A stretch of DNA of 64,000 bases from Vicinamibacteria bacterium. GTDB lineage: Bacteria; Acidobacteriota; Vicinamibacteria; Marinacidobacterales; Marinacidobacteraceae. Both the position numbers and the translations under genes were made by a program. Positions 1 to 64,000 of the stretch are shown in pieces. The notes beneath the pieces were generated by a model. It was not told where the DNA came from. It saw nothing but the letters and a program-made list of their open reading frames with translations, and ran no database searches. The stretch covers positions 768,001-832,000 of the forward strand of contig OZ219815.1 in the NCBI GenBank assembly GCA_964291235.2. The letters run 5' to 3'. Within the stretch, counting starts at the first letter, position 1, and each line of letters begins with the position of its first letter.

Positions 1-653
1 CAGCCTGCGCCGCCCTCGAGCACGGCCACCTTGGCCGCTTGTTTGAGGCTTCCTCTCTGGCGTTTCTGCGGTTTGCGCATACGCACGCTCTGCGCCGCCG
101 CTTCCTCCACCTCCGAGATCCTCGCGAGCAACTCCTCGTGGCCGACCTTGCCCCTGGTCGCCCGGATGATCGTGCCGTAGTAGCCAGCGTTCACGCGACC
201 GGCGAGCGCTCTCGCGGCGCTTTCCGGCTTGGTTGTCAGGCCCGGCGAAACAAGCAGATTGTCGCAGATGAACACGACCTGTCCCGCGCACTCCAGGACG
301 GGCCGCATCTGCACGGCGAGCGAATGTGGGTTGTTGGCTGCGTTGGCGCGGAGGACGGCGTCCGCGTGGAGCCGCGCCTTGCGCACCAACACTGCGCATT
401 GGTTCCGGAAGGGAGCGGTAGAATCGGCCTCCAGATCGGCTTGGGCTGTGGCCTTCAGCACGCCACCGGCGTCCCCAAACGACCGTTCGAGATCGCGTGT
501 CGTCGAAACCGATCCCGCCAGCAGATCCGCCATTCCCGCACGATAGCGGGCGACCTCAGCAGCGACAGTCGCCTGCTGTCTCGCCGCCGCCATCTACGCT
601 CGCAGCCGCAGGATGAGCCCCCTGCGGTCGTCGAGGGTGTCTGCCATACTCAT
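1..653 (-). CDS. Hypothetical protein running off the left edge; possible DUF5677/HEPN-like helical protein; in-frame TAG at 596-594 immediately followed by ATG at 593
   Basis: Manual translation from ATG 653: MSMADTLDDRRGLILRLRA*MAAARQQ...SLAVQMRPVLECAGQVVFI..., open to base 1. Perfect TATAAT at 673-668 upstream. Not in the ORF track because it has no stop inside the window. The family guess rests on a weak R-x-x-L-E helix motif. Confidence 0.55.
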
Positions 654-857
654 CCTATAAGGCGTTTATTATATGCAGTTTATTCGCCCCCTTTCTTGAC
701 TTGATCCCACGGAGCCGACCCCAATTTCGGAACTTCCCGATCTGGACGCTCCGCCCCGCGGCGGATAGTGGGACCAAGCGTGGCGCTCTCCGAACGACGC
801 GCAAGCGAGGACTTGCCAACTGAATTAGGTGGAATGCGCGCCAGTGGAACCCCGTAG

Positions 858-1772
858 CTACGCCTGCGCCATACCACGATCGACGCCGTCCCTACTTTGC
901 CACTTCGCCCGTCCTGTTTGCAGGTGTGGGATTCGCAGGTATCGCTCGACATCGGCGGCCGCCCCTATTCCTCGAATTCTGCCGCAGTAGTAACACTCCG
1001 TATTTGGCTTTCGCTTAGTCGTTACACGCGGCAGATGGCCCACATAGTTCAGGAAACGCCGGGGCTTTGACGCTCCAGACACAGCCAGCATGAATTCGGT
1101 CGCAGCGAGAGAGGCGATCACCCCATTGACGGGAGACACGGCCGGGCCGGTTTCCCCGAGCGCCTCCCGAGGAACACCGTAAATCGCGGCTTGAATCTCT
1201 TGTTCCTCTTCACTAGAGAGGTATCTGCGCACGGCTTCTGGATCAAGTTGCTCCAAGCAATGAACACATCCTTCGCCGTTGACTGCTATACAAACTCGTC
1301 CGCCGTATTCCACTCCCTTCTTGATGTCGGACGCGAGATCGATGTACGGCTTGGCGTAGGCCGCGCAAAGTTCATTCAGGATGAACCGGGGCCCGTCGTC
1401 ATCGAAACAGCCAAAAACCCAATCGACTCGCTTCACAACCTCAAAGACAGGCGGCGTCACCAAGCCTGCTTTGAGTGCCGTAACCTTGATGTCGGGATTG
1501 ATCTCACCGATGTGTCTCTTGATGATATCAACCTTGGGGCTACCAGGAACCGGATCGTCATGCCTTGCGCCAACGAATCGATTGCGATTCGTGTCGTCAA
1601 GCTCTTGATCATCTGCCAGCGAAACGGAACCTACACCCATGAGAGCTAGGTGCTGGCTGAGAGCACTGCCCAGACCGCCCACGCCGATAACGGCAACCGC
1701 AGCTGACCACAGCCGGCGCTGCCCTACCTCACCAATAAGGCGAATGTTGCGGTCATACCGATCCGGGAGCAT
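858..1772 (-). CDS. ThiF/MoeB/E1-like adenylating enzyme of a bacterial ubiquitination-like operon
   Basis: RYDRN N-terminus, GVGGLG nucleotide-binding loop, DDQELDDTNRNR, GCFDD, two Zn CxxC motifs (CVHC, CYYC), PAVSPVN. ATG 1772 lies 2 nt after the JAB stop. Confidence 0.92.
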   Translation of the reverse strand: MLPDRYDRNIRLIGEVGQRRLWSAAVAVIGVGGLGSALSQHLALMGVGSVSLADDQELDDTNRNRFVGARHDDPVPGSPKVDIIKRHIGEINPDIKVTALKAGLVTPPVFEVVKRVDWVFGCFDDDGPRFILNELCAAYAKPYIDLASDIKKGVEYGGRVCIAVNGEGCVHCLEQLDPEAVRRYLSSEEEQEIQAAIYGVPREALGETGPAVSPVNGVIASLAATEFMLAVSGASKPRRFLNYVGHLPRVTTKRKPNTECYYCGRIRGIGAAADVERYLRIPHLQTGRAKWQSRDGVDRGMAQA

Positions 1773-1774
1773 GG

Positions 1775-2290
1775 TCAGTTCCAGTCCCCAAGGGAGAATC
1801 CCGTGGGTCGCCACACCGAATCCTCCGCTACCACAGCATCAAGAGCACAGGGATTCGTCGGTTCGTTCAACCAGACCAGAGCATCGAAACCGGATGGCGC
1901 GACAACGATTGCCAGGTACGGTCGGCCTCCTAGACGCCACCACATATGTGGCACGGTCTCCTGGAGCCCGAAGCGGTCCGCCTTGGAGAATCGAGCACCG
2001 AACGGACTCAAATGAGAGTGCATCTCTACAAGCGATGCGTCGAGATCCAACGCCTTCTTGATCAGGCCGATCCTAGTTGCGTCGGCCATCTCCAGGTAGT
2101 CCCCCTCCTGCCTAACGAAGTCTTTCGACTCGAGTCGACGCGTATCGATGACCTTGAAACGAGTAAGGCCATCGGTTTCGTTCCGGGTCGCGAAGAGAAA
2201 AGCGGCCTGCTCCTGTTTGCTCCCGTAAGGGAGCAGATGCCGCGCGATCTGGGCCAAGACAGCACTTTCTATCTCGAGGACTATGCTCAT
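1775..2290 (-). CDS. JAB/MPN (JAMM) metalloprotease, putative Ubl deconjugase
   Basis: N-terminal Glu (EQAAF) and HSH-x8-SKAD motif; ATG 2290 overlaps the E2 stop (ATGA). Confidence 0.85.
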   Translation of the reverse strand: MSIVLEIESAVLAQIARHLLPYGSKQEQAAFLFATRNETDGLTRFKVIDTRRLESKDFVRQEGDYLEMADATRIGLIKKALDLDASLVEMHSHLSPFGARFSKADRFGLQETVPHMWWRLGGRPYLAIVVAPSGFDALVWLNEPTNPCALDAVVAEDSVWRPTGFSLGDWN

Positions 2291-2694
2291 GCCCCCTCCT
2301 TGAGGCGCACCACGAAGCTTCGACACCAGGCGGCCAAGTTCGAACCTCCCTTGACACTCGTGGCCGGCGCCCAGTTATCAACGGTCCAAGAGAACAGGAG
2401 CCACTCTCCACGAAACGGGACGGAATTCGGTGCGCCACCTGTGCTCTGAGGGGCCACACCTCCGAAGGTTGTGGTTTGGGGCATCAGAAATCCGTAGGGT
2501 GGGGCAGACGGATAGTCCGCCTTGACAAGGAAGGCGATCGGTAATTCGTGAGTCGGTTCACCTCCGACAGTCCATCCAGGCGGGATGGCATACCTGGGCA
2601 ACAAGAACCAGTCCTCTCCACCGTGTTCGGCATGCTGAATGTCGTTGTAGATGGTATGGAGTAAAGCCAGCTCCTCCTCGATCCGTGGTCTCAC
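2287..2694 (-). CDS. Prokaryotic E2/UBC-like protein (family E-like)
   Basis: Y-x-I-P-x-G-W, DYPSAPPYG, W-x-x-F-S-W, W-x-P...N-L pattern; GTG start overlaps the Ubl stop (TAGTG); located between Ubl and JAB. Confidence 0.78.
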   Translation of the reverse strand: MRPRIEEELALLHTIYNDIQHAEHGGEDWFLLPRYAIPPGWTVGGEPTHELPIAFLVKADYPSAPPYGFLMPQTTTFGGVAPQSTGGAPNSVPFRGEWLLFSWTVDNWAPATSVKGGSNLAAWCRSFVVRLKEGA

Positions 2695-2936
2695 TAGCCC
2701 CGCTTCCACTTATGCAGTTTGCCGTAGCTACAGTTACGACCGAGGTCGACCTCTTCATCCGGACTCAGCGTCCGCTCGTTACCGAATCGATCAATCTCGA
2801 TGACTCCTTCAGCGATGTCCCAACCTCCGATCTCGGCGATCTGTTTGGCTGAAACTCTGGACTCAGGCCATGGAATCTCCTGTCCTTCGATGTTCAGGAG
2901 GCATCCTGGCACTTCAATTTGCTGTGGATCCGACAT
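2694..2936 (-). CDS. Ubiquitin-like (multi-ubiquitin-type beta-grasp) protein, 80 aa, ending ...KWKRG
   Basis: AGGAG RBS before ATG 2936; I-E-G-Q-E-I-x-W...S-A-K-Q-I...L-S-P-D-E-E-V-D-L pattern typical of multi-ubiquitin domains; C-terminal Gly; first gene of the E2/JAB/E1 operon. Confidence 0.8.
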   Translation of the reverse strand: MSDPQQIEVPGCLLNIEGQEIPWPESRVSAKQIAEIGGWDIAEGVIEIDRFGNERTLSPDEEVDLGRNCSYGKLHKWKRG

Positions 2937-3011
2937 GGCGCTGAATCTCCTTTTCGGATAAGGGTGGCTTTTTGGGTCGCTCCACTTCGCGGAACTCCCA
3001 CTGGAGGGAGG

Positions 3012-3114
3012 ATTCTCGCCAATCAGATCTGAAATGTCAAGTATCGAAACGATTCGGATGTTGGTAATACCAACAGTTTGTATGATTGACGTAAACGGGT
3101 TCGCCGGATAGACT
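3012..3114. promoter_or_regulatory. Divergent sigma70-type promoters with a central palindromic operator
   Basis: Minus strand: TTGACA (3040-3035), 17 nt, GAGAAT (3017-3012). Plus strand: TTGACG (3086-3091), 17 nt, TAGACT (3109-3114). Perfect 8-1-8 palindrome TGTTGGTA-A-TACCAACA at 3059-3075. Confidence 0.7.
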
Positions 3115-3121
3115 TTCAGCG

Positions 3122-3463
3122 ATGAAGGGCGGCCCTGGCGCCGATCTCTACGTCGCCTTCGGGAGGCTCGTGCGCCTGCACCGGAAGCGCCTCGACGGTA
3201 TGACCCAGGAACAGTTGGGCCGTCGCGTCGGATTGTCACGCCCGTCCGTCGCGAACATTGAACGCGGTCGGCAGAATGTTGCCCTCCACCAGATCTTCGC
3301 CATCGCTGAGGCGCTGCGGGTGCAACCGGCGACGCTCCTTCCCTCAGTGGTGGGGCGTACGGACAATTCACACATTGCTGACGCGCTGCCGCCCGGCACC
3401 GATACTGAGATCGCCGACTGGGCCGGAAAGTTGCTCAGAGAGAGTGCAGGGGAGAGCCGATGA
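3122..3463 (+). CDS. XRE-family HTH transcriptional regulator (CapH/ImmR-like)
   Basis: GMTQEQLGRRVGLSRPSVANIERGRQN is a classic HTH_3 signature; overlaps the downstream peptidase (ATGA). Confidence 0.92.
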   Translation: MKGGPGADLYVAFGRLVRLHRKRLDGMTQEQLGRRVGLSRPSVANIERGRQNVALHQIFAIAEALRVQPATLLPSVVGRTDNSHIADALPPGTDTEIADWAGKLLRESAGESR

Positions 3464-3984
3464 GACGACCGCGAACTGCCGCAAGAATTCGGCCGTTGGC
3501 TAAACAGTTACTCGAAGAGTGTGCCATTTTTCGGCCTCCGGTACCAGTCGACGAACTTGCGCGAATACGCGGCGCTCGAATTCGATACTCCCCGTTTGAC
3601 GGGGAACTTGCTGGCATCCTGATTCGGGACGAGAGCAACACGATCATCGGCGTGAATTCGCTGCATCACACTAATCGACAGCGCTTTACTATCGCCCACG
3701 AACTCGGTCATCTCGTTCTACACAAAGGTCGCGTGCATATTGATCGGTCGTTCCGCGTCAATCGCCGCGACGCAATTGCGGCTCAGGCCACAGATCCAGA
3801 GGAAGTAGAAGCTAACCGCTTCGCTGCGGAATTACTGATGCCGCTCAGCATGATCACGAGCGACCTAGCGGACTGCATTGATATAGAAGACGAACAAGAG
3901 CTGAAGGCTCTAGCGCTCAAGTATCAGGTGAGCCTGCAAGCGATGACTCATCGAATCACGAATCTGCTCGATGATCTGTTCTGA
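3460..3984 (+). CDS. ImmA/IrrE-family Zn metallopeptidase (CapP-like)
   Basis: RQRFTIAHELGH and EVEANRFAAELLMP motifs. Confidence 0.93.
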   Translation: MRRPRTAARIRPLAKQLLEECAIFRPPVPVDELARIRGARIRYSPFDGELAGILIRDESNTIIGVNSLHHTNRQRFTIAHELGHLVLHKGRVHIDRSFRVNRRDAIAAQATDPEEVEANRFAAELLMPLSMITSDLADCIDIEDEQELKALALKYQVSLQAMTHRITNLLDDLF

Positions 3985-4289
3985 CTGGTCGTTCTTCGTT
4001 AGCTTCACCCGCCGCTGCACGAATCGCTTCGCCATCGTTCCTAGCCGTCCAATGGCACCCGAAGGGAAGGCTCATCGGGGCCGAGCGCAACCGGTGAGCC
4101 TTGACGCGCCTGCGCTTCAGTCTGCCGCGACGATTCCGGCTGGGGCTTAACCCCTGGGGCAGTTCGTCGGCTCGGGCCCGAGGGGATGATCCGCTCGGGT
4201 CCGAATTCCGTCGGAAGCGAAAAGCGGGCGTTCTTCCTGACGGAGAAGGGCTGACCGGCGCTCGCGGACCTTGAGACGCCTGCGCCGGA

Positions 4290-4545
4290 GTGGGACAGGC
4301 CCCGGAACTCATCATGCGGCGGCGGCTCTCCCTCGACTACGTCCTCGAGCACCCCGACCTCGGCTGGCTCCCCACCGAGCCGGAGAAGGTGGCCTACTTC
4401 CAGGCCCTGGGCATCCCGGTCGCCACCCTCCCTCGCCGCGACTATCGCGGGCCCGTCTCGCAGCGCTCCACCCGGCGTACTTCGCGTTCAAGCTCCCCGT
4501 CGCCGGCGACGGCACGACCACGACATTCGTCTATACCGCGACGGG
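4290..4545 (+). pseudogene. Frameshifted fragment of a hypothetical protein, probably mobile-element associated
   Basis: RRLSLDYVLEHPDLGWLPTEPEKVAYFQALGIP...LPRRDYRG continues in another frame as YFAFKLPVAGDGTTTTFVYT after an apparent 1-nt loss near 4478; truncated at both ends. Confidence 0.55.
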
Positions 4546-4593
4546 CGGCCGCCGCCGGCTGCAGCGTGAGCGGATCCGCAGAAATCGTGCCGA

Positions 4594-4964
4594 GGTGGAG
4601 GCGGCGGGAATCGAACCCGCGTCCGAAAGCCTTCCGCAACGACGTCTACATGCATATCCAGGTTGTGGCGAGAACCCGCGCCCGGAGGCGCCTTTCCCAC
4701 TTTCGGGCCCGCGCCGCATCAACCCGGCGAATCGCGGCTCGGTCCCTATCCCTGAGGCTTACCGACGGCTCGGGAAGGCCGCCGGCAAAGCCCACCTAGT
4801 CGACGTCCTTTCCCGCCCGGTAGGCGTGGTCAGGAAGGACGTGGCTTAAGCAGCCAGTGCCAGATCGTTGTTGGCGTTTGTGTTTGTTTCCACCGTTTAC
4901 GAGAGGTGGACCCCCGACATGCAATCGTTACTTCATGTGCCTTCGTCGAACCCAGTACGCCCCC
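4594..4964 (-). ncRNA. ssrA: tmRNA; tag peptide (A)ANNDLALAA*
   Basis: 5' GGGGGCG...GGTTCGAC; 3' GCGGGTTCGATTCCCGCCGCCTCCACC; acceptor stem with G3-U pair; internal ORF gcc aac aac gat ctg gca ctg gct gct taa (4876-4847). The terminal A of CCA is not encoded. Confidence 0.97.
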
Positions 4965-5075
4965 TCCTCGCGCGAGCCAAGCGGCAATCCGAGGCCGAAA
5001 ACCGGCCCCGGCGACCGGTGGGGACACGAGCCCCGCACCAATGACCGCGTCGCGAATCGGCTAGCATTTTAGCCG

Positions 5076-7351
5076 ATGGTGAGCATGGGTTCCGCCCGCC
5101 CTCGCCCGCGGGCTCGACGTGCCCCGGTCGCGGCCGGATCGCTCCTGATCCTCCTGGCGATACCCATCGGCCAATCCGGAGCCACCCCGCCTCAGGGGCC
5201 GGAAACCCAAGCGGTTGCCGGAATCCCCTGGCAATCCCTGGCAGAACTCCCCGAGGGACTCGCCGCCGTCCGCCGCGCCGCGACCATCGAATCCCGGACG
5301 GACCGGCAGAAGGCGCTCAGCGCGATCGCCGACGACCCCGCGCTCTCGGCCCGCAGCCGGGCGGCGGCGTCGTACCGGCTCGGGGCCGACGCCCTCCGGC
5401 GCGGCCGGTGGACCGAAGCCGAAAAACGGCTCACCGCACCCGAACTCGCGGACAGTGAACTGACCGCGGACTCCCTCCATCTCCTCGGCAGGAGCTTTCC
5501 CGGCGTGCGCCGCCAGGACGGGATCACCCTCCTCCGCCGGGTTTTCGACGAGTTCCCCGAATACGGGGACCGGGACCGCCTCCGCTTCGATCTCGGACGC
5601 CGCCTCGCCCGGGCCGGATCGCGCGAAGAAGCCCTGACCCACCTGGAAGCGGCTGCCGCCGAGGGTGGCTTCACGCTCCGCGGCGAAGCGCTGGCCGCCG
5701 CCGCCGGAGCGCTCGAGCGACTCGGACGACGCGAAGAAGCCGCCCGGAAACTCGAGACCCTCTACTACGACATGCCGACCCACAAGGAGTCGCTGCCCGC
5801 GGGCCGGCAACTGTCGAACCTCTACAAGCGCTCGGACGTCAAGACGCCGTCCGCCGCCGAGAAGTACCCAAGGGCCATGCGGCGCGCCGAAGGCTTCGCC
5901 CAGGCCCGGAACTACCGAAAGGCCCACGAGAACTACCGGGAGGTCGCCCGCCGGTTCGCCAAGGCGGGCGATGCGGAACTCGTGAACCTCCGCATTGGAA
6001 TCCAGGAGCACCACCGCGGCCGCCTGAGCGCCTCGCTGCGCACCCTCGCCCGGATCAAGCGCGAAGATCTCCGGCCGGCGGCCCTCTACTACCGGGGCGA
6101 ATCGCTCCGGCGCCTCGAGCGCCGCACTACCCAGAAACGGGTCCTCGAAGAACTGCTGGCGCTCGAGCAGGAACATGAGTTCGGGGAGCGGGCGCTCTAC
6201 AGCCTCGCCCGCAGCCAGTTGGCAAAGAACGACCGGGTGGCCGCCCTGCCCTATCTCACCCGGCTCGCGGAGGCCTATCCGAACGGACAGCACGGACTCT
6301 TCGCCCGCTGGCACGTCCTCTGGGATCGCTACCGGAACGACGACCTCGACGGGACGGCCGGAGAGTTTGAGCGCGCCGCCCGTGAAAACCCCGGCGCGTT
6401 CATGGCCGGCCAGTTCCTCTATTTCGCCGGCCGCTCGCTGGAGCGAACGGGAGACCCGGAAGGCGCCGCCCGGCTCTACCGGGAGGTGTTCGTCGGCTAC
6501 CAGCACTCCTTCTACGGACGGATGGCCACGGAACGCCTCGAGGAACTGGGCCGGGCGGAATCCCTCACGAGCCCGCTGAGCGAACCCCACCGCCTCCTCG
6601 AGCGGTTCGATGTGCGGCGCACGGCGGAGGCCGAGCGGATCGAGGAGCTCTACGCCGCCGGTTACGCCGAGCGGGCTCGGGATGCGGCGCTCGCCGCGGC
6701 CCGCCGCGGGCTCCCGGACGACCCGGCGTTCGAGGCGATCCGCGGCTGGCTGCTGGCCGACGACAGCAGGAACGTTCCGGCGATCCAGGCGCTCCGGCGC
6801 GCCGCGCCGTTCCACACCTCGGCAGCCGGACAGGCGCTGCCCGACGCGTGGTGGCGGCTTCTCTTTCCGCTCGACTTCGAGGACCGGATCCAGACGCGCT
6901 CCGATCAATGGGAGCTTGATCCCTACTTCGTTGCGTCCCTGATCCGGCAGGAATCCGTGTTCATCCCGCGGACCCGGTCCCCGGTGGGGGCGCGGGGGCT
7001 CATGCAGGTCATGCCCGCCACCGGAAGGGCGCTCGCCCGGGCCGAAGGGGTGACCTTCCGGACCGCGCGCCTCTACGACCCCGGGGTGAGCATCCGTTTC
7101 GGAACGCGGTACCTGAGGCAGCTTCTCAACCAGTTCGCGAGCCGGCCGGAGCTGGCGCTCGCCGGCTACAACGCCGGGCCGCACCGGGTGAAGGACTGGA
7201 CCGACATGAACATGAAGATTCCCGCCGAGGTCTTCATCGAGGAGATCCCGTTCACCGAAACCCGCAACTACGTGAAGCTCATCATGCGGAACGAGATGAT
7301 CTACCGCCGGCTCTATCCCGAACTGGGCGAGACGAAGAAGACGGCCGGCCA

Positions 7352-7355
<4 letters not shown>
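5076..7355 (+). CDS. slt: Soluble lytic transglycosylase (Slt70-like) with TPR repeats
   Basis: IRQES, GARGLMQVMPAT, AGYNAG, IPFTETRNYV motifs; N-terminal signal and helical repeats. Confidence 0.92.
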
Positions 7356-8523
<1,168 letters not shown>

Positions 8524-8527
<4 letters not shown>

Positions 8528-10557
8528 TTCGCCGGGTCGGGCCGGCGTTCCTGGCCCTCTGGGCCGCGGCAGGGTCTGCCGCCGGGGCCCAGCCTCCCGG
8601 CTCGGCCGAACACGCGGAGGCGAGGCGCCTGCTCGATGCCGGCGACAGCGAAGGGGCCCTGCGGAGCGCCTTCGAGGCTCTGACCCGGTCCGACAGCTTC
8701 TCCCCGCCGGAATGGAGCCAGGAGATCCCCGAGGGGCGCATCGTTCTGGACGAGTTCACCGGCGCGGCCAGCGCGGTGTACCGCCTGCAGCGAGCGGCCT
8801 ACCGGGTCACGCTGGGTGATGCGCTCGCCGCGGGCGGCGACGCGGAGGGGGCGGCGCGGGAGTACCGGCGCGCGGTGGCGCTCGACCCGCGGCCGGAGAC
8901 CTGGCGCCGTCTCGCCGACCTTCCGGGGATGCCTCGCGCCGAGCGCGTCGATGCGCTCCTGCGTTCCTGGGCGCGCTCGGCAGGCTCGGACCGGGAAGCC
9001 CTCGACCTGCTGCGGACATCCGGGGCCTTCCGGACCGAAAACGCTCTGGCCGCGGCGCTGGACCGCTTCCGCTTCCGGGCTCCGGAGGCCTCCCGCCGGC
9101 GAGCCCCGGAGGGAACCACACCCTACGAAACCCCTCTCCGGGACTTGACCCTGGCTGTCGAAGGAGGCGCCTGGTCGAGTCAGCGCTCGTTCTCGGAGGG
9201 GCGATCGCTGCTTGTCTATTTTCCCGAGGCCGGCTGCCCACGCTGCGGGGAGGTGATCGACGACCTGCAGGCGGTGCTGCGGGGCCAGGGCGTGGACCTG
9301 ATCGCGGCGGTTCCCGACGCCGACCTCGCCATCCTCACCCGGATCTCCGAACTCACCGGCGCGGGCCTGTTCCAGCCGGAACCGCAGACGGCATCGGCGA
9401 GGTCGGCCCTCCGGCCCCGTCCCATCGGTCACGTGGTGCGGCGGGACACGGTCGCCTTCCGGCCCGAAGGCGACAACGCCGAAACGCTCTGGCTGGCGGC
9501 CCGGTCCGGACTCTCCGTCTGGCGCATTGCGCTTGATCCCGGGACCTCCGTCCGGCGCACCCTGGACGCATTGTTCCGGTTTCTCGACGACTCTCCGGTC
9601 GAAGGCGGAGACGCGTCGCTGGTGGAAATTCCCGACTCTCCGGAGGAAATGATCGGAATCCTCCGCGGCCTGGAAACCGGCCCCGAGCCGGTGAGAGACA
9701 TCGAGAATCGACTGCTGAACGCGGTTCGCGCCAGGCTGCGCGCGTCGAACGACCCGGCGGATCGGGGGATCTCGCTGCTCCGCGCCGCCGCCGGGCTCCA
9801 GGCCGGGGACGCGGCGAGGCTCGCGCTGCTGACCCGGATCGTGCCCCGCTTCGGGGAGCGGCTGCTCCAGGCGGCACAAGGGGTGGACGACGGTGTGGTG
9901 CGGGCGATCCCGAACGGCCGGGTACGGGTGACGACCGTCGAGGGCGCCTTCGTCATCCAGAGGGACTACGAGGCGGCCGACGGATCTCCGCTGGTGCTAT
10001 CCGGCGTGGTCCGCCCGGGAGATCCGGGAGAGCTGCGAGTGATCGAAATCGTGCCCGGACGCGCCGTGAGCGTTGCCGCAAGAGAGGAGAGCCTGGTATT
10101 CCAGCGGGAGCGGCCGGATGGCGAAACCTGCCTGGCCTGGGGGCCGCCCACCGGCCCGCTGCAGGAGGACTGCGCCGCCCACATCGATCGGGGAGCGGTG
10201 GTGATTTCACGGAGCCAGCTCGTCGCCGGAAGCGACACGGGGGAACCCAGCTACCGGTTACGGGTGGACGGCGGGCCGGAGGTTCCGGAAGTGATGGCGC
10301 TGACGGACGGGCTGACCGCTTTCGCGGCCGGCGAACTGGAGGCCGCGGATGCAGCGTTCACCCGCGCCGCGGACGCCATCGGACCGGGGTCGCCACTCGA
10401 CATGGCGGCGGTCCGGTTCAATCTCGCGATGTTGGCGGAAGCCCGAGGGGACCGCGAGGGGGCGCTCGCCGCGCTCCAGGCGATCGGGGACGCGACGTTC
10501 CCGGGGGTGCTGGAGGAGGCGATCCGCCGGCTGTATCGGGCCGGGGAGGGCGGCTGA
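8524..10557 (+). CDS. Exported hypothetical protein with TPR motifs and a thioredoxin-like CxxC segment
   Basis: Signal peptide; TPR-like LGDALAAGGDAEGAAREYRRAVALDP; LLVYF...GCPRC; 4-nt overlap with the upstream gene. Confidence 0.7.
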
Positions 10558-10568
10558 GCGCCGCCCGA

Positions 10569-10950
10569 CTAGCCGGGATTTCTTATACCTCCGCCGCAGA
10601 GATCGATGCACGATGGTTCCCCTTTCGGCGAGAACCCCACCAGCCGTGATGTCCGACAGGCACGGGAACGCCGGCCTCCAGGCCGGCACAGCCCGCCGTA
10701 GGCGGGCGGCGGGATGAACCTGGCTGGCCGGGATGGCTCCCTCTCTCGGTGAGGACCCCGCGAGCGCGACCGGCGAGGAACCGCCCGCGGCGCTACGCGC
10801 CGCTGTGCCGACCTGGAGGTCGGCGTTCCCGTGCCTGTACGCCGTCCGTGCGTTCGGGGTCCGCGTCTGACGCGTGTCTCTCGACATCATCAACAGGTTG
10901 ACGTGATCCGCACGGCACCTTGGGCCATGAGTATGAGAAATCCCGACTAA
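10569..10950. mobile_element. MITE-like element family A, copy 1 (~380 bp)
   Basis: Imperfect terminal inverted repeats CTAGCCGGGATTTCTTATAC / GTATGAGAAATCCCGACTAA; homologous in reverse orientation to 16128-16544; internal REP-like palindrome. Confidence 0.78.
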
Positions 10951-11453
10951 CCGCCCACCAGCCCGGCCACCACCCGTTCGAACAGGGGCCGGATCACTCC
11001 GCCGGCGAACAACAGACCAACGGCGCCCAGGACGCCCCACACCAGGCGACGCGTTCCGAAACTCCGTTCGAGAGACTTGTTGATCTGCGCCGTCAGTTCC
11101 AGGAGCGCATTCTCCAGTCTGTCCAGCCGGGCATCCACCGCCGCGAATCGGTGGTCGATCCGGGCCTCCAACTCGTTCGTCCGCTGCTCCGCGCGGGCAT
11201 CCACTTCGGTGAGCCGTTGATCGATCCGGACCTCCGACTCGTTCGTCCGTTGTTCCGCGCGGGCGTCCACGTTCGCGATCTCAGCCCGGAGCTCCTTGAA
11301 GTCTTCGCGGTGCTGCCGGCGAAATTCGCGAAACTCCTCGCGGTCTTCCTGCCGCTCGGCTCGGAGCACGGCGAACTGGCCGTGAACGAGGTTCAGTCCG
11401 TCCGCCAGCTTCCGGTCCAGCGCCCGGATCGCCCCCATTTCCGCGCTGCTCAC
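10947..11453 (-). CDS. Coiled-coil protein with C-terminal TM anchor (DUF1640/CCDC90-like) and 22-aa repeats
   Basis: GAGGA RBS plus GTG 11453; repeats VDARAEQRTNE(S/L)E(V/A)RID; hydrophobic C-terminus LVWGVLGAVGLLFAGGVI. Confidence 0.7.
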   Translation of the reverse strand: MSSAEMGAIRALDRKLADGLNLVHGQFAVLRAERQEDREEFREFRRQHREDFKELRAEIANVDARAEQRTNESEVRIDQRLTEVDARAEQRTNELEARIDHRFAAVDARLDRLENALLELTAQINKSLERSFGTRRLVWGVLGAVGLLFAGGVIRPLFERVVAGLVGG

Positions 11454-11515
11454 AACTTCCTCTTCGCTATCACCAAGGCCAGTATAGGGCTTATCCACCG
11501 ACTCGCCGGCGGCAA

Positions 11516-12000
11516 GGAGCGCCGGCCTCCGGCCGGCATCGCTTCGCACAGCGAAGCGAAACTCCCGAACCTGTTCGTTCCCCACGGCCGGGACCCAGTC
11601 CGTGACGGTGAAGACCCCAGCGTGCAGGAGGATCGCGCAGCGCTCCTATGCGGAGGTGTGACGATGCGCCGTCGCCGTTTGGGTGGGCGTCGTCGGGGAA
11701 GATTGAGGCAGGGAGTTTCGCGGCCAGGAGCGCCGGCCTTCAGGCCGGCATCGCTTCGCGCAGCGAAGCGAAACTCCCGAACCTGCTCGTCCCCTACGGC
11801 CGGGACCCAGTCCGTGACGGTGAAGACCCCAGCGTGCAGGAGGATCGCGCAGCGCTCCTATGCGGAGGTGTCACGATGCGCCGTCGCCGTTTGGGTGGGC
11901 GTCATCGGGGAAGAGCGAGTCTGGGAGTTTCGCGGCCGGAGGCCGCGATGCCGGCCGGAGGCCGGCGCTCCTGGCCGGCGCGCCTGGCCGGCGCTCCTGG
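11516..12000. repeat. REP/REPIN-like cluster (family B): two tandem ~211-bp units
   Basis: Units start at 11516 and 11727 with GGAGCGCCGGCCT..GGCCGGCA; internal GCGAAACTCCC...GGGAGTTTCGC inverted arms; closes with an inverted REP. Confidence 0.85.
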
Positions 12001-12024
12001 CTTGCGCTCCTTGCGGTCCTGGGC

Positions 12025-13473
12025 CTACTCCAGGCCGACGAGTCCCTTCACCGAGGCGATCAGCTTGAGTGAGTCGTAGCCGACGCCGTCCTTGAAGACG
12101 GTCACCACGTTCCGGATCTGGAACGGATCGGCCACCGGATCGCCGTCGATGAGGATCAGGTCGGCGAGCTTGCCGGCCTCGATGCTTCCGAGGTCCTCAT
12201 CCACGCCGAGCACCCGGGCGCCGTTCAGGCTCATCACCTGGAGCGCCTCCGAGGGCGTGAACTCGGCTTCGAGCAGGAGCTCGTAGTTCCGCTGGTCGCC
12301 GAATCCGGGGAGCGCGCCCCCGTTCCCGGTGGGGTCCACCCCGGCGGCGAGCAGGCCACCCGCCTTGTAGAACTGGTACTCGAACGCCTGGGCCTTCGGG
12401 AAGAGGTCCTGGAACACGGCGTCCTGGGCATCAGCGATCTCCTCGCGGCGGGCGAGGTACTCATCCCGGGCGCCGGGGGAGAGCGCCTCCAGATTCCGGT
12501 CCTCGAGGGGAGGCCGGCCGGGGACCGAGAGCTCATAGACCGCGAGCGTGGAGGTCAGCGCGACTTCGTTGTCCACCATGTGGGAGATCGTGCCGTTCAC
12601 CGCGTCGGAGCCGATGTCCACGTCCCGGAGGGTGCTGCGGAAGTCCGGCGGGCACTCGTCGGGCTCCTTGCCCGGGTGGTACTCGGTGTTCGTGAAGAAC
12701 CCGTGCTCCAGCGAATCGATTCCGAGGTCCACCGCCTCCCGGAAGGTGACCGAACAGAGGTGCGCCGTGAACCGGAGCCCGTGCTTGTGGGCTTCCTCGA
12801 TGGCGGCCCCGAGCTCGGCGCGCGAAATCCGCGTGTAGGCCTTGAACCAGGTCGCCCCCTCTTCGGCCCAGTAGGCCACTACCCGGCGGGCGTCCTCGGG
12901 GCTCGACACCTGGGTCATGTAGGTGCTGGCGCCGGCTCCCGAGATGTAGGGACCGGTGATGTGCATCCGGGGTCCGACGATCTCGCCCGCGTCGATGGCG
13001 CGGCGCATGTTGATTTCGCTGTAGGGGGAATAGCTGCCGGTGGTCCGGATGGTGGTGACTCCGGCCGCCAGGTAGAGGCGCGGGGAAGTCGTGTTCATCT
13101 GCGAGTGGCGGGCCGCCGTCGTGTAGAAGGTGTGGTTGTGGACGCCGATGAGACCCGGGATCACGGTGTGCCCGGAGCCATCGATCTGCCGCGCGGCCTC
13201 GGGGATCTCGACCTCGCCGTCGGGTCCCACGCTCAGGATGCGGCGGTCCGCGATGACGACCGTCTGGCCACTTCGGGGCGCCGCTCCGGTGCCGTCCACC
13301 ACCTGCACGCCGGTGATCGCGATGACCGGGTCGCCGTACTGGACGAACCGCCGGGCGTTTTCCTGAAGCTCGTCGGCGGACTGCGCGAGGAGCGAGCCGG
13401 GGACGGCGAGCAGCGCCGCCAGGCCGATCAGTGCCGTTGCGGGAACGGACCGTCGAAAGAATCTGCGAGTCAT
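12025..13473 (-). CDS. Exported amidohydrolase family protein
   Basis: AAGGAGG RBS; signal peptide; PGLIGVHNH, GVTTIRT, SLEHG, GSIEAGKLADL. Confidence 0.9.
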   Translation of the reverse strand: MTRRFFRRSVPATALIGLAALLAVPGSLLAQSADELQENARRFVQYGDPVIAITGVQVVDGTGAAPRSGQTVVIADRRILSVGPDGEVEIPEAARQIDGSGHTVIPGLIGVHNHTFYTTAARHSQMNTTSPRLYLAAGVTTIRTTGSYSPYSEINMRRAIDAGEIVGPRMHITGPYISGAGASTYMTQVSSPEDARRVVAYWAEEGATWFKAYTRISRAELGAAIEEAHKHGLRFTAHLCSVTFREAVDLGIDSLEHGFFTNTEYHPGKEPDECPPDFRSTLRDVDIGSDAVNGTISHMVDNEVALTSTLAVYELSVPGRPPLEDRNLEALSPGARDEYLARREEIADAQDAVFQDLFPKAQAFEYQFYKAGGLLAAGVDPTGNGGALPGFGDQRNYELLLEAEFTPSEALQVMSLNGARVLGVDEDLGSIEAGKLADLILIDGDPVADPFQIRNVVTVFKDGVGYDSLKLIASVKGLVGLE

Positions 13474-13570
13474 CTGCGCCTCCTTGCCGGGGCGGGGCCG
13501 CGGCATCCGGCCGCGACGCGGGCGAGCGATGCTAGCAGCCGGTAGGGGTGTGTACCGATCCTCGCCGTTC

Positions 13571-14959
13571 ATGCGAGAATCACCAGTTCCAATGCGCGCC
13601 CCGATTTCCCCGCGTCTTGCCGCTTGCTTGGGTGCTTTCGTGCTCGTGGCGGCGGCGTCCGGCGCCCAGGACCGGATTGCCCCGCTCGATACCCCGGCTC
13701 CCGATGGCAGCGGGATGTACTCGCTGAACGCAACTCCGGAAGGGGCCACGGTCCTGAGTTGGCTGGAGCCCGCGGGCGATGGCCACGCGCTCCGCTTTTC
13801 GGAACTGCAACGTCCCGGAAGTAGCGAGGAGATCACCGCGGACGCCTGGGGAGAGCCGAAGGCGATCGCCGAGGGGGCCGGCTGGTTCGCGAACTGGGCC
13901 GACCACCCGAACGTGGCGCTCGTCGGAGAAGACCGGCTCGCCGCCCACTACCTGGTCCGGAACCCGGAGGCCGACGGTCACTACGGCTACGGGCTGAAGA
14001 TCGTGTTCTCGATGGACCGGGGCGTCACCTGGCGCGAGGTGCTCTCGGAGGGTCTCGACAACGTCGAGAGCTACTCCGGGTTCGTCTCGTTCACCCCGGA
14101 GCCCGGCGGCTTTTCGGCAGCCTACCTGACGCCGCCGCCGGGGTCGAAGGATCCGGGGGACATGACCCTGCGGCTCGCCCGCTTTCACGAGCAGGGCTAC
14201 CAGCTCGGCAACCAGCTTCTGGATCCGGACGTTTGCAGTTGCTGCCCCACGGCGATGGCCACCATCGGCGGCGAGCCGGCCGTGGTCTATCGGGACCGGG
14301 TGCGGAACCCGCCGGAGGACGACGTTCGGGACATCGCGATCACCCGGAGGGTGCGGGGCCTCTGGGAGCCGGGTCGGCCGGTGCACGCGGACGGCTGGGG
14401 CATCAACGCCTGCCCGGTCAACGGACCCGTGATTGCGGCGAGCGGCGACGCCGTGGCCGTTACCTGGTTCACCATGGCGAGTGGGGAACCCGAGGTCCGG
14501 TTTGCCTTCTCACAAAACGGTGGGGAGGGCTTCGGGATGCCGATCCGTCTGGACGGCGGTAACGGGCGGGGGTACACCGCGGTCGCGATGCTCGACGACG
14601 GCAGCGCGGCGGCCGCCTGGCTCGAAACGCCGGGCGGACGCGGGGAGGTCCGGGTGCGCCGGATCTGGCCGGACGGGCTCATCGGCCCGCCGGTAACGGT
14701 CGCGGAAGCACCCCCGGGGCGGGAAGCGGGGATGTTGCAGCTCGTTCGGGTTGCGAACGAGCCGCCGCCGGAGCCGGAAGAAGACGAAGAGGGAGAGCTC
14801 GACGAAGAGGACGAGCCCGACGAAGAGGCGGAAGCGGAGGAGACGGACGAGACGGAGGACATTGAGGAGGTGTTCGACGTCCAGGAACGCCTGATGGTCG
14901 CGTGGCGGGACGGGAAGGTCCGCACCGCGCTAGTCGAGATCTCGGCGCTCGAACACTGA
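13571..14959 (+). CDS. Exported BNR/sialidase-like beta-propeller protein with an acidic insert
   Basis: Asp-boxes SMDRGVTW and SQNGGEGF; FANWADHP, VCSCCPT, ACPVNGP. Alternative start at 13592. Confidence 0.78.
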   Translation: MRESPVPMRAPISPRLAACLGAFVLVAAASGAQDRIAPLDTPAPDGSGMYSLNATPEGATVLSWLEPAGDGHALRFSELQRPGSSEEITADAWGEPKAIAEGAGWFANWADHPNVALVGEDRLAAHYLVRNPEADGHYGYGLKIVFSMDRGVTWREVLSEGLDNVESYSGFVSFTPEPGGFSAAYLTPPPGSKDPGDMTLRLARFHEQGYQLGNQLLDPDVCSCCPTAMATIGGEPAVVYRDRVRNPPEDDVRDIAITRRVRGLWEPGRPVHADGWGINACPVNGPVIAASGDAVAVTWFTMASGEPEVRFAFSQNGGEGFGMPIRLDGGNGRGYTAVAMLDDGSAAAAWLETPGGRGEVRVRRIWPDGLIGPPVTVAEAPPGREAGMLQLVRVANEPPPEPEEDEEGELDEEDEPDEEAEAEETDETEDIEEVFDVQERLMVAWRDGKVRTALVEISALEH

Positions 14960-14981
14960 GCGCAGCCCGCTCCGGGCGGCT

Positions 14982-16073
14982 CTAGGGCGAAACCGCCGCG
15001 CGACGTCGTTCCGCGTCGAGGAGCGCGCGTTTCCGCTCCAATCCCCAGCGATAGCCGCCCAGGTTGCCGTCCCCCCGCAGCACGCGGTGGCAGGGCACCA
15101 GCACCGCGACGCGGTTCGCCGCGCAGGCCGAAGCAACGGCCCGGGCCGCCCCTGGCTGCTCGATCCGTGCGGCCAGCTCGCCGTAGCTGATCACTTCGCC
15201 GTCCCCCACACTCAGGAGAAAGCGCCAGACGCGCATCTGGAAGGCCGTCCCGCGGAGGTCCAGGGGCAGCTCGGGCCGGGGGGCGCTCCGGCCCAGGTGC
15301 GCCTCCAGTGCCTCGATCCACGCGTCGAGTTCGGGGGCCTCCTGCGCGTCCGACGCGACGAGGGCCGCCTTCGGAAACTCCCGGCGCAGCCGCTCCAACA
15401 GGGTCTCCAGATCCTCCCCGAACTGCGCGAAGCAAACACCGCGTTCGGTGGCCGCCATCAACACGGCGCCGAGCGCCGTGTCCCGCCAGGCGTAGGCGAT
15501 CGTCTCTCCGGCGCCACCGGCGCGATAGGCCTTCGGCGTCATGCCGAGGTTGCGCGGCCGTTCCCCGTACACACGGCTTAGCGACCCGTACCCCGCCGAG
15601 AAAATCGCGCCGGTGACGCCGTCGCCGTCCTTGAGCGACGCCTTGAAGCGCTTCATTCGAACCGCGTCCTGGTACGCCTTGGGCGAGACGCCGAACTGCG
15701 CCTTGAAGACGCGCTGCAGGTACGACGGCGAGAGGCCCACCTGCCCCGCGAGGTCGCGCAGGGTCAGCCGCTCCTTGGCGTGCGCTTCGATGAACCTGGC
15801 GACGCTGACGAGCCGGCCCAACTGCGGCGCGGCGTCGGTGGGGCGACAGCGTTTGCACGGCCGGAAGCCGGCGGTCCGCGCCGACTCCACGTCGGGAAAG
15901 AACCGCAGGTTCTCCGGCCGCGCCGGGCGCGAGGCACAGGAGGGACGGCAGAAGACGCCCGTGGTGGTCACCGCGTAGAGAAAGAGATGGTCGGAGGTCT
16001 GGTCGCGCGCCGCAACGGCAGCGCGCATTTTGTGTTCGGATGGCATCGGCATGGTTTCAGCTCCCGACGTCAT
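14982..16073 (-). CDS. ada: Bifunctional Ada regulator / O6-methylguanine-DNA methyltransferase
   Basis: TTGVFCRPSC...GFRPCKRC Zn site, AraC HTH, GTAFQ, VPCHRV active site. Confidence 0.96.
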   Translation of the reverse strand: MTSGAETMPMPSEHKMRAAVAARDQTSDHLFLYAVTTTGVFCRPSCASRPARPENLRFFPDVESARTAGFRPCKRCRPTDAAPQLGRLVSVARFIEAHAKERLTLRDLAGQVGLSPSYLQRVFKAQFGVSPKAYQDAVRMKRFKASLKDGDGVTGAIFSAGYGSLSRVYGERPRNLGMTPKAYRAGGAGETIAYAWRDTALGAVLMAATERGVCFAQFGEDLETLLERLRREFPKAALVASDAQEAPELDAWIEALEAHLGRSAPRPELPLDLRGTAFQMRVWRFLLSVGDGEVISYGELAARIEQPGAARAVASACAANRVAVLVPCHRVLRGDGNLGGYRWGLERKRALLDAERRRAAVSP

Positions 16074-16127
16074 TCCAGCGCAGCGGCCACCGCGCGTCCA
16101 TCCGTTTCTTGCCGAGGAATTCTTTTC

Positions 16128-16544
16128 CTAGCCGTATTTCTCGTACTCATGGCCCAAGGTGCCGCGCGGATCACGTAGACCCGTTGATGATGTCGGGAGA
16201 AACGCGGCAGGTACGGACCCCGACCGCACGGACAGCGTGTAAGCACGGGAACCCCACCGGGAGAACTGTGCCGACCTCCAGGCCAGTTCTCCCGGTGGGG
16301 GCCGGCACAGCGGCGCGCAGCGCCGCGGGCGATTCCTCGCTGCTCGCGCTCACGGGGCCCTGTCCGAGAGAGGGAGCCATCCTGGCTAGCCAGGTCCGTC
16401 CCGCCGCCCGCCTGCGGCGGGCTGTGCCGGCCTGGAGGCCGGCGTTCCCGTGCCTGCCCGATATCAAGGCTGGTGGGGTTCTCGCCGAGAGGGGAACCAT
16501 CCTGCATCGATCTCTACGACGGAGGGATGAGAAATCCGGGCTAG
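16128..16544. mobile_element. MITE-like element family A, copy 2 (inverted, ~415 bp)
   Basis: CTAG at both ends (16128-16131 and 16541-16544) with ATTTCTC/GAGAAAT TIR core; reverse-complement homolog of 10569-10950. Confidence 0.78.
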
Positions 16545-17536
16545 AGGCGGTACGTGAACGAGAGGGAGACCGAATAGGACACGAGGTCCCGGAGCACCAC
16601 ATGGAAAGTTGCCGGCGTCTGCCCGTCGGCGAGGACCGGCCGGTGGCTTCGTATCACGTCCCACTCTCCCGATAGCCGAATATCGCGGTAGCGCGAGTAG
16701 CGTCCCCGGAGCGCGATGGTAAACCGCTCGTTGGCCTCGATCGCCACCCCGCCGATCACGTTCGCGCCGAGTGTTCGAGCGGCGACCTGGAGCGATGCGG
16801 AATCGGCCGTGCCGGCCGCCCTCGCCTGCCACGCGGGGATCTGAGCACCCGCGCCGGGATCGACTCCGCCAACGGGCCAAAATCCCTCAGCGAGCGTTCG
16901 CCGGACTCGCAGGCCGTCGAGAACGAAGATGACCTGGGACACGCCGCCGCCGACGCCCAGGAACGGCGTGAAGCGAGTGGAAGTCGGGATGTCGAGCTGC
17001 AGGTTCACGAAAACGTCGGAAACGCTCAACCCCGAAATCGTGGCTCGCGGGGGTTCGGCGGTGCTCCATTCGAGGAATCTCTCGCCGGCCAGGTTGCCGG
17101 CGTCCGACAGTGGGGCGGAAGTGCTGCCAAGGAACGCGGTGCTCGCTTCGACTTCCAGTCGCAGCGGACCCCGGGCATACCCGAACGCGAGAGCGGTTGC
17201 GCTGGTCATCGTCTCCGCGCCCTGGTCGAACTCGCTGGTCGCGAAGACCGCGGAGGCAGGCGCCGGAGACACCACATCGCGCGGAACGGTGGCCGGGTCG
17301 GGATAGAGCAGCCGGTCACAACGCGTGGGCTGATCGACCCCGTCGAATTCTCCGCGGATGGTCAACGCGTCCGCGTCCCCGAAATCGCCCCGCAGATAGA
17401 AACCGTTGCGCCCTTGCGCGCTCGCCGCCGGGGGGACCAGGGACCCGGTGAGCCCGACGAGCAGGGCCGCCGCCAGGAGGCGAACGGTCGCCGCGACCCG
17501 CCGGGCGCTCCCGGTCGGCGTGTTGTTGGAGTCCAT
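16541..17536 (-). CDS. Outer-membrane beta-barrel protein (opacity/OmpA-like small barrel)
   Basis: Signal peptide; GFYLRGDFG, LRLEVE, FTPFLGVGGG; C-terminal alternating strand SVSLSFTYRL. Confidence 0.72.
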   Translation of the reverse strand: MDSNNTPTGSARRVAATVRLLAAALLVGLTGSLVPPAASAQGRNGFYLRGDFGDADALTIRGEFDGVDQPTRCDRLLYPDPATVPRDVVSPAPASAVFATSEFDQGAETMTSATALAFGYARGPLRLEVEASTAFLGSTSAPLSDAGNLAGERFLEWSTAEPPRATISGLSVSDVFVNLQLDIPTSTRFTPFLGVGGGVSQVIFVLDGLRVRRTLAEGFWPVGGVDPGAGAQIPAWQARAAGTADSASLQVAARTLGANVIGGVAIEANERFTIALRGRYSRYRDIRLSGEWDVIRSHRPVLADGQTPATFHVVLRDLVSYSVSLSFTYRL

Positions 17537-17648
17537 GCGCCAATCTCCCCCATGCGGACAGAGCGCAGAGTCTGTCTAACCGAACGTGGTGGGGCGGGTT
17601 CGAGTTCTCAACGGCCGGCGGTTTCCCCAAGTGCAGCCCGGGCGCCCC

Positions 17649-19874
17649 TTACGGATCGACTTCGAAGACGAAGCGCATGCCGGCTTCGAGGTGCTCGGCG
17701 ATGTGGCAGTGGGCCATCCACTTCCCCGGGTTCGTGATCTCGAGCAGGAGGTCCACGGTTTCTCCGGCGGGGATGAGCACCGTGTCCTTGAAGACCTGAT
17801 TCGTGACCGGCGTGCCGTTCCGGCGCAGCACCAGGAAACGCTGGCCGTGGATGTGGAAGGGGTGCTGCATCGCGTGGAGCGCCGCGGCGTCGTTTCCGAT
17901 GCGGATCGTCACGACGTCGCCGATCCGGAAGCGCCAGGCGATATCCATGTCCTCATGGCCGGTGGCCGGTTCGCGCACGATCCAGCGGACCTCCTCCGGG
18001 GTGGCCACCGAGTTCATCATCGGCATGGTGTCCGCCCACTCGACCGCCGGGAAGAACACCCGATCGGCACGCATGCGCTGCATGATGGCCGGCTCGAGCC
18101 CGGCGACATCCATGGTGAGCAGGAGTTCGTAGTCCGGGGCGCGGTCGAAATGAGCGCGGAAGCGGTCCACATCCTCCACGACCGGGGCGTTTTCCCGTAA
18201 CGCCTCGTAGTCCGGGGCGCCCGCCGGATCGGCGTCGCGGTCGCGGACGGTCACCGTCCCCAGCCGGGTCACCCGGGAGAAATAGCTCCCGAAGGTGTGC
18301 TCCAGCGGACGCACCCGGTTCTCGAGGGCGTGCTCTCCCGCGGACTCGTAGCGAACCTCCACGATGTAGCGCTCGGCCGGGGCCAGCGTCACCGAATCCA
18401 CCCAGGTCTCGCGTTCGAACTTGGAGAGGTCCGACCCCACGACCTTGATCCGGTGCGTCCCCGGCTCGCCGAACGAGAGGTTGAAGGTGCGCGTGTTCGA
18501 GACGTTGGTGAGGAAGAAGCGGACGACCTCGCCGCGATCGAGACGCACCTCGTACCCGGGTTCGCCGTTGACCAGCATCAGGTTGCCGAAACGCCCCATG
18601 AGCGAGTGGGTGGCGCGCTCGGTCCCCCAGGGAAAGAGCCCCCCGTCGTCGGCGACCAGCAGGTCGTCGAGCATGAGGATCTCCTCGCGGTGGACCGGGG
18701 CGTACCACTCGTCCGGCGGCGCCTCCACCAGCATGTTCCCGTAGAGCCCGAGGTCCTGCTGCACCTCCTCGCGGTGGTGCGGGTGGTACCAGTAGAGACC
18801 GGCGTCCGGAAAGAAGATCCGGTACTCGAAGCGTCCGCCGGGGGGCACCGGATCCTGGGTCAGGTGGGGCACGCCGTCGAAGGCGTTGTCGAGCCGCACC
18901 CCGTGCCAGTGGATCGCCGTCGGCCAGGAGGTCTGGTTCTCGAAGTTGACGAAGATCGTCGAGTCCTGGTCCACGTGGATGAGCGGTCCGGGGTACTGCT
19001 CGTTGAACCCGTACATCACGTAGTCGCGGCCGTGGATGGTCCTCCGGACCCGGCCCGCGATCAGGTCGAGCGTCTGGCCGTCCTGGAGGCGCACGACCTG
19101 CGAGGGCACGGCGTCCGGGAGCGTTTCGTCGGCGGTCACCCGGGGCAGGAACGGCAGCGGCTCCGGCCGCAGGTGGCCGAGGCCGGGGACCATGGGCGTC
19201 TCCGGCAGCATCGGGGGATGGGACCAGGCGGGCGCGTCGGAGGCTGCCCCGTGCCCCATCGCGGCGTGATCCATCGCCTCGTGATCCATGGTCAGCGCGC
19301 CGCTCTCGCCGCTGCCGCTCACCGGCACCATGAGGTGGTTGTCGGGAAGGATGCGGGTTGAGGGCGATGCGCCGCGGAGCGCCAGCCGGCCGGTCCGGGT
19401 CTCGACCGCCGCCGAGGACTCGGCGCTCACCAGGATCACGAACTTGTCGAAGGCGACCGGCCCGAGGCCCGCGAAGGTTCCGTTCCCGACCTCGCCGAGC
19501 CGGACCACCGGGTCCATGACCGGAGTGGTCGCCCACGCCACGTAGGTCTCGAAGTCGCCGAGCGAGCCGGGCTCGGGAAGTCCCTCGATCTCCAGGTCGA
19601 GCCGGTAGCGCTGGCTCCCGTCCCGGGTCACCGAGACGCCGAAGGGGCTCGGATCCCAGCGGAGGAAGGCGGTACCGCCCGCGGGCGCCAGGTCCGGGGT
19701 CGGGTAGAGGGCGATGCGGTTGAGACCGGGGGCGCCCCAGTCCTCGCGGTCAGGCGCGGGAGGCTGGGAGGCGGCTGGCGGCGGATGCAGCAAAGCCGCC
19801 GCCCAGAGGATGAGCAACGGCACGATCCGGCGGCTTCCGGCGCTTGGCGGCAACCTCTTCTTCTCCTGGCGCAT
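17649..19874 (-). CDS. Multicopper oxidase with an N-terminal extension and Met/His-rich linker
   Basis: IHWHG, YWYHPH, HPFHIHG, HCHIAEHLEAGM; linker MDHEAMDHAAMGH. Confidence 0.94.
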   Translation of the reverse strand: MRQEKKRLPPSAGSRRIVPLLILWAAALLHPPPAASQPPAPDREDWGAPGLNRIALYPTPDLAPAGGTAFLRWDPSPFGVSVTRDGSQRYRLDLEIEGLPEPGSLGDFETYVAWATTPVMDPVVRLGEVGNGTFAGLGPVAFDKFVILVSAESSAAVETRTGRLALRGASPSTRILPDNHLMVPVSGSGESGALTMDHEAMDHAAMGHGAASDAPAWSHPPMLPETPMVPGLGHLRPEPLPFLPRVTADETLPDAVPSQVVRLQDGQTLDLIAGRVRRTIHGRDYVMYGFNEQYPGPLIHVDQDSTIFVNFENQTSWPTAIHWHGVRLDNAFDGVPHLTQDPVPPGGRFEYRIFFPDAGLYWYHPHHREEVQQDLGLYGNMLVEAPPDEWYAPVHREEILMLDDLLVADDGGLFPWGTERATHSLMGRFGNLMLVNGEPGYEVRLDRGEVVRFFLTNVSNTRTFNLSFGEPGTHRIKVVGSDLSKFERETWVDSVTLAPAERYIVEVRYESAGEHALENRVRPLEHTFGSYFSRVTRLGTVTVRDRDADPAGAPDYEALRENAPVVEDVDRFRAHFDRAPDYELLLTMDVAGLEPAIMQRMRADRVFFPAVEWADTMPMMNSVATPEEVRWIVREPATGHEDMDIAWRFRIGDVVTIRIGNDAAALHAMQHPFHIHGQRFLVLRRNGTPVTNQVFKDTVLIPAGETVDLLLEITNPGKWMAHCHIAEHLEAGMRFVFEVDP

Positions 19875-19950
19875 GGCAGTGGTTTCGGGATTCGAATGGT
19901 ACCGGCGGGGTGAGCGCAACCCGCGGCCCGGAGGCTGTTAGATTGCGAAG

Positions 19951-20568
19951 ATGACCGGCGTACGAATCCTCTTTCTCAGCGGCGCTCTGGCGACGCTCTC
20001 ACTCCCCGTAGCGGCGGAGGACGAGACCCTCGTTCTCGACAACGACTACGCTGCGGTGCACCGCAACGCCGCGCCGTGCGCGGACGCGGGTCCTGGCTGC
20101 GGGGAGCGGATCATCGTCGCTTTCGGCGAACTCAGCGTCGTGCCCGCGAACGGCTCGCCGGTCCCGCTGGCCTACGCCGAGGTCTTCGTGGCGCCGGCGG
20201 GCGCGACGTATGAAGTCCGGGGCTCGGAATTCGCCGAAGTCAACCTGAAGCCCGGTCCCCCGCCGGTGGATGGGCCGGAGGTCGCGATCGCCGCGGGGAA
20301 GAACGAGCGGCTTCACGACGCCGAGGACTACTTCGTGTTCGAGGAGCGGCTCGAACCGGGCGACACCCGGGAACGTCACTCGCACGCCCAGCGGGTGGTG
20401 CTGGTGATGGGGGCCACCGAACTCCAGCAGTGGCCCGACGGCGCCGACGAGGTCTTCAAGACCCAGGTCCCCGGCACCATCAAGTTCAACCCGCCGGTCG
20501 TGCACATCGTGAAGAACACCGGGGACGCGCCGCTCCGGAACATCGTCATCGAGCTGATTCCCCGCTGA
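19951..20568 (+). CDS. Exported cupin-domain protein
   Basis: Signal peptide; LEPGD..RHSH and VVHIVKNTG...NIVIEL cupin motifs. Confidence 0.78.
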   Translation: MTGVRILFLSGALATLSLPVAAEDETLVLDNDYAAVHRNAAPCADAGPGCGERIIVAFGELSVVPANGSPVPLAYAEVFVAPAGATYEVRGSEFAEVNLKPGPPPVDGPEVAIAAGKNERLHDAEDYFVFEERLEPGDTRERHSHAQRVVLVMGATELQQWPDGADEVFKTQVPGTIKFNPPVVHIVKNTGDAPLRNIVIELIPR

Positions 20569-20571
20569 TCA

Positions 20572-22852
20572 GTGAACCGCTGGGTGGCAGCTTTCGCCGC
20601 GGCGCTCGTGGCGGGAGCCGCCGCCGCGGACACGCGCGTGACGGGCCAAGTGGTCATCGCCACCAGTGGAGCACCCGCCGCGGGCGCCGAAGTGGTGCTG
20701 GCGGAGTCGGGCCAACGCACCCATACCAATGGAGAGGGGCAGTTCGTCTTCGAGCAGGTGGACCCGGGCGCCGGCATCACCATTCACGTTCATCTCGGTC
20801 TGCTGGTCGGGGAATCGGTATTCGTTCCGGACCTCCCATCCGGGACTGAAATCGCGCTCCCCGACCCGATTCGCATCGCCTTTCTGGGTACCCGGCACGA
20901 ACACGTCACGGTGACCGCTGCCTCCGGTGAGCCCTCGGGGTTCGGAGTCTTCGGATCCGTGTCCTCTTTCGAGGATCTCGAGCTACTGGAGGGGGCTCCG
21001 AGCCTCGCCGAGCTGCTCGAAGGCACGCCCGGCGTCGCGATCCGCAGCCTCGGTCCGGGGCCTGCCCGCCCCATCATCCGGGGGTTCGACGGCGACCGGG
21101 TGCTGGTCACCGAAGACGGCGTGCGCACCGGAGACATCGGAAGCCAGGCCGCCGAGCAGGGAACGATCGCGGATCCCACCCAGGCGGAGCGGATCGAGGT
21201 CGTACGGGGGCCGGCGGCCCTCCTCTACGGGACCAACGCCGTCGGGGGGGTGGTGAACCTGGTCTCCATGGGTTCTCGGCTGGCGCACGGAGAGATCTCC
21301 GGATTCCAGGGCCGCGCCAGCGTCAGCGCGGCAAGCGCGGACGATGGGCGCTACGGCGGCGCGCGGGTCCGGACGGGCGGCGGGGGATGGTTCGCGTGGG
21401 GCGGCGGCAACACCCGGAGAACCGGTGACTACCGGTCGCCGGTGGGCCGCATCGCCGGCTCCCGGACCGCCCTCGGCCAGGGCGAGGCGGGTTTCGGGCT
21501 CCTGAGCGACCGCGCCTACCTCTCGGCCGGCGTCCGTCTCGACGACAGCGAGTACGGAGTGCCGCTCGCGGGAATGCTCCACGGCGCCGAGGCAGAAGAG
21601 CTCGAAACCGTGGACGTGGCGATGCAGCGACGCCAACTGCGCACCGATTTCGGACTCCGTGGCCTCGGAGACATCTTCGAATCGGCGGCGTTCACGGTGC
21701 GCTACAGCGCGTTCGGCCAGGACGAGATCGAGAAGGAGGGGGACGGCCCTCCCGAACTCGAAACCCACCACGACAACCGCTCGCTGGTCTTCCGGGGCGA
21801 GCTCGAACGATCCGCGGGCCGAATCCAGGGCCGGCTGGGCGGGTGGGCGAACCTGCGGGAGTTCACCTCGGCGGGTCCGGAGGCGCTGGCTCCCGATACC
21901 CGCCATACGGCGCTGGCCGCTTTCGCGCTGGGCGAACTCCAGGCCTCGGACCGCCTCAGCCTGCTGCTCGCCGCCCGGGTCGAGAACAACGCCTATGACG
22001 CTGATGACCGTCCGGAGCCGGGTGAAGCCGACGATGATGACGACGACGGGGCACCGGAGGAAGACGGAGACTTCGAACCGCCCGCGGTGGTGGACCGCGA
22101 GTTCCTGGGCATTTCGGCGAGCGCCGGGTTGCGAGTGGACCTGGGGGCGGAGAGCGCCCTCGTCGGCACGGCGACGGTCTCGACCCGCGCCCCGGCGCTG
22201 GAGGAGCTCTACAACTTCGGTCTCGATGCCGGCACCCAGGCCTTCGAGATCGGGAACCCGCTGCTGGAGGCGGAGCGTTCCCGCGGATTCGATCTGAGCC
22301 TCCGGCGCGACTCCGACACCTTCGCCGGCAGCGCCGGCGTCTTCTGGTACGGGATCGCGGGCTTCACCTACGGGGCGACGACCGGAGGCCGCGGCGGGGT
22401 GACGGTGATCTCGACGGAACAGGCCGATGCGCGGCATCTCGGTTTTCGAGGTGGACGGACGGGTGCGGCTCGGGGCCGCCGATCTCACCGCGAGCGCTTC
22501 CCGGGTCGATGCGAGGTTCCCCGAACTGGGACAGCACGCGCCGCGGATTCCGCCGCTGAGCGGTCAGGTGGCGCTGGACCTTCCGGTGGGGGGCCTGCGA
22601 ATCGCGCCGCGGCTGCGGTGGGCCGCCCGTATGGATCGCCTCTACGCCGGGGAGACGCCCACGGACGGGTACACGGTCCTCGACCTGACGGTCTCCTGGC
22701 TGCTCCTCACCGGGAACGCGACCCACCACGTCTCGGTGGTGGGCCACAACCTGACGGACGCCGTGTACCGGCACCACACCTCGGTGATCAAGAACGTGGC
22801 GCCGCAGGTGGGACGGGGAGTGCGGGTCAGCTATTCGGTCCGGTTCTTCTAG
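20572..22852 (+). pseudogene. ZnuD-like TonB-dependent receptor with a +1 frameshift near 22445 (pseudogene or sequencing error)
   Basis: ARPIIRGFDGDRV, IEVVRGPAALLYG plug motifs. ORF 20572 loses similarity to the 24877 paralog at GGTTTTCGAG (paralog GGATTCGAG); the other frame resumes FEVDG...VSYSVRFF*. Confidence 0.88.
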
Positions 22853-23210
22853 AGCGGATTTCTCATACTCACGGCCAGCCAGGTCCGTCCCGCCGCCCGC
22901 CTGCGGCGGGCTGTGCCGGCCTGGAGGCCGGCGTTCCCGTGCCTCCGTGACGTCAGCGCTGGGGGGATTCCGTCCCGCCGCCCGCCTGCGGCGGGCTGTG
23001 CCGGCCTGGAGGCCGGCGTTCCCGTGCCTCCGTGACGTCAGCGCTGGGGGGATTCCGTCCCGCCGCCCGCCTGCGGCGGGCTGTGCCGGCCTGGAGGCCG
23101 GCGTTCCCATGCCTGCACGACGTCAGGGCTGGGGGGATTCCGGCCTGCCGCCCGCTTGCGGCGGGCTGTGCCGGCCTGGAGGCCGGCGCTCCGACTCGGT
23201 CCGGCTCTAG
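22849..23210. repeat. Family A-derived element holding ~3.6 tandem copies of an 85-bp REP-containing unit
   Basis: Units start at 22885, 22970, 23055 and 23140; the first two are identical; bounded by CTAG at 22849 and 23207; the left end carries the family A TIR (GGATTTCTCATACTC). Confidence 0.87.
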
Positions 23211-23274
23211 AGCGACAGCCCAGTCGCCTGCTCCCCGTGCGAGTGTTAGCATCGCTGGCTACAGATTCTCCGCG

Positions 23275-23553
23275 ATGAAGCGCATCGGCCTCCTCCCCAG
23301 GTTCCTGGCGGCGGCTGCCGTGTTGGCGTTGCTGTTCGCGGTTCCGATCGGGGTGCTCGCGCACGAGCATTCCGATCAGGGCGAATCGCAGTGCCGGATC
23401 TGCAAGGTCTCCGGGTCGGAAGCCGCCGTCTTCAACGACGGACCCTCGCTGCAGGCTCCCGCGAGCGATGCCGGACTCCACATCCGTGGAGTTCAGCTCG
23501 TTCCGGATGAGCCGGCCGCGGTCCCCGGAGCGCCCCGCGCACCGCCCGCCTGA
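23275..23553 (+). CDS. DUF2946/CruR-like leader protein (TM/signal, HxH, CxxC, C-terminal RAPP), 92 aa
   Basis: MKRIG...VLAHEHSD..SQCRIC...PGAPRAPPA*; ends 92 nt upstream of a TonB receptor start. Confidence 0.82.
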   Translation: MKRIGLLPRFLAAAAVLALLFAVPIGVLAHEHSDQGESQCRICKVSGSEAAVFNDGPSLQAPASDAGLHIRGVQLVPDEPAAVPGAPRAPPA

Positions 23554-23645
23554 GGGTCGGCACCCAGGTCGCGAACCGTTCGGCCCCGTCGGCGGCCTCT
23601 GAACGTTCGGTTCCTCCGCACCCGAAGCCCTCAGGAGGTTCCACC

Positions 23646-24128
23646 GTGCTGCGCAATCGCTCCGCTTCCTCGATGGATCACGGGGAAGCGGGAGTCGGGT
23701 TTCCTGGCGACCGCTTCTGGTTTTCCGGCAGCGCGCGGCTGGACGACTCCCGGTACGGCGTTCCCTTCACGGGTGAATTCCATGGTGCGCGCGGGCATGA
23801 AGAAGAGGGCGAATACCACGACGAGCAGGAGGGAGGGCACCACCACGCAGAAGAGGAAGGAGGCGAACGCCACGACGAAGAGGAGTTGTCGTTGGTGGAC
23901 GTCGCCATGAACCGGCGCCAGTTGCGCACCGATTTCGGAATACGGAACTTGGGGACCGTCTTCGATGAAGCCGAAATCACCGTGCGCTACAGCGACTACG
24001 GCCAGGGTGAAATCGAAACCCCGGCCGCTGGCGGTCCGGAAGAAGTCGCAACCCACTTCGACAATCGTTCCGTCGTACTCCGGGGCGAGCTGAAGAAGCC
24101 GGCTGGCAGGGTCACCGGCCGGATGGGA
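23646..24128 (+). pseudogene. Internally deleted and truncated ZnuD-like TonB receptor with a His/Glu-rich loop
   Basis: GTG-LRNR start matches the paralog's MRNR and jumps straight to the SM..GEAG.G region (about 25820 in the paralog); similarity ends at the MITE at 24129. Confidence 0.85.
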
Positions 24129-24314
24129 CTAGCAGCCTGTGGTGAAACCCCGGTGAGCGCCGAAAGTGGCGAGGCGTCCGGCTGACAAGGCGCGTGAGGG
24201 AGGAATACCGGGTGTATTGCGACCGAAACGCAACGATGAGCGCCGCAAGCGGCGCGGTTCAGACGGGATGCATCGCCGCTTGAACGCCGCGGGGGTTTTG
24301 CCACAGGCTGCTAG
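24129..24314. mobile_element. MITE family C (186 bp including CTAG ends)
   Basis: CTAGCAGCCTGTGGTGAAACCCC ... GGGGTTTTGCCACAGGCTGCTAG: 23-bp TIR with 2 mismatches; no coding capacity. Confidence 0.85.
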
Positions 24315-24504
24315 GGCTCAGGCGCCTTCACGCTGTCCGTGCGGTTGGAGTCCGCCCCTGACGCATGTCTCCCGACCTCATCAGCAGGTTGGTGGATCTG
24401 CGCGGCAACTCGGGCCATGGGAGTGAGAGATCCCGGCCAGGGATGACGCAGTCGCGTTGCGCCGCGTGCGGGCGTTAGCATGGTCGGTTGCAGGTCCACA
24501 CGCA

Positions 24505-24783
24505 GTGAAGCACAACGGCCGTCCTTCCAGATTCCTGGTGGCGGCAGCGGTTTTCGCGCTCCTGCTCGCGGCCCCGCTCGGGGTGCTCGCGCACGAGGAT
24601 TCCGATCAAGCGGATTCACAGTGCCGGATCTGCAATGCCTCCGGGGTGGAAACCGCTGTCTTCCACGACGGCCCCGCGCTGCCGACTCCAGAAAGCGGCG
24701 CCGGACCCCACAGCAATGGGGTTCAGCTCGTTCCGGATCCGCCCGCCACGGCTCCCGGGGCGCCCCGCGCACCACCCTCCTGA
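24505..24783 (+). CDS. DUF2946/CruR-like leader protein, copy 2 (CxxC, C-terminal RAPP), 92 aa
   Basis: GTG start; ...VLAHEDSD..SQCRIC...PGAPRAPPS*; same length as copy 1; ends 93 nt upstream of the intact receptor. Confidence 0.82.
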   Translation: MKHNGRPSRFLVAAAVFALLLAAPLGVLAHEDSDQADSQCRICNASGVETAVFHDGPALPTPESGAGPHSNGVQLVPDPPATAPGAPRAPPS

Positions 24784-24876
24784 CGGTCGGCACTCCCAGT
24801 CGGGAACCGCTCGGCCCCGTCGGCGGCCTCTGAACGTCCGGTTCCTCCGTCTCCAGAGACCACCGGAGGTTCCACC
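24784..24876 (+). promoter_or_regulatory. Conserved structured spacer with anti-SD (putative translational attenuator); paralog at 23554-23645
   Basis: CCTCCG can pair with the SD CGGAGG; an overlapping alternative helix GGAACCG/CGGTTCC is present; both are retained in the two copies. Confidence 0.55.
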
Positions 24877-27183
24877 GTGATGCGGAATCGCGTCCTTTCC
24901 TCTCCTCTTCTCCGTTCCCTCCGGCGGGCTGGTGTGCTCGCCGGCTGCCTCACCTTCGCGACCGCCGCCGGGGCTCATCCGACGATCTCGGGCACGGTGG
25001 TCATCGCCGAAACCGGGGAACCGGCGCACGACGCCGAAGTCCTGCTGATCCAGACCGGCCAGGTCGTCCATACCGACGACGACGGCCGCTTCGCGTTCGC
25101 GGACGTGGACCACATCGGTTCCGTCACGATCCACGTGGATCTCGGCTTCCTCAGCGCCGTCCGCACCGTGGTGATCGACGCTGCACAGGAGGAGGACTTC
25201 GAAATCGGCGAGCCCATCGTCCTCGGGGCGCGGCACCGGATGCACGAACGGGTCACGGTCAGCGCTTCGGCCAGCGATTCGTCGCCGTTCCAGGCTTTCG
25301 GTTCGGTGCACTCCCTGGAGGGACTTGACCTTCAGAACGAGTCGGCGCGCAACCTCGCGGAGTTGCTGGAGAGCACCACCGGGGTGGCGATGCGCAGTTT
25401 CGGACCCGGCTCGGCGCGCCCGATCGTGCGCGGCTTCGACGGGGACCGGGTGCTCATCATGGAGGACGGCGTGAGGACCAGTGATCTGGGCAGCCAGTCA
25501 GCGGACCACGGAGTTCCGGTGGACCCGCTTCAGGCCGAACGGGTCGAGGTCGTGCGGGGACCGGCGACGCTGCTCTACGGGTCGAACGCCATCGGCGGCG
25601 CCGTGAACGTGATTTCCATGGCGTCCCACCTGGCGCACTCACCGCCGCCCGGATTCCGGGGGCAGGCCAACCTCGACTACTCGACCGCCGACGAGGGCAT
25701 CAGGGGAGGCGTTCGCGCCCAGACGTCCGGCGCGGGCTGGTTCGCCTGGGGCGGGGGCAACTCGAACCGGACCCAGGACTACAACTCCCCCGCCGGGGTG
25801 GTCGAGAACTCGGGAGGTTCCATGACGCAGGGAGAGGCGGGGCTCGGCCTCTTCGGCGAGCGCGCCTGGATCTCGGGTAGCGTGCGCATGGACGACTCCC
25901 GCTACGGCGTTCCGTTCGCGGGAGACTTCCACGGGGCCAGCCACGCGGGGCACGACCACGGACCGGTCGAGGACGAGGGGGAACTGTCCGTAGACGTCAC
26001 GATGGACCGGCGGCAGGTCCGCACGGACTTCGGGCTCCGCGACCTCGGATTCCTGTTCGACGAGGCGGAATTCACGGTCCGGTACAGCGACTACGACCAG
26101 GACGAGGTCGAGGCCTTCGCGGGCAGTGGAACGGAATTCGTCGCGACCCACTTCGACAACCGATCCGTCGTCCTCCGCGGTGAGCTCAAGAAGCCCGCCG
26201 GCCGGGTGCAAAGCCGGGTCGGGGTCTGGGGACACCTGCGGGAGTACGAGGCATACGGGGAAGAGGCCCTGGCGCCCCGCACGGACCAAAACGCGCTCGC
26301 GGCCTTCACCTACAACGAAATCAAGGCGAACGAAGGACTCGATCTGCTGCTCGGAGCGCGCGTCGAGCGAAACGCCTACGACGTCGGGGAAGACAGCAAC
26401 CCGCTCCGCCCGGCGGCAGTGATGGACCGCGACTTCCTCGGCACCTCGGCGAGCGCCGGAGCCCGCCTCGCGCTGGGTGATTCCACTGCGGTGGTCGCTG
26501 TCGCCAGCCTCGCCACCCGGACGCCCTCGCTGGAGGAGCTCTACAACTTCGGCCCCCACGTCGGGAACCTGGCGTTCGAGATCGGCGATCCCCGACTCGA
26601 CCCGGAACGGTCGCGGGGGTTCGACCTGAGCCTCCGGCAGAGTTCGGAAGCGCTCACCGGGAGCGTCAGCGCCTTCCGCTACGACATCGCCGACTTCATT
26701 TTCGGAGAGGCTCGCGAAGGAATGATCAGCGGGCTGCCCGTCCTCGTATTCCTGCAGTCGGACGCGATCTACCAGGGATTCGAGGTCGAGGGACACCTGA
26801 GCCTCGGCGACGCCGAGCTGGTGGCGAACGCCGCCTACGTGGACGCCAAACTCAGCACCGGTGAGTACGTCCCGCGCATCCCCCCGCTCGGCGGACAGGT
26901 GAAGCTGGATGTCCCGGTCGGCAAGCTGCGCCTCGCTCCCCGGATGCGCTGGGCGGCGCGCATGGATCGCCTGTTTCGGGGCGAGACGGCGACCGACGGC
27001 TACGCCCTGTTCGACTTCACCGCCTCCTACGTGTTCGTCGGAGGGCACGTGACGCACAACATCTCGCTCCGCGGCTACAACCTAACCGACGCCGAATACC
27101 GGCACCACACCTCGCTGATCAAGGACCTGGCCGCCCAGATGGGCCGGGGCTTCCGGGTCAGCTATTCGCTCAGGTTCTTCTAG
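24877..27183 (+). CDS. ZnuD-like TonB-dependent receptor (intact) with His-rich loop
   Basis: N-terminal carboxypeptidase-like domain, plug motifs, HGASHAGHDHG loop, C-terminal YSLRFF. Confidence 0.92.
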   Translation: MMRNRVLSSPLLRSLRRAGVLAGCLTFATAAGAHPTISGTVVIAETGEPAHDAEVLLIQTGQVVHTDDDGRFAFADVDHIGSVTIHVDLGFLSAVRTVVIDAAQEEDFEIGEPIVLGARHRMHERVTVSASASDSSPFQAFGSVHSLEGLDLQNESARNLAELLESTTGVAMRSFGPGSARPIVRGFDGDRVLIMEDGVRTSDLGSQSADHGVPVDPLQAERVEVVRGPATLLYGSNAIGGAVNVISMASHLAHSPPPGFRGQANLDYSTADEGIRGGVRAQTSGAGWFAWGGGNSNRTQDYNSPAGVVENSGGSMTQGEAGLGLFGERAWISGSVRMDDSRYGVPFAGDFHGASHAGHDHGPVEDEGELSVDVTMDRRQVRTDFGLRDLGFLFDEAEFTVRYSDYDQDEVEAFAGSGTEFVATHFDNRSVVLRGELKKPAGRVQSRVGVWGHLREYEAYGEEALAPRTDQNALAAFTYNEIKANEGLDLLLGARVERNAYDVGEDSNPLRPAAVMDRDFLGTSASAGARLALGDSTAVVAVASLATRTPSLEELYNFGPHVGNLAFEIGDPRLDPERSRGFDLSLRQSSEALTGSVSAFRYDIADFIFGEAREGMISGLPVLVFLQSDAIYQGFEVEGHLSLGDAELVANAAYVDAKLSTGEYVPRIPPLGGQVKLDVPVGKLRLAPRMRWAARMDRLFRGETATDGYALFDFTASYVFVGGHVTHNISLRGYNLTDAEYRHHTSLIKDLAAQMGRGFRVSYSLRFF

Positions 27184-27194
27184 AGGAACGCGTG

Positions 27195-27635
27195 GAGCGC
27201 CGGCCTCCGGCCGGCATCGCGGCCGCAGGCCGCGAAACTCCCAGACCCAGTGGTCCCCGATGACGCCGGCCCAAACGGGGACGGCGCATCGTCACACTGC
27301 CGCATAGGAGCGCCGGCTTCCAGCCGGCATCGCGGCCGCGGGCCGCGAAACTCCCCTCGCTGATGTTCCCTGCCGCACCGCAGCCCAACTCCGTGGCGCA
27401 ACGCGACTCAGGCGGACGAAGAGCGTCGCGCCGTCCCCGTTTGGGTTGGCGCCGTCAAGGCTGACTGAGTCTGGGAGTTTCGCCTCGCTGCGCTCGGCGA
27501 TGCCAGCCAGAGGCTGGCGCTCCTTGGCACGTGGGGGGCCTCGCCGTCACGGACAGCGTCCGGGCCGTGGGGAACGAACAGGTTCGGGCGTTTCGCTCCC
27601 CGGTGGGGAGCGATGCCGGCCGGAGGCCGGCGCTC
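27195..27635. repeat. REP/REPIN-like cluster (family B) between convergent receptor genes
   Basis: Four GGAGCGCCGGCCT..GGCCGGCATCGC-type palindromes, two in each orientation, with GCGAAACTCCC arms. Confidence 0.85.
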
Positions 27636-27639
27636 CAAC

Positions 27640-30600
27640 CTAGAACCGCAGGCTGATTCCTACCTGCCCCCGCCGGGTATCGCCGAGCCCGCTGCGGAGC
27701 GATCCGTCGAAGTTGAAGAGCAGCGATCCGGTGTGGCTGTCCAGGAAGTTGTCGGAACCGGTGAGATTGAAGACCTCGAGGATCGGCTCGACGGTGGCGC
27801 CGTTCGGCAACGTGAAGGCGCGTGAGATCCTGAGATCCCAGGTGAAGAACTCGTTGTCGCGCCGCAGCGTGTTCCGGGTCAGGATGGATCCATCGGCGCA
27901 GATGCGGTCCGAGGGCTGATCCGCCCGTTGGCCCGGGCGCGCGCACGCCTCGGAGGCGGGGGAGGCCGACAGGTAGCGGAACACGTTGTTCCAGCTCAGG
28001 TCGCCCGGCAGGGTGATGAGCAGGTAGCCGCTCACCTGGTGGCGGCGGTCGCGGTCCGACCAGCCGAACTCGGGGCCCAGGTTCGAGGCATCTGCGTAAC
28101 GGAAGGTGAAGGGATCGCGCTCGTTGTCGTCGTCCGAGCGATCGAAGGCGAGGGTGTAGTGCGTCTCGAAGGTCAGCGGCCGGTTCCCGAGCGAGCTCCA
28201 GCCGCGGAGCCCGATGGTGAGCGCCCGGTAGCGCGAGCGGGCGCTGCTCTCGGCGACGGTGAGGGCGTTGATGCCGCCGCCGGAGGGGTGGGTGCCAATC
28301 CCGAACGGCGCGCCGAAGGCGGCGTCGTTGCGGTTCACGAACCGGAAGAGCTGGTCGGTCCGGGCATAGACGAAGTTGGCGCTCGCCGCCATCCCGCGAC
28401 CCAGGTCCCGATCCAGCCCGAGACTGAAGGACCAGGTCCGCGGCAGCTCGAGGTTCCGGTCGGCAACCTGGATGTCCGGCAGGAACGGGGGCGTGGTCGA
28501 AGCGTCGAGCTGCCGGTCGATCTCGGGGACCGGACCGAGGAAGGTGTCGGCGCTGCTGCGGAACAGGGTCTGCTGGAAGGCGCCGTTCGTGGAGCGGTGC
28601 TGGGCGAAGACCAGCATCGGGATCCGCGAGACGTAGGAGCCGGCTGCCGCGCGAGCCACGGTGCGGCCGTCGCCGGCGAGATCCCAGGCCACCCCGAGGC
28701 GCGGCTGCAGATTGTCGAGGTCGTTCGGGATCCGCCCGTCCGACGGGAACGCCGGGTCGTCGAGATAGGGCGCGAAGAAGGTGTCTTCCGGTTCGACGAA
28801 GACGTCGGGATGCCAGGTCCCGTCCCAGCGGAGTCCCAGATCCAGCGTGACGCGTTCGCCGGGGTGCCAGGTGTCCTGCAAGAACAGGCCGACCTCATGC
28901 ATGGTTGCCTGCTGGAGCCCGAGCTCGGCCGCGGGGATGCCGGGGACCGTCGCCGATTGCAGGTAGAGAAGCACCGGGCCGGTGATCGCCGCGCCTTCCG
29001 GACAGGCGCCGGCGGTGCCCGCGGACCCGTCCGAGCAGTGCACGTAGCCGCTGCCGTGGGTGACGAAGCCGACGAATCCCTCGACCGAATCGAAGATGTA
29101 GCGGCTGTTCGCCATCCCGATGAACTGCTGCTCCACCCGGGTGCGGTTGTATTCGACCCCGGCCTTGAAGAGATGGGCGCCGGTGGCGTAGGACAGGTTG
29201 TCCACGAGCTGGAACCGATCGTCGGAGCCCGGATCGATGGGCAGGAAGAACGGGAGCCCGATCCGGAAACCGTCGGCGAAGTCCATGGCGATGTCCGGGA
29301 ACGGCCGGCCGCCGAGGCGGTCGAACTGGGGCTGGCCGGGATGCTCGGCTCCCGGCAGGAGCGGGCCGTCGTACCAGCGCGGCCGATCCTCCCGGGCCCA
29401 CTGGATCCGCAACTCGTTCGAGAGCGCGTTGGTGAGCAGCGAGCGGAGGCTCCCGTTCACCGCGTGGGAGTGGTCGCCCTCGATGCCGTTCGCCGAACTG
29501 CCCCAGGAGTCCACGTCGAAGGTGCCGTTCACCTGTTCCGACCAGGTGTAGTTGTATTTGAGCGAGGCCTGGTGGCGGCCGCTCAGGTTGAAGTCCAGCT
29601 TGGCGAGGAGCGACCGGGCGTCGTCGGTGCGGCGGATGGGCCCGAACTCGCCGTCGAAGAGACCGGGCCAACGGGACTGGAGGAAGGCGTCGAGGCGTTC
29701 CAGGTTCGCCGGGTTCGCGACGCGGCGGGTGGTCTGCTTGGTCTCGGATGCCCCCTGCTGGTCGTAGGCCAGGAAGAAGAACGCCCGGTCGCGGGCGAGC
29801 GGGCCCCCGACGGTGGCCCCGAACTGGTTCCGCCCGAAGTCCGGTTTTCCGCCGCCCCGGTCGGCGGAGTACTCGGCCGCGATCTCGTCCCACTGGCCGA
29901 AGTAGTGGCCCGAGCCGCCGAGGTCGTTGGTCCCCGATTTGGTGATGACGTTGATGAAACCGCCCGCCGAGCGGCCGAACTCCGCGGGAGCGCCCTGGTT
30001 CACGATGACCAGCTCGCCGATGGCGTCCTGATTGAAGGTGAACGCGGACCGCTGGCCACCGCGCTGCTCCCCGAAGAAGGGGTTGTTGAAGTCGGCGCCG
30101 TCCACGATGAAGTTGTTGAAGATGCCGCGCTGGCCGTTGATATTGAGCTCGTCGCCGTCAGGACCCTGAGAGATGGAGGCGCCCGGGGTGAGGAGGGTCA
30201 GATCCACGAAGTTGCGGCCGTTGCTCGGCACCGCGTCCACGACCTCTTCGGTGAGGCGCTGGGAGCGGGTGAAGTCGGTGGTTTCGATCGGGGACGGCAG
30301 TTCGCCGAAAACGGTCACCGTTTCGGTGGCCACGATCCGGAGATCGAGGTGGAAGTGGAGCACCTCGCCCACTCGCAGGATCGCGCCTTCGATGCGCTCG
30401 GCCCCGAATTCTCCGGCGGCGGTCACGGTGAGGTCATAGGTGCCCGGGGGCAGCAGACTGCGGACGAACTTCCCGTCGGGGGACGTCTCGACCGTCGTGG
30501 CCAGATCGGTGCCGCGGTGCTGGATCAGGACGATTGCCGCCGGAACCGGATTGCCGAGCGGATCGCTCACCTCGCCGCGAATGACGCCGGTGGTGGTCCC

Positions 30601-30714
30601 CGCCTGGGCGGCGAGATCCGGGGCGTGCAGGCAGACGAGGGCGAGCGCCAGGAACCACCCGGCCCCCGGCCGGAACCGTCCCGGTTTTCGTTTCTTCCCG
30701 CCCCGAAGACCCAC
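27640..30714 (-). CDS. Oar-like TonB-dependent receptor with carboxypeptidase-regulatory N-domain
   Basis: GRNFVDLTLLTPG, AEFGRSAGGFINVITKSGTN, QPRLGVAWD, C-terminal ISLRF. Confidence 0.92.
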   Translation of the reverse strand: MGLRGGKKRKPGRFRPGAGWFLALALVCLHAPDLAAQAGTTTGVIRGEVSDPLGNPVPAAIVLIQHRGTDLATTVETSPDGKFVRSLLPPGTYDLTVTAAGEFGAERIEGAILRVGEVLHFHLDLRIVATETVTVFGELPSPIETTDFTRSQRLTEEVVDAVPSNGRNFVDLTLLTPGASISQGPDGDELNINGQRGIFNNFIVDGADFNNPFFGEQRGGQRSAFTFNQDAIGELVIVNQGAPAEFGRSAGGFINVITKSGTNDLGGSGHYFGQWDEIAAEYSADRGGGKPDFGRNQFGATVGGPLARDRAFFFLAYDQQGASETKQTTRRVANPANLERLDAFLQSRWPGLFDGEFGPIRRTDDARSLLAKLDFNLSGRHQASLKYNYTWSEQVNGTFDVDSWGSSANGIEGDHSHAVNGSLRSLLTNALSNELRIQWAREDRPRWYDGPLLPGAEHPGQPQFDRLGGRPFPDIAMDFADGFRIGLPFFLPIDPGSDDRFQLVDNLSYATGAHLFKAGVEYNRTRVEQQFIGMANSRYIFDSVEGFVGFVTHGSGYVHCSDGSAGTAGACPEGAAITGPVLLYLQSATVPGIPAAELGLQQATMHEVGLFLQDTWHPGERVTLDLGLRWDGTWHPDVFVEPEDTFFAPYLDDPAFPSDGRIPNDLDNLQPRLGVAWDLAGDGRTVARAAAGSYVSRIPMLVFAQHRSTNGAFQQTLFRSSADTFLGPVPEIDRQLDASTTPPFLPDIQVADRNLELPRTWSFSLGLDRDLGRGMAASANFVYARTDQLFRFVNRNDAAFGAPFGIGTHPSGGGINALTVAESSARSRYRALTIGLRGWSSLGNRPLTFETHYTLAFDRSDDDNERDPFTFRYADASNLGPEFGWSDRDRRHQVSGYLLITLPGDLSWNNVFRYLSASPASEACARPGQRADQPSDRICADGSILTRNTLRRDNEFFTWDLRISRAFTLPNGATVEPILEVFNLTGSDNFLDSHTGSLLFNFDGSLRSGLGDTRRGQVGISLRF

Positions 30715-30791
30715 GGCGGAATTCTACGGCGCGGGCGGTATAGCCTGTCCACCGTGCAATCCGGCGGGGCAAGCGCCCGGGAGGCCTGCAG

Positions 30792-32426
30792 ATGAGACGC
30801 ATTCCATGGATTTCCGTAACGATCGCGACAACGATTCTGGCGGGTTGCGCGTCGCCCCCGAGCAGCGAACCGGCACCCCCCGACCTGCTCATCCGGGGCG
30901 CGCGGATCGTGGACGGCACCGGGGGCCCGTGGTTTGGGGGGAACCTCGCCGTCGCCGGCGACACGATCGTGAGCGTCGGGCCGCAAGAACCTGACGCCGC
31001 GAGGGTGATCGACGCCGAGGGACTGGTGTTGGCGCCCGGCTTCATCGACATGCACGCACACTCGGAGTACGGGCTGGTGGTGGATCCGCGCGCCCTCAGC
31101 AAGACCGCACAGGGAGTCACCACCGAGGTCCTCGGAGAGCATCTCTCGGCGGGGCCGGTGCTGGGCCCCGCGGTGGACGACCCGATGATGGTCGCTCCGC
31201 CCATCGAACGGGACTGGACCACACTCGGGGGATATCTCGACCGGCTCGAATTCGCCGGGGTGGGACCGAACGTCGTCTCCTACGTGGGCTCGGGGCAGGT
31301 GCGCGCCTCCGTGATCGGTTACGAAGAGCGCACGGCGACCGAAGAGGAACTCCAGGCGATGGAAGCCCTCGTCGCGCAGGCGATGGAGGAGGGAGCGTTC
31401 GCGCTGGCGAGCGGCATGGCCTACATCCCGAACGCCTTCGCGAGCACCGAGGAGCTGATCCGGCTGACCCGCGTGGCGGCCGGCTACGGCGGTACCTACG
31501 TGAGTCACCTGCGGGGCGGCCTGGAAGGGCTGGCGGAGGGGATCACCATCGCCAGGGAAGCGGGGACCGCACTCGATATCCACCACCTGAACTCCACCTC
31601 GGGAGCGCGCATCCCGGAATACGCGGCGATGATCGCCGAGGCCCGGGCCTCGGGGGTGGACGTGACCGGCAACGTCTATCCCTACATCGCGGGGTGGACC
31701 TACCTGCGCTCGCTGTTGCCGCGCTGGGCCCAGGAAGGGGGCGTGGACCGGATGCTCGGGCGCCTCACCGATCCGGCCGAACGGGAACGGCTCATCGCCG
31801 AACTCAGGGAATCGGAGGCCGCGCGGCCGCGGTGGGCGCGCACGTTCGTGAGTTCGTTCCGCGACGAGGTGGACGGGCTCTCGATTCTGGACCTCGGCGA
31901 AGCACGCGGGACATCGCCCGAAGAGGGGCTTCTCGATCTCCTGATCGAACAGGAGGGCGAGGGGTTCCAGATTTCCTTCGGGAACGAAGAGCCGAACCTC
32001 GTCCAGGCGCTCGCGCTGCCCTTCACCCACATCGGCTCGGACGGAAGCGCCCTGGCGGCGGGAATGCGGACCCCGATGGGCAAGCCGCACCCCCGCTCGT
32101 TCGGCACCTACCCCCGGGTGCTCGCCAAGTACGTGCGCGAGGAGGGACTCCTGACACTCGAGGAGGCCATCCGGAAGATGTCCTCCGCGCCGGCGAACCG
32201 CCTCGGCCTCTCGGACCGCGGCGTGCTGCGCCCCGGAATGCGCGCCGACATGGTGCTCTTCGACCCGGACACGGTGCAGGACGAGGCCACTTTCGAGGAG
32301 CCCGAGCGCTACCCGACCGGCATCCCCTGGGTCTTCGTCAACGGCGTCGCGATCATCGCCGAGGGGGAGCCGACGGGCGAGCTGCCGGGCCGGGTGCTCC
32401 GGGGACCGGGGTACGTCGGACGGTGA
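30792..32426 (+). CDS. N-acyl-D-amino-acid deacylase (D-aminoacylase), lipoprotein
   Basis: Lipobox LAGC; PGFIDMHAHS, SHLR, GSDG, PHPRSFGTYPRVL. Confidence 0.92.
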   Translation: MRRIPWISVTIATTILAGCASPPSSEPAPPDLLIRGARIVDGTGGPWFGGNLAVAGDTIVSVGPQEPDAARVIDAEGLVLAPGFIDMHAHSEYGLVVDPRALSKTAQGVTTEVLGEHLSAGPVLGPAVDDPMMVAPPIERDWTTLGGYLDRLEFAGVGPNVVSYVGSGQVRASVIGYEERTATEEELQAMEALVAQAMEEGAFALASGMAYIPNAFASTEELIRLTRVAAGYGGTYVSHLRGGLEGLAEGITIAREAGTALDIHHLNSTSGARIPEYAAMIAEARASGVDVTGNVYPYIAGWTYLRSLLPRWAQEGGVDRMLGRLTDPAERERLIAELRESEAARPRWARTFVSSFRDEVDGLSILDLGEARGTSPEEGLLDLLIEQEGEGFQISFGNEEPNLVQALALPFTHIGSDGSALAAGMRTPMGKPHPRSFGTYPRVLAKYVREEGLLTLEEAIRKMSSAPANRLGLSDRGVLRPGMRADMVLFDPDTVQDEATFEEPERYPTGIPWVFVNGVAIIAEGEPTGELPGRVLRGPGYVGR

Positions 32427-32563
32427 GAGGGACCGGATAGGGCGACCGGCACCCTGGCCCGGCAGGGCCGCGAAACACGAGAATCCAGGATGGCGATGCG
32501 GGCTATGGCACGATTCATGGAAATGGTAGATCGAAGATTCATGGTAGAGTCCTTTTTCCTGGC

Positions 32564-32845
32564 ATGTCAGATCCGCCTGGCCGATATCTCACCGCGCGGG
32601 CAGTCGTGGACTCCGCCGGACGGCTGGTCATCCCGGCCGCCATCCGAAACGCCCTCGGATTTCGTGACCGCCAGGAAGTGATCCTGGCCCTCGAGGGCAC
32701 GGCGGTCCGGATGACAACCGCCGAGGCGGCGTTGCAGTCCGCCGTGGCGGAAGCGCAGGCCCTTGCTCGCCAGCGTGGCAGTGGCAAAGGGGGGGAAGTG
32801 GATGCCTTCATCGCTACCCGCCGGGACGACGCGGCGAAGGAGTGA
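32564..32845 (+). CDS. vapB: AbrB/MazE/SpoVT-type antitoxin
   Basis: VDSAGRLVIPAAIRNALG motif; 1 nt upstream of a PIN toxin. Confidence 0.85.
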   Translation: MSDPPGRYLTARAVVDSAGRLVIPAAIRNALGFRDRQEVILALEGTAVRMTTAEAALQSAVAEAQALARQRGSGKGGEVDAFIATRRDDAAKE

Positions 32846-32846
32846 G

Positions 32847-33236
32847 GTGGCGCAATCTCTGTTGGACGCCTCCGCAGTCCTGGCGCTGATCCACGGTGAA
32901 CCCGGGGCTGACGAGGTGGTCGCCGCCCTTCGGCACGGCGCGGCGATGTCCGCGGTCAATCTGGAGGAAGTCTCCGCGCACCTGGCCATTCGGGGCTGGA
33001 ACGCGGAGGAAGTGGCTACAACCATCGACAGCCTTCACATCGAGGTGGCGCCCTTCGATTCCGAGACGGCTCTTCGCAGCGGAACCCTTCGTCCGGCCAC
33101 GGCGTTCCTGGGACTCGGGCTCGGAGATCGCGCTTGCCTCGCCACTGCGGCGATCCGCGGCGTTCCGGCATTGACGGCCGACCGCGCGTGGCTCAAGCTC
33201 CGCCTCCCGGAACTTGAGGTTCGCTCCGTCCGTTGA
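32847..33236 (+). CDS. vapC: PIN-domain VapC toxin
   Basis: LLDASAVLA...EPG, SAVNLEE, LGLGDRACLA, LTADRAW. Confidence 0.92.
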   Translation: MAQSLLDASAVLALIHGEPGADEVVAALRHGAAMSAVNLEEVSAHLAIRGWNAEEVATTIDSLHIEVAPFDSETALRSGTLRPATAFLGLGLGDRACLATAAIRGVPALTADRAWLKLRLPELEVRSVR

Positions 33237-33258
33237 TCGTAGGGTGCTTCGGACCCTG

Positions 33259-33512
33259 TCAAACGACCGGGCGGTTCGGTCCCGAAGGGCTTTTCGGAAG
33301 TTGCTCCGGATAAAACTGGCTATACCACTTGCGCATCTGGCTCAGGGGTCCGTCAGCCGCGGCCCAGAAGGGGCGCTGCCGGTAGATCTTGTGCTTCCAG
33401 ATCTCCGCACGCCGCCGGGCTTGATTTCCCGAGACGCCGCCACCCGGTACCAGCCGTCCGGAAATGGCGGTGGATAGGTGAGGGCCCGGAAGCGTGTCAG
33501 TTCGCTGGACAT
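33259..33512 (-). pseudogene. Collapsed relic of a KshA/Neverland-type Rieske oxygenase (only N- and C-termini remain)
   Basis: N-terminus PPPFPDGWYRVAASREIKPGGV is joined out of frame near 33405 to EIWKHKIYRQRPFWAAADGPLSQMRKWYSQFY...*. Confidence 0.8.
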
Positions 33513-33682
33513 GCAGCCTTTGGCACTCTCAGCGATCCAGTGAACCGGCCCCGTGTTTGCAGGCCCGGGACACCGTAGCGATGGGGGCGCGCGCGCCGCG
33601 CGGCGGACGGAAGCGCCGGTCGCGGAAACACCCCATTGACAGGGGGCCGCGCCTAGCGCAATCTCCGCGCGCCGGAATCTCG

Positions 33683-34969
33683 ATGACCGCCCTCCGCCCT
33701 GCCCACGCCGCGTTCCTGGCCGCCAGCCTCCTGCTCGGCCTCGCTCACGCCGCACTCGCCCAGAACGGGAACGGGCGGCCGAACGTCTTCTTCGACTGTT
33801 CCGGGCCCCGGTGCGATTCGCGCTACTACCGCACCGAGATCACCTGGGTGAACTGGGTCAACGACAAGGAGGACGCCAACGTCCACCTCATCATGACCAG
33901 CCAGACGACCGGCGCCGGCGGACGGGAATACCTCTTCCATTTCATCGGCACCGACGAAGAAACGGGCTACGACGACGAGCACGGCTACCGGTCGCTGCCG
34001 ACCGACACCGACCGAGAGACGCTGGACGGGATCGTCCACACCATGGGGCTCGGGTTCGCCATGTTCGCGGACGAGGCCGGATACCGCGGGCTGGTCGTCA
34101 TGAGTCCGATAGACCGGGAGGAAGCGGCGGTGGCTCGAGGGGTTGTCGCCCGGGACGAGGTGGAGGATCCCTGGAACCTCTGGGTGTTCCGCGTCGACGG
34201 GGAGGTGGGAATCGACGGCGAGACCAGCGAGCGCCGCACCAGCCTGGAGGGGGGGTTCTCGGCTTCGCGGGTGACCCCCGACTGGCGGGTCCGGTTCTCG
34301 GGGGACATCGAGAACGACCGTCTCTCGATCGAGCTTTCCGACGGGACCTTCGAGGACACCCGGACCAACTGGAGCTTTGACACCCAGGTGGTGTACGCCC
34401 TCCTCGACCACTGGTCCGTCGGAATGGACACCAACACCAGCCGCAACCTGACCTACAACCAGGACCTGCGCGTCGAGCTGTCACCCGCCCTGGAGTACAG
34501 CGTCTTCCCCTACGACGAAGCGACCCGCCGCAGCTTCACCTTCTACTACACGATCGGGCCGGCGTATCGCGATTACGCGGAGAGCACGATCTACGGCGAG
34601 ACCGAGGAGACGCGCTGGGAACAGGCGATGAACGTCCGCTTCGGCCAGCGCCAGCCGTGGGGCAACGCCTCGATCAACCTGCGAGGTTCGCACTTCCTGC
34701 ACGACTTCGGCCAGCGCCTGGTGTCCCTCGGAGGCCGCCTCTCCTTCCGGGTCTTCCGCGGTCTCGAACTCGAGTTCTCCGGCAACGTCTCGCAGGTCAA
34801 CGACCAGATCTACCTCGCCGCCGAAGAGGCCACCGATGAGGAGGCCCTGCTGCAGCTCCAGCAGCGGGCGACCGATTTCGACTACCGGATGGAGGTGGGG
34901 TTCCAGTTCCGGTTTGGGTCCATCTTCAACAACGTGGTGAACAACCGGTTCCGGCGCCGCCGGTTCTGA
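33683..34969 (+). CDS. Putative outer-membrane beta-barrel protein
   Basis: Signal peptide; VFFDC...C; DPWNLWVF; alternating strands; FGSIFNNVVNNRF C-terminus. Confidence 0.72.
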   Translation: MTALRPAHAAFLAASLLLGLAHAALAQNGNGRPNVFFDCSGPRCDSRYYRTEITWVNWVNDKEDANVHLIMTSQTTGAGGREYLFHFIGTDEETGYDDEHGYRSLPTDTDRETLDGIVHTMGLGFAMFADEAGYRGLVVMSPIDREEAAVARGVVARDEVEDPWNLWVFRVDGEVGIDGETSERRTSLEGGFSASRVTPDWRVRFSGDIENDRLSIELSDGTFEDTRTNWSFDTQVVYALLDHWSVGMDTNTSRNLTYNQDLRVELSPALEYSVFPYDEATRRSFTFYYTIGPAYRDYAESTIYGETEETRWEQAMNVRFGQRQPWGNASINLRGSHFLHDFGQRLVSLGGRLSFRVFRGLELEFSGNVSQVNDQIYLAAEEATDEEALLQLQQRATDFDYRMEVGFQFRFGSIFNNVVNNRFRRRRF

Positions 34970-34992
34970 GGACCAGGCCTGCCGCCCGCCCG

Positions 34993-37900
34993 TCAGTAGG
35001 CGCGGCGGAAACGAAAGTCCACCCCGAGCGATCCGTCCTCGTCCCGCGAGAGGATCCAGGTGACGCGACCGCGCACGTACTCGACCACGACGATGGCCTC
35101 GTCGGCGTCTGAGAGGCTCGACGAGTAGCGGACGTTGACCTCCGGGGTGAGCTGCTTGCTGAGGGTCACCCGCGCCGTCGGGTTGCTGAAACGACCGATC
35201 ATGAAGGGATCGACGGTGACCCGATCGATTCCGAATACCCGGCCCGCCCGGTTGCCAATCATGCTGCTGAACTGCTGGCTCAGCAGGTTGGTGGCGGAAA
35301 CGGCCGCGACCGGGTCGTCCGTCGGGGCCCTCAGCAGATTCTGCTCGGGGACGCCGGACAGCAACTGAAGGATGTCCGTCTGCCGCAGGGGAGGTTCGGA
35401 ACTCAGGCTCGCGTCGATTTCATCGACGGTTCCCGAAGCGGTCAGGCGCACTCGATAGTTCCGGATGTTCGCTTCCGCGGCGACGTCGAACAGTGGCTCG
35501 ATGCTCGTGGGATCGATGAACTCGGCGCGCCCGGAGACGATTTCGAAGCGGTGGGCGCCCACGTACAGCTCGCCCTCGACCAGGTCGGCGCGCCCCACCA
35601 TCGCGGGCGACCCGGCGGAGCCCTGAAGCCCGAGAGCGGCATCGGCGGCCAGGTTGAAGATCGAGTTGCGGACCGCGAAAGGAGAGTCGGTCTCGACCCG
35701 CACATCCAGCAACACATCGTCCACAAACCCGCCCGCATCCGTGCCTTCGGGAACGGCGATGTCGTCGGCTTCGGCGAACAGGGTGGTGGACAGTTCGTAC
35801 TCACGACTCCAGACCGCGTCGTCCACCCGGACCTCCCCGGAGAGCATGCGTCCGCCCTGATCACCCAGGATCCTCAGATCGGCATTCACGGTGGCGCTGA
35901 AGTCGGCTGGATAACGGATCCGGGCGTCCGTCAATTGAACCCGCACGTCGCTGGCTCCGACTTCCGCCGCGTCGATCAGGACCGAACCCGAGACGGCAAT
36001 GTCACCCGACGCGAGGCGGCCCTTCACCTCGTCCAACGTCAGGGTCCGCCGGTCGAAGCTCACCGAGCCACCCAGCTCACTCACGCCGTGCGGAAATCCG
36101 TCCACGCGGAAGGAAGCGTCCCGGATCGTCCCCGTGCCGAACATCTCGGGGTCGGTGGTGGGACCGGCGATCGTGATCTCCAGTTCCAGCTCGCCGTCCG
36201 CGGTTAGCCCGGACACGAACGGCTCGGCCGCTCGCAACGCACTGCGCCCGAGCAGGGTCAGGTCGAGACGCTCCTCGTCGAGATCGATGGAACCCCCTAT
36301 CTCGAGCGCACCCTCGGCGTGGGCAAGACGGAATCCGTCTACCCGGACGGCGCCGTCCTCCATCAGGATGCGGGTCGGACCGGCGGATTCGGCGACGAGG
36401 TCCGGCGCGGAGACCTTGAGACGGTCAAGGGTTGCAGTTCCCGTCATCCACTCGTCGAGGGGGTCTTCGACGCGAAAATCGCCGGTCCCGCTTGCCAGGA
36501 TCGAGATCCCGCGCTCCTCGGCCGCATCCACGAGCAGCGACGCGACGTCGAAGTCCCGGAAGGCGGCTGCCACCGCCATCTCGGCCGCCAGCGTCCCGGC
36601 AATGCGGAAGGACGCAGCTCCGGAGTCGAGGCCGCCGCTCGCTTCGAAGCGCTCGCCGACGATCGATGCCTCGATTGCCCCCGGACCGACGGGAGCGTCG
36701 AGCACCGCGACGCTGGGAATCGTCCCTGCCAGGTGGAGTTCCGGAACCAGCAGATCCCCCGCGACATCCACCCGCAGGTCCGAGCGCATCGCAATCCAGT
36801 CGAGTTCCAGTCCGGGCGCCAGGGGATAGTCCACGCCGGTCAGGGAGCCTTCCATCGTTCCGTCCACCAGGTCGATGGCAAGGGTTCCCTCGGCGCGCCC
36901 ACCGCGGAAGATCGCCGTCATCGGTTCCAGGCGGACGGACTCGCCGTCCAGATCCCACGCAATGGACAGTTCGTCGAACGGCTGTTCCAGGAAGGTTCCG
37001 GCGGCACCCGTCAGGGCGCCGCCGCCGTAGTAGCGCTCGTCGCGCCGCACCGTGTTGCTCCGCCCGCCGACGAGGCCTTCCGCCTCAAGGTCCCATTCGA
37101 GGAAATCGATGATCTCCCGAATGTCCCACCCGTCCCACTCGGCGTCGAACTCCAGGTCGGCAAACTCGCCGGGCCCGCGATCGAAGACCCCGGAGGCGGA
37201 GATGGTTCCCTCCCCGGCGCGGGCGTTCAGGCTCTCCAGCCGGATGGCGGCGGGAGCGATCTCGGCGGCCGCGACGAGGGTCTCGGTGTGGAACGTGGAG
37301 AAACGCAAACCCTGCCCCTCGACGGTTCCGGCGATGACCAGCTCAGGCCAGGGACCCCGCACGGTTCCCTCGAACCGGCAGGCGCCGGACACATCCCAGG
37401 CGATCGTCTCCGGGTCCTCTCCGAAAGCCACGCGCCAGATTTCCTGCTGCAGAGCGTCCACCTCCGCCGCGTCTCCCGCGAAGCCGGCGACCACCAGTTC
37501 GGCGTTCCCGGTTCGCAGGTAACGGCCCTCGAGCGTGGTCCCGAAACCGGTGCCTTCGGCCGCGAATTGCCGGATGCTGACGGCCTCCCCGTCGATCGCC
37601 AGACCCGCCTCGAACCCGAGAGGCAACTCTCCGGCTTCGGCTTCCGGCTTTTCTCCGCTGGCCTCCACCGTCCCCGTCAGCAGCAGGGGATTCGCCATCG
37701 GCACCCGGAGGTCGGCAGCCAGGGACATCCGGGAGCGAAGTGAGGTCGGCTTCCCGAAGACTCCCTCAAGGGCGCGGGACATGGAGGCATCGCTGACGGT
37801 CAGCACGATCTCCGCCGGGTTTTGTTCGGCCGGCTGGACCTGAAGCACCTGCAGCGTGGCGGTTCCCCCGGAGACGAACCCCTGGGAGGAGACTTCGAGT

Positions 37901-38886
37901 CGCTCCGGGTCCCAGTGGACGACCGTCCGCCAGTCCCGGAGCGGGACTCCGTGGAGGCGGGCGCCCGAGAGCGCGAACTCGCCGTCGAGCGCGAACCGGT
38001 TCTCTCCGAATCCCAGGGCGCCGTCGAAGCGCGCCTCCGGATCCCCGCGGGTGTCGAGCTCCTCGAAGCCGAGCAGGAAACGGCCGAGCCCGCCGGCATT
38101 CCCGCTGAGGCCGACCCGCAGGTCGCCGTCCGGTTCTCCGTCGAGGTCCAGCGACCCTTCCAGATCCACCGTCAGCAGATCGGATTGAACGTTGAACCGA
38201 TCGAGATGAAACCGGTTCCCGCGGATCCGGAACTCCGCGTTCAGGGCCAGAGGAAGCTCCGGCTGTTCCCGGAGACGGAATGCTCCCGCCGCGGACCGGA
38301 TCTCCCCATCAACCTCAGCCGCGTCCGCCACCCGGAACTCGACGGCCACGTCATCCACCCGCACTTCCCACGGCGTGGGCAGACTCCGATACCCGATGGT
38401 CCTGCCCGTCACCGAAATGCGGTCCGAAGAAAACGAGAGGCGGCTCGCCAGCGCTTCGAACCCCGATCCGGAAGCGGCAGGATCGGAGGGCGGCGGACTC
38501 CCGTCGTCGAATCCCCAGGAACTGAGCCCCTCGATCGCCAGGCTCTCGAAATGAAAACGTCCCCCGAGCAGGGACCACAGGCCCAGGTTCCCCCTGATCT
38601 CTTCGATCGAAAGGGCCGGGGGCGCCGGACCCGTGTCCAGCGGCTCTCCTCCCACCTGGAAGCCGCGAACGACGAACGCACCCTCCGGAAGCGAGATCCG
38701 GAAGCCGCCGGCCGCGACGGGACGATCGAGCGCCGCGGAGAGCCGGCCCGTCACGAAGCCCAGCAGCCGGTCCTCATCAACCAGGCTCACCACGACCGCG
38801 GCGGTTGCGAGCAGGAGCACCAGGCCGACGGCCAGGAGCGCGGCGACGCGGCGAAGTCTGCGCGCGGAGGCGACCTCGGCGCTCAT
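34993..38886 (-). CDS. tamB: Translocation and assembly module TamB (AsmA-like, DUF490)
   Basis: N-terminal TM anchor; long beta-taco repeats; LSSEPPLRQTDILQLL and C-terminal GVDFRFRRAY. Confidence 0.85.
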   Translation of the reverse strand: MSAEVASARRLRRVAALLAVGLVLLLATAAVVVSLVDEDRLLGFVTGRLSAALDRPVAAGGFRISLPEGAFVVRGFQVGGEPLDTGPAPPALSIEEIRGNLGLWSLLGGRFHFESLAIEGLSSWGFDDGSPPPSDPAASGSGFEALASRLSFSSDRISVTGRTIGYRSLPTPWEVRVDDVAVEFRVADAAEVDGEIRSAAGAFRLREQPELPLALNAEFRIRGNRFHLDRFNVQSDLLTVDLEGSLDLDGEPDGDLRVGLSGNAGGLGRFLLGFEELDTRGDPEARFDGALGFGENRFALDGEFALSGARLHGVPLRDWRTVVHWDPERLEVSSQGFVSGGTATLQVLQVQPAEQNPAEIVLTVSDASMSRALEGVFGKPTSLRSRMSLAADLRVPMANPLLLTGTVEASGEKPEAEAGELPLGFEAGLAIDGEAVSIRQFAAEGTGFGTTLEGRYLRTGNAELVVAGFAGDAAEVDALQQEIWRVAFGEDPETIAWDVSGACRFEGTVRGPWPELVIAGTVEGQGLRFSTFHTETLVAAAEIAPAAIRLESLNARAGEGTISASGVFDRGPGEFADLEFDAEWDGWDIREIIDFLEWDLEAEGLVGGRSNTVRRDERYYGGGALTGAAGTFLEQPFDELSIAWDLDGESVRLEPMTAIFRGGRAEGTLAIDLVDGTMEGSLTGVDYPLAPGLELDWIAMRSDLRVDVAGDLLVPELHLAGTIPSVAVLDAPVGPGAIEASIVGERFEASGGLDSGAASFRIAGTLAAEMAVAAAFRDFDVASLLVDAAEERGISILASGTGDFRVEDPLDEWMTGTATLDRLKVSAPDLVAESAGPTRILMEDGAVRVDGFRLAHAEGALEIGGSIDLDEERLDLTLLGRSALRAAEPFVSGLTADGELELEITIAGPTTDPEMFGTGTIRDASFRVDGFPHGVSELGGSVSFDRRTLTLDEVKGRLASGDIAVSGSVLIDAAEVGASDVRVQLTDARIRYPADFSATVNADLRILGDQGGRMLSGEVRVDDAVWSREYELSTTLFAEADDIAVPEGTDAGGFVDDVLLDVRVETDSPFAVRNSIFNLAADAALGLQGSAGSPAMVGRADLVEGELYVGAHRFEIVSGRAEFIDPTSIEPLFDVAAEANIRNYRVRLTASGTVDEIDASLSSEPPLRQTDILQLLSGVPEQNLLRAPTDDPVAAVSATNLLSQQFSSMIGNRAGRVFGIDRVTVDPFMIGRFSNPTARVTLSKQLTPEVNVRYSSSLSDADEAIVVVEYVRGRVTWILSRDEDGSLGVDFRFRRAY

Positions 38887-38903
38887 TGCACCCTCACCGC
38901 GCG

Positions 38904-39962
38904 TCACCTGGGCTCCGGGCAAACGTCGCCGTGGAACTCCTCGTCGGTGAGGTCGCCGCGCGCGAAGCTGCCGCCGTCGCGGGTCTTTCCATCGGCGTCG
39001 ATGGCGCAGTAGGTGAGGCGATCCCGGGTCGCGTGCAGGTACACGAAGTGATTGAAGGCGCCGCGGTCCTCGCGCCGGACCACGCGTTCATCGTCCCGGG
39101 CGGAGTCCGGCTTCTTTCCCCCGGCGCCGCTCACGAAGTACCGGATGCCGCGCTGCGGCCTGAGTCGCGCGTAGAGGTGCTGATGGCCCTGGAAGACGGC
39201 GTCCACGCCGTGTTCCAGGAAGATCGGTTCGAGTTCGGCCCGCAGCACGGCATCGTCACCCCGGCAGATGAATCCGAGCCACTGGCATCGCCTCGGCGTG
39301 TACATCGTCCCGTGCATGGCCACCACCTTCCAGCGGGCTCGGGAGCCTCGCAAGGCTTCGGCCAGCCAACGGAGTTGAGGATCGTCCGTGCCGTCCTCGA
39401 TCATCGTGTCGTCCTTTCCCAGCGTGTTCGAGTCGAGCACGAAGACCTCGACGAGCGGGGTCGGTGATGACTGCGGACGGCCGCCCGAAATTTCGATCGA
39501 GTAGTAGCGGAAGCCGTCCCGGTAGCCGAACTCGGGCGTCGCCAGGTGAGCCTCCACTTCGCAGTCGCGCGACAGCGCGTATGCGTGTTCATCGCGGGGA
39601 ATCGGTCTCACGCCCGATTCCCGGCATCGCTCCACGTCGTGGTTGCCAAGCGCGGCATGGATTCGCACGCCCAGCGACAGGACGCCCCGGAAGACCTCAA
39701 GGAATCTGCTCGCGATAAGGCGCGCCTCGCCATGCTCATAGACGTTGTCCCCGAGCAAGAAGACGTGAGACACGGGGAGCTGCTCGGCCGTGTGCCGGAT
39801 CCGGGCCGCCACCTTCCGGGCGCGCTCGTCGCCCGTGCCGGTATCCCCGACGAGGATCAAATGCGCCGCGGGCGCCGAACCCTGGTGCTGCGCAGCGGAC
39901 GGCGCGGCGCCGCGGGCGCCGGCCACCAGGAGGCACACCAGGATGGTCCGGAAGATCCCCAT
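38904..39962 (-). CDS. Exported calcineurin-like metallophosphoesterase (purple acid phosphatase-like)
   Basis: GDTG, GDNVY, GNHD, GHQHLY motifs; signal peptide. Confidence 0.92.
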   Translation of the reverse strand: MGIFRTILVCLLVAGARGAAPSAAQHQGSAPAAHLILVGDTGTGDERARKVAARIRHTAEQLPVSHVFLLGDNVYEHGEARLIASRFLEVFRGVLSLGVRIHAALGNHDVERCRESGVRPIPRDEHAYALSRDCEVEAHLATPEFGYRDGFRYYSIEISGGRPQSSPTPLVEVFVLDSNTLGKDDTMIEDGTDDPQLRWLAEALRGSRARWKVVAMHGTMYTPRRCQWLGFICRGDDAVLRAELEPIFLEHGVDAVFQGHQHLYARLRPQRGIRYFVSGAGGKKPDSARDDERVVRREDRGAFNHFVYLHATRDRLTYCAIDADGKTRDGGSFARGDLTDEEFHGDVCPEPR

Positions 39963-39975
39963 GGCTCCGGGGCCG

Positions 39976-40863
39976 TCATTCGCTCCCGCTCGGCGCGGGA
40001 TAGGCGGTCAGGATCGCTCTGTCCTCGCCTCCTTCGTCAGCAACCAGAAGCGTACCGTCCGCGGTGAACGTGATGCCTTCCAGTTGACGATGCCATCCGG
40101 CAAGAAACCGCCTCGCGGCGACGACCTCTCCTTCCGGAGTGACCTCCGCGATAGCGCCCTGACGAGCCGCAACAACGAAGTAGTTCCCTGAAACAGGGTG
40201 TAGCTCGATGCCGGATGGGCGGTACCGGTTCGCGCCGATGCGCCCAGCCAACTCACGCACCGGAATGGTGGTGGGCGCGCCGTCCCGCAACCGTTTGTCC
40301 TCGACGGACCAGCGATAGATCGCCACTTGCCCCACCAAATCCGCGGTACGGGGGTCCTTGCACATCAGCAGCAGTTCCCGCGGCCTTTCGTCGTATGCCA
40401 GGCCCTCGACTTCGCAGGCCCGTCCAACACCGGTTGCGTAGACGGTGAACAGGACCGATTCGCCGTCACTCCCTTCAGGGAACTCGTACAGGCGTCCGGC
40501 GCTGCTGACCAGGTAGATCCGCCCATCAGCCACCGCGATGCCTTCGAAGTCATCCGCCACCGGACCTCCCACATCAGCCAACTGGAACTCCTTCAGGACC
40601 GAACCGGTCCGCACGTCGAGTTCGAAAATGATCCCCGCTTCATCATTGTGCGCCAGCAGGCGCTGGTCCCCGGTCCTTGCCAGACCGGAAATCTCCCGGA
40701 GCCGCCGCGGAAGTTCCCAGTGCGTCGCGTCCTCGGGTCTCAACCCGTAATTCTCAAGGGAAACTGCCGGCTGAGCTTCCGCGGATGCCGCATTGTCCGC
40801 ACGGAAGCTCCCAACGCCGAGCAGCAGGAGCAGACCGGGGACGGCTCCCGACAGGAATCTCAA
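39976..40863 (-). CDS. SdiA-regulated/YjiK-like beta-propeller protein
   Basis: Repeated EISGL, DFEGIA, EVEGLAY, PSGIE, QLEGITF blades; HNDE. Confidence 0.82.
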   Translation of the reverse strand: MRFLSGAVPGLLLLLGVGSFRADNAASAEAQPAVSLENYGLRPEDATHWELPRRLREISGLARTGDQRLLAHNDEAGIIFELDVRTGSVLKEFQLADVGGPVADDFEGIAVADGRIYLVSSAGRLYEFPEGSDGESVLFTVYATGVGRACEVEGLAYDERPRELLLMCKDPRTADLVGQVAIYRWSVEDKRLRDGAPTTIPVRELAGRIGANRYRPSGIELHPVSGNYFVVAARQGAIAEVTPEGEVVAARRFLAGWHRQLEGITFTADGTLLVADEGGEDRAILTAYPAPSGSE

Positions 40864-40882
40864 CCGGAACGCTCGCCGCGCG

Positions 40883-41587
40883 TCACGGGGTTTGGGGCTT
40901 GCCGGCCGCTTTTGACGCCTGGTCCAGTTCGTCCGGATGGACGATCCTCCACCCGGACAGCACTGCCGGCTTCGCTCCGAAATTGCTCTTCCACACCGCC
41001 AGGGTGATGACGACGAAGATCAACGACGCGAGGTAGGCGACGCTCGTCAACTGCGTGCCGGCCGCCAGGCCGATCCCGATCGCCATCAACATGTAAACGG
41101 CGTCCGTGGGTTGGTTGAGCGAAGCCCGGAAACGGACGGCGGCCACGATCCCCGCCAGGCCGAAGGCGAGGGCGACGCTGCCCTTGACCAGGAACACCAC
41201 CAAGGCGATGGCGATCGGGATCACGAGCAGGGTGTGCGCGAAGGACTGGCTGTACTTCTTTTTCTGGTGGGTCCAGCGATACACCCAGGTGATCGGGAGC
41301 GTCACGCCGAAGGCGAGGGTCAGGGCGACGACCACCGGGACCGTGTGCGACGGGTCGATCAACAGGTTGACGCCCTCTTGGTCGGCCAACTGGCCGAGTC
41401 CCCTCTGGATGTCCTCGAACACCGCCGAAACGTCCGCTCCGGCGTCGGACAGCGTCCCGATGAAGAAGCGGTCCCGCTCCTGGGAGATGTAGTAGCGCAT
41501 TCGGGGGAAGAGATGGAACGCGCCGGCGAGAAGCCCGAGCCAGGACAGGTAGTAGATCGCGAGCCGGACGAGAATGTTGTTGAGCAT
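40883..41587 (-). CDS. DUF4956-family membrane protein
   Basis: SVALAFGLAGIVAAVRFR...DAVY...IGIGLAAG signature. Confidence 0.85.
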   Translation of the reverse strand: MLNNILVRLAIYYLSWLGLLAGAFHLFPRMRYYISQERDRFFIGTLSDAGADVSAVFEDIQRGLGQLADQEGVNLLIDPSHTVPVVVALTLAFGVTLPITWVYRWTHQKKKYSQSFAHTLLVIPIAIALVVFLVKGSVALAFGLAGIVAAVRFRASLNQPTDAVYMLMAIGIGLAAGTQLTSVAYLASLIFVVITLAVWKSNFGAKPAVLSGWRIVHPDELDQASKAAGKPQTP

Positions 41588-41606
41588 GCGCCTTCTCCTG
41601 TCTTCG

Positions 41607-44396
41607 CTAGAACATGTAGCCGGCGCGGAAATACAGGCCCGTCATGTCGCGCCCCTTCATGATGGCGACGCTGATGGTCGTGCGGCGCTCCAGCAGCGAC
41701 AGCCAGAACCCCCCGCCCGTGCCGTTGTGCCAGTCGTCGGCACCGACCGGATCTCCGGCGAAGAAGACGCGGCCGACGTCGGCGGCCCCGAACAGGCCGA
41801 ATTCCCCGGGCACCAGGACGTTGATCCGGGCGAGCGCCAGTCGCAGTTCGGCGTTCCCGTAGAGCGAGGCGTCCCCCGCGAAACGATTCTTGTGGAAGCC
41901 GCGCAGCGGACCGTCCGCCTGGCCCAGTCCCGCGCGGCCGGGACCCCCCAGGAAGGCGCTTTCGTGAAAGGGGTAGGTTCCCCACACCTTCTTGCCGCCC
42001 GCTCTCAGGGCCAGCGTCGGGTTGGTCGGGATGTGCGCCGTCAGGTAGGTGCGGGCTTCGACATCCACGTTTCCGAAGGGCGACTGCACGTCCCAGACAC
42101 CGGGATAGGCGGCGGCCGACACCCTGGCGAGCAACCCCCGGGTTGCGTACGCCGGATTGTCGCGGTTGTCGTACTCGATTTCGCCGCGCACTCCGATCTG
42201 GCCGAAGGTACCCGTGCCGTACAGGGGTTCATCCAGGGAACCGATGAAAAAGTCCCGGTTCGACTCCGTGGGCGTGTTCGACCACTCGATGACCGGTCCG
42301 AGGCTGACCGTGAGTTCCGAGCGCAGCGGCATCGTGCCATCCCCGGTCGCATCCACATCCTCCGTTCCCTTTCGAAACTCGAGAGCCGGAGCCACAACGA
42401 GGTTCCGTTGCTCCACCTTGTAGTACGAGGACGGTTTCTCGAGCCGGAAGTCGTTGCCGAAACCCTTGAAGCGGGTCACCTCGAATCCCGAGTACTCGAG
42501 GGCCAGCCGGGCGTCGATACCGGGCCGGACGTGGCGAAAGGTGCCAACGTACGACAGGAAGGGCTTGAAGCCCCGGCTGGCCAGCCCGACGTCGAAATAG
42601 TGCCGGGTGGCGAACGGGTCCTTCCGGAATCCGAAGTACTTCCGGCTGTGGATCACCCGCGTGAACACACCCAGATCGGGGTCCGCCCAGACGATGGGAC
42701 GGGTGCCCGATTGCATGCCCCAGTCCAGGGCGTAGCGCGACCTGACGACCGTGCTCGGAGGACGCTGATAGGGGCGTTCGTCCACGCGGGCTCCCCTGCC
42801 CCTGACGAATTCGTTGTTGCCGCGAAAGTCATGGAAATGGGTCTTTGAGGCACCGGCGTCCGATGCGTTCGTGAAGGTGTCACTCCCGCCGCCACCGTCC
42901 ACGCGCACCGCAATCCGTCCGTCGCCGCCCGTTATCTCCGCGCGGTCGCTCCCGCCGCGGAGGTAGATCCGGACTTCCCGGGTCTCTTCGTGCCGGAAGG
43001 TCCGCTCGAACCAGGGCGGCTCCGGATCTTCGTCGGAATCGTCGGCGAAACCGATCCGGACCGCGAGGTCCCCGCCCGGCAGGTGCTCGGCGTGGACGTA
43101 CTCATCCTCGTCGGTGGCCTGGATCTCGACCTGGCGGGTGATCAGTTCGTAGTAGCGGGTGACGAACTCCGGCAGCGCGTCGCGCCGCGCCTTGAGCGCC
43201 TCCGCGATGTCTTCCCCGACGAGTTCGTAGTACGGCTCCGGAAGCCGTCTTGCCGCGGCCTCGATGACGGGGTCCGGCAGGCCGGCGCGAAACGACTCCA
43301 CCACCTCGTCCCACGCCGGCTTGTCGAGCCCGGCGAGGAACTCGCGGTCCAGCTCCCAGCCGGTGATCGTCAGCCCCACCAGGCTCGGATACGTGTCCTC
43401 GAACTTGATCGCCCTCGGGAGCGCCGTCCGCACCAGCATCATGGCGACCCCGCCGTAGTGGATGAAGGCCTGGTCGCGGTCCTCCGGTATCGGGACCCAG
43501 GTGTGACAGTCGCCGTCGGGGAACCGCGCCCAGCGCCACTGGCCCGAATGACGGTCCTTGTCGTTGATGAGCAGGTCCATCAATCGCGCCTTGAGAAAGG
43601 CGCGGGCGTCAATCCGGTCGCAGCGGTTTTCTTCCAGGTCCTCCCACACGGTCTCCGTTCCGCTGACCTTCCGCGAGCCGGCGAACCCGGGGGTGTCGTC
43701 GGGACCCTCGGAGGGATGCTCCTGCAAGGTACCGATCAGGCCGGCGAACTCTTCGCGGTATTCGCCGAGCCGGGGATCGTCGGGAATCACCACCAGCGTG
43801 TGCTTCGAATGGAGGATGCCGGTGGCTTCCATGAGCGGATCGACCACCAGCGCCGCGGCGGGCAGCAGCGTGCTGATCAGGTCCTGGAGCACCTCCCCCA
43901 CGATCGTGTTCTTGATGTCGTCGGCCAGCCTCTTGGTGGGGTCCTTGTCGAGGGACCGAACCGTGTAGCGGCGGCCGTCCTCGCCGGTGAAGTGGAGCGA
44001 GACGGACTGCCCGAACCCGCCGGTCCGCAGCGGCGTCAGGCCGCCGCCGACGGCGCCGAGGTCAAGGACCGCGACCTCGATGGGCGTCGTCCAGAGATCG
44101 CGGTAGTTGTCGCCGTAGAACCAGCGCTTGGAGGGGCTGGCCCGGAACCTCTCTCCCGGCACCACCGAGTGCGTCTTTGCGCCCGGGGGAGGAATGGACC
44201 GCAGAATCCTGGGACCCTGGGTGGGCTGATGCTCCTGAGCCGGCGCAGGTGGAGCGGTGGACGGGATCAGCGCCAGAGAAGCGGCAAGCGCCACCCACCT
44301 GCGGGTGTTCCCCAGCCGGACTCGGACTGCCGCAATCGGAGGGATGTTGCGCGTCAAGGTTTCTCCCGGCATCGGAAGCAGGGCCGTGGTGCGCAT
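41607..44396 (-). CDS. Atypical kinase-like (CotH/HipA-like) domain fused to a BamA/TamA-type outer-membrane barrel
   Basis: GGFGQS loop, RSLDKD, DRHSGQWRW, DRDQAF in the N-half; EYDNRDN, LGG...LRGF..NRFAGD, ELR, D.GRVF and terminal GYMF in the C-half. Confidence 0.75.
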   Translation of the reverse strand: MRTTALLPMPGETLTRNIPPIAAVRVRLGNTRRWVALAASLALIPSTAPPAPAQEHQPTQGPRILRSIPPPGAKTHSVVPGERFRASPSKRWFYGDNYRDLWTTPIEVAVLDLGAVGGGLTPLRTGGFGQSVSLHFTGEDGRRYTVRSLDKDPTKRLADDIKNTIVGEVLQDLISTLLPAAALVVDPLMEATGILHSKHTLVVIPDDPRLGEYREEFAGLIGTLQEHPSEGPDDTPGFAGSRKVSGTETVWEDLEENRCDRIDARAFLKARLMDLLINDKDRHSGQWRWARFPDGDCHTWVPIPEDRDQAFIHYGGVAMMLVRTALPRAIKFEDTYPSLVGLTITGWELDREFLAGLDKPAWDEVVESFRAGLPDPVIEAAARRLPEPYYELVGEDIAEALKARRDALPEFVTRYYELITRQVEIQATDEDEYVHAEHLPGGDLAVRIGFADDSDEDPEPPWFERTFRHEETREVRIYLRGGSDRAEITGGDGRIAVRVDGGGGSDTFTNASDAGASKTHFHDFRGNNEFVRGRGARVDERPYQRPPSTVVRSRYALDWGMQSGTRPIVWADPDLGVFTRVIHSRKYFGFRKDPFATRHYFDVGLASRGFKPFLSYVGTFRHVRPGIDARLALEYSGFEVTRFKGFGNDFRLEKPSSYYKVEQRNLVVAPALEFRKGTEDVDATGDGTMPLRSELTVSLGPVIEWSNTPTESNRDFFIGSLDEPLYGTGTFGQIGVRGEIEYDNRDNPAYATRGLLARVSAAAYPGVWDVQSPFGNVDVEARTYLTAHIPTNPTLALRAGGKKVWGTYPFHESAFLGGPGRAGLGQADGPLRGFHKNRFAGDASLYGNAELRLALARINVLVPGEFGLFGAADVGRVFFAGDPVGADDWHNGTGGGFWLSLLERRTTISVAIMKGRDMTGLYFRAGYMF

Positions 44397-44773
44397 ACGC
44401 CGGGTTGCGGAGGGAGTCCGCGAACGGGATCAGTCTACCGGACGTAAGTGACACGTATTGCAGTCCGATATGCAATGCTCGGGCCTTGCGCCCTTACTCG
44501 TCCGAGTTCTGCCCCGATCCGGAAGACGGGCGACAATTGGCGCGGTTGCCGGACCCGGCGCCGGGCGGCGCCTTCCTCGCCCGTCGTGTGGTAGCGGTCC
44601 CCGGAGCAGGGCGGCAGTTGGGCCTACACTGCCAACGAAACACTGTTCGCCTGGTGGCTTGGCCCGCCGACCGGATCCGCCGGTTTCGCACTCGCGAACC
44701 CGACGGTGCGGAGGCGATTGCGGTGTTTTTCGATCCAATACGAATCCACCTCAAAAGTGACAGTGCAGACGAC

Positions 44774-45925
44774 ATGCAGACCCGCGCTTTCTTGACCGCG
44801 GCCACGACCGCCGCACTCGCGTTGACCGCGTGCGGCGGGACAGCGGGCCGCCGGATCACGGAATTCATGCGCTCCGGGCCGCCTCCGCTGCCGGCCGACA
44901 CTCGGACCGTGGTCGCGGTTACCGAAACCCCGCCGGTGACGGACCCCGGCGACGCCGCGGACGACCCGGCGATCTGGGTCAACACGGCGGACCCGTCGGC
45001 CAGCCTGGTCGTGGCGACCAACAAGCTGCGCGGCCTGCTCGTTTACGGCATCGACGGCGAACTCGTGTCCTCGAGCGATGTCGGTGAGGTCAACAACGTC
45101 GATCTGCGAGTCGGCGGGACCGGCGAGGAGGCGGTGATTGTCGTGTCGGCCACGAACCGCGCCGGTCGGACAATCGACGTCTTCGGCCTCGATCCCGGGA
45201 CGGGAAACCTGTTCCCCCTGCTGAACGCTCCGATCACGCCCGACTTTACGGAAGACCCCTACGGCCTGTGCATGTACCAGAGTGCCGTGAATGGAGATCT
45301 GTACGTCTTCGCCATCGGTTTTGATGGGACCGTCGAGCAATGGCGGCTGGATGGCGGCACGGACAACGGGTGGACCGGAACGCTGGTGCGGTCCTGGGAG
45401 ATCGGCAGCAAGACCGAGGGGTGTGTTGCCGATGACGCCAACGGCTGGCTGTTCGTTGGCGAAGAAGAAGTGGGCATCTGGCGTTATGACGCCGAGCCCG
45501 ATACGGGGACGGCCGGGCGTACGGAAGTGGACCGGGTCGGGGTGGACCGGGCCGGCGGCGGACGTCTGGCCGCCTCCGTCGAAGGGGTGACCCTCTACGC
45601 GCCGCCGGGCGGCGACCCGCTCACTGGCTACTTGGTGGCGTCGAGTCAGGGGAACAACACCTACGTCGTCTACGACCGGGCGCCGCCGCACGCTTACCGC
45701 GGAACATTCCGCGTGGGAGATGGCGCGGGAACGGTCGACGGAACGGAGGACACGGACGGAGTGGATGTCGTGGCGACACCACTTGGGCCGAACTACCCGG
45801 CGGGACTGATCGTGGTGCAGGACGGCATCAACGTGGCTCCGGACGGGTCCGAGGCCAACCAGAACTTCAAGTTCGTATCCTGGCGCGACGTGGCCGAGGC
45901 ACTCGATCTGGTTCCCGGATCCTGA
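44774..45925 (+). CDS. Beta-propeller phytase (3-phytase), lipoprotein
   Basis: Lipobox LTAC; DAADDPAIW, NNVDLR, YGLCMY, EGCVADD, SSQG, NQNFK. Confidence 0.94.
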   Translation: MQTRAFLTAATTAALALTACGGTAGRRITEFMRSGPPPLPADTRTVVAVTETPPVTDPGDAADDPAIWVNTADPSASLVVATNKLRGLLVYGIDGELVSSSDVGEVNNVDLRVGGTGEEAVIVVSATNRAGRTIDVFGLDPGTGNLFPLLNAPITPDFTEDPYGLCMYQSAVNGDLYVFAIGFDGTVEQWRLDGGTDNGWTGTLVRSWEIGSKTEGCVADDANGWLFVGEEEVGIWRYDAEPDTGTAGRTEVDRVGVDRAGGGRLAASVEGVTLYAPPGGDPLTGYLVASSQGNNTYVVYDRAPPHAYRGTFRVGDGAGTVDGTEDTDGVDVVATPLGPNYPAGLIVVQDGINVAPDGSEANQNFKFVSWRDVAEALDLVPGS

Positions 45926-45946
45926 AATCCGCGGAGACGCAACCGT

Positions 45947-48900
45947 CTATTCGCCTTCGGGCAATGCGTCGATCCGCCACCTGCCATCGCTCTGTTTCGT
46001 AGCCGCGAACCCGTTCAGTTTCAGGCTGCCATCGACACACAGGACTTCGTAACAGCCTTCGCCGTCCTCGTTGACCCGGAACCGATTGTCGGTGAGGCTG
46101 AAGCCGGGAATGACGACCGTGCAGAACTCACCGGGGCTCAACAACTGGCCCACCGTGCAGGCGGGGCCCGTAAGCCCGACTTCGACCTTGACGCCGGCCG
46201 AACAGTTGTCGCCGGTGTCGCTCTCACCGCTCACGGCATCAACGCACGCGCCGTAGTAGTAGGTTCCCTCCGCACCTGGCGCCCTCAGCAGAACCGACGC
46301 CGTCACGCTGCTGCCGGCTGCCAGCGCCTCCAGGGAAGTGGTCTCTACCTCCGTATCGCTGGTCGAGATCGTCGAGTCCGACGAGCGGTAGTAGCGCAGC
46401 GTCGTCGAACCGGACGGACCGGTTCCCTCGTTCCGGACGGTGGCCGACAGCGTGAAGAAACCATCCGCAACCACCTTCGTCCGGCTGACCTCGGGAGATT
46501 CGGCGACGAGGTTCGGCTCTCCGCCGCCCGACTCCACGGTAAGCGAAACACCGAGCGAGCAGTTGTTGCCGGTGTCGCTCTCCCGGCTCACCGGCTCCAC
46601 GCACGCGCCGTAGTAATACGTCCCTGAAGAGTTCGGCGCCGTCAACCGAATCGACTCCGAGCCGCTCCTGCCCGCTGACAGCCCGAAAACGGAGTCCGTG
46701 CCCTCCTCCGTGTCTCCCGTCGATATCGTCGAGTCCCGCGAGCGGTAGTAGCGGAGCGTCGTTGACGCCGACCGCGTGCCGCCCTGGTTCCGGACGGTGG
46801 CCGACAGCGTGAAGCCCGCGCCCGGAATCACCGTGCTGTCGCTCACGTCGGGAGACTCGACGACCAGGTCCGGCCCGGCGACGGCCTCCACGGTGAGCGG
46901 CACGCCGGACGAGCAGTTGTTGCCCGTGTCGCTCTCCCCGTCCACCGGTTCGACGCAGGCGCCGTAGTAGTACGTTCCGGATGTGTCCGGCGCCCTCAGC
47001 CGAATCGACTCCGACCCGCTCCTGCCCGCTGACAGCCGGAAGACGGAATCCGTGCCCTCCTCCGTGTCCCCCGTCGATATCGTGGAGTCCGACGAACGGT
47101 AGTAGCGCAACGTCGTCGAGGTCGACCGAGTGCCACCCTGGTTGCGGACGATTGCCGACAGCCTGAAGGACGCGCCCACCGCCACCGTACTGCTGCTGAC
47201 CTCCGGAGACTCGACGATCAGGTCCCGCCCGGCGACCGACTCCACCTCAAGCGACACGCCGGACGAACAGTTGTTGCCCGTGTCGCTCTCCCCGCTCACC
47301 GGATCGACGCAGGCACCGTAGTAGTACGTCCCGGGTGCGTCCGGCGCCGTCAACCGAATCGACTCCAGCCCGGTCGCACCAGCAGACAGTCGGGAAACGA
47401 GGTCCGTCCCCACCTCCGTGTCCCCCGTCGATATCGCCGGGTCCGACGAGCGGTAGTAGTGCAGCGTCGTCGATTCGGACCGGCCGCCGCCCTGGTTCCG
47501 GACGCTGGCCGAAAGCGTGAAGGACCCTTCCGGAACCACCGTATTGCTGCTGACTCCGGGGGATTCGACGACCAGGTCCGGGACTGTTACGCCGCCTGAC
47601 TCCACGACCAGCGGCACGCCGGACGAGCAGTTGTTACCCGTGTCGCTCTCCCCGCTCACCGGCTCCACGCAGGCGCCGTAGTAATACATCCCGGGTGCGT
47701 CCGGAGCCGTGAGCCGAGTCGACTCCAGCCCGGTCGCACCAGCAGACAGTCGGGAAACGAGATCCGTGCCCTCCTCCGTGTCCCCCGTCGATATCGCCGG
47801 GTCGGACGAGCGGTAGTAGTGCAGCGTCGTCGATTCGGACCGGCCGCCGCCCTGGTTCCGGACGCTGGCCGAAAGCGTGAAGCCCCGACCCGGAATCACC
47901 GCAGTGTCGCTCACGTTGGGAGATTCAACGACCAGGTCCGGCCCGGGGACCGCCTCCACGACCAGCGGCACGCCGGCCGAGCAGTTGTTGCCCGTGTCGC
48001 TCTCCCCGCTCACCGGCTCCACACAGGCGCCGTAGTAGTACGTCCCGGGTGCGTCCGGCGCCGTCAACCGAATCGACTCCGACCCGCTCCTTCCCGCCGA
48101 CAGCCCGAAGACGGAGTCCGTGCCCTCCTCCGTATCGCCCGTCGATATTGTCGGGTCCGACGAGCGGTAGTAGCGCAGCGTCGTCGACTCGGACGGGTCG
48201 GCACCCTGGTTGCGCACCGTGGCAGACAGCCTGAACGACCCCTCCGGAACCACCGTACTGCTGCTGACCCCGGGAGACTCGACGACCAGGTCCGGCCCCG
48301 CGCCGCCACCCTCGGGAAGGGCGTCGATCCGCCACGCGCCGCTACTCTGCCTGCTGGCTCTGAACCCGTCCAGGGGCAGGCTGTCACTGGAACAGGTGGT
48401 TCCGTAACAGCCGCGGCCGTCCGAGGTGACCTGAAACCAATGGTCCGGGACGCTGTCGCCAGGAATAGCGACCGTGCACGACTCGCCGACACCCACCACC
48501 AGCCCCACCCTGCACGCCGGGCGGCTGCCACCGGCATCGCCCAGGCGGACTCTGGCGATTGTCCGCTGGGTGGCGAACCGGCCTTCGGGGTCGGTGGCCG
48601 TAACCGTAACGATCGCTGACCCGTCACTGACGGGGCGGAGCGTCATGATGCTGCCCGAGACGCTGGCCAACACGACCTGGACCGCAGCGGAGACCACCGA
48701 GTACCTCAGCGCGTCGCCATCCGGATCCTCAAAGTACGGCGCTACGTCCACCCTCACCGCGCCTTCTCCCACGGTCAGTTGCTGCAAGGGAATTATTCCG
48801 AGAGGGGACGGGGCGCGGTTTTTCTCCTCCTCCTGCCCCAGCGACAACAGGGGAGACGTGAGGAGGGGAATGCTGCCGTCCGTGCAACCCGAGGCCTGGA

Positions 48901-48979
48901 ACAGGCCAAGGAGAAGGAGCGCGTAACCGGTGCCGGGTCGGCAATCAGTCAGCCTGTGCATTCCCTTGGTATCCGCCAT
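45947..48979 (-). CDS. Surface lipoprotein with a cadherin/Ig-like domain, six CARDB-like repeats and two Cys-rich modules
   Basis: ASGC lipobox; FEDPDGDALRY; six ~120-aa repeats (P/R)(D/N)L..ESP...YYYGACV..VSGESDTGNNCS. Confidence 0.85.
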   Translation of the reverse strand: MADTKGMHRLTDCRPGTGYALLLLGLFQASGCTDGSIPLLTSPLLSLGQEEEKNRAPSPLGIIPLQQLTVGEGAVRVDVAPYFEDPDGDALRYSVVSAAVQVVLASVSGSIMTLRPVSDGSAIVTVTATDPEGRFATQRTIARVRLGDAGGSRPACRVGLVVGVGESCTVAIPGDSVPDHWFQVTSDGRGCYGTTCSSDSLPLDGFRASRQSSGAWRIDALPEGGGAGPDLVVESPGVSSSTVVPEGSFRLSATVRNQGADPSESTTLRYYRSSDPTISTGDTEEGTDSVFGLSAGRSGSESIRLTAPDAPGTYYYGACVEPVSGESDTGNNCSAGVPLVVEAVPGPDLVVESPNVSDTAVIPGRGFTLSASVRNQGGGRSESTTLHYYRSSDPAISTGDTEEGTDLVSRLSAGATGLESTRLTAPDAPGMYYYGACVEPVSGESDTGNNCSSGVPLVVESGGVTVPDLVVESPGVSSNTVVPEGSFTLSASVRNQGGGRSESTTLHYYRSSDPAISTGDTEVGTDLVSRLSAGATGLESIRLTAPDAPGTYYYGACVDPVSGESDTGNNCSSGVSLEVESVAGRDLIVESPEVSSSTVAVGASFRLSAIVRNQGGTRSTSTTLRYYRSSDSTISTGDTEEGTDSVFRLSAGRSGSESIRLRAPDTSGTYYYGACVEPVDGESDTGNNCSSGVPLTVEAVAGPDLVVESPDVSDSTVIPGAGFTLSATVRNQGGTRSASTTLRYYRSRDSTISTGDTEEGTDSVFGLSAGRSGSESIRLTAPNSSGTYYYGACVEPVSRESDTGNNCSLGVSLTVESGGGEPNLVAESPEVSRTKVVADGFFTLSATVRNEGTGPSGSTTLRYYRSSDSTISTSDTEVETTSLEALAAGSSVTASVLLRAPGAEGTYYYGACVDAVSGESDTGDNCSAGVKVEVGLTGPACTVGQLLSPGEFCTVVIPGFSLTDNRFRVNEDGEGCYEVLCVDGSLKLNGFAATKQSDGRWRIDALPEGE

Positions 48980-49340
48980 CGCATCACCCTTCAAGGCGGT
49001 GAATGCAAGTCGTGTGCTGTCCCGCCAAACAAAGTCGGCGCGCCGGACCGGGCGACGATCCGGCGGGACGAACATGCTGACGGAGCTGGATCGTTCAGCC
49101 TTCGGCAGGGCGGCCGCGACAGCGTCCCCAAGACGCGTGGTGCGCCGACAGGCCCAAGGGATCCATTACCGCCAGGCCGAGGAGCGATCCCGTGAGGCCC
49201 AAGCAAGCGGCTCCTTCCTCCGCGAACACGAGATGCGGAGTCGGTGAGTAGTCTGGTACCAGCATCTGCCCGGCGCCAAGGTCGCTGTCCTCTCAGCAGG
49301 CCGCGGCTCGCGCGCGCCTGCTCCGGGCGGTCCCGGCGGG

Positions 49341-50444
49341 TCAGCGCGCGCGGCGCGAGACGGCGCCCTCCTCGCCGGTCGTGTGGTAGCTGTCGCCGTA
49401 GTACTTGCTGGTGATGCGGGTGTGGAAGTCCTCGGCGCGGACCGGGGGATAGAGCGGCGCGCCCTGATTCGGGAGGACTTCGAGGAGCTCGTCCTCCCAG
49501 ACGTAGATCGCCATGGGGAACGAGGTCCGCGGCCGGGACCGGGCGGCGGGATCCCGGGGGGCGCTCACCCGGTGGGTGGTGGATGGCAGGCGGTTGTTGG
49601 TGATCCGCTGCATGTAGTCGCCGGTGTTCAGCACGATGGTGCCCGGCGGCGCGGCCACCCGCACCCACTTCATGGTCTTCCGGTGGAGGAGCTGTAACCC
49701 TTCCGTTTCCGCGGCGGGAAGGATGGTGAAGAGGTCCACGTCCTCGTGGCCGAGCATCCTGCCGGTGGTCGTTTCCGGGACATCGGCCATGGGCGGGTAG
49801 TAGTTCAGCCGGAAGCCGAAGTTGGTCGCGGTGAGGCGCTCGTCGAAGAGCGCGGGATCCTCACCCAGATAGGCGAGGACAGACCGCATGATCGGCTGGA
49901 TCAGTCGCTGGTGGGCCTCGACCACCTGCCGGAAGAACGGCTCCCAACCGGAAGAGGGCCAGAAGGCGGCCTCCTCCCAGTCCGGGTTTTCCCCGAGATC
50001 GAACGCCCGCCGGCAGAAGACCCAGCCTTCCACGAGGTCCGGATGGATGACCGTGGTCTCGCGCATCGGGAAGTAGCCCTGGTTCACCGAGCCCTGCCGG
50101 TGCGCCCGGTAGCGCAGCTTCTCCTCGAGCGCGTGGCCCTCGAAGAACTCCCGGGTCCGGCGGTGAGCCTCCCCGTAGAGCGCCGGATCCACCCCGTGAC
50201 CGGTGAGGATCGCGAACCCGGTGTCCTCGAGCGATTCGCCGAGGTCCGTGATGAACCGCTCCCGCGCGGCGCCCTCCGGCGACGCAAGCAGCGAGAGATC
50301 GCACGGCTTCAGGACGAAATCCTCGTCGAACTCCTCCTCGGCGCCCTCCGCCAGCCGGTAGCGCTGGAGTTTCGCGACCTGCTCGTAGGCGCGCAGCTCC
50401 TGATTGAACTCCGCCGGCGCCTCGGTGGAACGGAAGGTGTTCAC
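49341..50444 (-). CDS. Isopenicillin N synthase-family 2OG-Fe(II) dioxygenase
   Basis: GFAILTGHGV, RLNYYP, HED, THRV, RTS. Confidence 0.9.
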   Translation of the reverse strand: MNTFRSTEAPAEFNQELRAYEQVAKLQRYRLAEGAEEEFDEDFVLKPCDLSLLASPEGAARERFITDLGESLEDTGFAILTGHGVDPALYGEAHRRTREFFEGHALEEKLRYRAHRQGSVNQGYFPMRETTVIHPDLVEGWVFCRRAFDLGENPDWEEAAFWPSSGWEPFFRQVVEAHQRLIQPIMRSVLAYLGEDPALFDERLTATNFGFRLNYYPPMADVPETTTGRMLGHEDVDLFTILPAAETEGLQLLHRKTMKWVRVAAPPGTIVLNTGDYMQRITNNRLPSTTHRVSAPRDPAARSRPRTSFPMAIYVWEDELLEVLPNQGAPLYPPVRAEDFHTRITSKYYGDSYHTTGEEGAVSRRAR

Positions 50445-51733
50445 GAGCCCTCGGCCTGCATCTCCGCGGCCACGCGCTCGGCCTCCCGCAGGATCCGCAG
50501 GGTGTTGCCGCTCCAGAGCTGGGCGATCTGGTCCTCGGTGTAGCCGCGCTTGACCAGTTCCAGGGTCACGTTGAAGGTCTCGGAGGCGTCGTCCCAGCCG
50601 TCCACCCCGCCGCCGCCGTCGAAGTCCGACGAGATGGCGACGTGATCCATCCCCATGACCTCCACCGCGTGGTCGATGTGGTCCACGAAGTCGCCGACGG
50701 TCACCGGGAACTCGGCGCCGATGTCCGTCAGCCGGGTCCGGAGCGCCGCCTGATCCTCCTCGCTCAGCGTGCGCATTTCGCCGAACGAGGAGACCCCGAA
50801 CTCCGCCATGGCGTCCTCGGTGGCCGCGGTCTTTTCCGGGGGGTCGGTCTTCACGAAGCTGCGGAGCGCCACGGTCTGCATGACCCCGCCGTTCGCGGCG
50901 AGGGCGCGGAGCTGCTCGTCGTCCATGTTCCGGGAGACGTCGGCGAGCGCCGTAGTGCTCGAGTGCGAGCCGATGATCGGGGCGGCCGACGCCTCCGCAG
51001 CCTGCAGCATGGCGTCCTTCGAGGCGTGCGAGACATCCACCAGAATGCCGAGCCGGTTCAGCTCGGCGATCACTTCCCTGCCGAACTCGCTGATCCCGCC
51101 GTGCTCCGTCTCGCCGTCCCCGAGATCCTCCCGCGGGTTGCAGGAATCGGAGATGTCGTTGTGTCCGTTGTGGACCAGGCCGAAGTAGCGGGCGCCGCGC
51201 TCGTGGTACGTCTCCAGCAGGGACAGGTCCTTCCCGGTCACGAAGCCGTTCTCGATGCCGATCATGGCGACCAGCTTCCCCTCGCCGTGGATGCGCTCCG
51301 CGTCGTCCGCGCTGTGGGCGAGTTCGATCACGTCCGAGTGCATCGAGGTGGCGCGGTGGATGGCGTCAAACTTGGTCATTGCCCCCTCCCTGGCCGCCTC
51401 GTAGTTCTCGGGGGTCCGCTCGGCCTGCCCGTAGTAGACGACGAAGAACCCAACGTTGAGGCCGCCCTCCTGCATCCGCGGGTAATCCACCTGGAAGTCC
51501 TCGTTCACGTTCCCGGGATCCACTTCCTCGGTCGCGTAGTTGATCGGGATGTCGATGTGGGTGTCGAGAGTCATGACGGCGTCGTGAATGCGGCGCGCCT
51601 CGGCCTCCATCTGCTCCTCTTCGGTCATCGGCGCAGGCTCTTCCGCGCCGCCGCCGCAGCCGGCGACGAAAACGGTCATCAGGACGGCCAGCGTGCCGCC
51701 AGCCAACGGAAAGGAACGATGCGTCAAGGACAT
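50441..51733 (-). CDS. Membrane dipeptidase (peptidase M19), lipoprotein
   Basis: VAGC lipobox; DTHID, GIENG, VDVSH, SHS, SSDFDGGG. Confidence 0.93.
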   Translation of the reverse strand: MSLTHRSFPLAGGTLAVLMTVFVAGCGGGAEEPAPMTEEEQMEAEARRIHDAVMTLDTHIDIPINYATEEVDPGNVNEDFQVDYPRMQEGGLNVGFFVVYYGQAERTPENYEAAREGAMTKFDAIHRATSMHSDVIELAHSADDAERIHGEGKLVAMIGIENGFVTGKDLSLLETYHERGARYFGLVHNGHNDISDSCNPREDLGDGETEHGGISEFGREVIAELNRLGILVDVSHASKDAMLQAAEASAAPIIGSHSSTTALADVSRNMDDEQLRALAANGGVMQTVALRSFVKTDPPEKTAATEDAMAEFGVSSFGEMRTLSEEDQAALRTRLTDIGAEFPVTVGDFVDHIDHAVEVMGMDHVAISSDFDGGGGVDGWDDASETFNVTLELVKRGYTEDQIAQLWSGNTLRILREAERVAAEMQAEGS

Positions 51734-51871
51734 GGGGCCTCCTGGGTCCCGGCCTCGAAGCGCCCCGGGGGCGATGGGCTGGGGCTGGGACAACACGCGA
51801 TGGTACCGCTACGGGCGGAACGGGGGGTGGGACAATGGCTTTGCGCTTGCATGCCAATTCCCCGGGAACGG

Positions 51872-52879
51872 ATGCGACAGTTGTTCGCGAGGAAATCTTC
51901 GGCGGTGTTTGCCGCCGCCTGCACCTGCCTGTTGGCTGTCGGGGCCCATCCGCAGCAACGAAACCTCGACGCCTACGCCTCCCGGCTGGCGGTGTACCGG
52001 AGCGGCGATTTCGCGACCGCCGTCCGCGCCAGCATGGGGCTCCCGATGGACCGTCTCCGCGACCAGGCCGAGGAGTTCCGCCGTGGATTCACCGGCAGCA
52101 GCCCCGGATTCGACCGCGACCTGCTCGCCGCCGCGATGCTCCATCTCGATCTGGCCTGGGCGGCCGAAATGGAGCCGGAAGCGAACGAGGACCTCGCCCG
52201 CGACCTGTTGGCCCGGGTCAGCGCGGCGCGGCGCGACGCCTGGATGAGGAACGCCCACCTGGGGCTCGTCGGAACCTACGCGGATCAGGGACGGCTCCAT
52301 GATGCGGTGCGCGCGGCGAAGTTTCTGGGCGACGAGTACCCGAACGATCTCGAGGTTCGCCTCGCCCGGGCGCGCCTCGCCGAGTTCATCGGCTGGGGGA
52401 TCCACGACGAGCGGTTTCTGGACCAGGCTCAGGAAGGCTACGAGAACCTCGTTAAGGAGGGACACGGCGAACTGGCGGAACTTCGCCTCCGGATCGCTCA
52501 CCTGACGCTGCGCGAAGGCAACCCGGAGGAAGCCCTGCGGCGTCTCGATGAGGCCGAAGGCGGCCTGATTGCCCGCCACCGCTTCGTATCGCTCGTGCTG
52601 CGCGGCGAGACCCTGCTCTGGCTCGACCGCACCGCCGAAGCCGAAGCGGCGTTCGCCGAGGCCCAGGCCATCCACGTCGGCTCGATATCGGCCGCCGCGG
52701 GACTCGCCGCGGCCCGCCAGACGCTTGGGGACGGCCAGCGGGCCGCCGAAGCGGTCCGCAGCTACCTCGGGGGGACCGACGGACAAGACACCTGGTGGCA
52801 CTTCCTCGTCCAGGCGCTCGCCGACGAGACCGGGCGGCTCGACCAGCTTCGCGGCCTCGCCCTGTTGCCGCAGGAGTGA
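51872..52879 (+). CDS. Exported TPR-repeat protein
   Basis: Signal peptide and helical TPR-like repeats; directly upstream of the VWA gene; alternative start at 51851. Confidence 0.72.
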   Translation: MRQLFARKSSAVFAAACTCLLAVGAHPQQRNLDAYASRLAVYRSGDFATAVRASMGLPMDRLRDQAEEFRRGFTGSSPGFDRDLLAAAMLHLDLAWAAEMEPEANEDLARDLLARVSAARRDAWMRNAHLGLVGTYADQGRLHDAVRAAKFLGDEYPNDLEVRLARARLAEFIGWGIHDERFLDQAQEGYENLVKEGHGELAELRLRIAHLTLREGNPEEALRRLDEAEGGLIARHRFVSLVLRGETLLWLDRTAEAEAAFAEAQAIHVGSISAAAGLAAARQTLGDGQRAAEAVRSYLGGTDGQDTWWHFLVQALADETGRLDQLRGLALLPQE

Positions 52880-52882
52880 TCC

Positions 52883-53938
52883 GTGCCGCCCACCGCTCGA
52901 GCCATGCTCGTCGCCGCCAGCTTGCTGTCGCTGCCGGCGCTCGCCGCCCCGGGCGCGGGTCAGGTCCGTTTCCGGGTCACCGTCGAGGAGGTATTGGTCG
53001 AGGCGGTGGTTACGGACCGGAACCGCCCGCTCGGGGACCTGGCCGCCGCCGATTTCAACTTGCTTGACGGGGGCGTCCGGCGGGATGTCCGCCTGGTGGC
53101 GCTCGAAGACCTGCCGGTGTCGGTGCTCTTCGTCATGGACATGAGCGAGAGCGTGACCCGGGAACGGCGTCGGTTCCTGGCCTCGGCGGCACGCCAGTTC
53201 GCCGGACAACTGTCGCGAAACGACCGCTGCGCGGTGATGATCTTTTCCACGCAGCCGGTGTTGACGCACGACTTCGCCGGTTGTTCGGAGTTGCCCGCGA
53301 GCCCCTTCCCCGAGACGGGCGTCATCGGTGGTACGGCGCTGTGGGACTCGCTGCTGCTCTCCACCGCGCTCGTCGAGGCAGAGCCCGGACGAGCGGTGGT
53401 CATCGTTTTCACCGACGGTGAAGACACCATGAGCTGGACGCCGGAGGGATTCGTGGAGGCGGCGCTGCAGGGCAGCGAGGCGGTGCTCTACACGGTGATC
53501 CCTCCGGACGCCCGGGGCACCACCCGCCGGCAATACCGCTACCGCAACGACGACTGGGTCCCGCCGTCGGTGGCGCGCCGGCGGCGCATCGGCATCCGGC
53601 GGATGAACGGGGGAATCGCGCCCGACGACCTCGCGGTCCTGCTCGAGGGTCCCCGCCGCACCATTCGGCCTCGCGCCGGCATGCGGGCGCCCTCGGAACT
53701 CCAGCTTCTCCGGCACGTCACCGAACTCAGCGGCGGCCGACTGGTGCAAAGCCGCGACGAGGAGCGGCTGGTCAACGCGTACGGCGAGATTCTGGAGGAA
53801 ATGCAGTCCCGCTACGTACTGGCCTTCGCTCCGGACCCGAACGAACCACCGGGGTGGCGCAGCCTGGAGGTAACGGTGCACCGGGAGGGGGCAACGGTCC
53901 GGGCACGGAGCGGCTACCTGCATCGGACCGGGCGCTAG
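52883..53938 (+). CDS. VWFA-related acidobacterial domain protein
   Basis: FRVTVEEVLVEAVVTD, MIDAS DMSES, GGTALWD, FTDGED, RARSGY. Confidence 0.88.
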   Translation: MPPTARAMLVAASLLSLPALAAPGAGQVRFRVTVEEVLVEAVVTDRNRPLGDLAAADFNLLDGGVRRDVRLVALEDLPVSVLFVMDMSESVTRERRRFLASAARQFAGQLSRNDRCAVMIFSTQPVLTHDFAGCSELPASPFPETGVIGGTALWDSLLLSTALVEAEPGRAVVIVFTDGEDTMSWTPEGFVEAALQGSEAVLYTVIPPDARGTTRRQYRYRNDDWVPPSVARRRRIGIRRMNGGIAPDDLAVLLEGPRRTIRPRAGMRAPSELQLLRHVTELSGGRLVQSRDEERLVNAYGEILEEMQSRYVLAFAPDPNEPPGWRSLEVTVHREGATVRARSGYLHRTGR

Positions 53939-53968
53939 TCAGGACACAGGCACTACCCTGCCGGTGCG

Positions 53969-56900
53969 ATGAGAGCCGTTCGGGGCAGGGCCGGCCCGGG
54001 GGTTCTGGCCCTTCCCGGCCTGGCGATCCTGCTCTCCGGCTTCGCGTCGCTGACCTACCAGATCGTCTGGGTGCGGCGCTTCGCCGTCGTCCTCGGGACG
54101 ACGAACGCCGCGGTGACGGTGGTGCTCGCGATGTTCCTCGGCGGCCTCGGTCTGGGCGCGCTGCTGGCGGGACGGTCGGGCGGGAGGCTCGGGGCTTCCC
54201 GCCTCGCCCGGAGGTTCCTGCTTCTGGAGCTGGGCGCCGCCGGACTCGCGCTGGGCCTGCCGCTCTACCTGGCGGGAACCCTCCCGCTCGTCCGGGCGGT
54301 CGCGTCTCCCGAGGGGGCCCTGGCGCCGACCGCGGTGTTCGCCGCGCTCTTCCTGCTGCCGGCGGCAACCCTGATGGGCGCCACCCTGCCGACGCTCACC
54401 GCTCTCACCCGGCGGATCGGTGATCGAGGAGAAGCGGGCGCGGCCGGCTGGCTCTACGCGGCGAACACGGCCGGCGCGCTCTTCGGTAGCGTGGCAGCGG
54501 CCCGGCTGCTGATTCCCGAGCTCGGTCTCAGCGGGTCCACCCTGTGCGGGATCGTGGCAAATGTCGCCGCCGGGGTGCTCGTCTTCGCCCGGTTCGGACG
54601 GACTCCGGCTCCGCGGCCGATTGACGCGGTCCGCACGCCGTGGTTCGGAGGGCGCGCCATGCTCCCCTTCGGCGGGATCGCGGCGCTCTCGGGGTTTGCC
54701 GCGATGGCGGCGGAGATCGGCTGGGCCCGGCTCGCCGCCCTGCTGTTCGGCCCGACCATCTACACCTTCGCCTGCGTGGTGGCTTCCGTGATCCTGGGGG
54801 TCGCGCTCGGGAGCGCCGCCGCCGGGCGGCTCGCGGATCGAAGCCGGGCGGTGCGCTCCTGGCTGGCGGTCGTCCAGCTCGGGGGAGCGGCGGCTTCCGC
54901 CGCGGTGGCCTGGTTCGGGAGCCGCCTCGTGCTTCCCATCGGGGAGCTGATTGCCGGGAACGCCGCGGACGTGCCGCACCTTCTCAACCTCCAGTTCCTC
55001 GGGACCGCCGCGGTGTTGCTGGTCCCCGGTCTCGCCTTCGGCGCGACCTTCCCGCTGGCGGTGGCCGGTGCGGCCGCCACCGGGAAAGACGCGGGGTCCG
55101 AAGCCGGGCGGGCCACCGGCGCGATCTACGCGACGAATGCTGGCGGGAATGTCCTCGGGGCGCTGGCGGCGGGGTTCTTGCTGATTCCGTGGTTCGGGAT
55201 CGAGGCCGCGCTCCTTGCCGCAGTCCTGGCCCAGCTCCTGGCGGCGCTCCTCGCGGCGCCCCGGGTGCTGACGCTGGCGCTCAGCGGCGCCCTGGGCGCG
55301 GCCGGGTTCGGGGCAACGGCGTCATGGGATTGGGAGGCGCTCTCCGGGGGGCTCTACCGGGTCGCGCCGCAGATGGAAGCGGCTCGCCACCGGGACTTCC
55401 TGCTCAAGGGCCGCCTGCGCTTTCTGGACCAGGGAGCCAGCGCCACGGTGTCCGTGAAGGAGGTGGCCGGCGAACTCTCGCTCGCGATCGACGGCAAGGT
55501 GGACGCCACCGACGGGGCCGACATGCTCACCCAGCGGATGCTGGCGCACCTGCCGCTTCTCCTGCACCCGGCGCCGGATGCGGTGTTCATCGTGGGGCAC
55601 GGCAGCGGGGTAACCGCCGGCAGCGCGCTCCGTCACCCGGCGGTCCAACGCGTGACCGCCGCGGAGATTTCCCCGGAAGTGGCCGAGGCGTCCCGCCTCT
55701 TCGAAGCGAGCAACGGAGCCCCGTGGGGGGACGAGCGCTTCGCGCTGCTCCCGGTGGACGCGCGGAACCAGCTGCTCTTTTCACGCGACTCCTTCGACGT
55801 GGTGATCTCGGAGCCGTCGAACCCCTGGATGAGCGGCGTTTCTCCACTCTTCACGGTGGAGTTCTTCGAGCTGGTCCGTTCCCGACTCGCGGACGGCGGT
55901 CTGTTCTGCCAGTGGATCCATCTCTACAACCTGTCGGAGGACAGTCTGCGGACCGTGGTCGGCGGATTCACCGACGTGTTCCCGCAGACCGCGCTCTTCG
56001 TGCTGCACGACGGCGACGCCCTGCTGATCGGCTCGAAGGAGGAATTCCCGTCCGTTCCGCGGCGCGTCATCGAGGGCCGCATCGCCGCCCTGGACGACGA
56101 ACTCACCCCCTACGGCATAACGGAGTACCCGGCGCTCCGCAGCTGGCTCACGGCGACCGGCCCGGAACTCGCCGCCTGGGCCAGCGGGGCGACCCGTCAC
56201 CGGGACGACCATCCGGTGCTGGAGTTCCGGGCGCCGCTCTCGGTGCACTCGGCTACCTCGTTCCGGAACCGCCGGGCGCTGACCGGCCTCTCCGCCGAAC
56301 CGCTCCTGGAAGCGCTGGGACCGGCGCCTCTGCCGGACGCCGCCGCCCTCGCCGGCCGCGCCTCGGGGCTGCTCTCCGCCCAGAACCCGGACTGGGCGCT
56401 GGACCTCGCCCGGCAGGCGCTCGAACTGGATCCCGCCGAACCTCGCGCCGCGGCGGCCGTGGTCGAGGCCGCGCTCGCGAGCGGGCGGGCGGAGGAGGGG
56501 GCGGCCGCGCTGCGGGCAGCGCTGGACGCGGCTCCGGCGGACAGGGAAGCCGCGGAGACGCTCACTGCCTCGCTTGCCCGGCTGTTGCTCCGGGCCCGCC
56601 GTCCCGACGACGCGGCAGCGGTGCTGGAAAGCGGCCCCGTCTGGCTCGCCGACCACCGCGACGCGCTCCTCCTCGCGGCCGAGGTGCAGGTGGAAAGAGG
56701 CGACGGGGAGTCCGCCGAGGCGCTCGTCCTGGCCGTCCTCGGCTCCGACCCGCAGGACGCGGAAGCGGCCGCCTGGCTCGCCGAGTTGAGCGTGCGGCGG
56801 GGACGGCTCGACGAAGCGGCGGAACGGTCCGCCGCGATCCTGGCGGCGCGGCCGGAGACGGTGCGGGCGCTCCGGGTCCGTGCGGTGGCGCTCGCGGAAT

Positions 56901-57163
56901 TGGAACGGACGGAGGAGGCGCGGGAGGCGTTTTCCGAGCTGGTCGAACTGGCGCCGGGGCCGGCGTTCCACTGGGCGAATTTCGGGGCGTTCGAGCTGGC
57001 GACGGGACGGCCCGCCGAGGCCGTGCGGCTCTACCGCGAGGCCGTGGATCGGGACCCCGCGGACCTCAACCTGTACCGGGGGCTCCTCGAGGCCGCGACC
57101 CGGGCGGGCGACACCGAACAGGTCCGGCGCGCGCGCGGAGTGCTGGGGGCGCCCGGGCGATAG
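53969..57163 (+). CDS. Fused MFS-like membrane domain / spermidine synthase-like methyltransferase with C-terminal TPRs
   Basis: SGFASLTYQIVW, LYAANTAGA, VGHGSGVT, FDVVISEPSNPW, TPR tail. Confidence 0.9.
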   Translation: MRAVRGRAGPGVLALPGLAILLSGFASLTYQIVWVRRFAVVLGTTNAAVTVVLAMFLGGLGLGALLAGRSGGRLGASRLARRFLLLELGAAGLALGLPLYLAGTLPLVRAVASPEGALAPTAVFAALFLLPAATLMGATLPTLTALTRRIGDRGEAGAAGWLYAANTAGALFGSVAAARLLIPELGLSGSTLCGIVANVAAGVLVFARFGRTPAPRPIDAVRTPWFGGRAMLPFGGIAALSGFAAMAAEIGWARLAALLFGPTIYTFACVVASVILGVALGSAAAGRLADRSRAVRSWLAVVQLGGAAASAAVAWFGSRLVLPIGELIAGNAADVPHLLNLQFLGTAAVLLVPGLAFGATFPLAVAGAAATGKDAGSEAGRATGAIYATNAGGNVLGALAAGFLLIPWFGIEAALLAAVLAQLLAALLAAPRVLTLALSGALGAAGFGATASWDWEALSGGLYRVAPQMEAARHRDFLLKGRLRFLDQGASATVSVKEVAGELSLAIDGKVDATDGADMLTQRMLAHLPLLLHPAPDAVFIVGHGSGVTAGSALRHPAVQRVTAAEISPEVAEASRLFEASNGAPWGDERFALLPVDARNQLLFSRDSFDVVISEPSNPWMSGVSPLFTVEFFELVRSRLADGGLFCQWIHLYNLSEDSLRTVVGGFTDVFPQTALFVLHDGDALLIGSKEEFPSVPRRVIEGRIAALDDELTPYGITEYPALRSWLTATGPELAAWASGATRHRDDHPVLEFRAPLSVHSATSFRNRRALTGLSAEPLLEALGPAPLPDAAALAGRASGLLSAQNPDWALDLARQALELDPAEPRAAAAVVEAALASGRAEEGAAALRAALDAAPADREAAETLTASLARLLLRARRPDDAAAVLESGPVWLADHRDALLLAAEVQVERGDGESAEALVLAVLGSDPQDAEAAAWLAELSVRRGRLDEAAERSAAILAARPETVRALRVRAVALAELERTEEAREAFSELVELAPGPAFHWANFGAFELATGRPAEAVRLYREAVDRDPADLNLYRGLLEAATRAGDTEQVRRARGVLGAPGR

Positions 57164-57173
57164 CGTCCGGACG

Positions 57174-57545
57174 CTAACTGCCGGTCGTCAGAGCCTCGGG
57201 CTCGCTGTAGAGGCCGCCGGCGAGAATTCCGGCAACGACCATGTCCGCGAGCGTCCAGAAAAGGCCGATGGCGGTGTAGCCCACAAACACATTGTTCAGG
57301 CCACCGGCCACGAACCAGGCGATGACCCCGGCCAGGATCGCAGTCTTGACTCCGGAATCCCAGCCGCGCGTGAGCATCCAGGCGTAAAGCAGGGCAACGA
57401 AGAATCCGAGCGCGAATCCGTACGCCACCCAGAACGCCATGGTCTCTCTCGGCACCTGGAGCACCATCGTGTTCAGGCAGTACTGGCTCAGGTTGATGAG
57501 CAGGCCCGCCGCGAGGCCGGCCTTGATGATTCCGAAGAAGTTCAT
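57174..57545 (-). CDS. Small 4-TM membrane protein, paralog 1
   Basis: GGAGGAG RBS; MNFFGIIKAGLAAGLLIN...GGLYSE; clear paralog of 57670-58044. Confidence 0.8.
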   Translation of the reverse strand: MNFFGIIKAGLAAGLLINLSQYCLNTMVLQVPRETMAFWVAYGFALGFFVALLYAWMLTRGWDSGVKTAILAGVIAWFVAGGLNNVFVGYTAIGLFWTLADMVVAGILAGGLYSEPEALTTGS

Positions 57546-57669
57546 CGAGTTGCTCCTCCGTTCCGGGTCCACGGGATCCGGAATGCGCCCACATCGTGCC
57601 AGAGGCCGCCGCGAGCTGCAACTCCTTGAAGGCGTGCGGTTTGGCGGCGCGTCGGGCGCGCCCGGAAGG

Positions 57670-58044
57670 TCAGGCTTCGCTGTAGAGCATGCCCGCCAGG
57701 ACGCCGGCGAGCGACATCTCCACCGCGGTCCACACCAACCCGAGCACGTTCGGATCCATGAGGCCCATGTTCCACATGCCGCCCGCGGGGAGCAGGGTGT
57801 GGAGCGCCCACACGAGCAACCCGGCGCAGACACCGGTCTTGGGTCCAGCGCCGCAGCGGGGACGGCTGAGGGCATACACGTACGCCGTCAGCAGCCCCAG
57901 CACGAAGGCATAGACGACCCAGAACGCGATGGATCCGCCTTCACCCTCGGCGACCGGCACCACCATCATGTTCAGCACGAACTCGCTGACGTTGATGAGC
58001 AGTCCGGCTACGAGGCCGCCCTTGATGATTCCCGAAGTGTTCAT
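57670..58044 (-). CDS. Small 4-TM membrane protein, paralog 2
   Basis: MNTSGIIKGGLVAGLLIN...RPRCGAGPKT...GMLYSEA. Confidence 0.8.
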   Translation of the reverse strand: MNTSGIIKGGLVAGLLINVSEFVLNMMVVPVAEGEGGSIAFWVVYAFVLGLLTAYVYALSRPRCGAGPKTGVCAGLLVWALHTLLPAGGMWNMGLMDPNVLGLVWTAVEMSLAGVLAGMLYSEA

Positions 58045-58162
58045 GGGATGTTCCCTCTCCCGCCGGATCCGGGGGACCCGGTCGGACCGGCCATGTTGAC
58101 GGAGGCGGGCGAGGGTTGCAACCCCCGGAACCCCGCGCCGGACGGCGGCGAAACTGCCGCGA

Positions 58163-58909
58163 TCACCCGCCGGTGATGATGCGGAAGAGGTTCCGGACCG
58201 GATCGTAGAAGCGGTCCACCACCCGCTCCTTGAGCGGGATGATCGCGTTGTCGGTGATCGTGATGTGTTCGGGGCAGACCCGGGTGCAGCACTTCGTGAT
58301 GTTGCAGTAGCCGACGCCCTGGGCTTCCTTAAGTTCCTCGAGGCGGTCCTCGGTATCGAGGGGGTGCATTTCGAGAGCGGCGGCGTGGACGAAGAAACGC
58401 GGCCCGATGAACTCGTCGTGCTTTTGCGAGTCCCTCAGCACGTGGCAGACGTCCTGGCAGAGGAAGCACTCGATGCACTTCCGGAACTCCTGGACGCGGT
58501 CCACGTCGCGCTGGTCCATGCGCCAGGTTCCGTCGGCGGCATCCGGGGCGCGGGGCTTGAACTTCTTGATCCGCTTCTTGACCTCGAAGTTCCAGCTCAC
58601 GTCGGTCACCAGGTCCTTCAGCACCGGGAAGGCCCGCATGGGCTCGATGGTGACCGGCTGGTCCTCCGGGAGGTCGCTCATCCGGGTCATGCACATGAGC
58701 CGGGGGTTGCCGTTCACCTCCGCGCTGCAGGAGCCGCACTTGCCCGCCTTGCAGTTCCAGCGGACCGCGAGATCTCCCGCCGACTCCGCCTGGATCTGGT
58801 GGACGGCGTCGAGCACGACCATCCCCTCGGTGATATCCGTCTGGTACTCGGCGAACCCGCCTTCGCCGTCCTGATCTCCGCGCCAGATGCGGAAGGTCCT
58901 ATCGGCCAT
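58163..58909 (-). CDS. sdhB: Succinate dehydrogenase/fumarate reductase Fe-S subunit
   Basis: WNCKAGKCGSC, CIECFLCQDVC, CNITKCCTRVCP. Confidence 0.95.
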   Translation of the reverse strand: MADRTFRIWRGDQDGEGGFAEYQTDITEGMVVLDAVHQIQAESAGDLAVRWNCKAGKCGSCSAEVNGNPRLMCMTRMSDLPEDQPVTIEPMRAFPVLKDLVTDVSWNFEVKKRIKKFKPRAPDAADGTWRMDQRDVDRVQEFRKCIECFLCQDVCHVLRDSQKHDEFIGPRFFVHAAALEMHPLDTEDRLEELKEAQGVGYCNITKCCTRVCPEHITITDNAIIPLKERVVDRFYDPVRNLFRIITGG

Positions 58910-60732
58910 CAGCGGTTCTCCTCGATGATCTGCTGGAGTTCGTCGCGCGGTGGGGTGACTGCCTCTTCCTCGATCTCCATCCCGCCGTCGGCGCCCTGCC
59001 TGACCACCAGCGTGGTCTGCCCCCAGTGCTCGTCCTTCCCGGTGTGGTCCTCCCGGAAGTGAGCGCCCCGGCTCTCCTTGCGGAGTGCGGCGGCCCGCGC
59101 CACCGCCTCGGAGACCAGGAGCAGGTTCGGCAGATCGAGCGCCGTGTGCCAGCCGGGGTTGTAGGCCCGGTTCCCGCTCACGGCGACGTTGTCGGCGCGC
59201 GCCTTGAGCGCCAGCACGCCTTCGAGCCCGGACTCCAGCTCCGCCTGGCTGCGGACGATGCCCACTTTGGCCTGCATCAGGTCCTGGAGTTCGCTCTGGA
59301 TGGCGTAGGAACCCACGCCGTCCCCGCCGCCGTCCTGTCGCTCGAGCGGGGCGAGGGCGTCCCGGGTCGCGGCTTCGACCTGCTCGGCTTCCGCGCCGGA
59401 GGCGCCGCTCCGGGGATTGGCGCTCGCGAACTTCGCCGCGTGCTCGCCGGCGCGCTTTCCGAACACCAGCAGGTCGGAGAGCGAGTTCCCGCCCAGGCGG
59501 TTCGCCCCGTGGAGGCCGCCCGCACATTCGCCGGCGGCGAAGAGACCCGGCACCCGGGACATCTGGGTTTCCCCGTCCACCTTGACGCCGCCCATCACGT
59601 AGTGGGTGGTGGGGCCGACTTCCATGGGCTCCTTCGTGATGTCGATCCCGGCCAGCTCCTTGAACTGGTGGTACATGCTGGGGAGCTTGCGCCGGATGTG
59701 CGCCTCGCTGTCCTTCAGCTTTTCCTTGATCCAGGAGATGTCGAGGAACACGCCGCCGTGCGGGCTACCGCGACCCTCCTTGATCTCCCGGACGATGCAA
59801 CGGGCGACGTGGTCGCGGGTCAGCAGTTCGGGCGGACGGCGGGCTTCCTTGTCGCGCTGGGTATAGCGCCAGCCCTCTTCCGGATCGCTCGCCGTCTGGT
59901 TCTTGTAGAGGTCCGGGATGTCGTCGAACATGAACCGGCGGCCCTCGCTGTTCCGGAGGACGCCGCCCTCCCCGCGCACTCCTTCGGTCACCAGGATGCC
60001 CCGCACGCTCGGCGGCCAGACCATCCCGGTGGGATGGAACTGGACGTACTCCATGTCGATGAGCTCCGCCCCCGCCCGGTAGGCGAGCGCGTGGCCGTCG
60101 CCGGTGTATTCCCAACTGTTGGAGGTGATCCGGTAGGCCCTCCCGATCCCGCCGGTGGCGAGCACCACCGCCGAAGCCCTGAAGAGCTGGAAGCGACCCT
60201 TTTCCCGGTCGTAGCCGAAAGCGCCGACGACCCGGTCCCCGTCCTGGATCAGTTGGGTGACCGTCCACTCCATGTGGACGTCGATGCCGAGGTGGATGCC
60301 GTGGTCCTGGAGGGTGCGGATCATCTCCAGCCCGGTGCGGTCGCCGACGTGCGCGAGCCGCGGGTACTTGTGGCCGCCGAAGTTGCGCTGGAGGATCTTC
60401 TGGTCGTTCGTGCGGTCGAACACCGCCCCCCAGGCCTCCAGCTCCCGGACCCGGTCCGGCGCTTCCTGGGCGTGCAGTTCGGCCATGGTCGGGTTGTTCA
60501 CGTACTGCCCGCCCCGCATGGTGTCCGCGAAGTGGGTCCGCCAGTCGTCACGGCCGTCCACGTTGGCGAGGGCGGCGGCGATCCCGCCCTCCGCCATCAC
60601 CGTGTGCGCCTTGCCGAGTAGCGACTTGGTGACGAGTCCCACGCTCGCCCCCGCCGCCGACGCCTCGATCGCCGCCCGGAGTCCGGCGCCCCCGGCGCCG
60701 ATGACCAGGACGTCGTGTTCCGCGACCTGCAT
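58909..60732 (-). CDS. sdhA: Succinate dehydrogenase/fumarate reductase flavoprotein
   Basis: GAGGAG, AHTVMAEGG (FAD His), QFHPT, HGANRLGGNSL, ESRGAH. Confidence 0.96.
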   Translation of the reverse strand: MQVAEHDVLVIGAGGAGLRAAIEASAAGASVGLVTKSLLGKAHTVMAEGGIAAALANVDGRDDWRTHFADTMRGGQYVNNPTMAELHAQEAPDRVRELEAWGAVFDRTNDQKILQRNFGGHKYPRLAHVGDRTGLEMIRTLQDHGIHLGIDVHMEWTVTQLIQDGDRVVGAFGYDREKGRFQLFRASAVVLATGGIGRAYRITSNSWEYTGDGHALAYRAGAELIDMEYVQFHPTGMVWPPSVRGILVTEGVRGEGGVLRNSEGRRFMFDDIPDLYKNQTASDPEEGWRYTQRDKEARRPPELLTRDHVARCIVREIKEGRGSPHGGVFLDISWIKEKLKDSEAHIRRKLPSMYHQFKELAGIDITKEPMEVGPTTHYVMGGVKVDGETQMSRVPGLFAAGECAGGLHGANRLGGNSLSDLLVFGKRAGEHAAKFASANPRSGASGAEAEQVEAATRDALAPLERQDGGGDGVGSYAIQSELQDLMQAKVGIVRSQAELESGLEGVLALKARADNVAVSGNRAYNPGWHTALDLPNLLLVSEAVARAAALRKESRGAHFREDHTGKDEHWGQTTLVVRQGADGGMEIEEEAVTPPRDELQQIIEENR

Positions 60733-61538
60733 CAGAAGAGCCGGATGTCGGTCCAGACGCCCATGGAGCAGAGCCGGACGTACAGGTCGGAGAACGCGAC
60801 CCAGAAGAGGCTGCACCAGGCGAACTTCATGTGCCGCACGTTCAGCCAGCTCGAGCACTCATAGGCGCAGCTACGCGCCGGCCTCCCCGAAATCTTGTTG
60901 AGGAAGCCCCCCGCGAGATGGCGGAACGAGTGGCAGCCGAAGGTGTAGCCGCCGAGCAGGACCACGTTCATGGTGAGGACGAGGGTGCCGACTCCGATTC
61001 CGAACTGCTCGGTACCGGTCGCCGGGTTCATGAACCACATCGCCTTCCAGGCATCCCAGGCGAGGATGCCGATGAACGCCACCGCGAGGTAGAGGAAGTA
61101 GCGGTGGACGTTCTGGAGGATCAGCGGCAGGCTGTTCTCACCGCGGTAGGTCTTCCAGGGCTTGCCGACCGTGCAGTTCGCGGGACTGGCCCAGAACGCC
61201 TTGTAGTAGGACCCGCGGTAGTAGTAGCAGGTGAGCCGGAAACCGGCCGGCGCCCAAAGGATCAGCAGAGCCGGCGACCAGGGCAGGAAGGCGGGCCAGA
61301 TGCTCGGTTTCCCGCCGAACCAGGCGTGGTGCGAATCGCCGAAAAGCACCGGCGAATACATGGGCGAGAGGTAGTTGCCGAGCTCGTAGTGGGCGTTCTG
61401 GAACGCCGCCCAGGTCGAATACACGATGAATCCGGAGAGGACGGCGAAGGTCGCCGCGGGGACGACCCACCAGTTGTCACGGCGTCGCGTGACACCGAAC
61501 CCCTGTTGCTCGGGAAGGGCTCCAGCGACGGTTGGCAC
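60732..61538 (-). CDS. SDH membrane anchor of the mycobacterial Sdh1 (Rv0249c-like) type; start uncertain
   Basis: FRLTCYYYRGSYY, QNVHRYF, GCHSFRH motifs; multiple TMs; stop overlaps the sdhA start. Confidence 0.82.
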   Translation of the reverse strand: MPTVAGALPEQQGFGVTRRRDNWWVVPAATFAVLSGFIVYSTWAAFQNAHYELGNYLSPMYSPVLFGDSHHAWFGGKPSIWPAFLPWSPALLILWAPAGFRLTCYYYRGSYYKAFWASPANCTVGKPWKTYRGENSLPLILQNVHRYFLYLAVAFIGILAWDAWKAMWFMNPATGTEQFGIGVGTLVLTMNVVLLGGYTFGCHSFRHLAGGFLNKISGRPARSCAYECSSWLNVRHMKFAWCSLFWVAFSDLYVRLCSMGVWTDIRLF

Positions 61539-61638
61539 GGCGGCGCAGTGTACCGCCGTAGTACCCGGAGTCTCGGAAATGTGTCGGGCCCCGCGCTCCG
61601 CGGGCGCCGTGGCCGGCCGCGCACGGCGCCGGCCGCGC

Positions 61639-62430
61639 TCAGAATCCGAAGACGAAGAGGAGCTGGGGGAGAAACTCGTTCGCGCCGTCAACGCCGAACT
61701 TGTTGACCCACACCTGGAGTTCGGTTCCCACCAGCACGCGGTTCCCGGCGCCCCCCATGGCCTTCCCGATGTCGTAGCGGATCTGGGGCTGGAGGAGGAC
61801 CTGGTACGGCTGGTCCTCGCCGGTTTCGGTCCCGGTAGGACTCTGCCACTCGCCGTGCCCCTCCACCGAGAAGGAGCCCTCCCCGAGCTGGAAGGGGTAG
61901 GCCCAGTTGAAGTCCACGTTCCAGATGCCGTCCGTGCTGGGCGCCCCGCCGCGGTCGAGTCCGCCGCTGAAGTCCACGAGATAGTTGAAGTCCAGATTCG
62001 CGAACGCGAAGCCCGGCAGGTCGAGCGAGAACTTGATGCCGGGGGTGAACTTCGCGAGCTGCGCCTGAGCGCCCCAGTTCAGGCCTCCGGTCAGCATCAC
62101 GTCCTTCACCGGGCCGAAGGAGATCTCCTTCCCGCTCAGGGCGCCGAGGCTCAGGTTCGAATACCACTCCAGGTAGGCGTCCCGGCTGGAAACCGGCTCG
62201 TCGCAGCAGGCCAGATCGACGAAGAAGAAGTTCTCGCCGTGGCTCCAGGCGCTCGCGTGCTGGAGGGTGATGACGTGCTGGAACCCCGGCGGACTGACGT
62301 CGCCCGCGACCCACGCGGACCCGCCCTGGTACTGGAATTCGGTCCTGCTGAAGCCCTGGGCGCCGGCGGAGACGGGCAGCGCCACCCCTACCAGGACGGC
62401 TCCCCAGAAGACCTTGCGCACCCGATCCAC
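61639..62430 (-). CDS. Tsx-like nucleoside-specific outer-membrane channel
   Basis: [32 protein letters not shown], terminal F. Confidence 0.8.
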
Positions 62431-62489
62431 GGTTGCTCATTCCATCACATCCCGCCGACATAAGATTGGCGGCATCCGGAGGGATCTCC

Positions 62490-63221
62490 ATGCGGGGCGT
62501 GCGGACGGCTGCGCTTTTTGCCCTCGTCTTTCTGGCGTCGGCCTGCGGCGGCGACGGCGCCAACGGGCACTCGGAACAGGAGGACGCCTTCCGGGCGGAA
62601 CGGATCCTGATGGTGCGGAATCAGATCGAGCGTCGGGGCATCCGCGACGATGCGGTCCTGCGGGCGATGCAGACCGTGCCCCGCGAGCAGTTCGTCCCCG
62701 CTTCCGAGCGAAGCCGCGCCCACACCGACCGCCCCCTGCCGATCGGCGAGGGCCAGACCATCTCCCAGCCCTACATCGTGGCGCTGATGAGCTCCCTGGC
62801 GCGGATCACCCCCGGAATGCGGGTGCTCGAGATCGGGACCGGTTCCGGCTACCAGGCGGCGGTGCTGGCCGAACTGGAGGCCGAGGTCTGGTCCATCGAG
62901 CTGCTGCCGGGAATCGGGGCGCGGGCGGAGGCAACCCTCCGCGCCCTCGGCTACGAGGACATCAACCTGCGGGTGGGAGACGGCTACCAGGGCTGGCCGG
63001 AGGCGGCCCCCTTCGACCGGGTCGTGGTGACCGCCGCCCCTCCGGAGATTCCGCAGGCCCTCCTCGATCAGCTCGCCCCCGGGGGACGGCTCGTGGCGCC
63101 GGTCGGGCCGGACCCGTGGACCCAGCGCCTGGTGGTGGCCACCCGGGACGCGGACGGGGAGATCCGGATCGAGGACCACGGGGGAGTGGCCTTCGTCCCG
63201 ATGGTGCCGGGGCAGCGGTAG
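62490..63221 (+). CDS. pcm: Protein-L-isoaspartate O-methyltransferase with a lipoprotein-like N-terminus
   Basis: [45 protein letters not shown]; N-terminal LASACGG. Confidence 0.95.
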
Positions 63222-63227
63222 GAGCCA

Positions 63228-63570
63228 GGAGCGCCGGCCTCCGGCCGGCATCGCTTCGCGCAGCGAAGCGAAACTCCCAAACCTGTTCGTTCACGATGGC
63301 GCCGCCGCCCGGCGGCATGGCGCAGCGCCACTCAGGCGGCGGTGTAACGGTGCGCCGTCCCCGTTTGGGTTGGCGCCGTCAGGGATGATCGAGTCTGGGA
63401 GTTTCGCGGCCAGAGGCCGCGATGCCGGCCAGAGGCCGGCGCTCCTGCGCGTTGAGTGGTCTTCGCCGTCACGGACTGGGTCCGGGCCGCGGGGGGGGAT
63501 CAGGTTTGGGAGTTTCGCGGCCGGAGGCCGCGATGCCGGCCGGAGGCCGGCGCTCCTGGCCGGCGCTCCT
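63228..63570. repeat. REP/REPIN-like cluster (family B) between convergent genes
   Basis: One forward and two to three inverted GGAGCGCCGGCCT..GGCCGGCATCGC palindromes with the same internal arms as 11516-12000. Confidence 0.85.
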
Positions 63571-64000
63571 ATTCCCAGTAGTCCACCTTGTTCGCGCGGA
63601 GCTCTTCCGCGAGGTTCCAGATGCGGGTTGCGGTGCGCTGGTCGGCGAACTCGTATAGCAGGGGCGCGAGGCCGGCGAGCCGCATCTTCAGGATGGCCTT
63701 CCGGAGCGCCTTCGGCTTGTCCACCTGGATCCAGTCCCACCAGCCGATGACGTGGCGCGCCATGTCATCCAGGCCGCCGGCCCGGAAACGCACCGTGACG
63801 AAGCCGTCGGCGTCCTTCTCGACCTTCTGGGTCGGATGGAAGTTCCACTTCTCCGGTTCCGGCGCCTCCGGGTGGAACCGCCACTTCACCTCCACCGGCT
63901 TTTCGCCGAAGGAGCCGAACAGCGTGCGGAGGTAGTTCCGGAGCGCGTCCTCCCCCAGCCCGCTCGGTTGGTCCGAAACCTCGACTTCGCTCATCCGGTC
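63569..64000 (-). CDS. C-terminal part of a WYL-domain transcriptional regulator (5' end outside the window)
   Basis: (DR)MSEVEV end of WYL; FG.F...V.WRF.P...W.FHPTQ..E...DG...VRF.AGG...M..H...W...V..P..LR WCX pattern. Confidence 0.8.
   Translation of the reverse strand, partial: DRMSEVEVSDQPSGLGEDALRNYLRTLFGSFGEKPVEVKWRFHPEAPEPEKWNFHPTQKVEKDADGFVTVRFRAGGLDDMARHVIGWWDWIQVDKPKALRKAILKMRLAGLAPLLYEFADQRTATRIWNLAEELRANKVDYWE

Follow-up and report, generated by a model that had tools for sequence, protein, structure and literature searches.

A BubE-less, four-gene operon of Bub-like type in a Vicinamibacteria genome, with predicted Tyr/Ser oxyester chemistry

Bub operons encode ubiquitin-like protein (Ubl) conjugation systems. 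As described in the available text of Ye et al. (bioRxiv 10.1101/2024.11.21.623953), their E1s employ a crossover-loop tyrosine and their E2s a serine, acting via oxyester intermediates; this agrees with what the original prediction for the locus studied here had stated about Bub chemistry. The E2 serine is presumed to be activated by Asp and His in Type I systems and by Lys and His in Type II. The same text gives the double mutant S333A/H335A of the E2 BubB as abolishing conjugation. It also states that 'All Bub operons possess bubE', and the published catalogue, as far as its description goes, was assembled from operons carrying DUF6527. Type I is represented by the Citrobacter proteins BubAB, BubCD and BubE (Iyer 2006 row 6e, or '6E.1'; PDB 9ea4, 9ea5, 9ea8, 9eae and 9eav). 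Type II systems (BubA, BubBD and BubE) have an E2-E1 fusion with a DUF6791 E2 part, and BubE, usually with no JAB. A further point of comparison is provided by the Bil (bacterial ISG15-like) Type I and II operons, whose E2s use Cys, as described in the same text of Ye et al. Here we describe an operon that resembles these systems in content but differs in composition and in its predicted E2 active site. It lies in a 64,000-nucleotide stretch of a Vicinamibacteria bacterium genome (contig OZ219815.1, positions 768,001 to 832,000), which we call the window.

Locus layout and genomic setting

Four genes on the minus strand of the window form a tightly packed operon in the order Ubl-E2-JAB-E1, reading away from a CapH/CapP regulator pair. 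The features are as follows:

2697..2936, minus strand: Ubl gene, 80 aa; TAG stop at 2696-2694
2287..2694, minus strand: BubB-like E2 gene, 135 aa; GTG start at 2694
1775..2290, minus strand: JAB/JAMM metallopeptidase gene, 171 aa; ATG start at 2290
858..1772, minus strand: E1 gene (ThiF-fold adenylation enzyme), 304 aa; ATG start at 1772
3012..3114: divergent control region between operon and capH (consensus matches only)
3122..3463, plus strand: capH-like HTH repressor gene (Pfam, PADLOC)
3460..3984, plus strand: capP-like M78 (IrrE-type) metallopeptidase gene (Pfam, PADLOC)
4594..4964, minus strand: tmRNA gene (ARAGORN), beside the low-GC insert bearing the operon

The range originally singled out, 858-2694, contains the E1, JAB and E2 genes and leaves the Ubl gene just outside. 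All four operon genes are separate ORFs with open frames and coupled starts and stops. The E2 GTG at 2694, which shares one base with the Ubl stop, is the likely start, giving the 135-aa length found in most of 46 homologues. Likewise, the likely JAB start codon, ATG at 2290, overlaps the E2 stop as ATGA. The E1 is 304 aa long if it starts at the ATG at 1772, and an alternative GTG at 1814 would extend it to 318 aa. Of 20 genome loci, which come from several phyla, 19 conserve the gene order, with overlapping stop and start codons.

GC content is 0.53-0.61 over window positions 501-4000, compared with 0.65-0.72 beyond 4000; in the last 3 kb of stretch L004 it is 0.54-0.62. Related loci occur in a mobile context, with integrases, ArdC, TraG and MobA nearby. 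At the window locus, the 3' end of the tmRNA was not found repeated directly within 22.5 kb (best match 13 bases, E 0.047), nor was an integrase found among the four ORFs downstream of the operon; stretch L003 likewise yielded no direct repeats. The downstream genes could be assigned to no family and are not conserved across related loci. A plasmid search recovered an E2 relative in only 1 of 72,556 records, at 32.8% identity.

Both regulator genes are recognizable by profile searches: the capH-like gene matches Pfam HTH_31/HTH_3 (about 3e-12) and PADLOC capH (1.5e-9; control protein, 1.9e-12), and the capP-like gene matches Pfam Peptidase_M78 (1.5e-22) and PADLOC capP (3.9e-36). An HTH gene, an M78 gene or both lie upstream of the operon in 14 of 18 related loci. 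According to the available text of Ye et al. (bioRxiv 10.1101/2024.11.21.623953), CapH and CapP adjoin 168 of 544 Bub operons. Promoter-like sites, each a consensus match only, face away from one another: TTGACA-17-GAGAAT on the minus strand at 3040..3012 for the operon, and a plus-strand site at 3086..3114 for capH. Between them, at 3059-3075, lies a perfect 17-base palindrome, TGTTGGTAATACCAACA, detected by a terminator scan and a script and missed by the repeat finder. We regard it as a candidate CapH operator. By analogy with Bub systems, CapH would probably keep operon transcription off, with CapP releasing repression after DNA damage. Such control would be in keeping with a mobile stress or anti-phage role; no Bub operon gave phage protection in the available text of Ye et al. 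(bioRxiv 10.1101/2024.11.21.623953).

Conserved residues of the E2 and E1

The original prediction held that the E2 lacks an HPN motif, that its only Cys lies in AAWCRSF and that a Ser in LFSW sits near the active site. These observations hold up: HPN is absent, the single Cys is Cys124 (135-aa numbering; codon 2325-2323), and the LFSW serine, Ser102 (codon 2391-2389), aligns with the catalytic S333 of BubB. Within an E2 family of 257 clusters (E<=1e-3), the Ser102 column contains S in 130 of the 133 relatives having a residue there, the other three having P or A. Moreover, it is the sole invariant column among 64 diverse E2s that are 25-51% identical to the window protein. The Cys124 column contains C in only 4 of 128 relatives, and V, A, I, L or T in the other 124. 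Conservation among homologues, which had been proposed as a check on the candidate residues, is thus seen for Ser102 of the E2 and for Tyr198 of the E1 (below), and is not seen for Cys124.

Profile comparisons connect this E2 family to BubB. A profile of the 64 sequences matches Citrobacter BubB at E 1.1e-9, and that of an Asp-type subgroup at 2.3e-11, placing D, S and H over D299, S333 and H335. Three E2s whose genes lie roughly 1.6 kb from one for DUF6527 have the motif W-S-R-H, and the S of this motif occupies the Ser102 column. The first profile alignment had set Ser102 opposite S337 of BubB; this pairing was rejected, as the Asp-type profile and the W-S-R-H E2s pair with S333 ungapped. 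Judged by alignment, Ser102 is homologous to BubB S333. The AF2 model of the E2 (pLDDT 91.9) has Citrobacter BubB as its best fold match (9eae_C; Foldseek TM 0.67/0.71; VIA Z 13.5, rmsd 2.7 over 122 residues). By Pfam the window E2 has no match above family cut-offs, and Prok-E2_E (PF14462) is not recovered at a relaxed cut-off of E 10; the same family matches 41 of the 64 aligned relatives (best E 2.4e-17).

The surroundings of the serine set the window E2 apart from Type I Bub E2s. In place of Asp299 and the His335 at +2, it has Tyr67 (codon 2496-2494) at the partner-Asp position and Thr104, and so no His, at +2 from Ser102. The combination D67/S102/H104 occurs in 14 sequences of the family, while Tyr-type E2s have Y67 and a variable residue 104. 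The Tyr-type proteins form a large, well-supported clade in a quick tree (SH-aLRT support only), accounting for 103 of the 123 representative E2 clusters placed in it, and the Tyr-type may be the most frequent form of the Prok-E2_E family.

The E1 consists of one adenylation domain of 304 aa (Pfam ThiF, 2.5e-39), unlike the Bil E1s with their tandem adenylation and Cys domains. As had been predicted, it has no Cys between the first Zn motif, C169-V-H-C172, and G209-P210, where the sequence reads LEQLDPEAVRRYLSSEEEQEIQAAIYGVPREALGETGP. Its cysteines are at 122, 136, 161, 169, 172, 260 and 263, of which 169, 172, 260 and 263 are the Zn cysteines. The candidate nucleophile, Tyr198 (in IYG; codon 1181-1179), lies in this 37-residue, Cys-free crossover loop. 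All 64 E1 relatives have Tyr198-Gly199 and the four Zn cysteines, and 63 of them have no Cys in the loop. A 37-residue stretch lacking Cys is in itself unremarkable; the conservation of Tyr198, the Cys-less loop and Ser102 exceeds chance.

In core fold, size and Zn tetracysteine the E1 resembles MoeB and ThiF, which are also its best PDB sequence matches (1.2e-19, versus 1.1e-8 for BubCD; 3.8e-24 versus 2.8e-18 using the family profile). MoeB and ThiF, however, carry a Cys in a short crossover loop, work with MoaD/ThiS partners and biosynthetic neighbours, and lack E2 and JAB partners, whereas the window E1 has no Cys in the 37 residues of its loop, has E2 and JAB partners, and is encoded beside CapH and CapP. 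Alignments with MoeB and ThiF break off at the first CxxC and pick up again past the loop, with about 12 chain residues facing 34 profile positions. The ranking is different by structure: the AF2 model (pLDDT 89.5) has five BubCD entries as its best fold matches (Z 28.7-29.5), followed by ThiF/MoeB (Z 27-28, rmsd about 2.0), and the BubCD match covers approximately 40 more residues. In this model the loop forms short helices at 178-185 and 188-198, followed by a low-confidence stretch (residues 199-210, mean pLDDT 58). A PDB search using the loop region alone (window 993-1325) returned chance matches only.

The relationship to BubCD also emerges through the E1 domains of Asp-type operons, which hhalign matches to the window E1 family with probability 100 and E 1.4e-68. 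The tyrosines of these two families are set three residues apart, in different columns of a gapped loop. The Asp-type domains in turn match BubCD at 3.3e-44, with an invariant G-Y over its R-G-Y; we read chain residue 372 of BubCD as Y370 because the chain has two extra N-terminal residues. One difference concerns the Zn site: the window E1 has all four cysteines, and in the profile alignment the first pair is missing from Citrobacter BubCD. Taken with Ser102 over BubB S333, the invariance of Tyr198 in a BubCD-like loop supports the original proposal of a divergent Bub-like system using the IYG Tyr and the FSW Ser.

Ubl, JAB and the absence of BubE

The Ubl is a single beta-grasp domain, in contrast to the three of Citrobacter BubA, and its match to Pfam Multi_ubiq is weak (E 1.1e-4; 22.8 bits, under the 24.5-bit cut-off). 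Its reading frame ends K-R-G80 followed by the TAG stop, so the protein is already Gly-terminal, as first noted; all 20 related operons share K78-R79-G80. The JAB matches Pfam Prok-JAB weakly (E 0.0089; 16.3 bits, cut-off 25). At E<=0.1, its family profile matches nothing in the PDB except the JAB domain of Citrobacter BubCD (E 0.0056), in an alignment that pairs E, HSH and D. The Zn-JAMM motif described in the original prediction is indeed intact (E27, H91-S-H93, S102 and D105), and the active site (E27, H91, H93 and D105) is the same in all 20 operons.

The proposal that the JAB would act as a deconjugase rather than a maturase is reasonable for the window. A free, Gly-ending Ubl is encoded in the window and at 16 of 20 related loci, and by analogy the window JAB would probably act as a deconjugase. 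The Ubl is fused to the E2 at the other 4 of 20 loci, however, and therefore the JAB there must also be a maturase. JAB-E1 fusions were found in 0 of 20.

The operon lacks BubE. Pfam found no DUF6527 (PF20137) in its genes or flanking ORFs, nor among 126 flanking ORFs at 18 related loci. A custom HMM built from 16 DUF6527 proteins gave 0 matches at E<=1 in six-frame translations of L004-L104 and window positions 1-12000, and BubE/DUF6527 was found in none of 100 related loci. The only above-cut-off DUF6527 gene of the genome is 470 kb away, within a Type II Bub operon (G000:C1:1236869-1240045).

All four proteins match solved Citrobacter Bub proteins best, the E1 jointly with MoeB/ThiF. With Type I Bub the locus shares the Ubl-E2-JAB-E1 order, an E2 of BubB fold with Ser at the same catalytic column, an E1 with a long Cys-free crossover loop and invariant Tyr (Tyr370 of BubCD), a JAB with identical active-site residues, a Gly-terminal Ubl of Multi_ubiq type, CapH/CapP and a mobile-island location. 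It differs in the absence of BubE and in having four separate genes instead of the BubAB and BubCD fusions. With Type II Bub it shares the Cys-free logic of E1 Tyr and E2 Ser and the Multi_ubiq-type Ubl; unlike Type II, its E2 is of the Prok-E2_E/BubB kind and a JAB is present. The Bil operons offer the same content of Ubl, E2, JAB and E1 with no E3, but here a conserved catalytic Cys is found in neither the E1 nor the E2. Literature searches for a BubE-less or Tyr-type variant led only to a pair of preprints from the Corbett lab, the CapK/CapS paper and Iyer 2006; the 544-operon list of Ye et al. lay outside this comparison.

Proposed mechanism, alternatives and significance

We consider it highly probable that the operon is a Ubl-protein conjugation system that belongs to the Bub (Iyer '6e') lineage and is pared down to four genes. 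By homology with the Bub systems of Citrobacter and E. coli, a homodimer-type ThiF-fold E1 would adenylate Gly80 of the 80-aa Ubl, and Tyr198, on the long flexible crossover loop, would attack the adenylate to form a Ubl~Tyr oxyester. The loop would then transfer the Ubl to Ser102 of the BubB-like E2 as a Ubl~Ser oxyester, from which the E2 may pass it to target lysines without an E3. The JAB/JAMM protein would reverse conjugation in the split form and cut after KRG where Ubl and E2 are one polypeptide. Opinion is evenly balanced on a further proposition, that these operons constitute a third, uncatalogued Bub-like class with no BubE, a JAB as sole peptidase (maturase when fused, deconjugase when split), and a Ser paired with an invariant Tyr67 at the position of BubB Asp299.

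Several other readings deserve consideration. The E2-like protein might be a dead adaptor of UEV/RWD type, leaving the E1 to adenylate a Ubl that would react either with its targets directly or with a partner whose gene lies elsewhere. UEV and RWD domains are inactive and E2-like, with a UBC-like fold lacking catalytic Cys and HPN, as here; Tsg101/Vps23 UEV domains are the second-ranking fold matches of the E2 model (Z 9.0-9.7), and UEV is its only Pfam match at E 10 (E 0.087). In the available text of Iyer et al. 2006 (PMC1779556), moreover, the Cys-less '6e' E2 domains are rated probably inactive. Yet a dead adaptor would not retain a single Ser as the sole invariant residue of 64 diverse E2s, and the window family does keep Ser at the catalytic position, where alignment makes it the homologue of BubB S333, one of the two residues whose joint replacement kills conjugation (available text of Ye et al., bioRxiv 10.1101/2024.11.21.623953). 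This reading is improbable. Slightly less credible still is that the operon survives only as a degenerate or silent remnant on an old island, its conjugation activity lost. The lack of a detected integrase or att repeat and the familyless, unconserved downstream genes would suit such a history, but four open frames with coupled start and stop codons would not, and the window copy has all the residues that the family alignments show as invariant.

An ordinary thioester cascade through non-canonical cysteines would draw on E2 Cys124 and one of E1 Cys122, Cys136 or Cys161. The window E2 does contain one Cys, and the three E1 residues are each at least 90% conserved among E1 relatives. Against this stand the near-universal replacement of Cys124 described above, the position of the E1 cysteines in the Rossmann core of the model (E118-121, H126-138 and E156-164), outside the crossover loop, and the retention of the Cys122 counterpart in Asp-type E1s as well; we give this reading slightly less weight than the remnant. 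The least probable of the four is a sulfur carrier of MoaD/ThiS type, in which the E1 would stop at adenylation and the Ubl would be converted to a thiocarboxylate used in making cofactors or metabolites. The E1's sequence affinity to MoeB and ThiF and its Zn tetracysteine point in that direction, whereas the loop has no Cys, no rhodanese domain or biosynthetic genes were seen nearby, the operon conserves an E2 and a JAB, and defence-type regulators together with the mobile context of related loci argue for a different role.

To our knowledge, Bub systems are the only ubiquitin-like cascades that function without cysteine. For a Bub-like operon, the findings leave the basic picture unchanged, its mechanism having already been published for sister families. 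They show that the Tyr/Ser E1-E2 pair occurs in a wider set of operons, without DUF6527, that the four Bub-like functions can exist as separate genes, and that the chemical surroundings of the E2 Ser can differ, Tyr replacing Asp and His being absent. If true, the pairing of the Ser with Tyr67 would represent a different route to a reactive serine oxyester. The operon may therefore offer a minimal four-protein system in which to study oxyester E2 activation, the role of a JAB without maturation, and the spread of cysteine-free conjugation among bacteria.

A Ubl-E2-JAB-E1 operon and its surroundings

Four tightly packed genes on the minus strand span window positions 858-2936, and a divergent pair of regulator-like genes lies upstream of them.

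Features of the operon and its surroundings
2936-2697, minus strand: Ubl, 80 aa, C-terminus K-R-G followed by TAG; weak Multi_ubiq match (1.1e-4), below the Pfam cut-off
2694-2290, minus strand: E2, GTG start sharing one base with the Ubl stop; no Pfam match
2290-1778, minus strand: JAB, ATGA overlap with the E2 stop; weak Prok-JAB match (0.0089), below the Pfam cut-off
1772-861, minus strand: E1, start two bases past the JAB stop; Pfam ThiF (2.5e-39)
Upstream of the operon, divergent: capH-like HTH gene (PADLOC capH, 1.5e-9)
Upstream of the operon, divergent: capP-like M78 peptidase gene (PADLOC capP, 3.9e-36)
4594-4964: tmRNA gene

An alternative E1 start, a GTG at 1814, would give a 318-aa ORF. 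GC content falls to 0.53-0.61 across the insert, from about 0.68-0.72. We detected no att repeat or integrase for this low-GC insert adjoining the tmRNA gene (window 1-4590 and positions 15000-18900 of L004, the same-genome DNA downstream of E1). Four ORFs located 3' of E1 (300, 190, 250 and 430 aa) match no Pfam family and have no counterpart in 20 related loci. The divergent promoter-like sites of the operon and of capH (3012-3114) flank a perfect 17-base palindrome, TGTTGGTAATACCAACA (3059-3075), a candidate CapH operator. CAAAC-N-GTTTG palindromes occupy the matching place in three related loci with a short CapP (L005, L007 and L015), each with a TTGACAT box just downstream; related loci L008 and L009 have a TTGACAT/TTGACT box and lack the perfect palindrome.

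The 20 related loci, found by scanning a single genome for each species, derive from Alphaproteobacteria, Burkholderiales, Verrucomicrobiota, Acidobacteriota, Myxococcota and others. Gene order is Ubl-E2-JAB-E1 in 19, and JAB and E1 are separate genes in all; E1 is truncated at the contig end in L014, and L024 holds just the Ubl and 57 E2 residues. The Ubl ends at a stop codon in 16 loci, overlapping the E2 start by one base in 14 of those, and in the remaining four (L016, L019, L022 and L023) it continues into E2 after KRG and one residue. Pfam places HTH and M78 genes just upstream in half of the loci with usable flanks (9/18); L023 has M78 by Pfam and HTH by tblastn, and four further loci have one of the two. 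Nearby mobile genes include integrases, ArdC, TraG and MobA/TraI. Five loci (L013, L017, L018, L020 and L022) pair the HTH gene with an M78 gene encoding 306-387 aa, against about 175 aa, suggesting that a longer, second class of CapP-like regulators accompanies this operon type.

The original prediction described an intact JAMM motif and a Ubl already ending in Gly, and both are borne out by the translated genes. JAB residues E27, H91, H93, S102 and D105, like the K-R-G end of the Ubl, are kept in 20/20 loci, and the only PDB matches to the JAB profile at E≤0.1 are to the JAB domain of BubCD, with catalytic residues aligned. The JAB active site is retained even where the Ubl requires no maturation, and the enzyme therefore probably strips Ubl from targets here. 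In the fused Ubl-E2 relatives, we infer that it must also cut the precursor.

Candidate catalytic residues of E1 and E2

The Bub systems of Ye et al. (bioRxiv 10.1101/2024.11.21.623953) provide the reference for both enzymes. As described there, the BubCD crossover loop lacks Cys, its sole invariant residue is Y370, and conjugation is lost in the Y370F mutant; the catalytic position of the BubB E2 is S333, near H335 and D299, with Lys and His as the partners in Type II.

The E1 encoded here has no Cys between C172 and P210, as the original prediction held. The search for E1 relatives returned 1400 proteins at E≤1e-10; in an alignment of the window E1 with 63 of 120 among the matches listed (n=64), Tyr198, Gly199 and the four Zn cysteines are all invariant. 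Cys is absent between CxxC and G-P in 63/64, the lone exception carrying its Cys at a variable position, and F or W replaces the other loop Tyr, Y184, in six sequences. The Zn cysteines lie at window codons 1268-1257 and 995-984; Asp-type E1 domains (from operons whose E2 has Asp in column 67) keep at least three of the four, and the first CxxC is not matched by any Cys of Citrobacter BubCD in the alignment.

In plain sequence this E1 is closer to MoeB/ThiF than to BubCD. The MoeB/ThiF alignments break at the loop, where about 12 chain residues face 34 profile positions; the BubCD alignment continues through it. An E1 model (pLDDT 89.5) has as its top folds five BubCD entries (Z 28.7-29.5, 253-270 residues aligned), with ThiF and MoeB ranking after them (Z 27-28, 226-231 residues), and in its loop two short helices lead into a stretch of low confidence, an arrangement matching the ordered BubCD loop as described by Ye et al. 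Asp-type E1 domains (27 sequences) carry an invariant G-Y in the corresponding crossover loop, and their profile matches BubCD at 3.3e-44, with G-Y landing on R-G-Y at chain residue 372. We read this residue as Y370, allowing for two extra residues in the chain relative to the protein. The window-family and Asp-type E1 alignments match by hhalign (probability 100, E 1.4e-68, 38% identity), placing the two Tyr residues three apart, across a gap.

The E2 has a single Cys (C124) in the last helix, no HPN and a Ser within LFSW, again as the original prediction described. Relatives number 46 by word-indexed search, most of 135 aa, and an HMM scan of the full representative library returned 257 clusters at E≤1e-3, 153 at E≤1e-10 and 19 at E≤1e-30. 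Cys124 is Cys in just 4/128 relatives. The Ser102 column reads S 130, P 2, A 1 and gap 18 in 151 sequences aligned to the family model, and is the sole invariant column among 64 full-length diverse members (MAFFT; 25-51% identity to the window E2), 41 of which match Pfam Prok-E2_E.

Two E2 subtypes separate cleanly: 14 sequences have Asp67, Ser102 and His104, and the remainder, including the window E2 (Tyr67/Ser102/Thr104), combine Tyr67 and Ser102 with variation at position 104. In a quick maximum-likelihood tree (123 rows, midpoint root), a single group (SH-aLRT 99) unites all 103 Tyr-type rows with the window and two unlabelled rows, and excludes the Asp-type and DUF6527-linked rows. Five library proteins of 341-367 aa (P0188, P0217, P0250, P0263 and P0266) carry a Tyr-type E2 domain C-terminally, with some 220-240 residues ahead of it; they probably represent poly-Ubl-E2 fusions similar to BubAB in size, with Tyr replacing Asp.

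The 64-sequence E2 profile matches Citrobacter BubB in the PDB at 1.1e-9, and the Asp-type profile does so at 2.3e-11, with D/S/H on D299/S333/H335. The former alignment sets Ser102 opposite S337, a register overruled by three E2s from the window's phylum that read W-Q-R-W-S-R-H, each with a DUF6527 gene about 1.6 kb away; these fix Ser102 as the equivalent of S333. BubB is also the closest fold to an AlphaFold2 model of the E2 (pLDDT 91.9; Foldseek TM 0.67/0.71, E 4.5e-4; VIA Z 13.5, rmsd 2.7, 122 residues), followed by UEV domains and ordinary E2s (Z 8-9.7).

Relation to the Bub systems

According to Ye et al., Type I Bub comprises the Ubl-E2 fusion BubAB, the JAB-E1 fusion BubCD and BubE (DUF6527), Type II comprises BubA, BubBD and BubE, and bubE is present in every Bub operon; a companion preprint describes the catalogue as built from DUF6527-containing operons. 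The same operons appear as row 6e of Iyer et al. 2006 (PMC1779556), where the E2 domain is deemed probably inactive. All four proteins place the locus in the Bub/6e lineage, with the homologous Tyr present in its E1 and the homologous Ser in its E2. The same cysteine-free relay is therefore likely to operate here.

Pfam searches found no DUF6527 domain (PF20137) in the window operon or its flanking ORFs, in 126 ORFs flanking 18 Tyr-type loci, or in 62 ORFs 3' of E1 in 25 Asp-type metagenome loci. A custom HMM from 16 DUF6527 proteins likewise found none at E≤1 in six-frame translations of L004-L104 (same-genome, related and metagenome loci) and window 1-12000, where flanks extend no further than 5-7 kb and the metagenome contigs are often short. 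Of 127 Asp-type metagenome loci, 80 were kept (L025-L104); they resemble BubCD systems in their fused JAB-E1 (one frame in 41/45 loci where both were detected) and in having the E2 Asp/Ser/His triad of Citrobacter BubB. Since DUF6527 was likewise not found in the flanks retrieved for this sister group, BubE-less Bub-like operons extend beyond the Tyr type.

The window operon differs from Bub as defined by Ye et al. in lacking BubE, and from Type I in lacking both the fusions and the Asp/His partners. With all of these missing, we file it as a new variant outside both described types. Among 401 genomes of the phylum, DUF6527 occurs in 17 and this E2 family in 10 (one an unpublished genome that supports no other result), the window's genome giving by far the strongest E2-family match (4.0e-40). 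Its one DUF6527 gene lies 470 kb from the window, in a canonical Type II Bub operon (L001; G000:C1:1236869-1240045, in genome coordinates) that encodes a Multi_ubiq Ubl (1.6e-13), a 396-aa E2-E1 fusion (DUF6791, 5.8e-47, and ThiF) and the DUF6527 BubE (1.7e-26). This genome therefore holds two distinct, presumably cysteine-free conjugation systems, and the Type II BubE might act in trans.

Follow-up and report, generated by a model that had tools for sequence, protein, structure and literature searches.

The locus described here raises the question of whether two small open reading frames that precede TonB-dependent receptor sequences are genuine leader genes, whose nascent peptides would sense a metal and stall the ribosome, or whether their resemblance to such leaders has another origin. 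Both lie in the window (the whole stretch of DNA that was analysed, 64,000 nucleotides of contig OZ219815.1 from a Vicinamibacteria bacterium, 68% G+C); a first-pass annotation of the same DNA had named a probable acidobacterium as the source, and this holds. The features at issue are as follows.

23275-23553, plus strand: leader 1, ATG start, 92 codons and stop, with HEH, CRIC and RAPP-A-stop; orphan copy
23646-24185, plus strand: 179-codon relic of a TonB receptor with a His/Glu loop (blastn, tblastn)
24129-24314, no strand assigned: MITE-like element, 186 nt, with 23-nt terminal inverted repeats and CTAG on both flanks (repeat search)
24505-24783, plus strand: leader 2, GTG start, 92 codons and stop, with HED, CRIC and RAPP-S-stop; heads the intact receptor
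24877-27183, plus strand: intact TonB-dependent receptor, 768 aa, GTG start, with CarboxypepD_reg, plug and barrel (Pfam)

The two ORFs were found just as the first-pass annotation had described them, of equal length (92 aa) and with a hydrophobic segment, H-E-(H/D), CRIC and PRAPP(A/S)-stop. HEH or HED occupies residues 30–32, CRIC 40–43 and RAPP 88–91, followed by A or S and TGA, and 44 residues separate the CxxC from the R in both. Their N-termini are of a predicted export type, with basic residues and then a hydrophobic stretch (residues 10–28 in both, Kyte-Doolittle 19-residue means 2.66 and 2.62). The AlphaFold model shows an N-terminal helix at residues 6–30 (pLDDT 95 in residues 11–20), while the rest of the chain is of low confidence (mean pLDDT 64.9), which would suit a regulator acting as a nascent chain better than a folded protein. 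The leaders share 67% protein identity, and the DNA of the two copies is 80% identical over 455 nt (23221-23671 vs 24449-24902). As a control for chance we counted R[AG]PP motifs no more than 3 residues from a stop in all six frames of the window and of 200 dinucleotide shuffles. Alone, the motif is common by chance (6 seen, 3.0 expected); together with a CxxC 42–47 residues upstream it was seen twice against 0.015 expected, and none of the 200 shuffles reached two.

Two protein searches together with six related loci yielded 41 distinct sequences, which form a small family in acidobacteria; 40 of them carry the whole motif set. The CxxC is present in 40 of the 41, the sole exception being a frameshifted prediction, and C40 and C43 are invariant in all 26 aligned sequences. 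H[ED]H stands in 39 of the 40 members, a 7-residue gap separates HxH from CxxC in 35, and the CxxC-to-R distance, for which member P0030 was scored by its terminal motif, is 44 residues in 37 (45 in two, 46 in one). Every one of the 40 ends in R(A/G)PP (36 RAPP, 4 RGPP), A to G or the reverse being the only change seen at the second position, and the tail after it is one residue and a stop in 39 (seven residues in the other). All 8 genomic leader copies are exactly 92 codons long, with the frame kept and an ATG or GTG at the same position; dN/dS over 28 pairs was 0.25–1.07, mostly 0.3–0.6, and the family can be detected as protein down to about 30% identity. The first-pass annotation had also suggested that HEH and HED tune two working copies differently. 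The basis for this is gone, as the HEH copy is an orphan and HED is a singleton among the 40 members.

The distances described earlier, 92 nt (leader 1) and 93 nt (leader 2) from the leader stop to the next GTG, each GTG preceded by GGAGG, are correct, but an intact receptor stands behind leader 2 only. Calling this receptor ZnuD-like was apt: ZnuD is both its best NCBIfam family (NF038289, best of 30 families matched, E 1e-53) and its best solved-structure match (ZnuD of Neisseria, PDB 4rdr, 4.7e-24), though with 183 bits, where the curated cut-off is 950, it is not a ZnuD orthologue, and it has an N-terminal CarboxypepD_reg domain that ZnuD does not. A His-rich loop (about residues 352–372, 4 His) follows a conserved YG(V/L)P strand and sits at the same place as that of ZnuD, query residues 353–372 falling in an alignment break that faces ZnuD 260–318. 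In ZnuD the loop binds zinc.

Behind leader 1 there is a relic that consists of about 5 start codons and then a match to about residues 312–450 of the intact receptor, with 7 His in its loop. About 300 N-terminal and 320 C-terminal residues are missing, and with them the plug, signal peptide and C-terminal barrel; no Pfam family matched this ORF. The receptor homology stops at 24129, where the MITE-like element starts. Copies of this element, 76–91% identical, occur in loci L005, L006 (3 copies) and L004, and an Rfam search with it gave no match. We take leader 1 to be the surviving orphan of an older duplicate, whose receptor was lost by a 5' internal deletion and a 3' truncation at the MITE-like insertion.

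The wider neighbourhood comprises the following features.

17652-19919, minus strand: multicopper oxidase, 756 aa (Pfam Cu-oxidase_2 8.2e-29, Cu-oxidase_3 1.4e-28)
19951-20568, plus strand: cupin-like secreted protein, 205 aa (Pfam Cupin_2 20.4 bits, under the cut-off of 27.2)
20572-22852, plus strand: leaderless TonB-dependent receptor paralogue, frameshifted (tblastn, query the intact orthologue of L002; DNA aligned with L001 and L002)
22884-23192, no strand assigned: tandem repeat, unit 85 nt, about 3.6 copies, separating the leaderless receptor from leader 1 (repeat search)
27640-30714, minus strand: outer-membrane barrel protein, 1024 aa, convergent (Pfam OMP_b-brl_4 1.4e-66)

The multicopper oxidase that had been placed beside the leaders is indeed present, but it does not adjoin them: it lies about 3.4 kb upstream of leader 1 on the opposite strand, and between the two stand the cupin-like gene and a third receptor, which is frameshifted and has no leader. 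It has a Met/His-rich stretch near residues 195–234 and matches NCBIfam CueO at 1.2e-35, below that family's cut-off. The order multicopper oxidase, cupin, leader and His-loop receptor is syntenic in 6 related acidobacterial genomes, and in 7 of 7 genomes the leader is the first gene before a TonB receptor, at spacers of 87–102 nt. The oxidase is a conserved neighbour in L002–L006 and the outer-membrane barrel gene is syntenic in L003–L006; the cupin-like gene has orthologues in all 6 loci and directly precedes the leader in L003–L006, and in the window the leaderless receptor. In this leaderless receptor one surplus T, within a T-run near 22441–22445, breaks the frame (tblastn frame switch at about 22445); the loop of the receptor is short, with 1 His. 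Loop His counts are 3–7 in all 7 leader-linked receptors and the relic, and 1–2 in the 3 leaderless paralogues. More copies of the 85-nt repeat lie at 16395-16477 and 10636-10714 and in related loci.

To which class, then, do the leaders belong? The Pfam DUF2946 profile (PF11162), which the first-pass annotation had proposed as a check, did not recognise them at its curated cut-off: leader 1 scored 10.9 bits (E 0.79) against a gathering cut-off of 23.7 and leader 2 had no match, nor did any of 26 family members scanned reach 23.7 bits (best 17.6). Sub-threshold matches to DUF2946 appeared in 11 of these 26, all in a single register that aligns residues from about 30 to 91 with profile positions 52–55 through 117 of 117. 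Among the named clusters of the ESM Atlas, the top one (score 0.95, 192/256 features) has PF11162 on 54% of its members, and 10 of the best 30 named matches fall in the PF11162 set. A family profile search of 1.84 billion representatives picked up no more than 18 proteins at E<=0.001 and failed to extend to canonical DUF2946. On sequence grounds, the leaders look like divergent members of the known class of metal-sensing, ribosome-stalling leader peptides. We consider it probable (roughly 0.7) that both ORFs are real leader genes of the CruR/CutF type, from an acidobacterial subfamily just under the DUF2946 threshold, and that leader 2 controls the receptor.

The closest parallel is CruR (Bp2923 of Bordetella pertussis, PMC9426467), which the first-pass annotation had rightly described as an upstream ORF of the DUF2946 kind, having CxxC and RAPP, that places a TonB receptor under copper control. 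Common to both are a small first ORF before a TonB-dependent transporter, an export-type N-terminus, a CxxC together with a RAPP at the C-terminal end, a long spacer of the non-coupling kind and a C>G bubble, a candidate rut site, which stretches from the ORF's 3' part into the spacer. The CxxC-to-RAPP spacing is 44 residues in the leaders and 45 in CruR, where it is conserved within 1–2 and an insertion of 5 residues breaks regulation (PMC9426467); CruR regulation stays intact after deletion of the signal peptide. The leaders differ from CruR as there described in length (92 vs 145 aa), in a RAPP that is 1 rather than 3 residues from the C-terminus, in the spacer to the receptor (92 vs 162 nt) and in an extra near-invariant HxH 7 residues before the CxxC. 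Their receptor is ZnuD-like with a His-rich loop and no PepSY_TM gene after it, while the CruR target is of the CrtA/BfrG type. They are also acidobacterial and under the Pfam cut-off, unlike CruR, and the string 'Acidobacteri' occurs 0 times in the text of Table S1 of PMC9426467. Like ApdA and ApdP (PMC10951233; PMC12992588), the leaders are small proteins of export type that carry an R(A/G)PP core close to the C-terminus, but ApdA and ApdP are described as monitoring the Sec/YidC machinery and as having no metal motif, which the leaders do carry; no protein-localisation gene of the ApdA/ApdP kind lies downstream, the gene after leader 2 being a TonB-dependent receptor by Pfam. RAPP and RGPP are the two strongest experimentally found arrest cores (PMC12992588), and uORFs with either have been surveyed before TonB-related genes throughout Gram-negative bacteria (PMC10951233; PMC12992588).

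The sequence around the leaders carries further conserved elements.

23247-23252, plus strand: TAGCAT box of leader 1, after TGT; candidate extended -10 promoter element
23572-23614, plus strand: spacer hairpin, copy 1, conserved, with GAACCG ... CGGUUC arms and an inner GGCC stem
23613-23638, plus strand: copy 1 CCUCC anti-Shine-Dalgarno (23613-23617) opposite the GGAGG Shine-Dalgarno (23634-23638)
24476-24481, plus strand: TAGCAT box of leader 2, after CGT instead of TGn
24803-24845, plus strand: spacer hairpin, copy 2, conserved, with GGAACCG ... CGGUUCC
24844-24869, plus strand: copy 2 CCUCC anti-Shine-Dalgarno (24844-24848) and GGAGG Shine-Dalgarno (24865-24869)

TAGCAT is invariant in the upstream regions of all 8 leaders, preceded by TG(T/C) in 7 of them; a scan for consensus promoters did not call the box of leader 1. 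The spacer between leader and receptor is better conserved than the leader ORF itself. C exceeds G in 8 of 8 copies, by 0.04–0.13 in the spacer and by 0.02–0.16 in the 3' half of the leader (weakest in L002), part of this C excess being due to Pro and Ala codons; in the receptor genes the excess is about 0.

From these features a CruR-like sequence of events can be proposed. The ribosome would arrest once Pro90 occupies the P site and Pro91 the A site, the two Pro codons of CruR being placed likewise in its arrest (PMC12992588). The CxxC (40–43) and HxH (30–32) would then sit 47–60 residues from the peptidyl-transferase centre, hence outside the exit tunnel and free to meet metal. The arrested ribosome would keep occupied the C-rich, G-poor stretch made up of the leader's 3' half and the spacer, and transcription would continue into the receptor gene; metal on the nascent chain would free the arrest, whereupon transcription would end by Rho-dependent termination (or translation downstream would be lost), and plentiful metal would thus turn the importer off. 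The sensed metal would be copper or zinc, and the read-out Rho termination or Shine-Dalgarno shielding.

Shielding is central to an alternative within the same family, in which the leader is exported co-translationally and periplasmic metal on HxH/CxxC prolongs the arrest, opening a CCUCC:GGAGG stem and turning the receptor on. This is how CutF of Rhodobacter capsulatus acts before a multicopper oxidase (PMC9973294; bioRxiv 10.1101/2025.02.05.636593). CutF also resembles the leaders in its Sec signal, conserved here as a Sec-type N-terminus, in a Cys/His metal motif, an arrest sequence rich in proline at the C-terminus, a stem that could shield a downstream Shine-Dalgarno and a multicopper oxidase in the neighbourhood; CutF-like clusters whose motifs are made of Cys, of His or of both, as well as neighbours of TonB-like type, have already been reported (PMC9973294; bioRxiv 10.1101/2025.02.05.636593). 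All 8 copies could form the anti-Shine-Dalgarno helix (96% of cells paired), and an extended hairpin that uses GGUUCC is predicted to compete with it. The Shine-Dalgarno is predicted to be paired to the conserved CCUCC in both modelled states (P unpaired 0.00–0.23), which may point to a layer of control at translation, something the Rho model leaves unexplained. Covariation speaks neither for nor against the helix, as its columns barely vary. Support for the RNA structure is slight: its sole compensatory column (UA in 4, CG in 4) probably records one event, and sequences folded singly did no better than shuffles (z -0.40 to +0.79). What makes this alternative unlikely is that the anti-Shine-Dalgarno lies about 60 nt past the stop, beyond the reach of a ribosome arrested at codons 90–91, and masking the ribosome footprint left the Shine-Dalgarno paired in 8 of 8 models; an importer switched on at abundant metal would also make little physiological sense. 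CutF itself has CxxxC and PPP, is placed directly before its oxidase and is induced to stall by copper (PMC9973294; bioRxiv 10.1101/2025.02.05.636593), whereas the leaders have CxxC and RAPP, a divergent oxidase 3.4 kb away and an importer as target.

Could the 92-aa products instead be secreted metal-binding peptides, acting for instance as a chaperone in the periplasm or as a partner that delivers substrate to the receptor, with RAPP incidental? Besides the export signal and the conserved His/Cys ligands, the residues before HEH suit a signal-peptidase site in most members, and cleavage would leave an N-terminal X-X-His. Such an N-terminus is the ATCUN copper/nickel motif. Yet a fold is predicted for the signal helix alone, no maturation enzymes are encoded nearby, and the features held most rigidly, namely the length of the spacer and a terminal R(A/G)PP with one residue after it, matter to a ribosome and not to a mature peptide. 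The CruR and CutF products were moreover reported as undetectable in vivo (PMC9426467; PMC9973294), and we regard the idea as very improbable. That the ORFs are untranslated, their conservation being that of an RNA or DNA regulatory element with motifs arisen by chance in G+C-rich DNA, is scarcely credible: the frequency of R[AG]PP by stops and a spacer conserved above the ORF would suit it, but the rarity of the full motif in shuffled windows, the constant frame, length and start, the dN/dS values and a family recognisable at protein level do not.

Within the preferred reading of CruR/CutF-type leaders, one version concerns the metal itself. HxH-x7-CxxC may form a site of two His and two Cys through which the nascent chain senses zinc or another non-copper metal and controls the ZnuD-like receptor, the oxidase being an unrelated copper gene. 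We consider this version rather unlikely; if true, it would give the first zinc sensor among nascent peptides, and the CruR/CutF class would include a switch of metal specificity.

We found two open reading frames of 92 codons in the metal locus of the window, both carrying the motifs that the first-pass annotation had described for them. The features of the locus are as follows (window positions).

20572-22852, plus strand: leaderless receptor, the third receptor, directly after the cupin gene and with no leader
23275-23553, plus strand: leader 1, ATG start, 92 codons, HEH
23646-24185, plus strand: relic ORF after leader 1, keeping a Shine-Dalgarno sequence, GTG and about five codons
24129-24314: MITE-like element of 186 nt, flanked by CTAG on each side; terminal inverted repeats of 23 nt
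24505-24783, plus strand: leader 2, GTG start aligning with the ATG of leader 1, 92 codons, HED
24877-27183, plus strand: intact receptor after leader 2, 768 aa, with CarboxypepD_reg domain, plug and TonB barrel (Pfam)

The two leaders are 67% identical in protein and lie in a duplicated DNA block (23221-23671 and 24449-24902; 455 nt, 80% identity) that starts about 55 nt 5' of the ORF and runs through ORF and spacer into the opening codons of the gene that follows, the spacer being more conserved between the copies than the ORF. Both begin with basic residues and a hydrophobic stretch at residues 10-28 (hydropathy 2.66 and 2.62), followed by H-E-H (leader 1) or H-E-D (leader 2) at residues 30-32, C-R-I-C at 40-43 and a C-terminal P-R-A-P-P with one further residue before TGA. 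An R[AG]PP beside a stop is not rare in the window DNA (6 observed versus 3.0 expected), but its combination with a CxxC 42-47 residues upstream was seen twice against 0.015 expected per window, and none of 200 shuffles gave two.

These leaders belong to a small and tightly conserved family. A word-indexed protein search retrieved 15 proteins, whose identities were 66-100% and which lacked any Pfam domain; with a 26-sequence profile at E<=10 it gave 21 proteins, all of the same family and again without any Pfam domain. When a profile of 16 sequences was run in a full HMMER pass against 1.84 billion representatives, only 18 proteins appeared at E<=0.001, and a tblastn search of 72,556 plasmid records with leader 1 as query (E<=10) gave one meaningless match (E=8). 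Scanning of genomes recovered six related loci (L001 to L006), each with one leader and all from Acidobacteria MAGs (Vicinamibacteria, 'Candidatus Marinacidobacterium'); with the two leaders of the window they make eight genomic copies, every one exactly 92 codons long (dN/dS 0.25-1.07).

The whole motif set is present in 40 of the 41 distinct sequences, among which H[ED]H occurs in 39, a seven-residue gap from HxH to CxxC in 35 and a single tail residue after R(A/G)PP in 39. The distance from CxxC to the arginine is 44 residues in 37 of the 40, 45 in two and 46 in one, and the arrest core is RAPP in 36 and RGPP in four. The 41st sequence (P0022, from another genome, found in the full HMMER pass) departs from the frame that encodes RAPP and continues into the spacer; its tail corresponds to frame +2 of the spacer in the window. 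Either the leader is frameshifted or the sequence contains an error. From the 26-sequence alignment AlphaFold2 predicted the N-terminal helix alone, the remainder being of low confidence (mean pLDDT 64.9).

Among the 40, HED is unique to leader 2, which lies in front of the intact receptor; at codon 32 (24598-24600) this leader differs from leader 1 by one base (C to G), which replaces the second histidine by aspartate. At residues 29-32 (23359-23370 and 24589-24600) most members have a small residue before H-E/D-H, e.g. V-L-A before HEH, though not universally, since position -1 is L, F or V in four. Signal-peptidase cleavage at this point would leave an N-terminal X-X-His, as in the ATCUN motif, a Cu(II)/Ni(II) site.

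A TonB receptor had been proposed behind each leader. This holds for leader 2, where the Pfam domains are found in 24877-27183, whereas only a relic follows leader 1. After its first five or so codons the relic skips ahead, continuing with what corresponds to about residues 312-450 in the intact receptor. Pfam gave no match for it, and its homology stops at 24129, where the 186-nt element starts. A 4-bp CTAG target duplication is typical of IS5-type elements. Further copies of the element lie in L005 (5789-5975), L006 (2288-2472, 885-1082 and 5846-5974) and L004 (1-65), so it is mobile or at least dispersed; it is 76-91% identical across genomes, the best copies being better conserved than the surrounding genes. 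It contains an internal 24-nt direct repeat (24151 and 24234), has no Rfam match and, in L005 and L006, abuts the TAGCAT box (see below) of the leader on the upstream side. Copy 1 has decayed, leaving one working leader copy and one orphan. A recent tandem duplication was rejected, given that leader 1 is nearer to the L001 leader (84% in DNA) than to leader 2 (80%), and is also ruled out by the relic, 67-69% identical to the receptors of L003, L004 and L006 versus 61% to the adjoining one.

Compared with L001 and L002, the leaderless receptor has one T too many in a T-run near 22441-22445, which breaks its frame; either the mutation is real and the gene a true pseudogene, or a homopolymer was misread in sequencing. 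Between this gene and leader 1, about 3.6 tandem copies of a palindrome-rich 85-nt repeat occupy 22884-23192; it recurs in the window (16395-16477, 10636-10714, 10802-10836 and 11727-11750) and in L001, L002, L005 and L006, behaving like an extragenic repeat family.

Synteny extends beyond the leaders. L003 to L006 share the order multicopper oxidase (minus strand, with a Met/His-rich stretch), cupin-like gene, leader, receptor and large convergent barrel protein, and L001, L002 and the window have an additional leaderless receptor between cupin gene and leader. ZnuD is the best family of the intact receptor (183 bits, E 1e-53, far under the cut-off of 950 bits, against 40.6 bits for the copper receptor model) and its best solved structure (4rdr, 4.7e-24), with the alignment breaking exactly at a His-rich loop. 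The ZnuD loop has a zinc-binding role. There are 3-7 histidines in this loop in the relic and in all seven leader-linked receptors, versus 1-2 in three leaderless paralogues. L001 has a second receptor with a His-rich loop (7 His; from 8669-8908 onward), which follows the leader-linked one on the same strand without a leader of its own, and one leader may there govern two receptors.

No further metal genes were seen in the 64-kb window. An Ada-type regulator/methyltransferase upstream of the locus (14985-16073, minus strand; Ada zinc-binding, AraC HTH and 6-O-methylguanine methyltransferase domains) appears unrelated to it. A tmRNA gene (4593-4964, minus strand; 160.5 bits; tag peptide ANNDLALAA) adjoins a stretch of lower G+C (1-4000; 0.57-0.61 versus about 0.69 elsewhere), which may be an island integrated at this gene.

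Upstream of the leaders, a TAGCAT box about 25 nt 5' of the start is invariant in all eight copies, seven of which have TG(T/C) before it, making it a candidate extended -10 element; a consensus promoter scan called no sites, this box included. The spacers (87-102 nt) have in common a G+C-rich hairpin with arms GGAACCG and CGGUUCC (96% of cells pair; one compensatory column, UA in four and CG in four) and a CCUCC able to pair with the GGAGG Shine-Dalgarno sequence, the two helices competing for GGUUCC. Single-sequence folds of both window spacers were no better than shuffles (z -0.40 to +0.79), Rfam found nothing in the locus (19000-28500 at E<=1; whole window at gathering scores), and a terminator scan (3 sites versus 1.2 expected) placed no intrinsic terminator in either spacer. 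C exceeds G from the 3' half of the leader through the spacer in 8/8 copies. The idea of a simple switch, with a stalled ribosome freeing the Shine-Dalgarno sequence, gained no support from constrained folding: with known ribosome footprint sizes and the footprint at codons 90-91, that sequence stayed paired in every copy.

An arrest leader of this architecture is CruR of Bordetella pertussis, an upstream ORF of the DUF2946 family having CxxC and RAPP 45 residues apart, conserved within 1-2, in which copper relieves arrest and a C>G bubble with Rho-dependent termination in the spacer silences a TonB transporter (PMC9426467). In CutF of Rhodobacter capsulatus, another DUF2946 member, periplasmic copper induces stalling, opening a stem that masks an oxidase's ribosome-binding site; CutF-like clusters have Cys, His or mixed motifs, some with TonB-like neighbours (PMC9973294; bioRxiv 10.1101/2025.02.05.636593). 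The strongest arrest cores are RAPP and RGPP; when CruR arrests in vitro, its two proline codons occupy the P and A sites, and upstream ORFs with these cores precede TonB-related genes throughout Gram-negative bacteria (PMC12992588); the structural mechanism has been described (PMC10951233). The string 'Acidobacteri' does not occur in the available text of Table S1 of the CruR paper (PMC9426467).

The acidobacterial family shows every motif, spacing and context feature looked for in the CruR/CutF class but not the Pfam score: the DUF2946 model (PF11162), suggested earlier as a check, did not reach its curated cut-off on the leaders or on any of the 26 family members scanned, and NCBIfam assigned neither leader to a family. 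Kinship to DUF2946 is supported by 11 weak matches among family members, all in a single register, and by ESM Atlas neighbours. Judged by sequence, the leaders are new, sub-threshold acidobacterial members of this class of metal-sensing arrest peptides. Ribosomes would arrest at RAPP, HxH and CxxC would sense the metal, and metal would repress the importer with Rho as the putative effector. The oxidase points to copper as the sensed metal, and the ZnuD-like receptor with the two-His, two-Cys ligand set points to zinc.

These results extend the CruR/CutF class into Acidobacteria, where the family has been left unannotated because the Pfam model misses its sequences; for annotation, they also caution that a 'duplicated operon' may be one working unit and one decayed unit. 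The rigid length (92 codons), spacing (44 residues) and tail (one residue) provide a clean natural data set on the distance that a sensing motif must keep from the peptidyl-transferase centre, and metal specificity could be probed through the additional invariant HxH. The class, until now studied with copper transporters, is linked here to ZnuD-like, His-loop receptors.
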